Positions 1 to 32,000 of a stretch of 32,000 nucleotides of DNA are shown here, piece after piece; within the stretch, counting starts at the first letter, position 1; every line of letters starts with the position of its first letter. The DNA is taken from NCBI GenBank assembly GCA_030604855.1, contig JAUVVC010000003.1:60001-92000 (forward strand), in the 5' to 3' direction. Below the pieces are notes generated by a model. It searched no databases, was not told the origin of the DNA, and saw nothing but the letters and a program-made list of their open reading frames with translations. This stretch comes from Erysipelotrichaceae bacterium. GTDB taxonomy: Bacteria > Bacillota_I > Bacilli_A > Erysipelotrichales > Erysipelotrichaceae. A program made the position numbers and the translations under genes.

Positions 1-1
1 T

Positions 2-1339
2 GAACAACTCTATGAAGCGATACCCGAAAATGAACGTCCTTCTCGAAGCTATTTCTTGGAATTCTTAAAAAATATCAAAGGGGTTTACACGAGCCAATAT
101 GATGTCTTTAAAAATCGATTCTTCGTCTCGACCCTTCACAATAAAGATTTATTAGCCAAACGAAGATTACTTGTTATGCTCGCAGCGTGAGAGAAAGAGA
201 ATGGACGTCCAGCGAGCTGGTTCGTCGAACCCGGCGGATTGCCCAATAAATACAAAGAACTCATTCTTAGAATGGCGGAGAGACCCGGACCGTATCGAAA
301 CGGAGGAAGCGTGAATCTCGAGGAGAGCTTCATCTGGATGTCCTATTTTGCCGGACAACAAAAAATGGCACTCAAGAAAAGAAACACCCCAAAGCCAAAG
401 CCCGAAATGATTCTGGAGTTGGGCGACGGAATGGTGATAGATTTAAGCGATGATAATGAGGTTATTTCGCTCGATAACGAAAACAAAGTTTATATTGGGA
501 AAAACAGCAAATGGGGAAACCCTTTCGAGAGCGGTGGCATATGGACCGATACCGAATGTAAAGAACTTTACCCCGCTCACTTCTGGAGTAGCAATCTATA
601 CGACGAACTCGATGAGCTCATCAATAAGAGACTTTACGTCCACACAGGCGAGGATGAGTTCCACGGCCAATTCCTACGTGACATGATTAAAGAGAAGGCG
701 GCGGGGAACAAGCCCGGACCGACCATTCCCCCGATACATCTCTACAACCTTCACCGAAGAAAGATATACCTTGAAATCGTTAAAGATAAAGAGAACCCTA
801 AAAAAATAGGGAAGCTAGTCTTCCATATGTTCGATGTTGAGGATGACCTGACTTTTGAGAAAGTCATTGCTTGTCTAAAGACCATTTTCGAATTTATGAC
901 CTACCATGAGATTTTAAGACCGTTCTCAATCAACATCTACACCTGAAATGAGAAGAAGCGGGACCTTTACAAAGAACGTTTCCGGATTTCTCTTAAAGCG
1001 ATACTTCGAAAGAAATTCCATACGGCCGGACTCAATGTCGATGCCACATTCCGAAGATACTTGAAAGACATCTACGACGAGGCCTTTAAAGGCTATAATT
1101 TCATTGATTTAAATATCGACAGATTCTTATACGAGAAGGGGAAAGAATATTGAACGAAGGGGAACAACCTAAACCTACTGGAATATGCTGGTGAAGACTG
1201 GCGAGACCACGTAAAAAAGGACCCAAACAAGGCGAAATTCGAGGATTTAAGCAATCAGGCGAGTATTAACCTGTCCCAGTCCGAAAACGAGGCAAAAAAC
1301 GCCTTAAATGAGGATGACGAATATTTCGATTTAGGGTAA
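2..1339 (+). CDS. Hypothetical protein, 5'-partial (445+ aa), DUF4326-like central motif; needs TGA=sense at 188, 944, 1151
   Basis: Frame 2 is open from the window edge to TAA 1337-1339 with no TAA/TAG. Track ORF 239-946 is only its middle piece. The motif VYIGKNSKWGNPF resembles the DUF4326 signature. A hairpin terminator follows. Confidence 0.7.
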
Positions 1340-1378
1340 AATAGAAGAGACTTCCCCCCGAAGTTATAAGTAGTTGAG

Positions 1379-1406
1379 AAGCGCAATAATAGGCGCTTTT
1401 CTTTTT
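1379..1406 (+). terminator. Intrinsic terminator after the 2-1339 gene
   Basis: AGCGC-aataatag-GCGCT hairpin followed by a T-run. Confidence 0.6.
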
Positions 1407-1411
1407 GCCAT

Positions 1412-1436
1412 AAAAAAAGCCGATATTATTCGGCTT
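1412..1436 (-). terminator. Intrinsic terminator for the minus-strand LRR operon
   Basis: AGCCG-aataatat-CGGCT hairpin followed by TTTTTTT when read on the minus strand. Confidence 0.6.
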
Positions 1437-1440
1437 AATT

Positions 1441-1548
1441 TTATCGAGTGAAAATGTAGATGAGTGAAATGATGAAGAGTGCTGCATTGATGATACGACT
1501 GAATTTCTTGTCGATTCTTCGGAAGTTTTCGAGTTCTTCTTTATTCAT
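1441..1548 (-). CDS. Possible 35-aa tail-anchored membrane peptide (MNKEELENFRRIDKKFSRIINAALFIISLIYIFTR)
   Basis: The ATG overlaps the LRR gene stop (ATGAATAA). The ORF ends at TAA just before the minus-strand terminator and has a hydrophobic C-terminus. There is no homology evidence. Confidence 0.3.
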   Translation of the reverse strand: MNKEELENFRRIDKKFSRIINAALFIISLIYIFTR

Positions 1549-2716
1549 AGAAGGCATCCGCGTTAACACCGAAGGCAGCGGCAGCAGCTTGGTATGCTGA
1601 TAGCTGGCCGGCTGGAACGGAAATTGTGTTCGTTGTTAGATTGTTGTTTTCTTGGAAGATATTCGCTCCGAATAGTGCTGGCAATTCGCCATTGAATGCA
1701 ACAGAGGTTAATTGGTTGTGTGCGAACGCACCTTCCCCAACTTCTATTACGCTGCTTGGAATAATGATTGATGTTAATTGATTTCCGGTGAATGCGTGAT
1801 ATCCAATTCACACTACACTGCCCGGAATTTCGACCGAAGTAAGTTCGTTGTTTTGAAAGGCACCACCACTAATCATTATAATCCCATCCGGAATGGACAC
1901 CGAGGTCAATTTGTTATTGGCAAAAGCATTGACACCAATATCTACAACGCTGTCGGGGATTACCACCGAAGTCAATTGGTTATCGGCGAATGCACTACCA
2001 CCAATCGTTGTGACGCTGTCCGGAATAACGACAGATGTTAATTGGTTATATGTGAATGCTGCTCCTTGAATCGTTATTAAGCTACTTGGAATTTCGATAG
2101 AAGTTAAACTGTTAATGCTGAATGCGAATTCCCCAATATTTATAACACTGTTCGGAATATTCACAGAATTTAAGTTGTTGAGGTTGAAGGCACCTTCTTC
2201 AATCGTCGTGACACTATCCGGAATTACAACCGAGGTCAGTTGATTATTAGTGAGGGACCATGCGCCAATCGAGGTGATGCTATTAGGAATAACAACTGAT
2301 GTCAATTCTTTCTCAGCTAATGAATATTCCAATAATCCTACGACTGGTAGTCCGTCATCTCGTTTTGAGGGGATAATTAAATTTCTATCCGTTCCTGTAT
2401 ACCTTATAATTTCTCATCCATTTGATTCGTTATTTCATGCGAATGTAAATTCACTTTCCAAGTTAATGTCCGCTGGATTCACATTGAGAGATGTATCGTA
2501 ACCATAAGTGTCGTATACACCACTTGCCGTAGCTGTATTATTCCCGAAAAGGTTTAGACTTTCTAATTTGCCCATTCCGGATGTCATCAGTTGACTTCCT
2601 GTCGTTCCGAAACTAATCATCAGTAAGAATCCCGAAGCGAGAATGAACCCGCCGGTAATCACCGTTTCAATCGATACATAACCCTTTTCTCAATTCCTAA
2701 ATCAATTCTTTTTCAT
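1541..2716 (-). CDS. Membrane-anchored BspA-type leucine-rich-repeat surface protein, 391 aa in code 4 (5 sense TGA at 2702, 2690, 2435, 2414, 1808)
   Basis: RBS GGAGA precedes ATG 2716. The N-terminus reads MKKNWFRNWEKGYVSIETVITGGFILASGFLLMI (TM helix). About 22-aa repeats (NQLTSVVIPDSVTTIGxxAF) continue in phase across the TGA at 1808-1810. The gene ends at TAA 1541-1543. Track ORFs 2435-2662 and 1808-2332 are fragments of this gene. Confidence 0.85.
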
Positions 2717-2910
2717 AGTCTGTCTCCATCGCTCTTAAGCGTTCTAACATATACATTTTATGCAGTTATCGCTGTATTATTCCATTTAAAAAATATACCT
2801 TGCATTAAGAAATGCTAAATCAAGGTTTGTATTATTTTTTCATATTTAGATATTAAACTACGAATACGTCCATATAATATGGCAGATATAACCTATCAGA
2901 GGAGCGTTCT

Positions 2911-3240
2911 ATGAAAAAAGCAGCTGCAGTTAAAGTTTTACAAATCCGTCTTGAAGAGTATAAATTCAAGCGGTTGGAAGAAGAAGCCAAGAAATCTGGT
3001 GTTTCCATGAGTGAATATGCTCGTGAGATTATCTTTGGCGATGAAGAACCGTTCGATGCGCGGGAGCTCAATAAAAAATATCAAGAAACTATTGAGGGTG
3101 AGTGCTTAAAATATCTAAAAAATAGCATCGAAACTATGAGCCTCGCGGAGTTTATCAGTTTGAAGGCTTTCTTAAAGCGTCGAAAGAAAGAAATGAAAGG
3201 CGATGAGTTCATGCAACTGCCGTTTAATCTCGAGGAATAA
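2911..3240 (+). CDS. Ribbon-helix-helix protein, MobC/CopG-like (109 aa)
   Basis: RBS AGAGGAG. The N-terminal sequence VKVLQIRLEEYKFKRLEEEAKKSGVSMSEYAREII is a typical RHH motif (beta strand plus two helices). Stop codon is TAA. Confidence 0.6.
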   Translation: MKKAAAVKVLQIRLEEYKFKRLEEEAKKSGVSMSEYAREIIFGDEEPFDARELNKKYQETIEGECLKYLKNSIETMSLAEFISLKAFLKRRKKEMKGDEFMQLPFNLEE

Positions 3241-3242
3241 CC

Positions 3243-5765
3243 ATGAAAGCGAAACTGAAATGACTCGGGGTATTTACAACAATTATCTTTTTATTATCGA
3301 TGAACTTTGCACCCGTCTACGCGGGAGGGAAAAATCAATATTTTTTATCATTTCTCTATAGCACCGATTCTCGAACATTCGGTTCGATTGTCGTTCCAAC
3401 TGTTGGACGAGATAACATGGAGGATAAGTATTCCTTTCTAGATTCAACCGATGCATTACTCTTTCTTTCCATTGATGGTTCGGGAGCCATTAGCGTTCCT
3501 GGCGAGATGAAAGCCGGGACATATCTCGAAAAACACCCATATACATTTCCTGAATTCTACGATGTTGACGGCACCCAAGCGGATTACGCGATGGGATTGA
3601 ATACAGGAAACGCCCTTACGAAATCATTGAATAATGCGATTTCATTCGTATTAAAGCCCGTGACCGCGGCTGGCCGTAAAGAGCTTGGCGTTGAGTTGCC
3701 GGCAACCGTATTTGGGTTAGCAACCGCGATTTCGAACTCGGGGTATGATGTTTTATATAATAATATAAATGTATTTAAATCGTATACCTATGGCGGCAAG
3801 CTCAAATGAGAAATAAAGCAAGCGTCCGTAGAGGACATGAAGACGGTTAAGAACGTGCTTCAAGGCTCGACTCATAAAGACTATGTCGTGATTAAAAACC
3901 ATAAAGGTGACACTGTAACGCTTCCTTACGCGGTTCCGAAAGGTTATGCGGAAGGACAGGAACTTTACGCCCAGCAGAGCACACAGGTTCCCTTAAGCAC
4001 GATTACCCAGAAGTTATCATGGGGACACGTTGTCTATTTATCTTCAGAACAACTCAAAAACGGAGTCACCGTTCAAAATAACAGCCAAATGAAACAGCAA
4101 GACTTTATCAGTAAAGCGGTTGGTGAATTCCTGAATAATTTCATCAGTGGCATCGCGAGTGCATTAGGACTTTACGATGTTGAAGAATTGATGTTCAACG
4201 CTGGAAACCGTGGCGCAACCCATTACTTTGGAATTATGCCACTCAGCTGGTTGAATCCAGTTAATATCCTGAATTTAATTGCAACCGTTATTTCGATGGT
4301 TGTTATCGGGATTTCAATTATCCGCATGTTGATTAAACGAAACATGGCAGCCATTAGCCCGAGCATTAAAGTTGAGTTGATGGATGGTGTAAAAGACCTA
4401 TTCATCGTTGCGACTGGCATCATGTTGTTTATGCCGGCATTATTTATTTTATTGAACTTTAACAACGTCATTGTTGCCGCGATGCGAGACATGGCACCGA
4501 GTGGAGTGACCTTAGGGTTAACATCCGGTGGGGATTTCATTGGAATCGTAGCCGCAGTCATGAATTTCGCGTATTTCTTCATTATCGTCATGCTGAACAT
4601 TACTTATATCACCCGTGCGGTGACCCTGGCCATTCTCATTGGGTTCGCACCATTCTTTATTAGCATGTTTGCTGCTGGACCGGCAGCCAAGAAGATTTCA
4701 GGCACATGGATGAAGGAATTGGTTTCGAATATCTTCATGCAGACGTTCAATGCAGCATTACTTTTAGTCTTCTCGAACATTGGTTCATTCGGAGGCTTGT
4801 CGGTCATTGAAAAGTTCGCATTATTAATCAGTTTCCTTCCATTGACGAAGTTCTTTAAAACATCATTGATGAATCTCGGAAGTGGTTCTGATGCCGCCGC
4901 CGATAAAACCGCTGGTGCATTCTCATCGTTTGCAACTGGTTTAGTGGCCGGCGGACTACACGCTGGCTTCGATGGGAAATCCGAAAAGAAAGGGAAAATC
5001 GTTCCTGCTGGTGGCGAAACGAATGTTAGTGCACCGACCGCTGACGGCACCGTTCCAAGTGCCAATGTGTCCGCTGAAGGAAATAATACAAAAGATTCCT
5101 TCCGTGGAAGTCTCTCTAAGACCTTTAAGAACGCGACTGCTAAAGGAGAAGGAAAACGTCTTCTCGGGAAGACAGCCGGAATGATGGCCGGTGCTGGATT
5201 ATCCTTGGGTTCAGCCGCAACCGGTGGAAGCCCATTACTTGGTAACTCAGCCTTATTTTCAGGCGCACAGTCGATTGTCAACCAAGCAGAAGGATGGCTA
5301 ATGCATGATGATGCGCCGAGTGGACCTGCAGTTGATAGCATGACCGGCGCCGACATGAAAGACATGGGGGTTTCCGGATTCGATAACGAGAATATCGTTC
5401 TAAACCCTACGGTTCGTGGAAACATCAATGAAAGCCCAGAATCGAGAAGTGAATTCGTTGAAAGCATCAATCAATACAACGAAAAGCCTGAAAATATGAA
5501 CAAACCGGTTGAAATTCTCTATAAAGACAATGGAAAAGACGTCTATGGCGTGAAAATTCCAGGCGTCAAAGGAAAGACCGTAACCCGAAAAGACCCAAGC
5601 ACAGGTCGAGCAATTGCGAGTGAAAGTAAATTCACTGGCGGTGCAAATCTTCAGAATTTCAAGCCTGTTTTAAGTAAATACACTAAGGAGAAAGAAAAAG
5701 AGCCAGCTAAACCAGTTGACTTAAGTAAATTTGGAAGTATCGACCAAGATACATCCGGAACCTAA
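3243..5765 (+). CDS. Large envelope protein, 840 aa in code 4: signal peptide, ectodomain, polytopic TM core resembling VirB6/TrbL-type T4SS proteins, G/A/S-rich and K-rich tail
   Basis: The start ATG AAA GCG AAA CTG AAA TGA CTC encodes MKAKLKWLGVFTTIIFLLSMNFAPVYA, a signal peptide. The TGA at 3807 joins track ORFs 3300-3809 and 3837-5765 in the same frame with no TAA/TAG between them. There are at least 6 hydrophobic helices between about 4230 and 4870. Confidence 0.75.
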
Positions 5766-5783
5766 TCCGGAGGGGAGAATCTT

Positions 5784-7715
5784 ATGAAATGAGTTTTTAG
5801 AACATTAGCACTGATAGCGTTGATAATGGTGTCGACGCTATCGGCTACCGAAGACGTTCACGCCGCCGAAAAGAGTCTGAATACCAGTATGGTCATTCAG
5901 TTCTCAACCGAAATCCAATACAGTGCGAATCTAAAGGACTTTAAGATTGCACTTTCATATTTAATGTATCCTTCTGCTAACCCCGGAAATCAGCTTAGAG
6001 AAACCGTTTTACTCGATAATGGGACATCCATTTCGCGTAAATCCAATACCTTAAGCGTCTATGTTCCAGGAGCCGATGGCATCGAATATACGGGGAATTT
6101 CTCGTTCGACTATTCGTATAATAGCGCGACAGGAAGTTTATCTGTGAATGGTTCGTCTGTTCCACTGAACAGCAGCACATACATCAATGCGAATGCTTAC
6201 CCTGAAGCCTACGTGAATGCCGCCGTAGTTGGTGTGGGAATGAATCCACAACCGTTCAATTTGGTAAAAGCTTTTACCGGCATGTCTGACAGCCAAATCA
6301 CTGCATTCAATGCGAGAGCCAATGGCGAAATTACGGATAATTTAGTGTTGGCATCCAGCATCTATGGAACCAATATCCAGACGAATACGAAATTGACAAT
6401 GTTCGTTAACGTATGGAAGCGTAGACCCGATGGGACTTATGATAAATCCCAAGCAGCAACTCGTGTTCAGGTTATCTACACCGCAGCCGACTTAATGAAT
6501 GGGAAAGCCCAATCCGCGAGCTGGACTGGCCAGCAGTATTTCAGACAGCTCGTAGGAGCGAGAACGGCAAGTCATTATTCCAAAACGAAGACTGATGTAA
6601 TCTCAACGGGTAAGTTTAGATATGAATATCAGGTTCAGGACTATATTCGAACTGATTATTCGTGGGGGTTCAACGGAAGCATAGGTTCAGTGAGCGGAAT
6701 CACGAATGGAGTCTGCTATCCGAGTGCAACCAAGAAGTGCTTTACGACTTTTTATAAATACACAAGATACCAAATCAAATGTTCGAACTGGTGAAGAACA
6801 TCCTTCTCTTATGGATGGAGCGCATCGAGTTCTGTTGGTGATTCGTGGTGTAAATCGAATACGAGCCAACCCTATTATCGTTCTGTAAACTCATCAGAAA
6901 CGACTGATTGAACAACGATGAGTTCGTTCAACGGAAGAAGCAGAACGGCAACTGGACATACTTATCAGACGCGTATTGGAACGATGGTTTGGGGTGCGCC
7001 TTACTGGCAATTCTTCGCGCCGAGTGCGGAGCAAAGACATTTATCAACAAATAAAGTTGAATTAAAAGATGTGATTTACACACCTTATTATCGAATTGAA
7101 GAAAACAGCGTATCAGTTGACCCTGTTGATAAAATCACCGAAGGGGAAGTAAATAGTCGTGTGAATACGTATGCGGCCGGAGCGGTGGATGTTTTAGTGC
7201 TTAGAAAGAACGGACACAATCCAGAATTGCCTGTTTCTACCTATAATTCATATGCTTCTGCTGTTAGAGTTGAAGCTACGAATTTGGCAAATTCAAGCTT
7301 CAGAGAAGGCCATTATTGAGGTTTGTATCTGTATCTGACCGGACACTGGAGAGCTGTTGAGGTTCCAGTTGGTTGGTTTAGCTTATCCGCAAACACGAGC
7401 AGTGGCACGATTCTTTCTGGATACTACGATGATACGATTATTACGCCGCCATTACCGGACCCAGATACCGAAACTGAAATTGCACTCGTTGATTTCACTT
7501 ACGTTGAAAGCGTGTTTAAGCAATTAAAGGCACAGTATCCAAGCTATACGCTCAATGCAGTTCAAGATAAACTCATTGAAGCTCTAAGAGCCGATGGGAA
7601 CAACGCCGCGAAGAAAACTGTCGCTCTTCACGATAGTTATATCGAAGAGGGAATGACGAAATCCAATGTATTCATTACGATTAGCAGCGATTTAAATATC
7701 AATTTAAAGGACTAA
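5784..7715 (+). CDS. Secreted protein of unknown function, 643 aa in code 4 (sense TGA at 5790, 6792, 6909, 7317)
   Basis: RBS GGAGGGGAG lies 6 nt before ATG 5784. The N-terminus MKWVFRTLALIALIMVSTLSATEDVHA is a signal peptide. Track ORFs 5820-6794, 6918-7319 and 7323-7715 share one frame, and I checked the gaps codon by codon for TAA/TAG. Stop codon is TAA at 7713. Confidence 0.8.
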
Positions 7716-7807
7716 TGCAAGGTTTTGCCATAGTTTTTTATAAAATGACTATATTACTTTATTGAACAATATAATTATATTATAATATAAATATATTAAA
7801 AAAACAC

Positions 7808-9118
7808 ATGGAGATGGAAATGAACATCAAGAAAATCCTTACAATCCTTACACTCATTGTACTCGCGCTTAGCGCGGGTGCTTTGGTGTATTTCAACACT
7901 AAGACGGATGTCGTCCTAAATGGCGACCCGGTACTCACCAACACTACCAACAATGAAATTAAAGAACCTGTCAAGGTGAATAACGGCAAGAAGCTTTCTT
8001 GCTACGATTTTATTAACACCTTACTTGAGAAGGATGGGTTCACGCATCTTGAAGGAACAAAGTGGAGCAGAGGGGAAAACAATTTTTTCATCTTTGATTT
8101 GGAGAAGGAAGAATTCCAAATTGCCGACGCTTACCATACCGATGTTCTTCCGAGCGAATGGTATAAAAATGAATATGAAAAATATGTGAGCTTCATTTAT
8201 CGAAACGAAACACGAGTATTGGACTTTATGAGTTTTGATGGAGCATCTGTTTACGTTGCCTTTTCTATGGATAATAAAGAACTTAACGATACTGAAAATG
8301 GTTTCTATGACTTCCCGATTTGGATGGACTACTATTTGACTCAATTCGAAACTTATGGTTGTTCTTATAATCCTGAATTTAAGACTCAACTTTCAACAGC
8401 AACTGTAGAGGATGTTATTTCTGTTTTTGATGTGAAATCAACCGATGGCGTCATACGGTATTTTAACGACGTCCATGTCGAAGGGGATGTAAAAGACCAC
8501 CCGCGCTATATCGAGGTCCAGAGCTTTGAAGAGTTTCACAAGGTAAAGGATGAGTATGGGTTTGAAATTATGTACATGTTCAATATTATCAGCAGCAACA
8601 AAGGCAAAGTCTTTGAAACTGAATCAGACCACCTTCAGGCTAGTATCATTGAGGAATTCGTAAAGGATGTTGTATACCCTAATATTCCGGAACGAAACGA
8701 TGCTAAACAAGTCGAAACGCTTGGTATATATTTCATCGATATTGATAACCCAAATGGCAATTTTAAAAGCCTGTACAAAGCGCCAACAAAAGGAGTTCCT
8801 TTCTATTATGAGCCAGAACTTGTCGGTAAAGATTTAAGAAAACTAAGCACCCCTTACGAAGGAACCGTTATAGGTGCCAATAAGAATACCTCGACAACCT
8901 ATGATTACACCCCGTTTAGTGTCTCTGACATCCAGAATGTCTTGGATGATTACATCAGACGAATCAATGCTGTCAATGCTTCGGTTTCCTTCTCAGACGA
9001 CTTCATCCGTAACTACACCCGCCCATTTGCGTACGAATGGCAGAAGCAGATGGGGTTGACTGAACTGTTCAATAAAAAGTATGGTTTTATTGACCACAGC
9101 ATTGTATACTTGAATTAA
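7808..9118 (+). CDS. N-terminally membrane-anchored protein of unknown function (436 aa; 432 aa if ATG 7820 is used)
   Basis: Long intact ORF with an AT-rich promoter region upstream. GGAG lies 6 nt before ATG 7820. TM helix ILTILTLIVLALSAGALV. All 4 Trp codons are TGG and there is no TGA. Confidence 0.75.
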   Translation: MEMEMNIKKILTILTLIVLALSAGALVYFNTKTDVVLNGDPVLTNTTNNEIKEPVKVNNGKKLSCYDFINTLLEKDGFTHLEGTKWSRGENNFFIFDLEKEEFQIADAYHTDVLPSEWYKNEYEKYVSFIYRNETRVLDFMSFDGASVYVAFSMDNKELNDTENGFYDFPIWMDYYLTQFETYGCSYNPEFKTQLSTATVEDVISVFDVKSTDGVIRYFNDVHVEGDVKDHPRYIEVQSFEEFHKVKDEYGFEIMYMFNIISSNKGKVFETESDHLQASIIEEFVKDVVYPNIPERNDAKQVETLGIYFIDIDNPNGNFKSLYKAPTKGVPFYYEPELVGKDLRKLSTPYEGTVIGANKNTSTTYDYTPFSVSDIQNVLDDYIRRINAVNASVSFSDDFIRNYTRPFAYEWQKQMGLTELFNKKYGFIDHSIVYLN

Positions 9119-9180
9119 TTTCTACAAGAAATCATTGTCTCTGTAAATAAGCAAGTGTTAAAAGAATTTATGCAAAAGTC

Positions 9181-9208
9181 TTGAAATCTAGTATGTTTGT
9201 ACTATAAT
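9181..9208 (+). promoter_or_regulatory. Sigma-70-type promoter of the antitoxin RNA
   Basis: TTGAAA (9181-9186), 16-nt spacer, TATAAT (9203-9208). Confidence 0.6.
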
Positions 9209-9238
9209 GAAGATGTAGTTAAGCATACTTCGCAAGAT

Positions 9239-9342
9239 GATGACGTGTGACGGTTCCGACACGTCGGTAAAATAAAAGTGACCGAGCGAAGATGACGTGT
9301 GACGGTTCCGACACGTCGGTAAAATAAAAGTGACCGAGCGAA
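9239..9342 (+). repeat. 2 x 52-nt perfect tandem direct repeat (GATGACGTGTGACGGTTCCGACACGTCGGTAAAATAAAAGTGACCGAGCGAA), with partial copies at both flanks
   Basis: Copies 9239-9290 and 9291-9342 are identical base for base. Each contains the hairpin GACGTGT...ACACGTC and an A-rich single-stranded tract. Confidence 0.95.
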
Positions 9343-9351
9343 GAAAGTATT

Positions 9352-9378
9352 GGGAAACTCTAAGTTTCCCATTTTTTT
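9352..9378 (+). terminator. Intrinsic terminator between the antitoxin repeats and the toxin gene
   Basis: GGGAAAC-tctaa-GTTTCCC hairpin followed by ATTTTTTT. Confidence 0.8.
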
Positions 9379-9400
9379 AGAAAAAAAGTGGGGGAATATT

Positions 9401-9868
9401 ATGTTTGATTACGAAATTCGAGAACTTACTACTACTTTCTATTTGGCATACCCAAGTTCCAAGTACAGTGAAATTGTGACCAAGAATATTCGACCATATG
9501 ATGTTGCGGTGTTTGACACACCAGAAGACTTCTATATTTGCATTCCTTTCAGAAGCTATATAAGGCATTCTTATTGCTACCATTTTAAGCATTCGATGCG
9601 CAGCCAAGTTAAACAATCTGGGCTAGATTATACAAAAATTGTTATTGTGAAGAATGAGTCTTACATTGGGAAATGTACAGTTGTCGATAATGATGAAGCA
9701 AAAGAGCTCAGAATGAATGCAGTTAATATTCACAAAGATGCACTAAAATATGTTAATGGTTATATAAATCATTTGAAGGGTACAAAAATACTCGCTAGTG
9801 AAGAATTTAATCGTAGGTATAAATATACAACACTGTCTTACTTTCATGCAGAGCTAGGGATAGAATAA
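9401..9868 (+). CDS. Type III toxin candidate (ToxN/AbiQ/CptN-like endoribonuclease), 155 aa
   Basis: RBS GGGGGAA lies 7 nt before ATG 9401. The size and the position directly after the repeat RNA and terminator fit a type III toxin. The family call rests on architecture; sequence identity was not verified. Confidence 0.6.
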   Translation: MFDYEIRELTTTFYLAYPSSKYSEIVTKNIRPYDVAVFDTPEDFYICIPFRSYIRHSYCYHFKHSMRSQVKQSGLDYTKIVIVKNESYIGKCTVVDNDEAKELRMNAVNIHKDALKYVNGYINHLKGTKILASEEFNRRYKYTTLSYFHAELGIE

Positions 9869-9876
9869 TTAACATG

Positions 9877-9900
9877 AACACCTCGAAAAAGGTGTTTTTA
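9877..9900 (+). terminator. Terminator of the AACACC/GGTGTT family
   Basis: AACACC-tcgaaaaa-GGTGTT followed by TTTA. Confidence 0.7.
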
Positions 9901-10160
9901 ATTTTCCGAAAAATAACGGGTAGATTTTTTGTTAGACATTTAGACTTTCTAGTGAAATTTTCTACGATTTTTGAAGGACTTCTCTTGAAAAAAACTAATA
10001 AAAAGCGCAAAAATGCCCTAAAAGTGCTCAAGAAACCCTGTTTTAAGTCAAAATCCCGTCAGGCTCAGAACCCGACGACATTTTAGAAGCCGATATTTTT
10101 GAAGGGGATAATTCATTAATTACTTATATTTCTCTCTTGGAAAATCTATATTGAAAACAG

Positions 10161-10251
10161 GAATATAAAAGGGGAAAAGAACGACGGAAACGATTCAGCC
10201 CCCCGTGTTTCAAGAAAACAATTAGGCCAAAGAGCCCCAGGAGGTTGTTTT
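10161..10251 (+). promoter_or_regulatory. Conserved leader, copy 1 (most diverged)
   Basis: ATAAAAGGGGAAAAGAACGACGGAAACGATTCAGCCCCCC ... GGCCAAAGAGCCCCAGGAGG followed by ATG. Confidence 0.6.
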
Positions 10252-10596
10252 ATGGAAGAGAAGTATTTATTTGATGATGAAGAAGAAGAGATTATAATTC
10301 CATCTAAGGAGCTTATTAAACGGCTGATTGCGGAGTACGGAATCAACAGAAGTGATATAACGTCATTTCTCTATGATGTTTCTAAGGGACAGGTTGACGG
10401 TTTCTGTCACGGAAGTCGTTTTAGAATTTCTTCCGATTACGAATATCTAAAGCGACATGATGTTCTTTCACATCTTTATATTGATAGGGATGACATCGGA
10501 CATTATATCTACACGGAAAAATTCTATGATGACGTCAAGAACATCATTCATTCCTTATTTAGAGAAGCCGAACTGCAATTCATCTCAAATAATTAG
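10252..10596 (+). CDS. Small acidic hypothetical protein (114 aa)
   Basis: ATG lies 7 nt after RBS AGGAGG. Stop is TAG, followed at once by a terminator. No Trp codon. Confidence 0.7.
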   Translation: MEEKYLFDDEEEEIIIPSKELIKRLIAEYGINRSDITSFLYDVSKGQVDGFCHGSRFRISSDYEYLKRHDVLSHLYIDRDDIGHYIYTEKFYDDVKNIIHSLFREAELQFISNN

Positions 10597-10619
10597 AAAC
10601 GCCGTAATGGCGTTTTTTT
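10597..10619 (+). terminator. Intrinsic terminator
   Basis: AAACGCC-gtaat-GGCGTTT followed by TTTT. Confidence 0.75.
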
Positions 10620-10660
10620 ATATTGTTATAATATAGAGAATCGTTGAGTAGAATAATGCA

Positions 10661-10742
10661 TCAAATAAAAAGGGGAAAGAACAGGAAACGTTCGCCCCCT
10701 TTATTGGACACAATAAGCCAAAATAAGGCGGGAGGATGTTTT
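10661..10742 (+). promoter_or_regulatory. Conserved leader, copy 2
   Basis: CAAATAAAAAGGGGAAAGAACAGGAAACGTTCGCCCCCTTTATTGG ... GCCAAAATAAGGCGGGAGG. A TGTTATAAT extended -10 box lies upstream at 10623-10631. Confidence 0.65.
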
Positions 10743-11033
10743 ATGGAAGAGCTATATTTATTTGAGGGTTTTAATTTTACGCACAAAGAATTGCAAGTGA
10801 TTGAGAAGGTTAGAGAACAGAAATTCACAATTCAGAACTTCATTATGTTCTTCGGGTTCAACCGCACCAACGAGTTAATCCAAGCTAAGGTTCTAGGTGT
10901 CACTGGCAAGAACGAAAGAGGCGACGACTTGTATGGTTTTATTTTCTTTAATGAGAAAACGATGTCCTTTTCCTTACTTGGTTTACTTGTAAAAATTTCA
11001 CTCGAGAATCAATTCGGTAAATTACCCGAGTAA
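10743..11033 (+). CDS. Small hypothetical protein (96 aa)
   Basis: ATG lies 7 nt after RBS GGGAGG. The upstream part of track ORF 10644-11033 is the leader. Stop is TAA, then a terminator. Confidence 0.7.
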   Translation: MEELYLFEGFNFTHKELQVIEKVREQKFTIQNFIMFFGFNRTNELIQAKVLGVTGKNERGDDLYGFIFFNEKTMSFSLLGLLVKISLENQFGKLPE

Positions 11034-11047
11034 GCCTTCGAATATGA

Positions 11048-11072
11048 GAACACCAGAATAATGGTGTTTTTC
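11048..11072 (+). terminator. Terminator of the AACACC/GGTGTT family
   Basis: GAACACC-agaataat-GGTGTTT followed by TT. Confidence 0.75.
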
Positions 11073-11120
11073 TTTGTTTCATCGTTATAATACAAAAAAT
11101 CATTGAGTATAATGGGAATA

Positions 11121-11199
11121 TCAATAAAAAAGGGGAATAAACAGGAAGCGTTCACCCCTTTATTGGATTATAAGCCAAAATAAGGCGGGAGGATGTTGT
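11121..11199 (+). promoter_or_regulatory. Conserved leader, copy 3
   Basis: CAATAAAAAAGGGGAATAAACAGGAAGCGTTCACCCCTTTATTGG ... GCCAAAATAAGGCGGGAGG. Confidence 0.65.
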
Positions 11200-11514
11200 G
11201 TGGATTGCGAAGTGGTAGAGGCAGTAGAAGAGGTTGAAGAAGAATTTAAGGGTGTTGATTGAGAATTTATCGCTCAGCTTCATAACAGAACTGCAGCCGA
11301 TATTAGAGAATTCGTTTCGATTCTCGCGGAAGAAGAACAGATGACGAAACACCTATCATTTAGACTTGTCGATGATGATTTCTCTGGTCTCGGCGTGATG
11401 GTTTCATTTCGCGAAATGACAGAGTATAGTGAGTTATTTCGTTCGTTCTGTATTTTTTTGAAAGTCTCGGGATATACCTTTAAGAGTATCTGAAACCCGA
11501 AGCTTAAAGACTAA
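11200..11514 (+). CDS. Small acidic hypothetical protein, 104 aa in code 4 (GTG start; sense TGA at 11260 and 11491)
   Basis: The GTG sits at exactly the position of the ATG in leader copy 2 (GGGAGGATGTTGT-GTG versus GGGAGGATGTTTT-ATG). The frame is open to TAA 11512, and a terminator follows at once. The standard-code ORF track misses this gene. Confidence 0.65.
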
Positions 11515-11537
11515 GAACACCTGAAAAGGTGTTTTTT
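11515..11537 (+). terminator. Terminator of the AACACC/GGTGTT family
   Basis: GAACACC-tgaaaa-GGTGTT followed by TTTTT. Confidence 0.75.
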
Positions 11538-11594
11538 ACTGTATTATTTTTTATTATCCTTATATTTTTAAGGTTTCGATTATAGAATACAGTA

Positions 11595-11690
11595 TCAAAT
11601 AAAAAAAGGGGAACGAAAACTGGAAACATTCACCCCTTTTGTTTTGATTTGAAACACAAAACAAGGCCAAAAGAGCCGGGGAGAATGTGT
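11595..11690 (+). promoter_or_regulatory. Conserved leader, copy 4
   Basis: Nearly identical to copy 5 apart from one hairpin loop: AAAGGGGAACGAAAACTGGAAACATTCACCCCTTTTGTTTTG-loop-CAAAACAAGGCCAAAAGAGCCGGGGAGAATGTGT. Confidence 0.7.
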
Positions 11691-12044
11691 ATGAGAATGA
11701 ATATGGAATTCGTCAGTGGATTAAACGTGTTGGAGCAGTCCTGAATCAGGGATTCTCTACACGAACGCATCGAGCAGATTATAATGGAAAGCAAGGCGGA
11801 AGTTTTCGCTTTCGACGGCTGTCATAAGATTTATCTAATCGAGGATGAGAACGACATTGAAGAGGCGCGCAAATACGGATACGACATTTATCGTATCGAA
11901 CGCTTGGAAAGTGCCTTTCGACACAGTTGCTCAATGCGGTTCATTCAGGATTGGAATTTTAAAAAGTCCTATATTAAACAGTTTGAATTTATTGATGTTG
12001 TTGAACAAAAGGAGAAAGAAAATGAGATTTCCTTCACTGATTAA
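11691..12044 (+). CDS. Small hypothetical protein, 117 aa in code 4 (sense TGA at 11742)
   Basis: ATG lies 7 nt after RBS GGGGAG. Track ORF 11784-12044 is the C-terminal part in the same frame. Confidence 0.65.
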
Positions 12045-12303
12045 AGAAGCGAATATTTTTATTCCGACTATTGGCGAGAATTATAATCACACACTTGAAT
12101 ACATCAAGGATGACGTGTTAGATTATGCCGTTGACTTCGATATATACTATCGTGTTAACTGTTCTAATTCCGAAGATGGTAAGAGCGTAAATGTTCGAAT
12201 AATGTGTAAGACCGAACGTGAGTCTGAAGAAGCACTGATGTTCATCGGTTATATTCTTCAGTCTTATCCAGGAATGACCTGTTCGTACTCGAATGAAGAA
12301 TAA
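12022..12303 (+). CDS. Small acidic hypothetical protein (93 aa)
   Basis: RBS AAGGAG lies 7 nt before ATG 12022. It overlaps the previous gene end by 23 nt. The 5' part of track ORF 11845-12303 is an out-of-frame overlap. Confidence 0.6.
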   Translation: MRFPSLIKEANIFIPTIGENYNHTLEYIKDDVLDYAVDFDIYYRVNCSNSEDGKSVNVRIMCKTERESEEALMFIGYILQSYPGMTCSYSNEE

Positions 12304-12326
12304 AACACCAGTAAAATGGTGTTTTT
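12303..12326 (+). terminator. Terminator of the AACACC/GGTGTT family
   Basis: AAACACC-agtaaaat-GGTGTTT followed by TT. Confidence 0.75.
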
Positions 12327-12374
12327 CTTATTTTTATCATTATAAATCAAATAATTCATGCATATAATTGAATA

Positions 12375-12466
12375 TCAATAAAAAAGGGGAACGAAAACTG
12401 GAAACATTCACCCCTTTTGTTTTGAGAAACGCAAAACAAGGCCAAAAGAGCCGGGGAGAATGTGTG
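12375..12466 (+). promoter_or_regulatory. Conserved leader, copy 5
   Basis: Same sequence as copy 4 apart from the hairpin loop (agaaacg versus atttgaaaca). The distance from GGGG to the start codon differs by 2 nt, so the frame differs between the two copies. Confidence 0.7.
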
Positions 12467-12688
12467 ATGAAGAGAGCAGTTAAGGTTTTTGGTATTTTAA
12501 TGAATACCATATTAGGAGAAAACAACGAGTCTTTTGAAGAAGAAATGGCATTTGCAGATGCTGTTACGGCTTGAGAGCGCGGAGAAGGTGCTTTAATTAG
12601 AGAAGAAGCCCACAAAGCATCACAAGAAGAGCGATTGGCTTATTTAGATGACCAACACGAATTAATGATGGAATACTTAGGTGCATAG
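12467..12688 (+). CDS. Small acidic hypothetical protein, 73 aa in code 4 (sense TGA at 12572)
   Basis: ATG follows RBS GGGGAG. The frame is open to TAG 12686. Confidence 0.6.
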
Positions 12689-12690
12689 TT

Positions 12691-12954
12691 ATGAAAAGAA
12701 ACTATCAATTAACCGAAAAGCATTTCGAATTCGTCGATGGAAAATGAGTCTTGGTTCGTCCGGAATCTGTTGAAGTTGTTAATCACGAGTATTACCAAAA
12801 TTGTGTTTCTAAAGAAGCGATTAAGTTCTTTAGAGCATTAGGCGGTAAAGAAAACTTAATCTTTAAAAACGGGAAAGCGATTTTGGCCAGTGTCAGTCCT
12901 AATGGATTGATGAAAACTGTTAGAACGTTCGAAACGTTGGATTTTGAGGATTAA
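12691..12954 (+). CDS. Small hypothetical protein, 87 aa in code 4 (sense TGA at 12745)
   Basis: ATG lies 2 nt after the previous stop. Track ORF 12751-12954 is its C-terminal part in the same frame. Confidence 0.6.
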
Positions 12955-12956
12955 GC

Positions 12957-13220
12957 ATGACGTACAATGGAAAAAGCTACGCACGCATCTGTCCGAATCT
13001 ATTCGGGGAGCTGACGTTGAATGGCGAAGCTCTAAAAGCCGGCGATTATATCGCAATTCTTAGACTCGAAAAAGAAGAGCCTTATGAGGAGTTTGACACG
13101 GTTTTCTTTGGACATGTCGGTTACACAGACCGAAAAGCATTCCAACTTGAGAACTGCTGACCGCACGACCCGGAGGTTGAGGTATATGGACTATGAGCCG
13201 GAATACCTGAAAAGGATTAA
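12957..13220 (+). CDS. Small hypothetical protein, 87 aa in code 4 (sense TGA at 13158 and 13194)
   Basis: ATG lies 2 nt after the previous stop. Read-through ends at TAA 13218, 8 nt before a terminator. Confidence 0.55.
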
Positions 13221-13228
13221 TTAAACAC

Positions 13229-13251
13229 AAACACCAGAAATGGTGTTTTTT
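13229..13251 (+). terminator. Terminator of the AACACC/GGTGTT family
   Basis: AAACACC-agaaat-GGTGTT followed by TTTT. Confidence 0.75.
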
Positions 13252-13390
13252 AGTGCTTTTTAGGCGGTTTCCTATGTATTAAGGTATTTGTTCGTCTTCC
13301 TTCGAAACACCCCGAAAACAGGTTGTTTGACGCCCAAATAGGGGTGGCGGCTCAGGGGGAAGGATAATAGATTAAAAGGATAACACTTTC

Positions 13391-13500
13391 TTTAATATAA
13401 CTTTTATATTAAACTGTAAATATATCAAAATATATCAATTCAACCCTTAAAGCACCCTTTTTACCCGTTAAAGTTATAGAATACATATAATATAAATATA
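13391..13500. promoter_or_regulatory. AT-rich iteron/inverted-repeat region upstream of parA (candidate centromere-operator)
   Basis: Inverted repeat TTTAATATAA-ctt-TTATATTAAA (13391-13413). Direct repeat TATATCAA at 10-bp spacing (13421-13428 and 13431-13438). ACCCTTAAAG / ACCCGTTAAAG repeats. TATAAT at 13486-13491. Confidence 0.45.
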
Positions 13501-13540
13501 TTTAAATATATGGCTCAACAAGAGCTGAGGAGATATGATT

Positions 13541-14314
13541 ATGGGTAAAATTATCGCGTTAGCGAATCAAAAGGGTGGTGTTTCGAAGACGACATCATCC
13601 GCATTAATGGCCTATGGCCTTCATCATCGAGGTTTTAAAGTTTTATTGGTGGACTTAGACCCACAGCGGAATCTTTCAAAAAATATGAACGCGAAGACAA
13701 CCGGAGACGTTAAAACTTCCATGGAGCTACTTCTAGGGACGGCGACGGCGGAAGAAGCAATCCAGCACCTACCGTATTTCGACATCATCCCAGCGAAGAA
13801 AGAATTGGCTAGTATTGAGCCATTAATGCCATTGTCTGGTCGATTAAAAAAGCTTAAGAAGGGTTTAGCAGCCGTAAAGGACAAATATAATTATATTATT
13901 TTAGACACTGCACCGTCCCTAGGGGTACTTTCTGTAAACGCATTAGTGGCAGCGGATGAAGTTATTGTCCCGTCCACTGCTTCCGTATTCTCAATTGAAG
14001 GGTTTTTGGACTTTTTCCAGAATGTCAGAGACGTACAAGAGGACGATAACCCTGACTTAGTTATTAGAGGCGTACTCATCACCATGTTCAACGGTCGAGC
14101 CGTGATTTCAAAAGAATTGGCAGAAATGACAAAAACGCTCAGCGATAAATTCGATGTTAAAACCTTTGATTCTAAAATCCGCAGCTCAGTCTTCATTTCC
14201 GAGAGCCAAGTGCACCGATTCGACCCGTTCGTTGTCGACCCGAAAAACATCGTATGCCAAGACTTCAATAATTTCTTAGATGAATTTTTAGAAGGAGGAG
14301 CTCAAAATGGCTAA
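13541..14314 (+). CDS. parA: ParA/Soj-family partition ATPase
   Basis: Deviant Walker A motif KGGVSKTT near the N-terminus, and ILDTAPS (Walker B-like). GAGGAG lies 8 nt before ATG 13541; the track start at 13535 is too close to the RBS. Confidence 0.9.
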   Translation: MGKIIALANQKGGVSKTTSSALMAYGLHHRGFKVLLVDLDPQRNLSKNMNAKTTGDVKTSMELLLGTATAEEAIQHLPYFDIIPAKKELASIEPLMPLSGRLKKLKKGLAAVKDKYNYIILDTAPSLGVLSVNALVAADEVIVPSTASVFSIEGFLDFFQNVRDVQEDDNPDLVIRGVLITMFNGRAVISKELAEMTKTLSDKFDVKTFDSKIRSSVFISESQVHRFDPFVVDPKNIVCQDFNNFLDEFLEGGAQNG

Positions 14315-14789
14315 GAAAACACCCATACCTACAGACCGCTTCATGGAAGAAGAGGATATCCCACTCTATAAGCGCGCGGCTGGAATGAAAGCACAACAAG
14401 AAGAAAAACCTGTTGAGCCCAAGCCGAAAAAGGATAAGCCGAAGAAATCCAGTCCCGGAAATGATTTAGTCTTTTGTATGTTTAGGCTTAGACCAGACCA
14501 GATAGAAGCACTCGGTATTCTCTACGCGAAAACTCGTGCGAACGTATCCGGAATGGTACGCGACGCTCTAGAAGCGTATCTAAGCGATTATCTTACCGAA
14601 AAGATAACCAAGGTTCATATTCCGCTTGAATCGAACCAGACGGCTGGAAATGCGCTGGAGACGAAAGGGATTCGATTAAGCCCTAGACTCATCGAAGCGG
14701 TTGGAATTGTTGCTGTTTCCAACGGAGTTAACCGGAGTGAAATTGTTCGATTCGCGATTGATGAATTTTTAGCTAAAAAAGACGCCTAG
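14307..14789 (+). CDS. Tandem ribbon-helix-helix DNA-binding protein, probable centromere-binding partner of ParA
   Basis: Overlaps the parA stop by 8 nt. Lys/Pro-rich linker. Two RHH-like units (FRLRPDQIEALGILYAKTRANVSGMVRDALEAYL and IRLSPRLIEAVGIVAVSNGVNRSEIVRFAIDEFL). Confidence 0.65.
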   Translation: MAKKTPIPTDRFMEEEDIPLYKRAAGMKAQQEEKPVEPKPKKDKPKKSSPGNDLVFCMFRLRPDQIEALGILYAKTRANVSGMVRDALEAYLSDYLTEKITKVHIPLESNQTAGNALETKGIRLSPRLIEAVGIVAVSNGVNRSEIVRFAIDEFLAKKDA

Positions 14790-14800
14790 AAGGCGTTTTT
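14782..14800 (+). terminator. Intrinsic terminator overlapping the stop codon
   Basis: ACGCCT-aga-AGGCGT followed by TTTT. Confidence 0.7.
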
Positions 14801-14840
14801 AATTGGTTAATCGATTGATATAATAGGCTATACTTAGTAT

Positions 14841-15416
14841 ATGGAAATTAATGTTGTTGCCAATAATAAAGCTATCGTCTCATATGACAACGGTACTGAA
14901 ATTAAGATACCTTCACAGATGTTTCCTTTAAATGGTGAGCTAAAGCTTTTTACATCGAATAATACAGAGAATTTAACGGATTCAACGATTGAGTCTATAT
15001 TCAATTCTGTAAAGCCAAGAATGGGTAAATGTTATTATAACGCCCAGGACTTAATTGATGCCTTGATTGTTGGCGGTATTGACTCGAAACGCATAAAATC
15101 CTATGTAGGTTGGCTATTTGTTGGGGATACGAGACCAGTTCATCACTGTTTTGTTATGCTGGACGACAAACATGTTCTGGATTATGGACCCTTGAAGCTG
15201 TTTGAAAATTTTGATGAGTACACAGATATGGATTCACTCGATAGATTCAAGAATGACATCATTGAGAATGATGTGCTATTGAATTCACAGAAGATGACCT
15301 TCGGAAGAGCGCTGAACGTGATTGCCTATGTCGTTTCAGAGTGTAGCCCCAAAGAAGGCGAGAAGATACGAGCGAAGCTCGAAAAAGCTTACCCAAAGCA
15401 CATCAGTTTTCTTTAG
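14841..15416 (+). CDS. Hypothetical protein (191 aa)
   Basis: Intact ORF. TATAAT lies about 15 nt upstream and there is no clear RBS. Its single Trp codon is TGG. Confidence 0.55.
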   Translation: MEINVVANNKAIVSYDNGTEIKIPSQMFPLNGELKLFTSNNTENLTDSTIESIFNSVKPRMGKCYYNAQDLIDALIVGGIDSKRIKSYVGWLFVGDTRPVHHCFVMLDDKHVLDYGPLKLFENFDEYTDMDSLDRFKNDIIENDVLLNSQKMTFGRALNVIAYVVSECSPKEGEKIRAKLEKAYPKHISFL

Positions 15417-15429
15417 GTATCATGAAATG

Positions 15430-15455
15430 TAATTAGAATCCGCGGATTCTAATTA
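15430..15455. repeat. 26-bp perfect palindrome TAATTAGAATCCGCGGATTCTAATTA
   Basis: Read directly and self-complementary over all 26 nt. No T-run follows. Confidence 0.9.
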
Positions 15456-15496
15456 GAGCTTAATCATTATGCATTAAAAACATACTGTAAAACCAT

Positions 15497-15518
15497 GAAC
15501 ACCGAAAGGTGTTTTTTT
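15497..15518 (+). terminator. Terminator of the AACACC/GGTGTT family
   Basis: GAACACC-gaaa-GGTGTT followed by TTTTT. Confidence 0.75.
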
Positions 15519-16793
15519 GTTGTTTTCTAGGAGAAACCAGGGTCTATGCGTATCTAGATAGTGCACCCTTGGCTTAATGCAGGGTTTAGTCCATTGAAAT
15601 CTATGAAAAAGTTATAAATGACTTAGAGCCGCAATATGATGCGGCAAACAAATAAATAAAAAAACCAGTTGTCTCATTAGAATTTAGAGTTCTAAAAAGG
15701 CGACCTAGGCAATCTCGTACATTGCGTTGGTGTTTAACTAGTTGTCTTCATTATACACAGAAGAAAACGAAATATAACTAAAACCCTGTTGTAAACCTCG
15801 AGAAATGCCACTCGGGGTTTTTATATCATGATTAAATCCCAATTTAGCTAGGTGAAAAACGTTGGGTTGAAATAGAGTGGGTTGGCAGCCCAAAGTGGAA
15901 CTAGGTAGATGAAAGAAGTGCTCCGGACATAGGGTTTTTCGCGTTGCGCCTATGTTCGGGCAAACCCGCGCAGTAATTCAGAAGAAGAGCGGGAGACAAA
16001 AACTATTCTGGGGCTACAAGAAGACCATTGAAAGCATATGTGTCTGGGAGCAGATTACTAAAAACATACAGTAATCGAAAATCATAAGGGCTAAGTTATT
16101 AAAACGTTGGTGAATACATTCAGCAAGACGTCTTTCGAAAGGAAGTTGACTTAGGATAACGCGAATAATACGGATACAACACGGAGACTTAACTCGACCC
16201 GAGGGAAGAATCATTGTCTAGATTAATCAATACCAGCAAAACTCTCAAGGGTTTTCTGCGTCCCGCTGAAAAGATTAAGCCGTTTCAAGCCGTTTCTTCC
16301 TCTCGCTCGGGAAGTTGGGAATGCCAAAGATAAGGCTGAAACGAAAAGAAAACAAAACATAATAGCAAAGCAGCGGACGCGATAGAAAGTAAGTGTAAAC
16401 GGAAACGATACAGAATGAGTTGGATTCCGAGTAATTAAAAAAGTTTTACTAGAATCGAAAGTTAAACAAAGGAACTTAGCAGTGTAGATAAGAGTTAAGT
16501 GATAATCAATCAATAATGAATAGATAATCAGTTAAGTCTAATCTAATAAATACATACTAAACTAAGAATGACTCAATTCAACCTAATAGAGCTTCTCGTA
16601 CAATAAAGTGATTCTTGACTAAAAACATTGATTTTGGAAATAATTTTCTAAAATTCACTTTGTGGCATACTTATGCGACACAATAAATAAGGGCCAATTT
16701 TACAAAGATTTCAAACAAAAATTGTTGTTTTATAAGTCAAGAAAATGATATATGATAGCATAAATTGGCTAGGTGCCGTAAAGGAGAAATGAG
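15519..16793. other. 1.3-kb ORF-free region with a GC-richer structured core (about 15840-16450); candidate large ncRNA or origin region
   Basis: TAA/TAG occur in all frames, and only two short, low-complexity minus-strand ORFs are present. Local and long-range helices are listed in the findings. Confidence 0.4.
15796..15822 (+). terminator. Intrinsic terminator inside the ORF-free region
   Basis: CCTCGAG-aaatgcca-CTCGGGG (one G-U pair) followed by TTTTT. Confidence 0.5.
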
Positions 16794-17222
16794 ATGAAGT
16801 ATAGTCTTTTTAACTATAAAGAATTTGACGAAAATGATTGCGAGTTCAGAATCAACACCTATATTGTCGACGGTATAAAGTTGAGTGAATTGGAATTTGA
16901 TTCACTCAGATATGCAAGTCCCTTCGGAGATAACCCAAGTGGTTTGTTCTTTTACAGTATTTCTAAATCAAGATTTAGAAAACTAGTGAAGTTAGGAGTT
17001 ATATTAAAGGACCATGATAGTCCATATAGAGCTATGTATGTTGTTGATAAAAATTTTAAAAGACGATTGGATGAAATTGCAAAAGAACTTAAAGAAATCA
17101 ACACAATGAGAAAAGCAGAGCAATGGTCGATTGACAATGGCTATGAGTTGCTAATAACGTACCAAACCATGATTGATGTTGATAAAATCATGGATGTCAG
17201 GAAGGAAGCAAGACCAATATAA
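16794..17222 (+). CDS. Hypothetical protein (142 aa)
   Basis: RBS AAGGAG lies 7 nt before the ATG. Intact ORF. Its single Trp codon is TGG. Confidence 0.65.
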   Translation: MKYSLFNYKEFDENDCEFRINTYIVDGIKLSELEFDSLRYASPFGDNPSGLFFYSISKSRFRKLVKLGVILKDHDSPYRAMYVVDKNFKRRLDEIAKELKEINTMRKAEQWSIDNGYELLITYQTMIDVDKIMDVRKEARPI

Positions 17223-17498
17223 AAGAAAATGCTTATAGGGAGTTTTCAATCTGATGTCTTGTTGAATGCTTTAAATTGATTCGATAAAAGATTCATAGAT
17301 TTGGGGGATTATGGTGAGATTAACTTGGTAATTTTTGACTTATTTTGTGCATTATGGATTATCGATGTAAATGGTCCTCTTGTTTAAGGTTGTGACCTGG
17401 CAATTGAGAAATACTGCGCTTTGAGTGATTGATTACTCAGTAACCATCTAGCTTCACAAATATAAGTAAGTGATACACTAGAAAAAAAAGAGGGAAAA

Positions 17499-18746
17499 AT
17501 GAAAAAAAATAAAGACACTGACCTAATCATCAAAGAGCTGAAAGGGGGAGGATATAGCTTTCGATTCTACATGAAAAACTTATTAACCGGAGAACCTGAA
17601 CAAATAACAAGGCAAAACAGAAAGTGGACACGTGAAGAAGCGGAAAATGAATACTATAAGATTAAGCTCCAAGGGTCAAGCTACTTTACATTTAAAAATG
17701 CTAAAGTTATACCATATTATGATGAACAGCCTAAACCGAACTTCGGAACTTTATATTTTTACTATATAAGAGACAGAATCATACACGCCAAACCATCAAC
17801 AGTTAATGAAGCGCGGACACAATACAAAGCTTTCATAAAGCCCTTTTTCGATTATGAAAAGACTGATGAGTTGACCCAGAAGAAACTCAACACCTGGAGG
17901 TCCTTCGTTATTAACCATACTAGGAAAACCCCCCCATATAGAACAATTTCACCGATAACCAAGAATCACATTATAACAATATTCAATAATTTAATAAGAT
18001 TTGCGCATGAGTTCGACAAGAATCCACCTTATGATTATCTCAGATTCAACATACCACAGGGTATAAGTGTAGAAAGAGTAGAGATATCAAGTAAAGATAA
18101 ATCAAAAAGGAGAACATACTGGAAGCGTAAAGATTGGGATAAGTTTCTCGAAATGATTCCCGAAACAAATATTCAAGATAGAGCCATATTCTATACGCTT
18201 CTTTTTACATCGATGCGAGTAGGAGAATTAAGGTTCATTAAAGCGCACAGCATTGACATAGAAGACGGAAGAATCGAAATAGAGGGGAACATTGGCAGAC
18301 AATCGTTAGAAATTGACGGGGCATCATGGATTGAAACGACGACAAAAACGGGTGATGGACGGCATGTATATTTAGACGAATCTATCATGAAACATCTGGA
18401 AGCCTGGATTAAAGAATGCAGAAAGAGAGAAAAATACAACCCATATGAAGATTATTTGTTCAGCGTAAACAATGGGAGAACACCCATAAGCATCAACACA
18501 ATTAGAAAAAGATTCAATGAATATAAAAGAGCAATGAAAATAAAATACCCGGATATGGACGGAAGCGTTATCCTACATGGGTTGCGGCATAGTTCGATTA
18601 CATACTTCGCAAGAGAAGTTGACGTTCAAGAAGCTATGCTTATCGCGGGACATAAATCGGCTGCTACAACGGCACTTTACACGCACGGAAATATGAAAAA
18701 ATCGACAGCCAAGAAAGTGGCATTAGGGGAATTAAAGGATAAGTAA
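17499..18746 (+). CDS. Tyrosine site-specific recombinase/integrase (415 aa)
   Basis: C-terminal catalytic motifs MRVGEL (Arg), HGLRHS (H-x-x-R), GHKS and LYTH (Tyr). All 6 Trp codons are TGG. Confidence 0.9.
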   Translation: MKKNKDTDLIIKELKGGGYSFRFYMKNLLTGEPEQITRQNRKWTREEAENEYYKIKLQGSSYFTFKNAKVIPYYDEQPKPNFGTLYFYYIRDRIIHAKPSTVNEARTQYKAFIKPFFDYEKTDELTQKKLNTWRSFVINHTRKTPPYRTISPITKNHIITIFNNLIRFAHEFDKNPPYDYLRFNIPQGISVERVEISSKDKSKRRTYWKRKDWDKFLEMIPETNIQDRAIFYTLLFTSMRVGELRFIKAHSIDIEDGRIEIEGNIGRQSLEIDGASWIETTTKTGDGRHVYLDESIMKHLEAWIKECRKREKYNPYEDYLFSVNNGRTPISINTIRKRFNEYKRAMKIKYPDMDGSVILHGLRHSSITYFAREVDVQEAMLIAGHKSAATTALYTHGNMKKSTAKKVALGELKDK

Positions 18747-18787
18747 AAATAATATGTTTTACTTATAATTCATCAATGTTTAAGGTC

Positions 18788-18824
18788 AATACATTACAAA
18801 TGATATATATATTTGTAATGTATT
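18788..18824. repeat. Perfect 14-bp inverted repeat AATACATTACAAAT-gatatatat-ATTTGTAATGTATT just downstream of the integrase gene
   Basis: Read directly. It lies in the interval that must contain the element-chromosome junction. Confidence 0.85.
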
Positions 18825-18877
18825 TATGCAATATTAACCTATAGTGCATACCCTGTAGTCGGCACCATTTGCACACG

Positions 18878-18902
18878 AAGCCTTATAAACAAAGGCTTTT
18901 TT
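18878..18902 (+). terminator. Intrinsic terminator
   Basis: AAGCCTT-ataaaca-AAGGCTT followed by TTTTT. Confidence 0.65.
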
Positions 18903-18954
18903 GTTGGTCGCAATAACTTAACACATCAAATTGTTTTATTTGTTCAACAACAGA

Positions 18955-20766
18955 TTATCGAGTTATTATTCCTGCTCCAAATTTAAATTGATGTTTTACT
19001 AAATCATAACTCTCCATATTCAACGTATGACTGGCTTGTTCATTCGTGATTGGCCAAGTGAAGGGTAGCGTACCTTGAAATGGTTTATCTCCAAATAACA
19101 CATCTGTCATGCCATTGCCTTCCGTTCCAGGTAACCATGCCATGACAAAGGCATCCCATCCATCTAGGAAATCGTTTATAAGTAGCGGACGACCTGCAAT
19201 CATGACTGTTACGATGGGTTTGCCTAAAGTCTGTGCATGTTTTACAGCTTTCATGTTGTCCGCTAATGACAAAGGACCATCAAGTGATAAGTCATCTGTA
19301 TCCCCATGCATTTCTGCATAAGGTTTTTCACCAATGGCTAAGATGATCACATCCGCATCTTCTGGATTGCTTACTAATTCTCCGCCATTAATAGTTAATA
19401 CTTCATTAAGTGCATCTTTTAGACTGATGCCATGATTGAGATTAGGATCTGTTTCACCTTGCCAACTCAATGTCCATCCACCACATTGAACGCCAACATG
19501 ATCACTTGCCGGGCCAGTTAAATAAACTTTGATATTCTTTTTCAAAGGAAGAATGTCTTCATTTTTGAGTAATACCATAGATTTTGCGACAGCTTCTCGA
19601 GCAACCCGCTTAGATTCCGCCGTACCAATTTCACCTGCCACTCTTAGCAATTCACCATCAAAAAGACCTGCCTCGAATTTCAATACGAGATTTCTACGTA
19701 CTGCTTCATCCAGTCTTTCTTGAGATATTTTGCCATGATTCACATTGTACAGGATCGACTTATATACTTCTTTCCAATCATTAGGTTGCATAAGCAGATC
19801 AACACCCGAGTTGATCGCTAAAGCAACTTGCTCATTGAGGCTTGGCGCAATCGCATGAATCGCTTCCCAGTCGGAGACAACCAATCCATCAAATTGGAGC
19901 TCAGTTCTTAGCAAATCGGTGAGTAAGGAAGGGTCACCATGCACCTTAACACCATTGACGCTGTTGAAAGAGGCCATAATCGCGCTCGTGTTCGCATCAA
20001 TAGCTGCAACATAAGCGCTTAAATTACCTGCCAACATCGCTTCTTTGCTCATGGTCACATCACCACGATCAATTAGGTTATTATCTTCCCCAGTTAGAAA
20101 GGTAGTAAATCCATCCCCAATAAAGTGCTTGGTGGTTGATAGGATGCCTTCTGACAATAGACCTTCAATATAAGGAGCTGCCAACGTTGCGACTCTTTGA
20201 ATGTCTTCTGAGTAACTCTCATAGGTTCTACCCCAACGAATATCCTGTGCTGAGGATACAGCCGGCGCAAAATTCCAGTCGACGCCAATGGCGGATACTT
20301 CTTTAGCGGTAGCGACACCAATAGCTCTCATCAAATCAGGATCATTGGCGGCACCAAGTCCGATGTTGTGAGGGAAAATCGTCGCATTCTTGACATTGTT
20401 ATTACCATGAACGGCATCAATACCATAAATGATGGGAATCCCTGAGGAAGATTTAAGTGCAGCCACATTCATTTGATTGATCATACTTACCCAAGCTTCA
20501 GGTGTATTACCTTGTGGAACACTTCCACCACCACTCAAAATGGAGCCAATGTTATAACGTGTTATGTCAGAATAACTTATTTTAGATCTTTCAGCTTGAA
20601 TCAACTGACCTGCTTTCTCTTCCAGTGTCATGGCTTGAATGGCTTGATCAATATCGGATAAAGACTGAATACGTATCTTTCCTCGGCCATTGTCTGATGT
20701 GCATGCGCTTAAAACCAAGACCAAGATAATAAACGTGAATAATCCTTTAGATTTTATGAATTGCAT
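18955..20766 (-). CDS. Glycoside hydrolase family 3 lipoprotein (beta-glucosidase / exo-beta-glucanase type), 603 aa
   Basis: Lipobox LVLSAC after a signal peptide. GH3 motifs GIDAVHGNNNV, KHFIGDG and VVSDWEAI. Confidence 0.9.
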   Translation of the reverse strand: MQFIKSKGLFTFIILVLVLSACTSDNGRGKIRIQSLSDIDQAIQAMTLEEKAGQLIQAERSKISYSDITRYNIGSILSGGGSVPQGNTPEAWVSMINQMNVAALKSSSGIPIIYGIDAVHGNNNVKNATIFPHNIGLGAANDPDLMRAIGVATAKEVSAIGVDWNFAPAVSSAQDIRWGRTYESYSEDIQRVATLAAPYIEGLLSEGILSTTKHFIGDGFTTFLTGEDNNLIDRGDVTMSKEAMLAGNLSAYVAAIDANTSAIMASFNSVNGVKVHGDPSLLTDLLRTELQFDGLVVSDWEAIHAIAPSLNEQVALAINSGVDLLMQPNDWKEVYKSILYNVNHGKISQERLDEAVRRNLVLKFEAGLFDGELLRVAGEIGTAESKRVAREAVAKSMVLLKNEDILPLKKNIKVYLTGPASDHVGVQCGGWTLSWQGETDPNLNHGISLKDALNEVLTINGGELVSNPEDADVIILAIGEKPYAEMHGDTDDLSLDGPLSLADNMKAVKHAQTLGKPIVTVMIAGRPLLINDFLDGWDAFVMAWLPGTEGNGMTDVLFGDKPFQGTLPFTWPITNEQASHTLNMESYDLVKHQFKFGAGIITR

Positions 20767-20905
20767 AATTACCTTTCTATCGATGTGATGTATTTATCTT
20801 CTGGCAATGATGATCTCATTATTTGTTTCGAGCTTTGTATATTACATAAAATTCAAACAAGTCGTTTGTTTGTTGAGATGTTCTTCGTTCTTGTCAAGAA
20901 AGTTC

Positions 20906-21628
20906 TTATTCTTTTGTGTCCATGTTCGCAAATAGACTGGATACACTCAATCCTGTGTGCATCGCTTGGGTTAGCTTAATGAGGGCTTCTTTGTTTAAGA
21001 TGGTATAACCGCTACTTGATTTCCCGAGATAACCCTTCTTTACAAAATCCGCAAGCACATAAAGAAGATGTCGATATGTCACACCGAGGTATTCCGCTGC
21101 ATTGCCATGCATTTCGCGATAGTGCCCATTAGGGGCTGCCAATAAGATAAAGGACGCTAATCGATTGGGCAATGGATATGTTTTTGTCTCCGCAAGAGAA
21201 GCGACATTACGCATGTTCTTATTCCCGAGATAAGTGGATAGTGTTCGTAAAAAACGTGCATCACTCAAGAGTTGCTCACGACAACCGTCTAGCGAGAGTG
21301 CCAAGCACACGCAAGGAACCAAAGCTTGAACCGATCGCGAATGTGTATGTACAGCCAATAGCTCCATTTCGCCAATGAAACAGGGGGCATTGAAGAAATC
21401 AATCAGAGTTCGTTTGCCATTCGGCAAAGTGATAAAGAGTTTAGCTTGACCTGACACCAAATAGAAAAGATACTCAGGAACTTCACCTTCTTTTGTGATC
21501 TCATCATCGGCGTCAAAGTGGATGAGTTTGACATAAGCTTCTGCATCAAAGGTAAAAATATCGAGAAAATTAGACTTACTCAACGCATTCTGAACTTCTG
21601 GATGATTATGAAGGATTCGCATGGTCAC
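20906..21628 (-). CDS. Crp/Fnr-family transcriptional regulator
   Basis: N-terminal cNMP-binding fold (FIGEMELL) and C-terminal HTH (AAEYLGVTYRHLLYVLADFVKKGYL). The start may be ATG 21622. Confidence 0.85.
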   Translation of the reverse strand: MTMRILHNHPEVQNALSKSNFLDIFTFDAEAYVKLIHFDADDEITKEGEVPEYLFYLVSGQAKLFITLPNGKRTLIDFFNAPCFIGEMELLAVHTHSRSVQALVPCVCLALSLDGCREQLLSDARFLRTLSTYLGNKNMRNVASLAETKTYPLPNRLASFILLAAPNGHYREMHGNAAEYLGVTYRHLLYVLADFVKKGYLGKSSSGYTILNKEALIKLTQAMHTGLSVSSLFANMDTKE

Positions 21629-21713
21629 CTCGTGTGAGATATCTCATATACAGTATAGAACGGAAACACTATAATGCAAAGTATAGAATCGTTAAATCAA
21701 GGAAAGGATTTAA

Positions 21714-22646
21714 ATGGAAAAACGTAAAATAATATTGGATTGTGATCCAGGGCATGATGATGCCATTGCGATGTTGATGGCCGCAAAACATCCGTCAATC
21801 GACTTGTTGGGCATCACGATCGTAGCGGGGAATCAAACCTTGGAAAAGACCTTGGTCAATGGATTGAATGTATGTCAGCACGTAGGAATTGATGTGCCCG
21901 TGTATTCTGGAATGACCTTGCCAATGGTACGCAAACAAGTTGTGGCTGAGAATATCCACGGCGAAACAGGCTTGGATGGACCGGTTTTTGGTCCTCTGCA
22001 TAAGCAAGCAGAACCAATCCATGCGGTCAACTATATCATTGAGACCTTGATGGCATCAGAAGGGGATATTACTTTGGTACCCGTTGGACCCTTATCTAAC
22101 ATAGGCATGGCGATGCGCATGGAACCGCGCATCATCCCTAAGATTCAAGAGATTGTTTTAATGGGTGGAGCGTATGGTTTAGGCAATATGTCGCCTGCCG
22201 CAGAGTTCAACTTCTTAGCCGATCCAGAAGCTGCGCATGTTGTATTCACATCAGGTGTTCCAATTGTGATGATGGGCTTGGATTTGACCAATCAAACCGC
22301 CTGCACCATGGATGTGATTGAACGGATGGAAGCGGTTGGGAATAAAGCGGGTAAGATGTTTGGGGATATCATGCGCTTTACCTACAAAACACAGAATGAA
22401 GCCTATGGACTTGCGGGAGGTCCGGTTCATGATGCGACTTGCGTTGGTTATTTGATTGATCCAAGTGCTTTCACACTAAAAGAAATGTATACGGAAATTG
22501 ATATCAGTGGGGGACCAAGTTATGGGCGTTCTGTTTGTGACTATTTCGGAAGCAGTAAGAAGCCAGCGAATGCTAAGGTTGGCATCACTTTAGATAATGA
22601 TCGTTTCTGGGATATGGTTGAAGCTTGTCTCCGGATGTATCCATAG
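21714..22646 (+). CDS. Inosine-uridine-preferring nucleoside hydrolase family protein
   Basis: N-terminal [12 protein letters not shown] signature of the IUNH family. 310 aa. Confidence 0.9.
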
Positions 22647-22660
22647 CTAAATCCTGTGAA

Positions 22661-22688
22661 AGACACGTTGATAGTGCGTGTCTTTTTA
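22661..22688 (+). terminator. Intrinsic terminator
   Basis: AGACACG-ttgatagtg-CGTGTCT followed by TTTT. Confidence 0.75.
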
Positions 22689-22786
22689 ATCGTTGGATGT
22701 ATACGCACAGTCATTGGTTCGCTATAATTGCTAGAGAACCAAACATTGATTTTGTGAGAACATTCTTACAGAAAGGGAACACATCA

Positions 22787-23923
22787 ATGAATCTATCCAA
22801 GCAATTTGCCATGCAGATGGTAGAAGAACTCAGTGCAATCATTTCACAACACATCAATCTCATCGATCGTGAAGGAACCATCATCGCCTCCACAGACAAA
22901 GAACGGATGGGAAGTTGTCACTTAGGCGCGAAAAGACTCATTAGTGAAGGTTTACCAATCCTAATCATCGACTCCGATGAAGAATACGGGGGATCTCGTA
23001 AGGGCGTGAATCTACCCATTACGGTTGAGAATGAGATTGTCGGTGTCATCGGCATAACCGGTGATCGTCATCGTGTCGAAAAATATGGAGAAATCATTCG
23101 TAAGTTCACCGAGATGTATATCCGGGATGAGAATCTCAAGCAACAACGTTCCCAACAAGAGAAGATGGTAAGTCGTTTTCTTGAGAATTGGTTCATCAAT
23201 CCCAATACGGTATTTGAAGCCAACTTTCAGGAAACAGCTTTGTCACTTGGCATTGATTTGTCAATCAAACGACGCATTGTCATTGCAAGCTTTATTTCAA
23301 GAGAGACAACGGACATCAAAAGTGACCAAAATCGTTTGGATAGCGCAACCCAATTTCTACGAAAATCGTTGTGCAAACATCCGGGTAGTTATTACTTACG
23401 CATTGGGACAAAGCTTGTCTTCTTTATTTTGGATACACCCGATGATCGATTGAAGGAGAAGTGCAATAAGCTTATAAAGAGCATTCATAATGATTATCAT
23501 TGGGATATTTGCATTGGTTTTGATGGGGGTTCTTTGCACTACAAGCAGATTCATCTAGCGTTCATACAAGCTCAGAAAGCCCTCAACTCTGCTATGACAA
23601 TTCAACGCCAAGCGCTCATGAGCTATAACGATTTGCACCTAGAGTTGTTTCTCAACGAGATACCCCTGGGTGTACGCCAAGAATTCATTGATAAGATCTT
23701 CAAAGGATTGAATAAAGATGAAGCTTTAGAGGCCATGCGTATTCTTGATATCTATTATGCAAATAATGGATCGATTGAGAAGACGGCGAATCTACTTTAT
23801 ATCCATAAAAATACCTTGCAATACAAGTTGAATCGACTTCATGAACTGACGGGGCATAATCCACGTCATACACAGAGTATGCCTTTGTACTATTTAGCCA
23901 TGTTTTTCATGAAGAATTTATAA
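22787..23923 (+). CDS. cdaR: CdaR/PucR-family sugar-diacid regulator (378 aa)
   Basis: N-terminal diacid-recognition-type domain beginning MNLSKQFAMQMVEEL, and C-terminal PucR HTH (IEKTANLLYIHKNTLQYKLNRL). The track start 22625 runs through the upstream terminator. Confidence 0.85.
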   Translation: MNLSKQFAMQMVEELSAIISQHINLIDREGTIIASTDKERMGSCHLGAKRLISEGLPILIIDSDEEYGGSRKGVNLPITVENEIVGVIGITGDRHRVEKYGEIIRKFTEMYIRDENLKQQRSQQEKMVSRFLENWFINPNTVFEANFQETALSLGIDLSIKRRIVIASFISRETTDIKSDQNRLDSATQFLRKSLCKHPGSYYLRIGTKLVFFILDTPDDRLKEKCNKLIKSIHNDYHWDICIGFDGGSLHYKQIHLAFIQAQKALNSAMTIQRQALMSYNDLHLELFLNEIPLGVRQEFIDKIFKGLNKDEALEAMRILDIYYANNGSIEKTANLLYIHKNTLQYKLNRLHELTGHNPRHTQSMPLYYLAMFFMKNL

Positions 23924-24066
23924 AGTGCATAAGATTGAGTTATGGATGCGTCATACATACCAAAATAAAACGCTTACAAATGGCATCCATAACATTACAG
24001 AAATATCCTTAATTCGCTATAATTTAAAAAAGTGAACATTTTCACATTTAAGAGGAGGAATTAAGT

Positions 24067-25479
24067 ATGACTGGTATACCCTTGATTATTACCTTCGTCA
24101 TTGCGGTCGTTATCATGATTCTCGCAATTTCGAAATTCAAAGTGCATCCGTTTTTGGCGATCATGGGCGTTGCCTTATTATTGGCGATCGTCGTTGGCAT
24201 CCCATTGGTCGATGTGGCGGCGACGGAAACGACACCAGCACGTCAGGGCATTGCTTCCATGATTGGGGCTGGGTTCAGTGGAACCTTTGCCAGCATCGGT
24301 ATCGTCATTATCTTAGGCGCATTGGTGGGAACCTTATTGGAACGCACTGGTGCCGCAATTAAGTTAGCTGACATGGTTGTTAATCTTGTTGGTAAGAAGA
24401 ACCCGGAATTAGCCATCATGATCATGGGATGGATCGTATCGATTCCAGTGTTCTGTGATAGTGGTTTCGTTATTTTGGATCCGATTCGTAAAGCTTTGCG
24501 TAGACGTACACAAGCATCCAGTGTTGCGATGACTGTTGCGTTGTCCGCTGGTTTGTATGCATCACATGTATTGATCCCGCCAACACCAGGACCCATCGCT
24601 GCGGCAGGTTCTCTTGGTTTGGCAGATAATTTGTTATTGGTCATCGGTATGGGTGCTTTGATTTCGATTCCTGCATTGTTTGCGGCTTATCTCTATGCGA
24701 AGTATATTGGCAAACGCATTCAGACTCCAGAGGATGATGAAGATTCAACGTTGGTATCCAAGACGTATGAACAATTGGTTGCGGAATATGGAAAGCTACC
24801 AAACGGCTTCAATGCCCTGGCTCCAATCGTGATGCCGATTCTATTGATGGCGTTGAGTTCAGTTGTTGTGGCGTTGAAGATGTCTGGAGACTTTATAACC
24901 ATTATAAAATTCTTAGGGAATCCAGTCATCGCATTGACGGTTGGCTTGTTGTTTGGTGTTGTATTATTATTCGCATCGGGTAAGATCGGTGAATTCAATG
25001 AAATGACCAACGATACTTTGAAAGTTGTTGGACCGATTCTATTTGTTACAGCAGCTGGTGGTGTCTTGGGTCGTGTCATTGCTTCAGCAGGTTTTGTCGA
25101 TTACATTCGTGCGAATGCGTCTTCATTGGCAACGATTGGAATCTTCTTCCCATTCATCATCTCCGCAATTCTAAAAACAGCACAAGGTTCTTCTACGGTT
25201 GCCATTACGACCACAGCGGGTATTTTGGGTAGCTTCGCGGCTGCGGATTCGCTCATGGTCGCATTGGGTCTTAATACACCCATGCTTGCGGCGTTGGCAG
25301 TCATGGCGATTGGTGCGGGCTCGATGACCGTATCCCATGCGAACGATAGTTACTTCTGGGTTGTCACGAATTTTGGTAAAATGAAACCTGAACAAGGTTA
25401 CATGACTCAAACCGCTGTGACCCTCGTTATGGGGATTGCGGCAATGATTGCGATTTTCGCACTCTCGTTATTTCTTTAG
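24067..25479 (+). CDS. GntP-family permease (gluconate/glycerate:H+ symporter type), 470 aa
   Basis: Polytopic membrane protein with typical GntP layout. RBS GAGGAGG. Lies between cdaR and the glycerate kinase gene. Confidence 0.85.
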   Translation: MTGIPLIITFVIAVVIMILAISKFKVHPFLAIMGVALLLAIVVGIPLVDVAATETTPARQGIASMIGAGFSGTFASIGIVIILGALVGTLLERTGAAIKLADMVVNLVGKKNPELAIMIMGWIVSIPVFCDSGFVILDPIRKALRRRTQASSVAMTVALSAGLYASHVLIPPTPGPIAAAGSLGLADNLLLVIGMGALISIPALFAAYLYAKYIGKRIQTPEDDEDSTLVSKTYEQLVAEYGKLPNGFNALAPIVMPILLMALSSVVVALKMSGDFITIIKFLGNPVIALTVGLLFGVVLLFASGKIGEFNEMTNDTLKVVGPILFVTAAGGVLGRVIASAGFVDYIRANASSLATIGIFFPFIISAILKTAQGSSTVAITTTAGILGSFAAADSLMVALGLNTPMLAALAVMAIGAGSMTVSHANDSYFWVVTNFGKMKPEQGYMTQTAVTLVMGIAAMIAIFALSLFL

Positions 25480-25536
25480 ATAAGTGATGCAGGGCTATTC
25501 AAACTAGCCCTGTTTTTAAAAAGATGAGGTGGAAGT

Positions 25537-26667
25537 ATGAAAAAAATCGTTTGTATCCCAGATTCATTTAAGGGAACCTTAAGCTCATCACGTGTTTGTG
25601 ATGTGATGGAAAGCGTCATCCATAAACATATCCCAGACTGTGAAGTCGTAAAGATTCAAGTTGCGGATGGTGGTGAAGGAAGTGTGGATGCATTCTTAGC
25701 TGCTGTTGGTGGTACGAAAGTATTTGTTCAAGTAAGCAATCCTTATTTTGAGCCCATGGAAGCATTCTATGCGATTCTTGAAGGGAATGTGGCGGTAGTG
25801 GAAATGGCTGCGGCAGCGGGTTTACCTTTGGTAAGTGAGCGTGCTGATCCTGAGTTGACCACAACCTATGGTGTTGGAGAATTGATTCTTCATGCGGCTC
25901 AAAGTGGATGTAAGAAGATCATAGTCGGTTTAGGGGGCTCCTGTACGAATGATGGTGGTTGTGGAGCTGCATCCGCTGTTGGGATACGCTTTAAAAACGC
26001 ACAGGGAAATGAATTTATTCCAACAGGTAAATCCTTGGTGGATATTGATTCCATTGATATCTCCAGCATGGATCCAATTCTACAAGACGTGGAAATCATA
26101 ACGATGTGTGATATCGATAATCCTATGTTTGGTGAAAAAGGTGCCGCGTATATCTTCGGACCTCAAAAAGGTGCCTATCCTGAAATGGTGTTGCGCTTAG
26201 ATCGAGGCCTAAGACACTTAGCTAAAAAGATCACTGAAGCATGTGATATCAATGTGAGTGAAATTGCGGGTGGTGGAGCTGCAGGCGCGATGGGTGCTGG
26301 AATGGTTGCTTTCTTCAAGAGTCAGCTGAAAATGGGGATTGAAACGATTCTTGATTTAATTGAATTTGATCAACTTATTCAAGATGCAGATATGATTTTT
26401 ACGGGTGAAGGCAAGATTGATGAGCAATCCTTAAGTGGTAAAGTACCTATTGGTGTAGCACGTCGTGCCAAATGCGCTCAAGTGCCTGTCATTGCGGTGG
26501 TTGGATCGATTGGTCAGGATTTTGAAGAGGCGTATGATCAAGGCATCACAGCTGTTTTCAGTATCAATTCTGAACCTGTGGATTTCGCGATTGCGAAAAC
26601 GCGATCCGAAGCAAACCTCGCACTGATGATGGATAATATCATGCGGGTATTACGCATTCAAAAGTGA
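25537..26667 (+). CDS. glxK: Glycerate kinase
   Basis: N-terminal MKKIVCIPDSFKGTLSS and family-typical length (376 aa). It ends with a genuine TGA stop, followed by a terminator. Confidence 0.9.
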   Translation: MKKIVCIPDSFKGTLSSSRVCDVMESVIHKHIPDCEVVKIQVADGGEGSVDAFLAAVGGTKVFVQVSNPYFEPMEAFYAILEGNVAVVEMAAAAGLPLVSERADPELTTTYGVGELILHAAQSGCKKIIVGLGGSCTNDGGCGAASAVGIRFKNAQGNEFIPTGKSLVDIDSIDISSMDPILQDVEIITMCDIDNPMFGEKGAAYIFGPQKGAYPEMVLRLDRGLRHLAKKITEACDINVSEIAGGGAAGAMGAGMVAFFKSQLKMGIETILDLIEFDQLIQDADMIFTGEGKIDEQSLSGKVPIGVARRAKCAQVPVIAVVGSIGQDFEEAYDQGITAVFSINSEPVDFAIAKTRSEANLALMMDNIMRVLRIQK

Positions 26668-26696
26668 ATTGCTTGAGATTTATCGAATAAGAATTG

Positions 26697-26730
26697 AACT
26701 CAAAGCTTGTCACAAAGCTTTGAGTTTTTA
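26697..26730 (+). terminator. Intrinsic terminator
   Basis: AACTCAAAGCTT-gtcac-AAAGCTTTGAGTT followed by TTT. Confidence 0.85.
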
Positions 26731-26826
26731 ATTAGGTTTTGTTATTGAGTTATGATTCAGTCGACAAAGTTTATCTAATTCTCTTCGTGCTATACTCAAA
26801 GTGAGAATGAATAGGAGGAATACTGG

Positions 26827-27237
26827 ATGAAGCTCATTGATCAACTTAAAGAAAAGAAATATACCATCGCATTTTCTGAGCATAACATGTTAGAGAAAAT
26901 TAAGAAATTTGGGAAGAAAGCTGGAATAAAGGTAATCTATCTCGTTTTATTGTTGTTTTACACTCTTCAGAAGACGACGACTCCTAAGTTTGCGAAGTCC
27001 TTGATTATTGGTGGACTTGGGTATTTTATTTTACCTGCTGATTTCCTTCCCGACCTAATACCTGGGATTGGTTTTACGGATGATCTGACAGCTTTGATTT
27101 CTGTAGTGGTGGCGGTTGCTTTATTTATTGACGAAGGTGTAAAGGCTAAAGCCAAAGAGCGATTGCATGTATGGTTTGGGGACTACGATGAAGAAGAATT
27201 GGTTGGTATTGATAATAAGATTGATAAAGAAGTGTAA
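26827..27237 (+). CDS. DUF1232 (YkvA-like) membrane protein
   Basis: Motif ILPADFLPDLIPGIGFTDDL. Confidence 0.8.
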   Translation: MKLIDQLKEKKYTIAFSEHNMLEKIKKFGKKAGIKVIYLVLLLFYTLQKTTTPKFAKSLIIGGLGYFILPADFLPDLIPGIGFTDDLTALISVVVAVALFIDEGVKAKAKERLHVWFGDYDEEELVGIDNKIDKEV

Positions 27238-27251
27238 TATAAATTTACTTA

Positions 27252-27275
27252 AGCCCTCGTATTGAGGGTTTTTAT
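27252..27275 (+). terminator. Intrinsic terminator
   Basis: AGCCCTC-gtatt-GAGGGTT followed by TTT. Confidence 0.75.
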
Positions 27276-27460
27276 TTCCAATTGAATAGTATCAAGGACA
27301 ATGGACAAAGTATAAATGTATCAATATATAGAAAAAATGCATAACTTTGTCTTTTTTTATACTTTTTTCACATCTTCATAAGTTTGTGACAATTGAGGAT
27401 TAAGATTCATTTGTCAAAGAAATAGACAAAGAAAAATACAGATGAAAAAAGGAGCTTTAT

Positions 27461-27706
27461 ATGATGAGTGGATTTCCCTTCTATAGGATGAATGGTTTGT
27501 TTGGAAGTTGGAGTTGGTTAGGTATGTTGATGTGCATCGCAATTGTAGTTCTAATCGTTATTGGAGTTGTCACATTGTTTAGTCGATCGAATAAGAATAA
27601 GTACAATGAGCGTTCAAACGCTGGCTTAGAAATTCTTAAAGAGCGCCTTGCACGAGGTGAAATTAGTAAAGATGAATACGAAAAAATAAGAAAGGACTTA
27701 TATTGA
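27461..27706 (+). CDS. Small membrane protein with C-terminal SHOCT domain (81 aa)
   Basis: TM helix, then LEILKERLARGEISKDEYEKIRKDL. It ends with a TGA stop 13 nt before the next ATG. Confidence 0.8.
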   Translation: MMSGFPFYRMNGLFGSWSWLGMLMCIAIVVLIVIGVVTLFSRSNKNKYNERSNAGLEILKERLARGEISKDEYEKIRKDLY

Positions 27707-27719
27707 AAGGAGACCAACT

Positions 27720-28568
27720 ATGAAAAAATTAATTACAACGACACTTATTATATTGATGTTGGCAATATCCTTCGTATCTGTCATAGCACAAGAAGGCGAA
27801 ATGCGTAGTATCGATGAGATTGTTTTGGACATTCGCGCGGATTTAGGATTGAGTACGGATGCGGTAATCGATCCAGCTTTGGTAGATGCAGCACGATTAG
27901 AAGAACTTGGTGATTCTGTAATGGAAGCTTACTTTAACAATACTGAGTTACATGAAGAGTGGGATGAATATTTGGGCGGAGAGAATTCTGAAACGCTAGA
28001 GAATGTGCATATTCAACTTGGGGTTGACTATCTCAAGGGGTATCCTATTACAATGATGTCATTCATGCCATTTGATACAACGCGTTCATTTGATTCGAAT
28101 CGTGGATTCGGTATGATGGGTGGCTTCAATCAATCAAATTACGGTTATGGTGGAATGATGGGTGGCTACAATCAATCAAACTTCGGTTATAGAGGAATGA
28201 TGGGTGGCTACAATCAATCAAACTTCGGTTATAGAGGTATGATGGGTGGCTACAATCAATCAAACTTCGGTTATAGAGGAATGATGGGTAATTGGTTTGG
28301 TCAAAATTCGATTTCCTCACAGAGTGCACCAAATATTACATATGGTTCATATGGAATGATGAACACATTTGGATTTGGTGGTATGTTTATAGGGATGCTC
28401 GGCTTTGTGTTGGTGATCGTTTTAATTGTTCTTGTGATTTCACGTTTGTTTAACAGGCAACAAACATCGGTTTACTCAGATAACGCCTTGGATATTTTGA
28501 AAGTGCGATATGCTCGAGGTGAAATCGATCGTGAAGAATACATTCGTTCTTCAAACTTGATTCGATAG
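27720..28568 (+). CDS. Secreted/membrane protein with 4 x 14-aa MGGYNQSNFGYRGM repeats, a TM helix and a C-terminal SHOCT domain
   Basis: Signal peptide, repeat block, helix FIGMLGFVLVIVLIVLVI, then LDILKVRYARGEIDREEYIRS. Confidence 0.8.
   Translation: MKKLITTTLIILMLAISFVSVIAQEGEMRSIDEIVLDIRADLGLSTDAVIDPALVDAARLEELGDSVMEAYFNNTELHEEWDEYLGGENSETLENVHIQLGVDYLKGYPITMMSFMPFDTTRSFDSNRGFGMMGGFNQSNYGYGGMMGGYNQSNFGYRGMMGGYNQSNFGYRGMMGGYNQSNFGYRGMMGNWFGQNSISSQSAPNITYGSYGMMNTFGFGGMFIGMLGFVLVIVLIVLVISRLFNRQQTSVYSDNALDILKVRYARGEIDREEYIRSSNLIR
28116..28283 (+). repeat. 4 x 42-bp in-frame tandem repeat (coding)
   Basis: Units at 28116, 28158, 28200 and 28242. The last three are nearly identical. Confidence 0.9.
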
Positions 28569-28575
28569 ATTAATC

Positions 28576-28598
28576 AGACCCGAAAGGGTCTTTTTTTT
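28576..28598 (+). terminator. Intrinsic terminator
   Basis: GACCC-gaaa-GGGTC followed by TTTTTTTT. Confidence 0.85.
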
Positions 28599-28715
28599 GC
28601 TTAAGGCATATCAGTTGATGGAAAGCATGATTATATAGATTTGAATGAGTGTTTCTTCATTTTATCTTCATAGGTACTTGATAGGATTGATGCATACCCA
28701 TAAAAAAGGAGATCT

Positions 28716-31184
28716 ATGCAACAAACATTTCGTATTGAGGGCATGACCTGCGCAGCTTGTGCTTCAAAAATTGAAAAAATAAGTCTAAAACATGAGGGCA
28801 TCACATCAGCAATGGTAAACTTCGCCTCAGAAAAGCTCCATCTTGACTATGAACCCAATCCAACAGTAATAAAAGACATCCAAGATGCAATTACTAAAGC
28901 TGGATATACTTTGATTCTAGAATCCAATTACAAACAGATCGTTCTTCCTATTGAAGGCATGACCTGCGCAGCATGTGCTCAGAAAATTGAGAAATCATTG
29001 AGCAAACTCCAAGGTGTTGAACAAGCATCTGTAAACTATGCGACAGAGAAACTAAGTGTCAGTTATGATCCGACACGGATTCGTATCTCAGAGATTAAGG
29101 CGAGTATTATACACCTCGGTTATACTCCTTTGGAAAGTATTGGAACACAAGCTGTAGATGAGGATAAGCTTCGTAAAGAAAAAGCGATCCGTACGTTGTG
29201 GATTAAATTCTTTGTGTCCAGTATCTTCGCATTACCTTTACTCTATATTGCGATGGTTCCAATGCTTCCACAATTGGGTCTACCGTTGCCGATGGAACTC
29301 AACCCAATGATGGAGCCCGTTAACTATGCCTATGCTCAAGTCATTTTGACACTACCTATTTTGATCGCTGGTTACCGATTCTACACAGTCGGGTTTAGAG
29401 CCATTTGGCAAAAGTCACCAAATATGGACTCATTGATCGCGATTGGAACAGCTGCAGCTGTCATTTACAGTGCGTATACCGTGTACGAGATTCTTAATGG
29501 TATTTATACCAATGTTAATAATATGTACTTCGAAACAGCCGGGATCATCGTAGCGTTGATTCTGCTCGGAAAAGCACTTGAGTCCGTTACGAAAGGAAAG
29601 ACGTCTGAAGCAATCAAGAAACTCATTGGCTTGGCACCAAAGACAGCCCTCGTCTTACACGATGGTAAAGAGGTCATCCTTGCCGTTGATGAAGTTGAAG
29701 TAGGCGATATCGTCATTGTGAGACCAGGGGAAAGGATTCCAGTGGATGGCGTTGTTATTGAAGGTCATACTTCAATTGACGAATCCATGCTTACTGGGGA
29801 GAGTCTACCTGTGGATAAAAGTGTTAATGATCCAGTTTATGCAGCGAGTATCAATACAAATGGCATGATTCGTTTCAAAGCGACAAAAGTCGGTGCCGAC
29901 ACAGCGTTAGCTCAAATCGTAAAACTTGTTGAAGATGCCCAAGGATCAAAAGCACCCATCGCACAGTTGGCAGATACTGTCGCGGGTAAATTCGTGCCTG
30001 TAGCCTTTGCGATTGCTCTGTTCTCTGCTTTAGCTTGGTATTTGAGTGGAGAGTCCATTACTTTCTCTTTAACCATCTTTATTTCAGTTCTGGTAATCGC
30101 ATGTCCATGTGCACTTGGTTTAGCAACACCAACGGCAATCATGGTTGGGACAGGAAAAGGTGCTGAGAATGGTGTTCTGATTAAGAGTGGAGAGGCGCTC
30201 GAGACGGCTTATAAGGTGAATACGATTGTTTTTGATAAAACGGGCACCATTACTGAAGGCAAACCAGTTGTAACCGATGTGGTCGTTTTAGCCGATATTG
30301 AACAGGATGAACTCTTGCGTATCGCAGCTTCTGCAGAAAAGGGATCGGAACATCCTCTTGGGGCTGCGATCGTTAAGGGAGCTCTTAGTAAAGGATTAGA
30401 GTTATCCGAACTCTCGAACTTCAAGGCCATTCCAGGTCATGGGATTACAGTGAATGTCGAGGGTAAGCTGGTTCATCTGGGCAACCGTAAACACATGGTC
30501 TCAAATGATGTATCACTAGCGAACTCATTAGAAACATCGGATCGCTTGGCAGATGAAGGGAAGACGCCCATGTACCTTGCTATTGATGGACGCCTAGCTG
30601 GCTTGATTGCAGTTGCGGACGTCGTTAAGAAGAGCAGTGCGCAAGCAATTAAGCAGCTTCAAAAAATGGGTATTGATGTCGCAATGATTACGGGTGATAA
30701 TCGTAAAACAGCAAATGCGATTGCACGACAAGTGGGGATTGAAACAATTTTGGCTGAAGTATTACCACAGGATAAATCAAATGAAGTCAAGAAACTTCAA
30801 ACAATGGGACGTAAAGTCGCCATGGTCGGCGATGGAATCAATGATGCCCCAGCATTGGTACAAGCAGATATTGGAATCGCGATTGGTTCAGGTACAGATG
30901 TTGCGATGGAGTCAGCAGATATCGTCTTAATGCGAAGTGATTTGATGGATGTGCCTACAGCACTCCTCTTAAGTAAGAAGACAATTCGCAACATCAAGGA
31001 GAACCTTTTCTGGGCATTTGCTTACAATCTTCTCGGTATTCCAGTTGCGGCTGGATTACTCCATATTTTCGGAGGTCCAACCTTGAATCCAATATTCGCT
31101 GCAGCAGCAATGTCCTTATCTTCCGTATCCGTTTTAACCAACGCACTTCGCCTTCGATCTTTCAAAGTGCCCAAAGCGATCTAA
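28716..31184 (+). CDS. copA: Copper-translocating P1B-type ATPase with two N-terminal HMA domains
   Basis: GMTCAAC twice, the CPC motif ([11 protein letters not shown]), DKTGT and GDGINDAP. Confidence 0.95.
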
Positions 31185-31187
31185 ATC

Positions 31188-31451
31188 ATGAAAATTCAAG
31201 ATGAATCGAAACGCGACATTCAAGATCAACTCAGCAAGATCGAACAACAAGTAAAAGTGGTGCGTTCTTTAATTGAGCATAATGAGGTTTGTGTTGAAAT
31301 TATTGATCATGTCGCTTCGATTCGACTTGAATTGAAAATGATATCAAAGTTGATTGCGGAACGACATTGTGTTCAACGTTTGCATAATGGAAGATTAACA
31401 GAAGAACAATTGACATCAATCACAAAGATGATCAAGCAACTTATCGTATAG
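31188..31451 (+). CDS. csoR: CsoR/RcnR-family metal-sensing repressor (DUF156)
   Basis: 87 aa. The C...H...C ligand pattern (VCVEIIDH ... RHC) and the position directly after copA fit this family. Confidence 0.75.
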   Translation: MKIQDESKRDIQDQLSKIEQQVKVVRSLIEHNEVCVEIIDHVASIRLELKMISKLIAERHCVQRLHNGRLTEEQLTSITKMIKQLIV

Positions 31452-31517
31452 TTGTTGAACTCTATCGTGAAGTAAATTAAGTTAAAACGTACACAAGACC
31501 ACTGAGGAGAAGCAACA

Positions 31518-32000
31518 TTGGAAAACTTTCAAAAGGTGACATTGAACATCGCCGGAATGACCTGTACTGGCTGCGAATACAAAATTGAAACCAAACTTAA
31601 GAAGACACAAGGCATCATCATCGTTCGAGCCGACCATGTTAAAGGAACGGTTCGTTTGACCTTTGATCGAGCTTTGATTTCACTTAAAAACATCAAGTTA
31701 ATACTACGTAAGCTCGACTATGATGTCATTGAACATGAACGTAAAGCAAAAGAAGAGAAATCTTATATTCTTGATAAGATCATCGACATCGCTTTGATTG
31801 GGTTAAGTCTAAACTTCATATATCATTTCGTAGCACGCGTCGGTTTGTTGGAAATCTTCAATCAATTTCCTAAAGTTGAAGCTAATATGGGCTATGGCAT
31901 ACTCTTCATTGTAGGTGTATTGACATCACTTCACTGTGTTGCGATGTGTGGTGGAATCAATTTGAGTGCAAGTTTATCCACGGATCGTGAAACTAAGAAA
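31518..32000 (+). CDS. HMA domain fused to a TauE/SafE-like membrane protein (3'-partial)
   Basis: TTG start 7 nt after GAGGAGA. GMTCTGC metal-binding motif, then TM segments with LHCVAMCGG. The ORF runs off the window. Confidence 0.7.
   Translation, partial: MENFQKVTLNIAGMTCTGCEYKIETKLKKTQGIIIVRADHVKGTVRLTFDRALISLKNIKLILRKLDYDVIEHERKAKEEKSYILDKIIDIALIGLSLNFIYHFVARVGLLEIFNQFPKVEANMGYGILFIVGVLTSLHCVAMCGGINLSASLSTDRETKK

Follow-up and report, generated by a model that had tools for sequence, protein, structure and literature searches.

A non-phage mobile element with TGA-recoded genes in a Firmicute of standard genetic code

The window, a 32,000-nucleotide stretch of DNA from a low-GC Firmicute that uses the standard genetic code, raises the question of whether the genes in its first 13.2 kb are read through in-frame TGA codons, and what kind of mobile element would carry such genes in a host that stops at TGA. 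An open reading frame scan with TAA and TAG as the only stops reproduced every coordinate given in the initial annotation, namely 21 in-frame TGA over nine genes, and found no in-frame TAA or TAG. The long frames lie at 2-1339 (+), 1541-2734 (-), 3228-5765 (+) and 5766-7715 (+), and five small ones between 11.1 and 13.2 kb. TGA accounts for only 44% of stop trinucleotides in all frames of positions 1-13220, so that its presence at 21 of 21 in-frame stops is not due to chance (P about 4e-8). When translation tables 11 and 4 were compared, the fraction of positions 1-13220 covered by open reading frames of at least 150 aa rose from 0.52 to 0.74; coverage did not change in 13221-18851 and changed only slightly in the host part. 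The recoded genes and their TGA positions are as follows.

2..1339, + strand: g1, C-terminal 445 of 474 aa, with a DUF4326 domain; TGAs at 188, 944 and 1151
1541..2716, - strand: BspA-type LRR surface protein, 391 aa, with an N-terminal TM helix (Pfam LRR_5, E=1.4e-54); TGAs at plus-strand positions 2702-2704, 2690-2692, 2435-2437, 2414-2416 and 1808-1810 (codons 5, 9, 94, 101 and 303)
3243..5765, + strand: VirB6/TrbL_3-like polytopic membrane protein, 840 aa, with a signal peptide and homologs carrying PF19590; TGAs at 3261 (codon 7) and 3807 (codon 189)
5784..7715, + strand: g5, secreted, 643 aa, family-specific; TGAs at 5790, 6792, 6909 and 7317 (codons 3, 337, 376 and 512)
10252..13220, + strand: eight small genes, g8-g15, several with a repeated promoter, hairpin and RBS upstream and a repeated terminator downstream; TGAs in g10 (11260, 11491), g11 (11742), g13 (12572), g14 (12745) and g15, the ninth TGA-containing gene (12957-13220; 13158, 13194)

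These genes belong to an integrative element of 23,808 bp, of which the window contains the right-hand 18.85 kb up to its last base at 18851. Its insertion site is the 3' end of the gene for tRNA-Thr(CGU), and a 19-bp direct repeat flanks it; the right copy of this repeat is in the window.

18852..18870, + strand: attR, 19-bp core CCTGTAGTCGGCACCATTT, the last bases of tRNA-Thr(CGU) plus 3 nt

The attL copy of the same 19-mer is at L016:26-44, a locus that also shows where g1 begins, 85 nt beyond the left edge of the window. In a strain of 99% identity the site is empty and contains the 19-mer as a single copy (L013:633-651), which makes the insertion recent and, presumably, active. Independent assemblies show an identical element sequence, which together with the att repeats and the empty site rules out a misjoin of element and chromosome. 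In the whole element, ten genes contain TGA (gA, g1, the LRR and VirB6-like genes, g5 and five small genes); they hold 22 TGA, against about 48 TGG in the entire element, and within them roughly every second Trp codon is TGA.

The flanking chromosome served as the control, and the earlier reading of TGA as a true stop there holds.

25537..26667, + strand: host glxK, full length, matching TIGR00045 at positions 1-374 of 375; TGA stop at 26665-26667
27461..27706, + strand: host SHOCT-domain gene; TGA stop at 27704-27706, next gene from 27720

The glxK product thus matches its family end to end and stops at normal length, and the SHOCT gene stops just before the next start. Host genes, long ones included, have 0 in-frame TGA versus 42 TGG, and the Trp codons of element and host differ accordingly (Fisher p=1e-5). 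TGA terminates 4 of 17 host genes versus 0 of 23 element genes (p=0.03), all of which end at TAA or TAG. The further claim that each element gene is followed directly by a terminator did not stand: terminator-like hairpins were found 3' of g1, LRR, g7, g8, g9, g12, g15 and o15, and none right after NikA, VirB6 (only an opposite-strand site), g5 or g6. These last four genes are tightly packed on a single strand and are probably co-transcribed. At least three related elements also adjoin host-type genes free of in-frame TGA, with host GC contents of 40%, 45% and about 56%; among the genes flanking those in L005 and L002, only DUF1232 (L005) ends at TGA. Flanking genes that stop at TGA were thus observed for L005 as well as for the host of the window. 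An Erysipelotrichaceae MAG is a carrier of a related element.

Comparison with homologues shows that TGA in the element is a sense codon for Trp. Across six related loci, 45 of the 66 codons that align with a TGA are TGG; the two codons replace one another at conserved Trp columns, with switches in both directions. In g1, the TGAs at 188 and 944 are opposite TGG in L002. Codon 189 of the VirB6-like protein corresponds to Trp in every homolog covering it and to TGG in 6/6 aligned loci, and this protein has four invariant Trp columns, each with TGA in a different element; codons 337, 376 and 512 of g5 are Trp columns invariant across four elements. Relative to an 87%-identical relative, dN/dS was 0.046 for VirB6, 0.065 for g5 and 0.095 for g1 (the last against L001), and most segments downstream of TGAs in these genes gave 0.04-0.10. 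By these values, and with frames interrupted by TGA alone, the recoded genes are intact, functional and under strong purifying selection. Four TGAs fall in codons 3-9 of three genes, where relatives mostly have Lys or another non-Trp residue (p about 0.009), and these early TGAs look like a gate rather than drift.

Recoding does not extend through the whole element. The initial annotation was right about TGA in nine genes; as a refinement, the integrase, the restriction-modification genes and g6 are TGA-free. Within the window, TGA-free parts of the element include the following.

2911..3240, + strand: NikA-like ribbon-helix-helix protein of the relaxosome accessory type, 109 aa (Pfam PF21983, E=7e-7)
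7808..9118, + strand: g6, membrane-anchored, 436 aa; 4 TGG, 0 TGA
9181..9868, + strand: promoter, two 52-nt tandem repeats (9236-9339), terminator (9351-9371) and g7 (9401-9868, 155 aa); TGA-free
13535..14789, + strand: plasmid-type partition pair, ParA ATPase (13535-14314) and RHH protein (14307-14789), with stops TAA and TAG
14841..17222, + strand: o15 (14841-15416), a 1.4-kb stretch without convincing ORF and o17 (16794-17222); standard-code compatible
17499..18746, + strand: tyrosine integrase, 415 aa (phrog_1, E=1e-42; NCBIfam tyrosine recombinase models); 6 TGG, 0 TGA

ParA-RHH, NikA and g7 are uninformative on the code, as they have no Trp codons and are trivially TGA-free. Trp occurs several times each in the integrase, in a Sau3AI-like restriction-modification pair and in g6, and is written as TGG throughout. 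Integrase, Dcm and REase together have 0 TGA among 19 Trp codons versus 22 among about 51 in the rest of the element (p=3e-4), and full-length g6 homologs in L005 and L008 are likewise without TGA. By this codon usage the element is a mosaic of two codes, a test built on few genes; alternatively, the restriction-modification and integrase genes could be recent acquisitions from standard-code DNA.

Judged by homology, the gene content is plasmid- and conjugation-derived and not viral (NikA-like, VirB6-like, ParA-RHH, integrase). The NikA-like gene is kept upstream of the VirB6-like gene in L001, L002, L005 and L008, and in Bacillus and Jeotgalibacillus plasmids the VirB6-like homolog immediately follows VirB4. 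The architecture at 9181..9868 is suggestive of a type III toxin-antitoxin system, and g7 matches phrog_8049 (E=4e-23). Pfam and PDB searches gave no assignment for g6, for which just 17 relatives were found in 1.84 billion representative proteins, and Pfam, PHROG and PDB searches gave no match for g5. Searches of the complete element with PHROGs and Pfam turned up no gene for terminase, portal, capsid, tail or lysis, neither 50,697 phage records nor IMG/VR contained DNA or protein matches, and a plasmid DNA search with the element gave no match either. The description as plasmid/ICE-type modules without phage structural genes was therefore borne out, except that 'ICE' is too strong a label, because VirB4, VirD4 and relaxase are absent from the complete element. 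The reported absence of a UCA-anticodon tRNA can be widened to the whole 23.8 kb, in which no tRNA of any kind was detectable, no Rfam match was obtained, and no suppressor tRNA, release factor or TrpRS was found.

The element is real, non-phage and stop-codon-recoded. We consider it probable that it is an integrative plasmid-like element with TGA=Trp genes, for which suppression is supplied in trans and in which the genetic code acts as a gate on the transfer and surface genes. Since the complete element yielded no tRNA, suppression has to be provided from outside it; a co-resident recoded helper, a host-encoded suppressor or a readthrough-prone tRNA-Trp variant would be candidates. As to a helper, TGA recoding is also found in relatives that have the full PrgI-VirB4-VirB6-hydrolase module. 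This explanation is further favoured by tRNA-Trp(CCA) species with a 4-bp anticodon stem, which can read UGA and are present in diverse bacteria, and by suppressor tRNAs in 0.3% of standard-code genomes (PMC13092985). The recoded gene set would be translationally locked in the resting host and expressed only when opal-to-Trp suppression is available, while the TGA-free integrase, restriction-modification genes and g6 would be those needed for entry and persistence. The element is probably mobilizable. Where a gene has four or five TGAs, suppression needs to be efficient, which, as a counterpoint to this explanation, would also lengthen the host's TGA-terminated proteins.

There may instead be no dedicated suppressor, the host's ordinary tRNA-Trp(CCA) reading UGA as a near-cognate codon at low efficiency and the TGAs throttling costly genes to a very low level, a reading that we regard as unlikely. 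UGA is the leakiest stop codon, and Bacillus subtilis, in work ascribed to Lovett et al. in 1991, reportedly reads it as Trp at a few percent. The lack of a tRNA in the element and the base after TGA (A or G in 18 of 20) fit this reading, as do tRNA-Trp(CCA) variants with high UGA reading in diverse bacteria (PMC13092985). However, four or five TGAs (LRR, g5) at a few percent each would leave a yield of about 1e-6, avoidance of TGA stops by 23/23 element genes suggests that efficient suppression has been experienced, and the share of TGA among Trp codons in recoded genes is like that of true code-4 genomes.

Slightly more doubtful still is a TGA-recoded prophage, i.e. a non-tailed temperate virus of a novel type with the VirB6-like, g5, g6 and LRR proteins as virion or envelope components, which would add the element to the recoded prophages already known. 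Its 23.8 kb size, tRNA integration, standard-code integrase and recoded 'late' genes resemble what is seen in the Garnet and Topaz prophages, three large proteins (g1, g5, g6) are without known function, and g7 and a few small proteins match PHROG families. Against this stand the lack of phage hallmark genes in the PHROGs and Pfam searches and of matches to phage records and IMG/VR, the conjugation/plasmid-type or surface LRR nature of all classifiable large proteins, and the place of the VirB6-like gene within PrgI-VirB4-VirB6-hydrolase operons in relatives.

It is improbable that the element arrived recently from a code-4 Mollicute, its recoded genes being silent and only its standard-code maintenance genes at work. 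Erysipelotrichaceae are close to code-4 Mollicutes, a TGA share of ~50% is typical of code-4 origin, and ATPases for self-transfer are missing; but at least three related elements sit beside host-type genes free of in-frame TGA, in hosts of differing GC content, the recoded genes show neither TAA/TAG stops nor frameshifts at dN/dS of 0.04-0.1, TGG and TGA have switched both ways among elements, the core family gene g6 is TGA-free in full-length loci, and the insertion is recent. Artefact or decay (pseudogenes, sequencing errors, chimeric assembly, selenocysteine) is already refuted, for although in-frame stops are the usual pseudogene signature and MAG contigs can be chimeric, all 21 stops are TGA only, selection is purifying, TGA aligns with TGG and not Cys codons, and independent assemblies agree, with precise att repeats and an empty site.

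As far as found in the literature, TGA recoding in a standard-code host has been described only for phages, against which the proposed plasmid-like element with code-gated genes has to be compared. Recoded phages and prophages of standard-code gut bacteria use code 4 (TGA to Trp) or code 15 (TAG to Gln) (10.1101/2021.08.26.457843; Mgcod, 10.1101/2022.06.29.495998), and the two prophages analysed in depth in the former study are TAG-recoded. Like them, the element uses the host's stop codon as sense (TGA to Trp), is a block or mosaic of two codes, avoids the recoded stop as terminator and has a low GC content; the integrase of recoded phages is in standard code, the same arrangement as here (10.1101/2021.08.26.457843). 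In recoded phages, too, a suppressor tRNA frequently escapes detection, being found in only 35% of those with code 4 (Borges et al., 10.1101/2021.08.26.457843). Unlike recoded phages, the element is without terminase, capsid, tail and lysis genes and without suppressor tRNA, release factor and TrpRS, and its content is T4SS- or plasmid-derived.

With Firmicute ICEs and IMEs the element shares a tyrosine integrase, a 19-bp att repeat at a tRNA gene 3' end, a VirB6/TrbL_3-like protein (about 30% identity), a NikA-like protein, and restriction-modification and putative toxin-antitoxin cargo. Their PrgI-TraC-like-VirB4-VirB6-hydrolase module (e.g. B. thuringiensis BTB_502p NC_018878.1, Jeotgalibacillus plasmid CP009417.1) differs in that the element has no VirB4, VirD4, relaxase or cell-wall hydrolase, and gA, g1, g5 and g6 instead; moreover, the standard code suffices for an intact reading of the plasmid homologs and of the distant relative L018, whereas the element genes use TGA as Trp. 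Code-4 Mollicute elements (Mycoplasma ICEs, Spiroplasma plasmids) likewise use TGA as Trp in conjugation-type genes, and their host lineages are phylogenetic neighbours of Erysipelotrichaceae. There, however, the host shares the code of its element, whereas the host described here stops at TGA.

We scanned the window for open reading frames closed by TAA or TAG only. Four long frames are open save for TGA, at 2–1339 (+), 1541–2734 (−), 3228–5765 (+), and 5766–7715 (+), and five more short TGA-interrupted frames lie between 11.1 and 13.2 kb, including the ninth recoded gene at 12957–13220 (TGA at 13158 and 13194). All 21 in-frame TGA codons that the initial annotation had placed in nine genes of window 1–13220 were recovered at exactly the same positions. 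None of the nine genes contains an in-frame TAA or TAG and each terminates at one of these two codons. TGA accounts for 44% of stop trinucleotides over all frames of 1–13220, and the probability of obtaining 21 of 21 TGA by chance is ~4e-8. When TGA is read through (translation table 4 versus 11), the fraction of 1–13220 covered by ORFs of ≥150 aa goes up from 0.52 to 0.74, while ORF coverage is unchanged at 13221–18851 and nearly unchanged in the host part. Homology also supports the start codons proposed for these genes, with the signal peptide of the VirB6-like protein aligning with those of two homologs (P0002 and P0008).

The recoded genes are part of an integrated element that could be delimited on both sides. 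From 18852 on, the window is matched at 99% identity by a separate assembly of a related strain (L013), in which the element's place is taken by an uninterrupted tRNA-Thr(CGU) and, after it, a PCC-domain gene. A Logan contig (L016, run SRR14872665) is 100% identical to window 1–9268 and adds 4,982 bases leftward, the first 41 of which are the 3' part of tRNA-Thr(CGU). The 19-mer CCTGTAGTCGGCACCATTT is present as attL at L016:26–44, as attR at window 18852–18870, and as a single copy in the empty site; the element is thus 23,808 bp long and its complete sequence is known. A chimeric assembly, which had been raised as a concern for the element/chromosome junction, is excluded by the att 19-mers, the empty site of L013, and the agreement with L016. 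From left to right, the element contains the following features.

L016:300–3133, Dcm-type methylase and Sau3AI/MutH-like endonuclease, a complete type II restriction-modification pair, both genes TGA-free
Between this pair and gA, 1.1-kb ORF-free stretch holding a GC-rich, hairpin-rich island
gA, 168 aa, one TGA
g1, 474 aa, DUF4326 protein, three TGA
BspA-type LRR protein, opposite strand, five TGA
NikA-like RHH protein, between the LRR gene and the VirB6-like gene
VirB6/TrbL_3-like protein, two TGA
g5, four TGA
g6, window 7808–9118, no TGA
Type III toxin-antitoxin-like cassette with g7, after g6
Eight small genes in repeated cassettes, seven TGA
Right end, in order: ParA and RHH protein, o15, 1.4-kb gap, o17, tyrosine integrase (window 17499–18746), attR

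In the flanking chromosome TGA is a genuine stop codon, as the initial annotation had held. The host genes of the window and L013 have 42 TGG and no in-frame TGA, and glxK (25537–26667), which ends at TGA, matches TIGR00045 over positions 1–374 of 375. A code-4 host is rejected because host genes are without in-frame TGA and some end at this codon. TGA stops terminate none of the 23 element genes versus four of 17 host genes (p=0.03), namely glxK, a SHOCT gene (TGA at 27704–27706), and one gene each of AraC and TetR type, which suggests that the element meets conditions where TGA does not terminate.

The amino acid at TGA was assessed by comparison with the DNA of L001 and of relatives from JGI metagenomes (L002 and L008), Logan contigs (L010 and L011), and a 2.27-Mb contig of an Erysipelotrichaceae MAG (L005). 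All six have TGA-interrupted frames of like kind at differing positions. L001 encodes a VirB6-like protein 94% identical to that of the window, with a DNA identity of ~87%. Among the 13 homologs of the 840-aa VirB6-like protein, all that cover codon 189 have Trp there. Codon alignments of the VirB6-like gene and g5, drawn from seven and five loci, respectively, place TGG opposite TGA in 45 of 66 cases. Four Trp columns of the VirB6 alignment are TGG throughout save for TGA in one or two loci, with another locus affected in each column. In g5, three of the four TGAs fall on Trp columns invariant across four elements. The other TGAs of the alignments are at variable positions. The alignments identify Trp as the residue specified by TGA. 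Ratios of dN/dS between the window and L001 are 0.046 for the VirB6-like gene, 0.065 for g5, and 0.095 for g1, and remain at 0.04–0.10 in most segments of these genes that lie past one to four TGAs. Together with the alignments, such low values downstream of TGAs exclude pseudogenes, sequencing errors, and selenocysteine, and selenoprotein genes are further rejected because TGA faces TGG rather than Cys/Sec and the 21 sites are spread over nine unrelated genes. We therefore regard it as very probable that TGA is a Trp sense codon in functional genes of an integrated element residing in a standard-code host.

Usage of the two Trp codons is uneven within the element. The complete element has 22 TGA and ~48 TGG, with 19 TGG and no TGA in the integrase, methylase, and endonuclease taken together (Fisher p=3e-4 versus the rest of the element; the Trp-codon counts of gA and g1 used in the tests were each off by one, which leaves the results unchanged). 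The g6 gene has four TGG and no TGA and is also TGA-free in the full-length homologs of L005 and L008. Four TGAs are located within codons 3–9 of three genes (VirB6-like, g5, and LRR; binomial p ~0.009), at positions occupied in the more distant relatives by Lys, Asn, Arg, or other non-Trp residues. This early-codon cluster looks like a translational gate rather than neutral drift between TGG and TGA. The sequence context around the TGAs showed nothing distinctive beyond A or G as the next base.

The initial annotation had described plasmid/ICE-type modules and no phage structural genes. Both observations stand, with the qualification that a VirB4-type ATPase, a VirD4 coupling protein, and a relaxase were not found in the complete element. 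Searches of all proteins >150 aa against PHROGs and Pfam gave no terminase, portal, major capsid, tail, holin, or endolysin. No match was obtained for the DNA of window 1–13.5 kb in phage and plasmid collections, for g5 or the VirB6 alignment in IMG/VR, for VirB6 against phages by tblastn, or in two scans of genome contigs. A tailed or other known prophage is rejected on the lack of hallmark genes and of matches to phage records or IMG/VR. The element has a site-specific recombinase with flanking att repeats and a VirB6/TrbL-type channel protein, homologs of which carry PF19590 and follow VirB4 on plasmids. On megaplasmids of Bacillus thuringiensis and Jeotgalibacillus, a VirB6-like homolog (~30% identity) is encoded directly after VirB4. 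The gene order on BTB_502p is PrgI, a hypothetical gene, VirB4, the VirB6-like homolog, and an NlpC/P60 hydrolase; on the Jeotgalibacillus plasmid the neighbors besides VirB4 carry no annotation.

The order gA, g1, LRR, NikA, VirB6, g5, g6 is common to the window and L001, L002, L005, and L008, and this sub-family is without VirB4, VirD4, relaxase, and hydrolase. Among the recoded relatives, VirB4 was confined to the more distant L010 and L011; these two and the distant relative L018 have the Gram-positive type IV secretion operon seen on the plasmids. TGA interrupts the frames of L010 and L011, whereas the genes of L018 and the plasmid homologs are intact under the standard code. Within this lineage of conjugation genes, recoding thus characterizes a single clade. 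Of the features of integrative mobilizable elements, we found the NikA-like protein and a candidate oriT island, and neither a relaxase nor a helper. Taken together, a non-viral, conjugation- or plasmid-derived element is the probable identity. In L002, the host flank has 55–60% GC (19400–22500) and the element windows (1000–15000) are >10 points lower (locus mean 40%), indicating that the element family crosses large compositional distances. The left end of L001 (1–1460) adjoins another tyrosine integrase (30% identical, with a TGA stop) and the 3' end of another tRNA, which suggests either that islands lie in tandem or that the integration module was exchanged.

Several regions of the element have distinctive architectures. 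Window 9181–9868 comprises a strong, sigma-70-like promoter, two 52-nt tandem repeats with a hairpin in each (9236–9339), a terminator (9351–9371), an RBS, and g7 (155 aa, phrog_8049). By gene order, g7 and the upstream repeats have a type III toxin-antitoxin layout; g7 had no ToxN, AbiQ, PADLOC, or PDB match that would carry membership by sequence. Six or seven small-gene cassettes at 10100–13260 are assembled from common parts, i.e. a −10 box repeat, a GGGG...CCCC-TTTT leader hairpin, a repeated RBS segment, an ORF of 70–150 aa, and an AACACC...GGTGTTTTT terminator; the 5' leader hairpin looks like an attenuator. The island at L016:3640–4210, ~0.8–1.3 kb left of the window start, is ORF-free, has 57–63% GC in a 40%-GC element, and contains many short palindromes, with RNA fold z-scores of −7.5 (minus strand) and −4.8 (plus strand). 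Rfam gave no match for it. In L001, L005, and L008, the gA homologs are likewise preceded by GC-rich islands. Candidate identities for the L016 island are an oriT, a single-strand origin, and a new ncRNA. Between the integrase stop and attR, at window 18784–18830, there is a nearly perfect, AT-rich palindrome (...CATTACAAATGATATATATATTTGTAATG...) that may be a recombinase/excisionase binding site or a terminator. The 1.4-kb gap at 15.4–16.8 kb held no convincing ORF, repeat, or RNA. No match resulted from the homologous-protein search for g5 or the exact look-up for g6, profiles of both gave no meaningful PDB or Pfam assignment, and the single-sequence AlphaFold model of g6 (pLDDT 35) had no usable fold. 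On the host side, the gene of a SHOCT-domain protein (27720–28568) contains 42-bp tandem repeats at 28110–28290 that encode a GYRGMMGGYNQSNF motif (DNA self-match 92–94%).

The finding that no UCA-anticodon tRNA is visible now extends to the complete 23.8-kb element (ARAGORN and Rfam), which is also without a suppressor tRNA, a release factor, TrpRS, or any RF or aaRS domain. ARAGORN detected no tRNA in the window, L016, or any related locus, its sole hit being the host tRNA-Thr of the empty site. Rfam gave nothing at gathering thresholds in the window and loci and only noise at E up to 5–10 in 1–19 kb and the GC-rich island; 12 related loci (L001–L003, L005, L008–L011, and others) likewise had no suppressor tRNA or Rfam hits. 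The element thus does not carry its decoder, which might be supplied in trans by a co-resident recoded element or phage. Alternatively, decoding could rest on a host suppressor, on a variant tRNA-Trp(CCA) whose anticodon stem has 4 bp, or on plain near-cognate readthrough. Host suppressors are reported in 0.3% of standard-code genomes, and tRNA-Trp(CCA) species of this 4-bp-stem type can read UGA (PMC13092985). Constitutive efficient suppression is unlikely, given that host genes have retained TGA stops and contain no TGA-Trp.

Under the reading that we tentatively put forward, the transfer and surface genes would be translatable only once a trans-acting opal-to-Trp suppressor appears, so that the genetic code would act as an expression lock. 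The suppressor might be provided by a recoded conjugative element or phage resident in the same cell ('code hitch-hiking') or by a host tRNA-Trp variant whose expression is conditional. That a suppressor supplied in trans opens such a translational lock is a serious possibility, to which we attach nearly as much belief as doubt. If it is true, elements of this kind could be a reservoir or stepping stone for UGA-to-Trp reassignment, because they occur in the standard-code bacteria most closely related to the code-4 Mollicutes. The full combination of a non-viral, decoder-free element, the code as lock, an opal-to-Trp suppressor in trans, and such a reservoir role is somewhat less likely, though still plausible. 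Ordinary Firmicute cells, or other mobile elements in them, must possess some UGA-decoding activity that acts in trans. The element is a directly testable system for how one cell runs two codes at once and bears on how UGA-to-Trp reassignment could begin in a lineage next to the Mollicutes. Gene callers and ICE/plasmid finders built on table 11 will fragment and miss such elements.

Phages and prophages with a recoded stop codon have already been described from standard-code hosts, with features that include a standard-code integrase, a lock hypothesis, and an often undetectable suppressor, which is missing in ~65% of code-4 phages (10.1101/2021.08.26.457843). In the literature, our coverage of which was incomplete, stop-codon recoding within standard-code hosts was found for phages only, where it is thought to time late-gene expression, and no naturally recoded plasmid, ICE, or IME in such a host was found. 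The recoding mechanism of the present element is the same as in recoded phages; it differs from them in element class and in being without its own decoder. It shows the same strategy in a plasmid-/conjugation-type integrative element that carries no decoder of its own and is a clean mosaic of two codes.

Follow-up and report, generated by a model that had tools for sequence, protein, structure and literature searches.

In the window (the whole stretch of 32,000 nucleotides analysed here), positions 1 to about 18,860 appear to hold the right part, some 19 kb long, of a mobile element that is integrated and not a phage; the element's left side runs beyond the window edge. Its approximate right junction (attR; 18845..18870, no strand) lies where similarity to the element-free relatives L007 and L008 ends, next to the terminator of a host GH3 gene (18877-18899). 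The host chromosome (18955..32000, no strand) uses the standard code: its 11 complete genes contain 24 TGG and no in-frame TGA, and two of them, encoding glycerate kinase (GlyK, ending at 26667) and a SHOCT protein (ending at 27706), stop at TGA, the former giving a full-length Pfam match when ended there. Among host relatives, 15 of 35 genes terminate in TGA, and the host side is syntenic with Erysipelotrichaceae and Bacillales MAGs. Judged from these sequences, the host is an Erysipelotrichaceae-like Firmicute with the standard code; within the Bacillota, table 4 is used only by Mycoplasmatales (bioRxiv 10.64898/2026.05.24.727570). Genes flanking related elements also use the standard code wherever they are visible, and one such element, L003, is hosted by GCA_054814245.1.

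The large surface and secretion genes of the element occupy 1-7715. ORF1 (2..1339, plus strand; 3 TGA, 6 TGG) shows a weak DUF4326 match and is truncated at the edge of the window; as seen in L043, the complete gene begins about 86 nt further left, and its homologues in L035, L004, L037, L003 and L045 contain TGA as well. The gene of a BspA-type leucine-rich-repeat (LRR) surface protein (1541..2716, minus strand; Pfam LRR_5, 1.4e-54) has 5 TGA, including codons 5 and 9, and 1 TGG. A NikA-like ribbon-helix-helix (RHH) protein (2911..3240, plus strand; Pfam PF21983, 7e-7), encoded with neither codon, precedes an 840-aa TrbL/VirB6-like polytopic membrane protein (3243..5765, plus strand; 2 TGA, 4 TGG), in homologues of which TrbL_3 (PF19590) is found. 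The two TGAs of the TrbL-like gene are codons 7 and 190, the latter aligned to an invariant Trp; in-frame TGA occurs in its homologues at eight of the nine loci examined, and one of 10 standard-code gene calls for the closest homologues is full length. The gene of a 643-aa secreted protein with a signal peptide (5784..7715, plus strand) has 4 TGA, the first at codon 3, and 10 TGG, and members of its family contain TGA in all nine elements examined. It is followed by the gene of a 436-aa membrane-anchored protein (7808..9118, plus strand) with 4 TGG and no TGA, the model of which has a pLDDT of 85 and no PDB match. No terminator-like site was found between the 643-aa and 436-aa genes, and the latter is therefore probably co-transcribed with the recoded TrbL-like and 643-aa genes.

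Smaller genes, all on the plus strand, fill the remainder. In a type III toxin-antitoxin-like unit (9181..9868), a promoter-like site (9181-9208) precedes a pair of 52-nt direct repeats (9236-9339), after which come a hairpin (9351-9371) and a 155-aa ORF (9401-9868); the ORF is a candidate toxin by architecture only, with no sequence match to ToxN, AbiQ or CptN. In the cassette array that follows (9870..13260), each small gene comes with a promoter-like box, an RBS box and two hairpins, one a terminator and the other a conserved leader. Five cassette genes contain TGA (TGA/TGG: 11200-11514, 2/0; 11685-12044, 1/1; 12467-12688, 1/0; 12691-12954, 1/0; 12957-13220, 2/0; together 7/1), and those at 10252, 10743 and 12022 contain none. 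Some of these TGAs are less certain; codon 68 of 12957-13220, for example, may in fact be a true stop. A ParA ATPase (13535-14314; Pfam AAA_31, 7e-47) and its RHH partner (14307-14789; RHH_3, 1e-7), both encoded without a Trp codon, would make up a partition module (13535..14789). Genes of a 191-aa protein (14841..15416) and a 142-aa protein (16794..17222), each with 1 TGG and no TGA, border 1.4 kb (15416-16794) without a convincing ORF; here lies a conserved non-coding stretch with hairpins (15650..15920), the pairing of which is kept by compensatory changes. It is not a tRNA, and neither ARAGORN nor Rfam gave a match. A tyrosine integrase (17499..18746; Pfam Phage_integrase, 9e-21; PHROG 1, 1e-42) closes the right end, and has 6 TGG and no TGA though A occupies 38% of its third codon positions; across integrases the count is 0/10.

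The per-gene census of the 20 element genes gave 21 in-frame TGA and 34 TGG, and every one of these genes stops at TAA or TAG, never at TGA. The preliminary description of this DNA had counted about 21 TGA and about 22 TGG in the TGA-containing genes and 12 TGG in the others, and these figures proved exact (21, 22 and 12), the last being divided among 7808-9118 (4), 14841-15416 (1), 16794-17222 (1) and the integrase (6). Neither codon occurs in 2911-3240, 9401-9868, 10252-10596, 10743-11033, 12022-12303, 13535-14314 and 14307-14789; the toxin-like gene, parA, both RHH genes and the first two leader cassettes had been so described before, and 12022-12303 is an addition. The element differs from the adjacent host genes (Fisher p=1.7e-4), and its genes are heterogeneous among themselves (permutation p=0.0065).

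As judged from alignments, TGA is a sense codon for Trp in the element: among about 10 related elements, TGA and TGG replace each other where the aligned Trp is invariant (TrbL-like, 643-aa, ORF1 and LRR families), columns of conserved Trp hold 27 of 36 TGAs, and the two codons are swapped between the window and its close relative L035. TGA-bearing genes contain no internal TAA or TAG, and their dN/dS against L035 is 0.046-0.25 at dS of 0.12-0.8 (0.046 for the TrbL-like and 0.065 for the 643-aa gene), which indicates purifying selection; they are not pseudogenes. The large surface and secretion genes, as had been proposed, are thus not translatable under the standard code, yet are maintained by selection, while the integrase, ParA, RHH, toxin-like and 436-aa genes are translatable under it, also as proposed.

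That description had further held that recoding is modular, with genes for integration, partition and addiction free of TGA. The proposed census by module was carried out on the window, and gene heterogeneity was found, whereas the named regions do not differ (1-7715, 14 TGA/21 TGG; 7808-18746, 7/13; p=0.78) and a maintenance set chosen a priori, in which the integrase alone is informative, gave 0/6 against 21/28 (p=0.07). The more striking split of 0/12 against 21/22 (p=0.0017) is circular, because genes were assigned to its groups by the very outcome that it tests. Lacking Trp altogether, parA, the two RHH genes and the toxin-like gene are uninformative on codon choice. The TGA-free gene with the best support, that of the 436-aa protein, belongs to none of the three proposed modules. 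Its avoidance of TGA replicates in relatives: the family has 0 TGA and 28 TGG in six elements (0/24 in the five besides that of the window), and all 19 database homologues are full length, with 97 Trp and no TGA. In those six elements, the TrbL-like and 643-aa families have 36 TGA and 100 TGG (26% TGA; Fisher p=7e-4 against the 436-aa family). The 436-aa gene is core and syntenic, and its identity across members (46-64%) resembles that of the 643-aa protein (38-64%). For this family, the sequences compared show TGA avoidance to be gene-specific and conserved in relatives.

A positional bias was also found in the recoded genes: the first 15 codons have 7 TGA and 3 TGG, against 50 and 158 later (p=0.0038). 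Within signal peptides, early TGAs occupy several positions that are independent and not conserved, often among the first 3-11 codons, and such enrichment at 5' ends fits a gate. The reading to which we lean, with some caution, is that gene-specific recoding of TGA as Trp gates translation of the surface and secretion genes of the element in a standard-code host. An unmodified standard-code ribosome would make the integrase, the 436-aa protein and the products of the Trp-free genes (partition, RHH and toxin-like), and ORF1, BspA-LRR, the TrbL/VirB6-like protein, the 643-aa protein and several cassette genes would depend on UGA being read as Trp. While the element is resident and integrated, RF2 would terminate at the UGAs, of which many come so early that the abortive products would be tiny; the surface and secretion apparatus would then be off and the maintenance functions on, with full-length recoded proteins appearing only upon efficient decoding of UGA. 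Part of the element would thus be translatable only when UGA is read as Trp.

The UGA-decoding switch is hypothetical. A suppressor tRNA and a Trp-tRNA synthetase (TrpRS), for which a search had been suggested, were sought along with a release-factor gene and other recognizable code-change genes, and none was found in about 21 kb of the element (window plus L043) or in related loci. To go by these searches, the decoder must act in trans, from outside the visible part of the element; candidates would be a changed state of the host tRNA-Trp or RF2, a phage or other element that is recoded and shares the cell, or the part of this element that lies left of the window.

Finding no decoder gene in any related element also suits an attenuator in place of a switch, as does the ongoing turnover of TGA and TGG. 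Here the host would always read some UGA as Trp, through a weak RF2 or through near-cognate decoding by tRNA-Trp(CCA), which might be a variant whose anticodon stem has 4 bp; UGA would reduce how much of the costly surface proteins is made, and would be avoided in genes for which higher or steadier expression is required. [quoted passage not shown] However, a few percent of readthrough at each of 2-5 UGAs per gene would leave a yield of about 1e-3 to 1e-7, yet the downstream sequence is strongly conserved, and the frequent TGA stops of the host and its relatives speak against efficient constitutive suppression. TGA and TGG show no difference in the base that follows them (p=0.23), so the +4 context lacks a leakiness-favouring bias and gives no hint that leaky termination has been selected. 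We regard constant, inefficient decoding as unlikely.

Distinctly unlikely, in our judgement, is a mosaic history without regulation, in which the TGA-containing core arose in code-4 hosts (for instance, relatives of the Mycoplasmatales) or passes through them, the TGA-free integrase, ParA, toxin-antitoxin and restriction-modification genes are recent pickups from standard-code genomes, and copies in standard-code hosts are partly non-functional passengers. Erysipelotrichales are phylogenetic neighbours of the Mycoplasmatales; the integrases of the window and L035 are only 30% identical and lie at opposite element ends, the integrase region is lower in GC, and the restriction-modification genes on the left are TGA-free. 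But the core 436-aa gene has diverged in step with its neighbours and is TGA-free in every member, the visible flanking genes use the standard code, purifying selection between two copies is strong, and a 5'-proximal bias is unexpected from history alone. Mere chance, with TGA and TGG interchangeable throughout and the TGA-free genes simply Trp-poor, could accommodate the seven genes without any Trp, the lack of difference between regions and the 12 Trp codons that fall in TGA-free genes (permutation p=0.058), but is already disfavoured, and we hold it very improbable, given the heterogeneity among genes and the replicated 436-aa result.

Among known systems, the TAG-recoded Garnet and Topaz prophages described by Borges et al. 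have stop-free integrases and standard-code hosts, and a translational partition of life-cycle stages has been proposed for recoded prophages (bioRxiv 10.1101/2021.08.26.457843). The likeness extends to a length of about 24 kb for the recoded element, its integration into a Firmicute or Bacteroidete that uses the standard code, an integrase without the recoded stop, and other genes that are fragmented under code 11. Unlike Garnet and Topaz, which read TAG as Gln, the present element reads TGA as Trp, and unlike the TGA-recoded Jade phages, which carry such an operon, no suppressor tRNA, TrpRS or RF1 was found in it. Phage structural, packaging and lysis genes were likewise not found, nor were relatives in IMG/VR or GenBank phages; the core consists of VirB6/TrbL-like and surface proteins with a ParA partition module.

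The element is best explained as a member of a small family that derives from type IV secretion elements of Gram-positive bacteria (ICEBs1/Tn916/pCW3-type), which have PrgI, VirB4, VirB6-like ConG/TrbL_3 and CwlT hydrolase. The 840-aa protein shares 44-48% identity with TrbL_3 proteins in L036 and L039, the genes of which adjoin those of PrgI, TraC-like, VirB4 and SLT/M23 hydrolase proteins, and NikA-like RHH, integrase and ParA are present. In contrast to those elements, VirB4, coupling protein, relaxase and hydrolase were found neither in the visible part of the element nor within 10 kb on each side in its closest relatives L003, L004, L037 and L045, so the label "ICE-like" used earlier does not hold for the visible sequence. 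TGA recoding of conjugative elements was not found in the literature searched, and the distant standard-code relative L041 has no TGA. As in organism-wide genetic code 4 (Mycoplasmatales and others), the element reads UGA as Trp, uses TGA and TGG interchangeably and never stops at TGA; unlike there, reassignment extends no further than part of a mobile element, TGA serves as a stop in the chromosome around it, and TGA makes up only about 26-38% of the element's Trp codons (about one quarter in the large genes).

When only TAA and TAG were set as stops, the fragmented ORFs of window positions 1-7,715 merged into long genes, and none of the element genes stops at TGA. The contigs of homologues of the TrbL-like protein (840 aa; 3243-5765) were retrieved and aligned codon by codon. 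In these codon-level alignments, invariant Trp columns show TGA alternating with TGG in the families of the TrbL-like protein, the 643-aa protein (5784-7715), ORF1 (2-1339) and the BspA-type LRR protein (1541-2716, minus strand). Conserved Trp columns hold 27 of the 36 TGAs, and a preference of TGA for non-conserved columns was not significant (p = 0.2). TGA/TGG swaps also exist between the window and the 94%-identical relative L035, with a dN/dS of 0.046-0.25. The alternation at Trp columns and the low dN/dS indicate that TGA is translated as Trp and that the TGA-bearing genes are functional. Selenocysteine or glycine (code 25) as the meaning of TGA is excluded by its alignment with Trp/aromatic columns, and pseudogenes or assembly error as the origin of the in-frame TGAs are excluded by the low dN/dS, by the interchange of TGA with TGG and by the full identity (100%) of an independent Logan contig across 9.3 kb. 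The homologues of the TrbL-like protein are mostly truncated in standard-code gene calls, being full length in only one of the ten closest; if our reading is true, such elements are systematically fragmented by standard-code gene calling.

The window from 18,955 to 32,000 is ordinary chromosome, and everything to the left of it is foreign DNA. The chromosomal genes encode a GH3 glycosidase, a Crp-family regulator, a nucleoside hydrolase, a PucR/CdaR regulator, a GntP permease, a glycerate kinase, DUF1232 and SHOCT proteins, a Cu-ATPase and CsoR, and the region is syntenic with metagenome-assembled genomes labelled Erysipelotrichaceae UBA4808 and Bacillales UBA5632 (GH3 identity, 84%). In these 13 kb of host sequence, eleven genes contain 24 TGG and no in-frame TGA (element versus host genes, p = 1.7 × 10-4), and two of them, encoding the glycerate kinase GlyK and the SHOCT protein, stop at TGA; the Pfam match of this glycerate kinase is full length. 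In host relatives, 15 of 35 genes (43%) have a TGA stop. A host using code 4 was rejected on these three observations. Recent surveys give the Mycoplasmatales as the sole table 4 lineage within Bacillota (bioRxiv 10.64898/2026.05.24.727570). The element and its host are in real conflict over the code. The Trp content of the recoded genes is 1.5%, versus 0.63% for the host.

The tyrosine integrase gene (17,499-18,746) is the last element gene before the chromosome. The right junction lies at about 18,850-18,866, where similarity to the empty sites of two element-free relatives (L007 and L008) ends, and a second Logan contig crosses the junction. The element extends past the left window edge, and L043, a 100%-identical Logan contig, gives 2.2 kb more leftward: ORF1 starts there, and the added stretch also contains two small ORFs with TGA, a GC-rich palindrome cluster and the 3' portion of a MutH-like gene. 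The source samples are SRR14872665 and SRR28423926; the proteins of the source contig also occur in the Logan set of the former. A restriction-modification pair of MutH-like endonuclease and cytosine methylase was seen left of ORF1 in L043 (1-332), L035 (1647-4479) and the related contig L045 (1-1823), and is TGA-free (0/13 in L035). The stretch directly left of the window (L043 940-1400) has 57-60% GC, several perfect palindromic hairpins and no convincing ORF; it is 87% identical in L035, its minus-strand fold has z = -4.9, and Rfam gave no match to it. Possible identities are an origin (sso or oriT) and a structured RNA.

Neither PHROG nor Pfam gave a structural match (capsid, terminase, tail or lysis) for the element, and no relatives were found in phage collections; a phage identity is excluded on these grounds. 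The plasmid database gave no near match, GTDB genomes searched with a TrbL-like profile gave nothing, and a metagenome scan gave two loci only. Proteins with 44-48% identity to the TrbL_3/VirB6-like protein come from loci with PrgI, TraC-like, VirB4 and cell-wall hydrolase genes. The partition module consists of ParA (13535-14314; AAA_31, 7 × 10-47) and a ParG-like RHH protein (14307-14789; RHH_3, 1 × 10-7), whose two genes overlap. The element had been called ICE-like, and the integrase at the element-chromosome junction agrees with this; VirB4 and a coupling protein, on the other hand, are absent from the window, L043 and the closest relatives, and were found only in the more distant loci L036, L039 and L041. 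No relaxase was found within reach in the element or its closest relatives: ORF1 has no relaxase match, and a NikA-like accessory protein is the sole relaxase-related match in the element. The term ICE-like thus applies only partly, since no VirB4, coupling protein or relaxase was found within reach, and it is safer to speak of an integrative element that carries a partition module of the plasmid type. Two candidate homologies were dropped: L037 18980-19750, in a related locus, was removed as a ParA homologue after its sequence was read, and no homology could be detected between 14841-15416 and the C/H/D-motif proteins that L037 and L003, the latter from host genome GCA_054814245.1, have at their ends. 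The distant locus L041 (1-17145), whose TrbL-like protein is 28% identical and which carries the complete PrgI/TraC/VirB4/SLT module, lacks in-frame TGA and uses the standard code throughout, TAA ending 12 of its 13 called ORFs; it may represent a TGA-depleted precursor state.

A per-gene census reproduced exactly the hand counts of the preliminary description: the nine TGA-bearing genes contain 21 TGA and 22 TGG, whereas 7808-9118, 14841-15416, 16794-17222 and the integrase gene together contain 12 TGG and no TGA, and parA, the two RHH genes, the toxin-like ORF and the first two cassettes contain neither codon. Seven TGA-free genes (within 2911-3240, 9401-11033, 12022-12303 and 13535-14789), 986 codons together, have no Trp codon at all, where the element-wide Trp frequency of 1.1% predicts about 11. 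The claim built on these counts, namely, that recoding is modular, holds in part. No difference between regions was found (14 TGA/21 TGG in 1-7,715 versus 7/13 in 7808-18746; p = 0.78), and a Fisher-type contrast between the gene groups originally proposed is circular. A maintenance set defined a priori, in which only the integrase contains Trp, gave 0/6 versus 21/28 (p = 0.07), and TGA use is heterogeneous among element genes (p = 0.0065). Inside the window, then, the modular case is weaker than first stated. One case is settled by relatives. The family of the 436-aa protein (7808-9118) has 0 TGA and 28 TGG across six diverged elements, in which the TrbL-like and 643-aa families have 36 TGA and 100 TGG (p = 7 × 10-4), and all 19 of its 19 database homologues are intact, with 97 Trp among them. 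In the window and most relatives its gene lies directly 3' of the 643-aa gene, and the window has no terminator-like site between the two, so that TGA avoidance follows the gene and not the region. The integrases are TGA-free in both elements in which one was seen (0/10: 0/6 in the window and 0/4 in L035), in the window despite A at 38% of third codon positions. The L035 integrase (129-1394, minus strand) is only 30% identical to that of the window and lies at the opposite element end; its stop is TGA followed by TAA two codons on, so that it would terminate almost identically under either code. In L044 (1-21317), another related locus, the 436-aa and 643-aa genes are in reversed order within an array of at least 12 paralogues of about 234 aa, which are almost all TGA-free, and no TrbL-like gene is nearby. 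The model of the 436-aa protein is confident (pLDDT 85) and has no PDB match; an exclusion or immunity factor is only a guess.

TGA is also concentrated at the 5' ends of genes, a pattern absent from the preliminary description. Within the first 15 codons, Trp codons are 7 TGA and 3 TGG, versus 50 and 158 later (p = 0.0038), and the three TGG exceptions are all in ORFs with a doubtful start. The 5'-proximal TGAs lie in signal peptides, at positions that are independent of one another and not conserved (for example, MKw, MKAKLKw and MKKNwFRNw, w being TGA). Three exported proteins have a UGA somewhere in codons 2-11, which provides an experimental handle.

The TGA distribution agrees with a translational gate or with an attenuator. 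For standard-code ribosomes, it is possible to translate the integrase, ParA and its RHH partner, the toxin-antitoxin-like unit and the 436-aa protein, whereas they would halt a few codons into the exported proteins. The gate proposed in the preliminary description is accordingly compatible with the pattern, and it is the decoder that was not found. ARAGORN detected no tRNA, either in the window or among 17 further loci that are related to it or overlap it. Rfam searches (E ≤ 1) gave two sub-threshold, unrelated matches in window 1-19200 (E = 0.2 and 0.93, far below the gathering score) and none in L043 1-2400. Family searches of the larger genes of the element, with six small cassette ORFs outside the Pfam scan, gave no TrpRS, no release factor and no other recognisable code-change gene. 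A leaky-termination context was rejected: the base after TGA (+4) shows no bias to leaky contexts. With B. subtilis values given in PMC7918605 as the basis of the estimate, passive readthrough at a few per cent per codon seems insufficient for genes that carry 2-5 UGAs. As candidate decoders of a gate, there might be a variant host tRNA-Trp(CCA) or a changed RF2 state (PMC13092985), a helper element carrying a suppressor, such as a co-resident recoded phage, or the left end of the element beyond L043.

The closest known cases are the TAG-recoded Garnet/Topaz prophages, whose hosts use the standard code and whose integrases are stop-free, and the Jade phages, which are TGA-recoded and carry a tRNA/TrpRS/RF1 operon (bioRxiv 10.1101/2021.08.26.457843). 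Like recoded prophages of the Borges type, our element uses a stop codon as a sense codon at conserved sites, with purifying selection acting, and has a standard-code host and an integrase free of the recoded codon. Unlike them, it contains no phage genes that we could find; suppressor tRNA, aminoacyl-tRNA synthetase or release factor genes, carried by many though not all of their members, were likewise not found. In short, compared with the known recoded prophages it is another kind of element, uses another codon and has no visible decoder. Paper searches turned up no publication on recoding in an integrative element other than a phage. To our knowledge, stop-codon recoding as a life-cycle gate has been argued so far for phages only, and these usually bring a suppressor tRNA; the same logic would apply here to an integrative element that derives from a secretion system, carries a partition module and shows no decoder. 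In such a scheme, elements in standard-code Erysipelotrichaceae would keep about one quarter of their Trp codons as UGA, placed in the first dozen codons of exported proteins, and the switch might be a physiology-dependent state of host tRNA-Trp or RF2, a factor (protein or RNA) that the element encodes, or reliance on a co-resident recoded phage. That a non-phage integrative family without a suppressor tRNA of its own silences costly genes by a UGA-decoding switch undescribed for mobile elements is, in our judgement, a tentative idea and rather doubtful. On this idea, a non-virus mobile element would exploit a code difference to silence costly genes. If the gate logic holds for our element, code-based gating is a general strategy of mobile elements and not a phage peculiarity, and a source is indicated for conditional UGA-to-Trp decoding in standard-code Firmicutes, the close relatives of the lineage with fixed UGA = Trp.

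A type III toxin-antitoxin architecture, for which a toxin ORF of about 160-170 aa is the criterion, was recognized at 9181-9868: a strong promoter-like site (9181-9208), two 52-nt direct repeats 98% identical (9236-9339), a hairpin (9351-9371) and a 155-aa ORF (9401-9868). The arrangement is like that of ToxIN/CptIN/TenpIN, but the putative toxin has no detectable homology to them: Pfam, PADLOC and PDB sequences gave no match to ToxN/AbiQ/CptN endoribonucleases, and its only match is PHROG 8049, a family with no assigned function. Adjacent to this unit, about eight small genes (9870-13260) are arrayed in repeated cassettes. In each cassette a terminator hairpin (AACACC..GGTGTTTTT) is accompanied by a promoter-like box, by a leader hairpin that is conserved (AAAAAGGGGAA...TTCACCCCTTT) and by an RBS box of the form AAGGCC...GGGAG. 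Window 1-19000 contains 41 terminator-like sites, versus 14.6 expected. A non-coding stretch at 15650-15920, within 1.4 kb that contain no convincing ORF, is 70-79% conserved in L037 (19920-20190) and L003 (16810-17080), and the proteins of the elements sharing it are only 40-50% identical. It is not a tRNA and has no Rfam match; the pairing of its two hairpins is kept by compensatory changes, and it could be a replication-control or leader RNA.

What the first reader, a model, noticed from the sequence alone, without database searches (positions are those of the whole stretch)
10161..12466. Five copies of a conserved structured leader in front of small-gene cassettes
An 80-95-nt sequence recurs five times, always between a TATAAT-type promoter and a start codon: 10161-10251, 10661-10742, 11121-11199, 11595-11690 and 12375-12466. 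The shared core has four parts: (1) an A-tract plus GGGGAA; (2) a hairpin with a GGAAAC/GGAAGC loop closed by GAAC/GTTC-type pairs, then CCCC; (3) a second hairpin (for example CCTTTTGTTTTG-loop-CAAAACAAGG) whose loop differs between copies 4 and 5 while the stem is kept; (4) GGC-CAAAAGA-GCC or the swapped GCC-AAAATAA-GGC next to the RBS (GGGGAG/GGGAGG). Copies 4 and 5 are nearly identical in nucleotides but sit in different reading frames relative to their ATGs (81 versus 83 nt from GGGG). Conservation is therefore at the RNA/DNA level and not the peptide level. The CCCC segment can pair either with the upstream GGGG or with the GGGG of the RBS, which suggests a translational switch. I do not recognise it as a known riboswitch or leader class.
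Basis: seen in the sequence. Interest (0 to 1): 0.75.

Follow-up and report, generated by a model that had tools for sequence, protein, structure and literature searches.

The report
Repeated three-hairpin leader before cargo genes
Five small-gene units in an integrated mobile element each begin with the same about 90-nt folded 5' leader, which recurs in related elements from other samples, matches no catalogued RNA family, and probably sets how stably and how long these accessory genes are expressed.

Summary
Five copies of a leader lie at the stated coordinates (5 pattern matches against 0.03 expected). Each belongs to a unit of terminator, sigma-A-type promoter, leader, SD and one to three small orphan genes.

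The window is an Erysipelotrichaceae-like chromosome. It carries an integrated element of about 20 kb or more (integrase, ParA, NikA-like, TrbL-like).

The leader is a family: I found 17 more copies in seven related elements. A covariance model built only from foreign copies recovers exactly the five window copies.

All copies share three hairpins:
- H1: purine-rich, SD-like 5' arm and pyrimidine-rich 3' arm, between an A-tract and a T-tract.
- H2: an AU-rich hairpin.
- H3: a short GC hairpin 0-4 nt before the SD.

Stem sequences differ while pairing is kept. Structure-fitted and alignment-free tests support the fold; a sequence-only alignment shows no excess covariation. There is no Rfam match.

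The function is inferred. My best reading is a cis-acting 5'-UTR RNA in which H1 buries the 5' end and neutralises a latent anti-SD. The proposed CCCC/SD switch is thermodynamically plausible but has no covariation support. A promoter-proximal attenuator is the main rival. The closest known concepts are the EGeRS sequences of pLS20 plasmids and the T4 PeSL cassettes.

The parts
9876..9897 (+). Terminator hairpin (GAACACC..GGTGTTT + T-run) ending the preceding gene; left boundary of the cassette array
10124..10152 (+). Promoter of cassette 1: TTATAT, 17 bp, TATATT
   Evidence: Read from sequence. The -10 box is conserved at this distance in all 22 family members. The TSS has not been mapped.
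10157..10251 (+). Leader copy 1. H1 10171-10204 (GGGG..CCCCCC); H2 about 10205-10221 (TGTTT/AAACA); H3 10225-10236 (GGC/GCC); SD AGGAGG 10239-10244.
10252..10596 (+). Cassette 1 gene, 114 aa, acidic; no relative in the protein search
10595..10617 (+). Terminator hairpin of cassette 1
10626..10654 (+). Promoter of cassette 2: TTATAA, 17 bp, TAGAAT
10658..10742 (+). Leader copy 2. H1 10672-10699; H2 10701-10716 (TTATTG/CAATAA); H3 10717-10729 (GCC/GGC); SD GGGAGG 10730-10735.
10743..11033 (+). Cassette 2 gene, 96 aa. Its homolog in L108 has no leader.
11046..11071 (+). Terminator hairpin of cassette 2
11085..11113 (+). Promoter of cassette 3: TTATAA, 17 bp, TATAAT
11118..11199 (+). Leader copy 3. 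H1 11132-11158; H2 weak or ambiguous; H3 11174-11186 (GCC/GGC); SD GGGAGG 11187-11192. The MFE fold pairs the H1 3' arm with the SD.
11200..11514 (+). Cassette 3 gene, GTG start, 104 aa, with two in-frame TGA codons
11516..11537 (+). Terminator hairpin of cassette 3
11560..11588 (+). Promoter of cassette 4: TTATAT, 17 bp, TAGAAT. It is 93% identical to the promoter of leader L114b.
11594..11690 (+). Leader copy 4. H1 11608-11636; H2 11639-11664 (TTGTTTTG/CAAAACAA); H3 11665-11677 (GGC/GCC); SD GGGGAG 11678-11683.
11691..12303 (+). Cassette 4: two overlapping genes, 11691-12044 (117 aa, one in-frame TGA) and 12022-12303 (93 aa)
12302..12325 (+). Terminator hairpin of cassette 4
12340..12368 (+). 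Promoter of cassette 5: TTATAA, 17 bp, TATAAT
12372..12466 (+). Leader copy 5. H1 12386-12414; H2 12417-12439; H3 12440-12452; SD GGGGAG 12453-12458.
12467..13220 (+). Cassette 5: three genes, 12467-12688, 12691-12954 and 12957-13220. Each has in-frame TGA read as Trp.
13229..13250 (+). Terminator hairpin closing the array, upstream of the ParA promoter region

Best explanation
The repeat is the 5' untranslated leader of a portable expression cassette: terminator, sigma-A-type promoter, leader, SD, cargo gene(s). An integrative mobile element of an Erysipelotrichaceae-like bacterium uses it for its variable accessory genes. The leader works as RNA in cis.

Transcription probably starts about 10-14 nt before the G-run. 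The first 45 nt fold into H1. Its purine-rich, SD-like 5' arm (AAAAAGGGG/GGGTG-GAA) pairs with a pyrimidine-rich arm that resembles a 16S 3' end (UUCNCCCC-UUUU). The A-tract and U-tract extend the helix almost to the 5' end. H2 and H3 then fold, and they place that pyrimidine arm directly beside the SD.

In the intact transcript the pyrimidine arm is held by its decoy partner. The 5' end is buried, which should protect it against 5'-end-dependent decay, and the SD is open, so the gene is translated. If the 5' arm is removed (first step of decay) or occupied by a factor, the pyrimidine arm can close on the SD across the H2/H3 junction and shut translation off. This would give strong but self-limiting expression of every cassette, whatever its cargo. 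The conserved leader and terminator also serve as recombination points that shuffle cargo.

Shown: the repeats, the family, the promoter and SD positions, the three hairpins, the mosaic structure, and the in-silico energetics.

Inferred: that the structure acts as RNA, where the 5' end lies, the stabilising role, the switch and what triggers it.
For: - Five copies against 0.03 expected. There are 22 full copies in 8 elements from different samples.
- Model R1, built from 3 foreign copies, finds all 22 at full length and only the five in the window.
- Hairpins, structure-fitted alignment: 91.6% of cells paired against 72.2 +/- 1.7 in shuffles. 16 of 18 pairs have changes on both sides. There are 57 double-change cells against 16.8 +/- 3.3. 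Slid registers reach at most 61% paired and 13 cells. RNAalifold recovers H1, H2 and H3.
- Hairpins, alignment-free: the segment between the C-run and the SD folds into exactly two hairpins, with H3 ending within 4 nt of the SD, in 18 of 22 leaders against 8.4% of dinucleotide shuffles. Mean z is -2.0. Whole-leader z-scores run from -0.7 to -6.2.
- H3 stems differ: GGC/GCC, GCC/GGC, GCGC/GCGC, GGCC/GGCC, GGCT/AGCC, CCGA/TCGG, GGTT-GC/GC-AACC, GAC/GTC. H1 shows GGGTGAA/TTCACCC in one copy and GGTGGAA/TTCCAC in another.
- G-U cells outnumber A-C cells 16 to 7 on the sense strand.
- The SD is open in most MFE folds. The cost of opening the SD is a median 1.4 kcal/mol in the full leader, 6.0 without the 5' arm, and 2.8 if the 3' arm is also scrambled. 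The 3' arm pairs with leader SD regions at -10.6 kcal/mol against -5.9 for 82 generic SD regions.
- Linkers between the anti-SD arm, H2, H3 and the SD are only 0-4 nt.
- Arm polarity is the same in all 22 copies (purine arm 5', pyrimidine arm 3').
- Mosaicism with breakpoints inside the leader: L110a against L111d is 95% identical in the promoter, 96% in H1, 70% in H2-H3-SD and 57% in the coding sequence. The copy 4 promoter matches the L114b promoter, while the L114b gene matches the copy 5 gene.
- A minimal version of the same competing hairpins sits before gene 9398-9868.
Against: - There are no expression data and no mapped 5' end.
- With a sequence-only alignment the covariation signal disappears: 71.2% paired against 71.8% in shuffles. 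Only the slid-register control still favours the structure. The covariation count therefore depends on the alignment.
- The anti-SD:SD helix has no covariation support and pairs no better than shuffles or neighbouring registers.
- Cognate pairs are hardly better than non-cognate ones (-10.6 against -9.9 kcal/mol). The pairing is weak in L109b, L111a, L113a and L110b.
- The complementarity could simply follow from a pyrimidine run facing a purine-rich SD.
- 20 of 22 H1 hairpins are followed by at least 5 T in 8 nt, which fits a terminator as well as it fits an extended helix.
- No trigger for the switch was identified.
- The 22 copies are related, so the binomial P value overstates independence.
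Confidence: 0.45

Rival explanations
1. Promoter-proximal transcription attenuator. H1 with its U-tract is an intrinsic terminator about 45 nt after the start, so each cassette makes mostly a short abortive RNA. A factor from the element or host must bind the nascent leader and block H1 before the cargo gene is transcribed. One factor would then control all cassettes together, while the cassette-end terminators stay active.
For: - All 22 H1 hairpins have at least 5 A in the 8 nt upstream, and 20 of 22 have at least 5 T in the 8 nt downstream, directly against a G-C stem base.
- The H2 5' arm is U/G-rich in every member, which keeps a U-tract in place.
- The scan already calls H1 a terminator on the minus strand for 3 of the 5 copies.
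- The gene just upstream (9398-9868) is preceded by a perfect 9-bp hairpin followed by U7.
- In pLS20, the EGeRS1 sequence blocks transcription arriving from upstream (PMC8708921).
Against: - H1 is long, with internal loops and 11-22-nt apical parts, unlike the short perfect cassette terminators.
- Two members (copy 1 and L111c) lack a U-tract, and the minimal leader at L108 1990-2044 has none.
- No cis antiterminator sequence is available upstream of H1.
- Freeing the 3' arm by blocking H1 would favour SD sequestration, which would work against expression.
- It does not explain why H2 and H3 are kept as hairpins.
Confidence: 0.25
2. Constitutive stabiliser and insulator only. H1 is a 5' stem-loop that protects the mRNA. 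H3 keeps upstream sequence away from the SD, so that any cargo ORF is expressed equally. Nothing switches, and the resemblance between the H1 arms and the SD/anti-SD is incidental.
For: - The SD is open in most predicted folds.
- Extended H1 reaches the predicted 5' end.
- The anti-SD helix shows no covariation.
- The minimal leader in L108 keeps only H1 and the SD.
- From established knowledge of B. subtilis, 5' stem-loops stabilise mRNAs such as aprE and ermC.
Against: - The strict arm polarity and the SD-like sequence of the 5' arm in all 22 copies are not needed for a plain hairpin.
- The very short linkers put the pyrimidine arm next to the SD.
- Conservation of H2 is left unexplained.
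Confidence: 0.2
3. The conserved structure acts in DNA. It is either an operator for a repressor of the element, or a hairpin in transferred single-stranded DNA (a single-strand promoter or priming site), as in the leading regions of conjugative plasmids.
For: - The element has NikA-like and TrbL-like genes and an RHH protein.
- Multi-copy regulatory DNA in front of establishment genes is known: EGeRS2 operators and Frpo (PMC8708921).
- H1 is a near-palindrome.
Against: - The spacing between the GGGGAA and TTC-CCCC halves varies (13, 13, 15, 15 and 17+ nt), and the stem sequences change with compensation. This does not fit a fixed operator.
- The -35 and -10 boxes lie outside the hairpins, so no promoter is created by folding.
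- G-T cells exceed A-C cells on the sense strand.
- No Reg576-type or LexA-type boxes are present.
- No relaxase, coupling protein or oriT was identified here.
Confidence: 0.05
4. Neutral by-product. The promoter region was simply duplicated along with the cassettes, and the hairpins have no function.
For: Copies within one element are most alike (copies 4 and 5; copies 2 and 3), which fits duplication or gene conversion.
Against: - The architecture persists in 8 elements whose marker protein is only 39-64% identical.
- Stem sequences are replaced but pairing is kept.
- The leader is more conserved than either the promoter or the coding sequence.
Confidence: 0.03

Closest known systems
EGeRS1 / EGeRS2, 'establishment gene regulatory sequences' of pLS20-family conjugative plasmids of Bacillus (Val-Calvo et al. 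2021, PMC8708921)
   Same: Several copies of one conserved regulatory sequence lie in a Gram-positive mobile element. Each is placed immediately upstream of the RBS of a separate small operon. The operons hold variable genes of mostly unknown function. EGeRS1 is predicted to be highly structured and blocks read-through. EGeRS2 carries a strong sigma-A promoter.
   Different: - No sequence similarity: blastn of the region against PLSDB found nothing.
- EGeRS1 is 420-750 bp, GC-rich (51%) and has no constitutive promoter. Here the leader is 75-100 nt, 32-46% GC, and has a clear -10 box.
- EGeRS2 relies on TTATCCCnnTTATCCC operators for an RHH repressor, and these are absent here.
- The host is an Erysipelotrichaceae-like bacterium, and the element is small and integrative.
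- An establishment or anti-defence role for the cargo is unproven.
PeSL cassettes (early promoter plus stem-loop) of T4-type phages (PMC2839356, PMC4122927)
   Same: Conserved composite promoter-terminator motifs flank small orphan ORFs in a hypervariable region and act as recombination points for modular shuffling. Here the mosaic breakpoints fall at the terminator, promoter or leader.
   Different: PeSLs consist only of a terminator stem-loop and an early promoter, with no conserved multi-hairpin 5' UTR. The host, the element type and the sequence are all different.
SD-sequestering leaders with an anti-anti-SD partner (three-segment translational switches, e.g. hok mRNA refolding, erm leaders, RNA thermometers). 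Cited from general knowledge.
   Same: A pyrimidine segment complementary to the SD can pair either with an upstream purine segment or with the SD itself. Predicted SD accessibility depends on the upstream segment.
   Different: - No leader peptide is conserved.
- The loops are variable, so there is no ligand pocket.
- No antisense promoter was found.
- The default state appears to be ON.
- The alternative helix has no covariation support.
5' stabiliser stem-loops and STAB-SD elements of Bacillus mRNAs (aprE, ermC, cryIIIA, phage SP82). Cited from general knowledge.
   Same: A stem-loop at or very near the 5' end, together with an SD-like purine tract near the 5' end, in a Gram-positive host.
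   Different: Those are single elements of single genes. Here the SD-like tract is itself paired within H1, and the element forms a multi-copy family with two further conserved hairpins.
Intrinsic (bidirectional) terminators and leader attenuators
   Same: An A-tract, a hairpin with a G-C base and a U-tract.
   Different: The position is about 15 nt after the predicted start. The stem is long and interrupted. There is no cis antiterminator. Two members lack a U-tract.

Membership tests
Any Rfam 15 family (riboswitches, leaders, sRNAs) | Match to a curated covariance model at or above its gathering score | tested here: not met
   There were 0 hits in the window and 0 in L105 at gathering score. 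At E<=10, the 9.8-13.6 kb region gave only sub-threshold hits. One example is the L31-Firmicutes leader at 22 and 19 bits against a gathering score of 33.3, on the H2-H3 region of copies 5 and 4.
EGeRS1 (pLS20 type) | More than 60% nucleotide identity to pLS20 EGeRS1; 420-750 bp; GC-rich; no constitutive promoter | tested here: not met
   blastn (word size 11) of 9000-14500 against 72,556 plasmids found no match. The leaders are 75-100 nt, 32-46% GC, and have a conserved -10 box.
EGeRS2 (p576 type) | Strong promoter flanked by dual heptamer operators TTATCCCnnTTATCCC for an RHH repressor | tested here: not met
   With up to 3 mismatches the motif matched 3 times against 3.3 expected, and none of the matches is near a leader.
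EGeRS-like 'establishment regulon' (the concept) | Multi-copy conserved sequence directly upstream of the RBS of several variable small operons in a transferable element | tested here: met
   There are five cassettes here and 2-4 per related element, with cargo that is variable and partly shared.
EGeRS-like 'establishment regulon' (the concept) | Cargo includes known establishment or anti-defence genes (e.g. ardC), and expression is transient after transfer | tested here: inconclusive
   No Pfam or PHROG family was assigned to any of 18 leader-driven proteins. Expression cannot be tested with these tools.
PeSL-type mobile regulatory cassette | Conserved terminator-plus-promoter motif flanking small ORFs, with recombination breakpoints in the motif | tested here: met
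   The terminator AACACC..GGTGTTTT is conserved across elements. Mosaic identity profiles show breakpoints at the promoter and leader.
Intrinsic terminator / attenuator | G-C-based hairpin followed at once by a U-rich tract | tested here: met
   20 of 22 H1 hairpins have at least 5 T in the 8 nt after the stem.
Intrinsic terminator / attenuator | Transcripts actually end there, and an alternative antiterminator structure or factor exists | not testable with these tools
   No cis antiterminator is visible in the sequence. Term-seq or in-vitro transcription is needed.
SD-sequestering translational switch | A segment complementary to the SD with a competing partner, and SD accessibility that depends on that partner | tested here: met
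   The cost of opening the SD is a median 1.4 kcal/mol (full leader), 6.0 (5' arm removed) and 2.8 (3' arm also scrambled). The duplex energy is -10.6 kcal/mol against -5.9 for generic SD regions.
SD-sequestering translational switch | Evolutionary support (covariation) for the anti-SD:SD helix | tested here: not met
   77.6% of cells are pairable against 79.3% in shuffles and 77.2% one register away. There are 3 double-change cells against 5.9 expected. The SD is constrained by the ribosome, so this result is only weakly informative.
Riboswitch | Conserved unpaired core nucleotides forming a ligand pocket | tested here: not met
   The apical part of H1 and the H2 loop vary in sequence and length. 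Sequence conservation is confined to the stem bases, the A and T tracts and the SD.
Single-strand DNA promoter (Frpo type) | -35 and -10 boxes created by intrastrand pairing of a long inverted repeat | tested here: not met
   The -35 and -10 boxes lie upstream of all three hairpins, in unpaired sequence.
LexA (Cheo box) operator | CGAAC-N4-GTTCG | tested here: not met
   There is one match with one mismatch in the window, at 4774 and not in a leader. The spacing in the leaders is 7 nt or more and varies.

The most novel reading that the evidence does not exclude
The leader is a previously undescribed class of modular RNA 'expression timer' for mobile-element cargo. A decoy-SD/anti-SD hairpin at the very 5' end keeps each cassette ON only while the transcript is intact. 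The first nucleolytic bite, or an element-encoded factor that recognises the invariant AAAAAGGGG arm, then flips all cassettes OFF together. It would act alongside a second layer of control: in-frame TGA (Trp) codons, conserved as TGA near the N-termini of the cargo genes, in a host that reads TGA as stop. Together these would form a two-level control system for establishment or anti-defence genes in a so far uncharacterised family of elements of roughly 20 kb in Erysipelotrichaceae.
Probability: 0.15. Interest if true: 0.85.

Novelty: new variant of a known kind. Interest (0 to 1): 0.6.

Why it matters
If the leader is functional, it is a compact (about 90 nt), portable and cargo-independent expression module that evolved naturally in Gram-positive mobile elements. 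That would make it a new cis-regulatory RNA family for Rfam.

It would also serve as a marker for the accessory (possibly establishment or anti-defence) regulon of a poorly known element family. As with the EGeRS sequences in pLS20 plasmids, the leader itself could be used to find unknown cargo genes.

The modular shuffling at leader and terminator gives a concrete mechanism for turnover of orphan genes outside T4-type phages. The decoy-SD/anti-SD design is directly testable with reporters and could be useful for synthetic biology in Firmicutes.

Tried and rejected
- Exact-pattern scans with AAAAGGGGAA-N5-9-GGAARC-N4-7-CCCC gave 5 hits in IMG/VR and 98 in the GTDB representative genomes. All were unrelated hairpins or terminators with none of the downstream modules. 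The pattern was too specific to this window, and the source genome is not in the representative set.
- blastn of the region against phage and plasmid collections found nothing.
- Protein-based scans of viral contigs with three queries found nothing. The metagenome scan gave one locus.
- The cassette 1 protein has no relative among 5.8 billion clusters.
- MAFFT alignments of the leaders (A1, A3-A5) were too poor for RNAalifold, which recovered only 5 pairs.
- A sequence-only model alignment (A9) showed no excess covariation. I report this as a caveat and do not discard it.
- Leader-peptide idea: short ORFs start inside H1 in some L109 and L110 copies but are absent from the window copies and L109c, so I rejected it.
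- Lambda-Q-like reading of the two TATAAT-like boxes: the upstream box sits exactly 17 bp before the -10 box and is better read as a weak -35, so I rejected it.
- Antisense-RNA control: no conserved minus-strand promoter lies within the conserved part of the leader (and reading of the sequence).
- No suppressor tRNA was found in the window or the 11 loci.
- A literature search on recoding in Erysipelotrichaceae elements returned nothing relevant.

Full report
**1. The observation**

Reading 9500-13500 shows five units with the same plan:
- a terminator hairpin of the AACACC..GGTGTTTTT type;
- an AT-rich promoter;
- an A-tract and GGGGAA;
- an interrupted hairpin ending in CCCC followed by T-rich sequence;
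- a second hairpin;
- a short GC hairpin;
- a strong SD and a start codon.

The repeat finder reports the same families. The pattern AAGGGGAA-N10-30-CCCC occurs five times, all on the + strand at the stated places, against 0.03 expected.

GGGG-to-ATG is 83 nt in copy 4 and 81 nt in copy 5. No reading frame runs through the leaders.

**2. Context**

- From about 18.9 kb rightwards the window is ordinary chromosome: GH3, nucleoside hydrolase, CdaR, GntP, glycerate kinase and CopA.
- The closest named relatives of the glycerate kinase are from Erysipelotrichaceae bacteria.
- Positions 1-18746 are an integrated element that ends in a tyrosine integrase (17499-18746).
- The element carries ParA plus an RHH protein, a NikA-like RHH protein, a DUF4326 protein, an 840-aa multi-pass membrane protein and secreted proteins.
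- In the relative L108, the protein at the position of the 840-aa membrane protein hits TrbL_3.
- L105 extends the element 5 kb to the left and holds no further leader.
- A related element was assembled as the same 21,290-bp contig, permuted, in two samples. This suggests a circular form.
- The five cassettes lie between a conserved 436-aa protein gene plus one further gene (9398-9868) and parA. They encode eight small proteins with no Pfam or PHROG assignment.

**3. Relatives**

- Direct pattern scans failed: the viral contig and representative genome scans returned only unrelated hairpins, and blastn against phages and plasmids returned nothing.
- The 436-aa neighbour protein has 18 relatives at 39-64% identity.
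- Their contigs (L106-L116) carry the same terminator motif. Downstream of it they carry leaders of the same design.
- In all I collected 22 full leaders from 8 elements, plus two weaker ones in L108.

**4. Promoter**

Anchoring all 22 copies on the G-run shows a TATAAT-like hexamer 17-22 nt upstream in every copy. There is T-rich DNA further upstream. In the window, TTATAA or TTATAT sits exactly 17 bp before the -10 box.

The upstream TATAAT-like box is best read as a weak -35. The likely start is 10-14 nt before the G-run, but this has not been mapped.

**5. Structure**

Single-sequence folds give H1 in nearly all copies. H1 is often extended by pairing of the A-tract with the U-tract, so the predicted 5' end is buried. 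The SD is unpaired in most copies. Whole-leader z-scores run from -0.7 to -6.2.

*Structure-fitted alignment.*
- I built covariance model R1 from three copies in L110 and L111 with a structure I specified.
- It finds all 22 at full length and only the five in the window with filters off.
- On the alignment of the best 19, 91.6% of cells pair against 72.2 +/- 1.7 in shuffles. 16 of 18 pairs show changes on both sides, with 57 such cells against 16.8 +/- 3.3. Slid registers fall to 61% or less.
- RNAalifold recovers the three helices.

*Sequence-only control.*
- That alignment is fitted to the structure, so I repeated the count on a sequence-only model alignment.
- There the excess over shuffles vanishes (71.2% against 71.8%). 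Only the register control still favours the structure.
- The stems differ in length and register between members, so a sequence-only alignment puts them in different columns.

*Alignment-free test.*
- I took the segment between the C-run and the SD, which is delimited without reference to pairing, and folded it alone.
- It gives exactly two side-by-side hairpins, with the second ending within 4 nt of the SD, in 18 of 22 leaders against 8.4% of dinucleotide shuffles. Mean z is -2.0.
- The copies are related, so the formal P value is overstated.

The stems are clearly different sequences:
- H2: TTATTG/CAATAA, TTGTTTTG/CAAAACAA, TATTGTG/CACAATA, TCTGTT/AACAGA, TCTATTGA/TCAATAGA, TATATGA/TCATATA.
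- H3: GGC/GCC, GCC/GGC, GCGC/GCGC, GGCC/GGCC, GGCT/AGCC, CCGA/TCGG, GGTT-GC/GC-AACC, GAC/GTC.
- H1: GGGTGAA/TTCACCC in L110b and GGTGGAA/TTCCAC in L110c. This is two adjacent double substitutions in a gap-free local comparison.

I conclude that the three-hairpin fold is real. G-U cells outnumber A-C cells 16 to 7 on the sense strand, which is a weak pointer to RNA.

**6. Is it known?**

Rfam 15 gives nothing at gathering score in the window or in L105, and only sub-threshold chance hits at E<=10.

**7. The proposed switch**

H1 always has a purine-rich, SD-like 5' arm and a pyrimidine-rich 3' arm (UUCNCCCC-UUUU). That 3' arm resembles the 3' end of Firmicute 16S rRNA; this is a resemblance I recall, not one I tested.

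In favour:
- The 3' arm pairs with leader SD regions at a mean of -10.6 kcal/mol, against -5.9 for 82 generic SD regions of the same loci.
- Opening the SD costs a median 1.4 kcal/mol in the full leader, 6.0 when the 5' arm is removed and 2.8 when the 3' arm is also scrambled.
- H2 and H3, with linkers of 0-4 nt, would place the arm and the SD side by side.

Against:
- Cognate pairs are hardly better than non-cognate ones (-10.6 against -9.9 kcal/mol), and several members pair weakly.
- On fixed columns the helix pairs no better than shuffles or neighbouring registers.

The switch is therefore physically plausible across the family, but evolution has not been shown to maintain it. The SD cannot vary freely, so this test has little power.

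**8. The terminator look**

All 22 H1 hairpins are preceded by at least 5 A in 8 nt. 20 of 22 are followed by at least 5 T in 8 nt, directly against a G-C base. That is the anatomy of an intrinsic, even bidirectional, terminator, sitting about 45 nt after the start.

The gene just upstream of the array (9398-9868) has a textbook version. A 9-bp hairpin followed by U7 competes with a 14-bp hairpin that buries its SD.

An attenuator that needs a trans-acting antiterminator is therefore a serious rival. Four points count against it:
- the H1 stems are interrupted;
- two members have no U-tract;
- there is no cis antiterminator;
- it gives H2 and H3 no role.

**9. Modularity**

- Copies 4 and 5 are 93% identical in the leader, 65% in the promoter and 52% in the coding sequence.
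- L110a and L111d, from different elements, are 95% identical in the promoter, 96% in H1, 70% in H2-H3-SD and 57% in the coding sequence.
- The copy 4 promoter equals that of L114b (93%), but the gene behind L114b is the homolog of the copy 5 gene.
- The homolog of the cassette 2 gene in L108 has no leader.
- Several cargo families recur behind different leader variants.

Cargo, leader and promoter are thus exchanged at the conserved sequences.

**10. Comparison with known systems**

- The nearest concept is the EGeRS1/EGeRS2 sequences of pLS20-family plasmids. These are multi-copy regulatory sequences placed immediately upstream of the RBS of variable establishment operons. One type is long, structured and blocks read-through. 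The other is a strong promoter with RHH operators (PMC8708921).
- The present leader shares the logic but not the sequence, size, composition or operators.
- T4-type PeSL cassettes share the role of shuffling cargo at a terminator and promoter (PMC2839356, PMC4122927).
- 5' stabiliser stem-loops, STAB-SD elements and three-segment SD switches share parts of the proposed mechanism (general knowledge).
- I file it as a new variant of a known kind: a new RNA family with a familiar type of job.

**11. Verdict**

The repeat and its fold are confirmed, and the family is new to Rfam. The function is inferred, with these confidences:
- cis-acting 5'-UTR RNA that buries the 5' end, keeps the SD open and holds a latent anti-SD: 0.45;
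- promoter-proximal attenuator: 0.25;
- purely constitutive stabiliser and insulator: 0.2;
- DNA-level and neutral readings: unlikely.

Noticed in passing
window 1-18746 (element) versus 18955-31184 (host); e.g. TGA codons at 11260, 11491, 11742, 12572, 12745, 13158 and 13194; also 3243-5765 and 5784-7715: Genes of the element carry in-frame TGA codons: 16 TGA against 34 TGG, and none of the 19 element genes checked ends in TGA. Three or four table-11 'ORFs' in one frame fuse into single proteins when TGA is read through. The flanking host genes have 0 in-frame TGA against 24 TGG. The host glycerate kinase stops at TGA with full Pfam coverage, and its homologs are 375-378 aa. TGA36 of the copy 5 gene aligns with TGG in its L114 homolog. 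TGA is conserved as TGA at the 'EGKW(T)ING' position in six homologs that are only 29-45% identical. No suppressor tRNA was found in the window or in 11 related loci. This looks like an element with TGA=Trp in a standard-code host, or else deliberate use of leaky TGA.
   Followed up: partly
window 9181-9400: A strong promoter (TTGAAA, 16 bp, TATAAT; 9181-9208) is followed by two tandem 52-nt repeats (9236-9339, 98% identical), each containing an inverted repeat. Next comes a perfect 9-bp hairpin with U7 (9351-9378). It competes with a 14-bp hairpin (9365-9395) that buries the SD of gene 9398-9868 (a phrog_8049-like protein whose true start is probably the ATG at 9402, not the TTG at 9350). It looks like a separate attenuator or translational switch. 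There is no Rfam match.
   Followed up: partly
window about 15630-15780 (motif AAAAAACCAGTTG at 15659); L107 15434, L108 13271, L110 16443: A conserved non-coding element follows a terminator and heads a 1.3-kb stretch without ORFs (15.5-16.8 kb). The shared motifs are AAATAAAAAAACCAGTTG, a variable hairpin, ACGACC-A-GCAAT...TTGC and TTTAACTAGTT. It could be an origin, an oriT or an ncRNA. There is no Rfam hit.
   Followed up: no
L111 and L112 (Logan SRR24302692 and SRR24302694): The same 21,290-bp contig was assembled in two samples with different start points. This suggests that a related element exists as a free circle (plasmid or excised form).
   Followed up: no
L109, L110 and L111, promoter regions of the leaders (about 35-45 nt upstream of the G-run): In this subgroup a motif GTGATAC, or its reverse complement GTATCAC, sits over the -35 region in either orientation and at variable distance from the -10 box. 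It may be an operator half-site. It is absent from the window copies.
   Followed up: no
L105 3600-4200 (about 800-1400 nt left of the window start): A GC-rich (about 50% or more) non-coding stretch of about 600 nt with many inverted repeats lies upstream of a run of small genes and next to a C5-methylase/MutH-like pair. There is no Rfam hit at gathering score. It is reminiscent of the long, GC-rich, structured EGeRS1 regions of pLS20.
   Followed up: no
window 1541-2716, minus strand: A BspA-type leucine-rich-repeat protein gene on the minus strand is interrupted by five TGA codons. The + strand shows a spurious repeat ORF over the same DNA.
   Followed up: no
window 10736, 11193, 11685, 12460 and most relatives: An out-of-frame ATG sits 1-2 nt after the SD (GGAGGATGT or GGAGAATGT), too close to serve as a start. 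It is conserved in most leaders and is complementary to the ACAU of the H1 3' arm.
   Followed up: no

Follow-up and report, generated by a model that had tools for sequence, protein, structure and literature searches.

The longest gene-free stretch of the 32,000-nucleotide window analyzed here is real, non-coding and conserved, and forms a module in the backbone of a rare family of integrative elements. The window is the whole stretch from position 60001 to 92000 of contig C13, in a 1.62-Mb genome assembled in 15 contigs, and the gap in question occupies its positions 15417-16793. This gap is non-coding, is conserved in related elements and carries hairpins on the plus strand, an intrinsic terminator among them. 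A first-pass annotation had proposed two identities for it, namely a large RNA of the ROOL or GOLLD type and an origin of replication or transfer, and neither of them is supported. The reading that we tentatively prefer, as possible and still short of probable, is that of a regulatory leader or untranslated RNA region, read from the plus strand and placed upstream of ORF142 and the integrase gene.

The host element

The gap belongs to an integrated element of 23.8 kb, bounded by a 19-bp direct repeat (CCTGTAGTCGGCACCATTT) that is found at the 3′ end of tRNA-Thr(cgt) at C13:55044 and again at positions 18852-18870 of the window. The left end of the element encodes a C5 methyltransferase and a MutH/Sau3AI-like nuclease, followed by a non-coding, GC-rich array of perfect hairpins (C13:58.7-59.25 kb), by proteins of 201 and 523 amino acids, by a BspA-type LRR protein and by a NikA-like RHH protein. 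Next come three orphan proteins of 840, 643 and 436 amino acids, whose genes are open only when TGA is read as tryptophan, and then small-gene cassettes, ParA, a double-RHH protein and ORF191. The gap separates this last group from ORF142 and the tyrosine integrase, so that its early description as lying between a partition module and an integrase module is correct; all neighboring genes are on the plus strand. It is present in a single copy in its own genome and lies 21 kb from the tRNA gene. Over the part of the window that belongs to the element, and hence also in the gap, GATC does not occur once, as compared to about one site per 200 bp in the host DNA to the right.

A region without coding signal

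The gap is truly non-coding. Between 15417 and 16793, no open reading frame of at least 100 amino acids exists under genetic code table 11 or table 4, and the longest one in any frame reaches 96 amino acids, as expected from the initial claim of a protein-free region. Within the window no other gene-free stretch is as long, and the gap ranks among the longest of the entire genome. Its core (15830-16440), rightly singled out at first sight as richer in GC, contains 42% GC against 35% and 28% in the two flanks. No period-3 signal is detected in the core (z −0.09), the corresponding values for ParA, ORF191 and the gene of the 436-amino-acid protein being 8.6-14, and tblastx of the core against the rest of the genome and the related loci returns no translated similarity. 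A decayed gene was rejected on these two grounds, and also because the 96-amino-acid frame, located on the minus strand, has no homologs among 1.84 billion representative proteins. Coding under code 4 was likewise discarded: an 89-amino-acid frame at 15805-16074, with four TGA codons, belongs to no family and loses its frame in the related contig L010, where 1 nt is deleted. In another related contig, L022, indels of −2, +1 and +1 nt with respect to the window are also frame-breaking.

The composition of the core is peculiar in a second respect. Its plus strand is 60.6% purine (A+G), a level that matches the most purine-rich genes here and departs from 50% further than that of any other ORF-free stretch of at least 400 nt in the genome. 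This skew fits transcription of the core together with the neighboring genes. A CsrA-type sponge was rejected, as its motif GGA is not enriched (14 occurrences observed versus about 13 expected). The excess of GTTGG (five copies versus 0.5 expected) is not significant after correction over all 5-mers.

Homologs of the non-coding region

Homologs of the gap are limited to four or five metagenome contigs, all from the same element family. Related contigs were recovered through homologs of ORF191 and ORF142, and five of them are informative: L004 and L005, from Logan, span almost all of the gap, L010 (identical to L013) covers 15634-15913, L018 covers 15477-15855 and L022 runs from 16184 onward. 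Outside this set, a DNA search of 1,262 species-representative genomes, taken at the levels of genus, family, order and class, gave only chance-level matches of 23-46 nt, and a covariance model of the left part of the gap found nothing in 151 genomes. No similarity was detected in 72,556 plasmid records, searched in near and distant mode, or in 50,697 phage records, and a 22-mer and three further patterns gave nothing or chance matches in IMG/VR. In collections of genome and metagenome contigs, the exact 22-mer occurs in only one contig, already among those recovered, while scans with the flanking proteins yielded no further homologs. Distant relatives of ORF191 are accompanied by no similar DNA.

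ORF191 is separated from the conserved DNA by other small genes in both L010 and L018. By sequence comparison, then, the gap behaves as a backbone module with variable neighbors, which recurs in L004/L005, L010, L018 and L022. Four independent assemblies break inside the gap, at 15855, 15913, 16184 and 16609, as would be expected if several variants sharing a near-identical core coexist in a sample.

A possible untranslated leader upstream of the recombination genes

The left part of the gap is an ordered series of small signals. Just past the ORF191 stop codon lies a perfect 26-bp palindrome (15430-15455; halves TAATTAGAATCCG and CGGATTCTAATTA), which emerged from a repeat search and is identical in L004 and L005; it contains the candidate operator TTAGAA-N8-TTCTAA (15433-15452). 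There follows the intrinsic terminator of ORF191 on the plus strand (15497-15522), made of GAACACC-GAAA-GGTGTT and a T-run, which is kept in L010, L018 and L019 and is a member of a terminator family common to the element. Further downstream, the plus-strand hairpin GCCGCA/TGCGGC (15628-15645) is replaced by CTACA/TGTAG in L018, with two pairs changed on both sides. A second palindrome, TTAGAA-N7-TTCTAA (15677-15695), has arms that are almost invariant in four lineages and a 7-nt spacer that is different in each, and is a candidate operator or RNA hairpin. Conserved arms around a variable spacer are the usual look of an operator, which is why the TTAGAA/TTCTAA palindromes are read in that way. 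Another plus-strand hairpin, GCAAT-N7-ATTGC (15709-15725), likewise has invariant arms and a variable loop.

The series ends with an intrinsic terminator on the plus strand (15796-15822), composed of CCTCGAG-AAATGCCA-CTCGGGG-TTTTT, that is, seven pairs, an 8-nt loop and five T residues. The hairpin and T-run annotated at this place from the outset are indeed present. The terminator was read from the sequence and the alignments, and is absent from the list produced by a consensus terminator scan. This GC-rich stem with its U-run, located on the strand of the downstream genes, is kept in four lineages; in L010 a U-G pair has become C-G, and in L018 the stem is re-registered and yet kept. Moreover, AAAACCC (15780-15786) might pair instead with GGGGTTTT (15814-21), and this alternative pairing can also be drawn in L010 and L018. 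Neither a promoter scan nor direct reading found a convincing sigma-70 promoter upstream of 15620 or of 15830. Beyond the terminator comes the most conserved block of the gap (15826-15870, plus strand, ending in TTAAATCCCAATTTAGCTAGGTGAAAAACGTTGGGTTGAAA), in which 41 nt are identical in all the lineages that reach it. A look-alike of this block occurs in a genome of another genus, in only two copies, after a terminator-like hairpin and upstream of two genes.

At the opposite end of the gap, two putative promoter-like sites precede ORF142 on the plus strand, TTGACT-18-AATAAT at 16615-16644 and TTTATA-16-TATGAT at 16729-16756. They lie within a 9-bp inverted repeat (16612-16620/16735-16743), in which a G-C pair is replaced by A-U in L022 through changes on both sides.

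These features could be arranged in a single scheme, in which the gap would be a composite part of the element backbone, untranslated, with a control function and acting on the plus strand. Its left part, from about 15620 to 15822, would form a short leader or small RNA unit comprising a 5′ hairpin, the operator-like TTAGAA-N7-TTCTAA, a second small hairpin and the intrinsic terminator. Transcripts that pass the terminator would continue into about 0.8 kb of purine-rich, weakly structured untranslated sequence, and such read-through transcripts would then traverse the promoter-proximal inverted repeat and enter ORF142 and the tyrosine integrase gene. The module would thereby set the amount of transcription reaching the recombination genes, and a DNA-binding regulator encoded by the element may act at both TTAGAA/TTCTAA palindromes. 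We infer the positions of the promoters, the control by read-through and whatever role the core may have besides being transcribed. Several observations weigh against the leader, among them the lack of a convincing sigma-70 promoter noted above and the uneven conservation described below. The purpose of a 0.6-kb stretch without detectable structure or motif is not obvious, and the promoter-like site at 16615-16644 stands directly before ORF142, which would make a long upstream leader unnecessary.

Long untranslated leaders that contain terminators, of the attenuator type, are found in Gram-positive mobile elements ahead of transfer and recombination operons; Tn916 has such a leader upstream of tet(M) and of the transfer genes. 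The gap resembles these leaders in that it lies just upstream of recombination genes, on the same strand as the genes that follow, and holds a terminator within an untranslated region together with a possible alternative pairing. Unlike them, it has no leader peptide, known ligand or tRNA-sensing domain, shares no sequence similarity with them and would extend for about 0.8 kb of untranslated sequence past the terminator.

Sequence conservation and the possibility of a functionless spacer

A rather unlikely alternative, although the one that fares best next to the regulatory leader, is that the gap is a largely functionless spacer, left over from cassettes and regulatory segments that have decayed and kept by hitch-hiking between two backbone modules. 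The comparison with the related contigs bears on this in both directions. With respect to L004, the segment 15696-16430 differs by three substitutions and one indel (99.5% identity), while the DNA of ParA, the RHH protein and ORF191 is about 91% identical; the core at 15830-16440 likewise stands at 99.5% identity to L004 and L005. Past about 16640 the similarity to L004 stops abruptly, the identity falls to about 60% and the ORF142 proteins share 57%. The element family is in this sense a mosaic, and the near-identity of the core to L004 could have come from a recent recombination tract instead of selection, as the spacer reading supposes. Furthermore, more distant members of the family carry quite different genes at this position, and the core is devoid of a folding signal and of repeats.

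The remaining contigs do not give a uniform picture. Towards L022, the non-coding DNA is 77-97% identical per 60 nt versus 85-100% for ORF142, and towards L018 it is 72-84% identical versus 78-93% for ORF191. Non-coding sequence that diverges as fast as the neighboring genes, or faster, means that much of the gap may be unconstrained. L010, in contrast, keeps 15634-15913 at 86% identity while its ParA and ORF191 DNA is at 69-75%. Further points against a spacer are the alternation of conserved blocks with a variable hairpin maintained by compensation, the persistence of a strong purine skew and of GATC avoidance, and the compactness of a genome that has very few gene-free stretches of this length. 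Taken at face value, the alignments make selection on the nucleotide sequence of the gap plausible, not proven.

RNA structure in the core region

A further possibility is that the gap encodes a new, large, trans-acting non-coding RNA of about 0.6-0.8 kb, transcribed from the plus strand, specific to the element family and endowed with a defined tertiary fold that energy prediction and a few homologs would not reveal. We consider it improbable. Its size, its GC-richer core, a conservation that comes in blocks together with a stem that varies and is compensated, the near-identity of the core to that of L004 in comparison with the flanking genes and the specificity of the pairing for the plus strand speak in its favor. 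Against it stand the absence of relatives in the genome, plasmid, phage and IMG/VR searches described above, the lack of any terminator closing the core on its 3′ side and the results on known families, folding energy and covariation that follow.

As for known families, a search of the whole window against Rfam 15 returned no family at the gathering score, and lowering the threshold to E ≤ 10 on 15300-17000 gave only noise (mir-320, nse_sRNA and RefA1, at 17-20 bits). The proposal of a ROOL or GOLLD RNA therefore lacks support, neither covariance model matching the gap at the gathering score or at E ≤ 10. Riboswitches were rejected for lack of an Rfam match, as were group I and group II introns, for which the gap also contains no reverse transcriptase or homing endonuclease ORF. 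A suppressor tRNA, considered because the element reads TGA as tryptophan, was discarded as well: ARAGORN reports no tRNA in the window and only the flanking tRNA-Thr in the element, and Rfam gives no tRNA at E ≤ 10. The gap does have some likeness to ROOL, whose mean length is 581 nt (PMC5737381; PMC12286853), and to GOLLD, being a non-coding region of similar length range in a tRNA-integrated mobile element of a Firmicute. It differs from both in showing no sign of many multistem junctions, in folding no better than shuffled sequences and in its distance from the tRNA gene.

The core had been described as full of complementary segments. The segments listed exist, but an excess over chance is not confirmed: the 631 nt from 15830 to 16460 have RNA minimum free energies only about one standard unit below those of shuffles (z −1.13 on the plus strand and −1.22 on the minus strand). 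Among windows of 150 nt, z is below −2 only at 15600-15800 (plus strand only), 15850-15999 (plus strand), 16400-16600 and 16600-16750; over 15600-15850, local folding passes this value on the plus strand and not on the minus strand. Through 15950-16400 the windows range from −1.6 to +0.6, mostly near 0.

The strongest hairpin of the core, on the plus strand at 15923-15959, has 11 pairs formed by CCGGACATAGG and CCTATGTTCGG, and no divergent homolog covers it. Both arms are found where they had been annotated, and so are GGGTTT (15932-15937) and AAACCC (15962-15967). Of the pair TTGGG/CCCAA, CCCAA (15889-15893) was placed correctly and TTGGG lies at 15862-15866, one base away from the original position. 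Here lies the plus-strand hairpin UGGGUUG/CAGCCCA (15863-15892), which L010 keeps through changes from G-C to G-U and from U-G to U-A. A long-range plus-strand helix between 16191-16208 and 16296-16316 does appear in the minimum-free-energy fold, with both arms invariant in L022, but the energy of the 147 nt that contain it is not better than chance (z −0.25). The hairpin at 16235-16258 has a UCAA loop (GCAA in L022), and its stem is rebuilt and lengthened in L022 by a single two-sided change together with several G-U pairs, which restrict the pairing to the plus strand. Nearby, on the same strand, are two tandem copies of a 10-mer, AAGCCGTTTC (16277-16296), to which GAAACG motifs located at 16338 and 16397 are complementary. 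Past the core there is an AT-rich imperfect hairpin at 16485-16545, with a local z of −3.0.

On the minus strand, C-A mismatches would take the place of the U-G and G-U pairs that keep the terminator and two of the hairpins, at 15863-15892 and 16235-16258, which indicates that these hairpins form on the plus strand; such pairing is compatible with RNA or with single-stranded DNA. In the hand-chosen set of hairpins, 93% of the cells pair, and four pairs show two-sided changes, where shuffles give 1.7 (with four attained in 13 out of 500) and slid controls 0-2, figures that come from four to six closely related sequences and from a structure picked on those same sequences. RNAalifold on all sequences gives a positive, that is unfavorable, covariation term and no compensated pair. 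A fold test in the manner of ROOL, with too few divergent homologs and none of them across 15913-16184, gave a z of −1.1 and no net RNAalifold covariation. There is, in conclusion, modest support for a handful of plus-strand hairpins maintained by wobble or compensatory changes, and the comparison gives no support to a large ornate architecture. It would be quite improbable that the core at 15.83-16.44 kb, with or without the left unit, represents a new class of trans-acting plus-strand RNA of about 0.6-0.8 kb, restricted to the rare GATC-free, TGA-recoded integrative elements of gut Erysipelotrichaceae; roles for such an RNA might be, for example, in maintenance, in anti-defense or in the unusual decoding of the element.

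DNA replication and transfer origins

Single-stranded DNA folds could equally tolerate the G-T wobbles described above, and the last reading to be weighed, a very improbable one, is that the gap is a DNA maintenance site. It could be an origin of vegetative replication, or a single-strand origin or priming site that acts once the element has been transferred or replicated as single-stranded DNA. The gap adjoins the partition genes, and the early remark that no rep gene is visible holds for all the element proteins, in none of which a Rep, relaxase or type IV secretion ATPase domain was recognized; without a recognizable rep gene anywhere in the element, an unconventional origin is possible. 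ORF191 does not fill this place. Its invariant residues are a Cys, a His-His and an Asp, and its predicted structure, a confident one (pLDDT 88), weakly resembles transglutaminase-like cysteine hydrolases (E 0.4-1.5); the protein looks like a Cys-His-Asp hydrolase and is not a Rep protein.

The signals looked for in the gap itself argue against an origin. It contains no iterons, its sole tandem repeat being two units of 10 nt and no k-mer of at least 7 nt occurring more than twice. It has no DnaA-box cluster, with two one-mismatch boxes inside it and a total for the window at chance level. With no adjacent rep gene and no similar plasmid or phage record in addition, the proposal of an oriV or oriT finds no support.

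A single-strand origin (sso) or single-stranded DNA promoter (Frpo, ssi) was considered separately and is not supported, there being no plasmid match. Folded as single-stranded DNA, the plus strand of the core (15830-16460) does slightly better than shuffles (z −1.9), as compared to −0.95 for the minus strand. Known single-strand origins measure about 200 nt, fold into three strong stem-loops and are located beside the relaxase gene; sso1 of ICEBs1, in particular, has about 200 nt, is 76% identical to plasmid sso's, folds into three defined stem-loops and directly follows the relaxase gene (PMC4595007). The gap is similar to ICEBs1 sso1 and the sso's of rolling-circle plasmids in being a non-coding, strand-specific hairpin-forming region, here too of an integrative element, and differs from sso1 in the lack of plasmid similarity, in hairpins that are weak, with few strong ones, and scattered over 1.2 kb, and in a position between partition and integrase genes.

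A better candidate for a single-strand DNA site is the array of the same element located 16 kb upstream, which is GC-rich and made of perfect hairpins, whereas the core of the gap is purine-rich and weakly folding. The two regions have one 18-mer in common, ACTAAACTAAGAATGACT, on the plus strand at 16556-16573, with a copy identical at 17 of 18 positions at C13:58674, that is, at the start or edge of the hairpin region; this match is borderline (E 0.33). The five cassette leaders of the element, of the EGeRS type, have no alignable similarity to the gap.

Significance for the element family

The main practical result of this analysis is negative, in that present evidence gives no ground for classing the gap as ROOL- or GOLLD-like or as an origin. 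The family to which it belongs is very poorly annotated: its members read TGA as tryptophan, are free of GATC and encode nearly exclusively orphan proteins. If the core were a discrete stable RNA, the finding would matter more, as large bacterial non-coding RNAs are rare and this one would belong to an element with its own decoding of UGA in a host that uses the standard code. If, instead, the gap is a regulatory leader, it would show how the integrase module is controlled in this small integrative element family, a useful but ordinary addition to its biology.

Boundaries and cargo of the integrated element

The 23.8-kb element, which reads TGA as Trp and contains the conserved non-coding module (15417-16793), is delimited by two copies of the 19-bp direct repeat CCTGTAGTCGGCACCATTT. 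One copy coincides with the 3′ end of tRNA-Thr(cgt) (C13:55044-55062, contig JAUVVC010000003.1), 4.9 kb to the left of the window, and the other is found past the integrase gene (18852-18870). The 3′ end of a tRNA is therefore the target of integration, which disagrees with the earlier note on 18747-18954. At its left end (C13:55318-58151) the element carries a cargo pair encoding a C5 cytosine methyltransferase and a MutH/Sau3AI-like nuclease of the GATC-cutting type, and the element is devoid of GATC as far as its right end (18870).

The ORF191 family

The gene immediately to the left of the module, ORF191 (14841-15416), defines together with 20 homologs an orphan family in which Cys64, His101-His102 and Asp114 are invariant. 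Its AlphaFold model is confident (pLDDT 88), with exclusively weak fold matches (E 0.4-1.5) to transglutaminase-like cysteine hydrolases, namely the SseI catalytic domain, NTAQ1 and LapG. In related elements, the gene keeps its place beside those coding for ParA and RHH. Upstream of a more distant homolog, on contig L033 (ENA ERZ27287851), 2.3 kb are free of called genes (L033:2254-4557); this stretch, which bears no similarity to the module, may represent either recoded genes or a further long non-coding region.

Sequences resembling parts of the module

An 18-mer of the module, ACTAAACTAAGAATGACT (16556-16573), recurs with 17 of 18 positions matching at the start of the other non-coding region of the element, a GC-rich array of perfect hairpins (C13:58674-58691; E 0.33 within the element). 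The same protein might bind at both places, or the match may be due to chance. In addition, positions 15816-15861 are resembled by the final 40 nt of a unit of about 120 nt, in which TCATGATTAGATTCAATTTAGCTAGGTAC comes after a long terminator-like hairpin, that is present in two copies (L024 and L026) in genome G186, a member of the same family but of another genus. The copies precede two genes at a distance of about 75-90 nt, and the products of both genes start with hydrophobic, signal-peptide-like N-termini.

Occurrence of the module in metagenomes

A metagenome contig of 23,445 bp (L004, Logan SRR21159539) is nearly as long as the integrated element; it stops soon after the ORF142 homolog and lacks an integrase gene, and it may represent a complete element in circular or permuted form. 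Contigs from four independent metagenome assemblies end within the module, at positions corresponding to 15855 (L018), 15913 (L010), 16184 (L022) and 16609 (L005), which suggests that several element variants having this non-coding DNA in common coexist in those samples.
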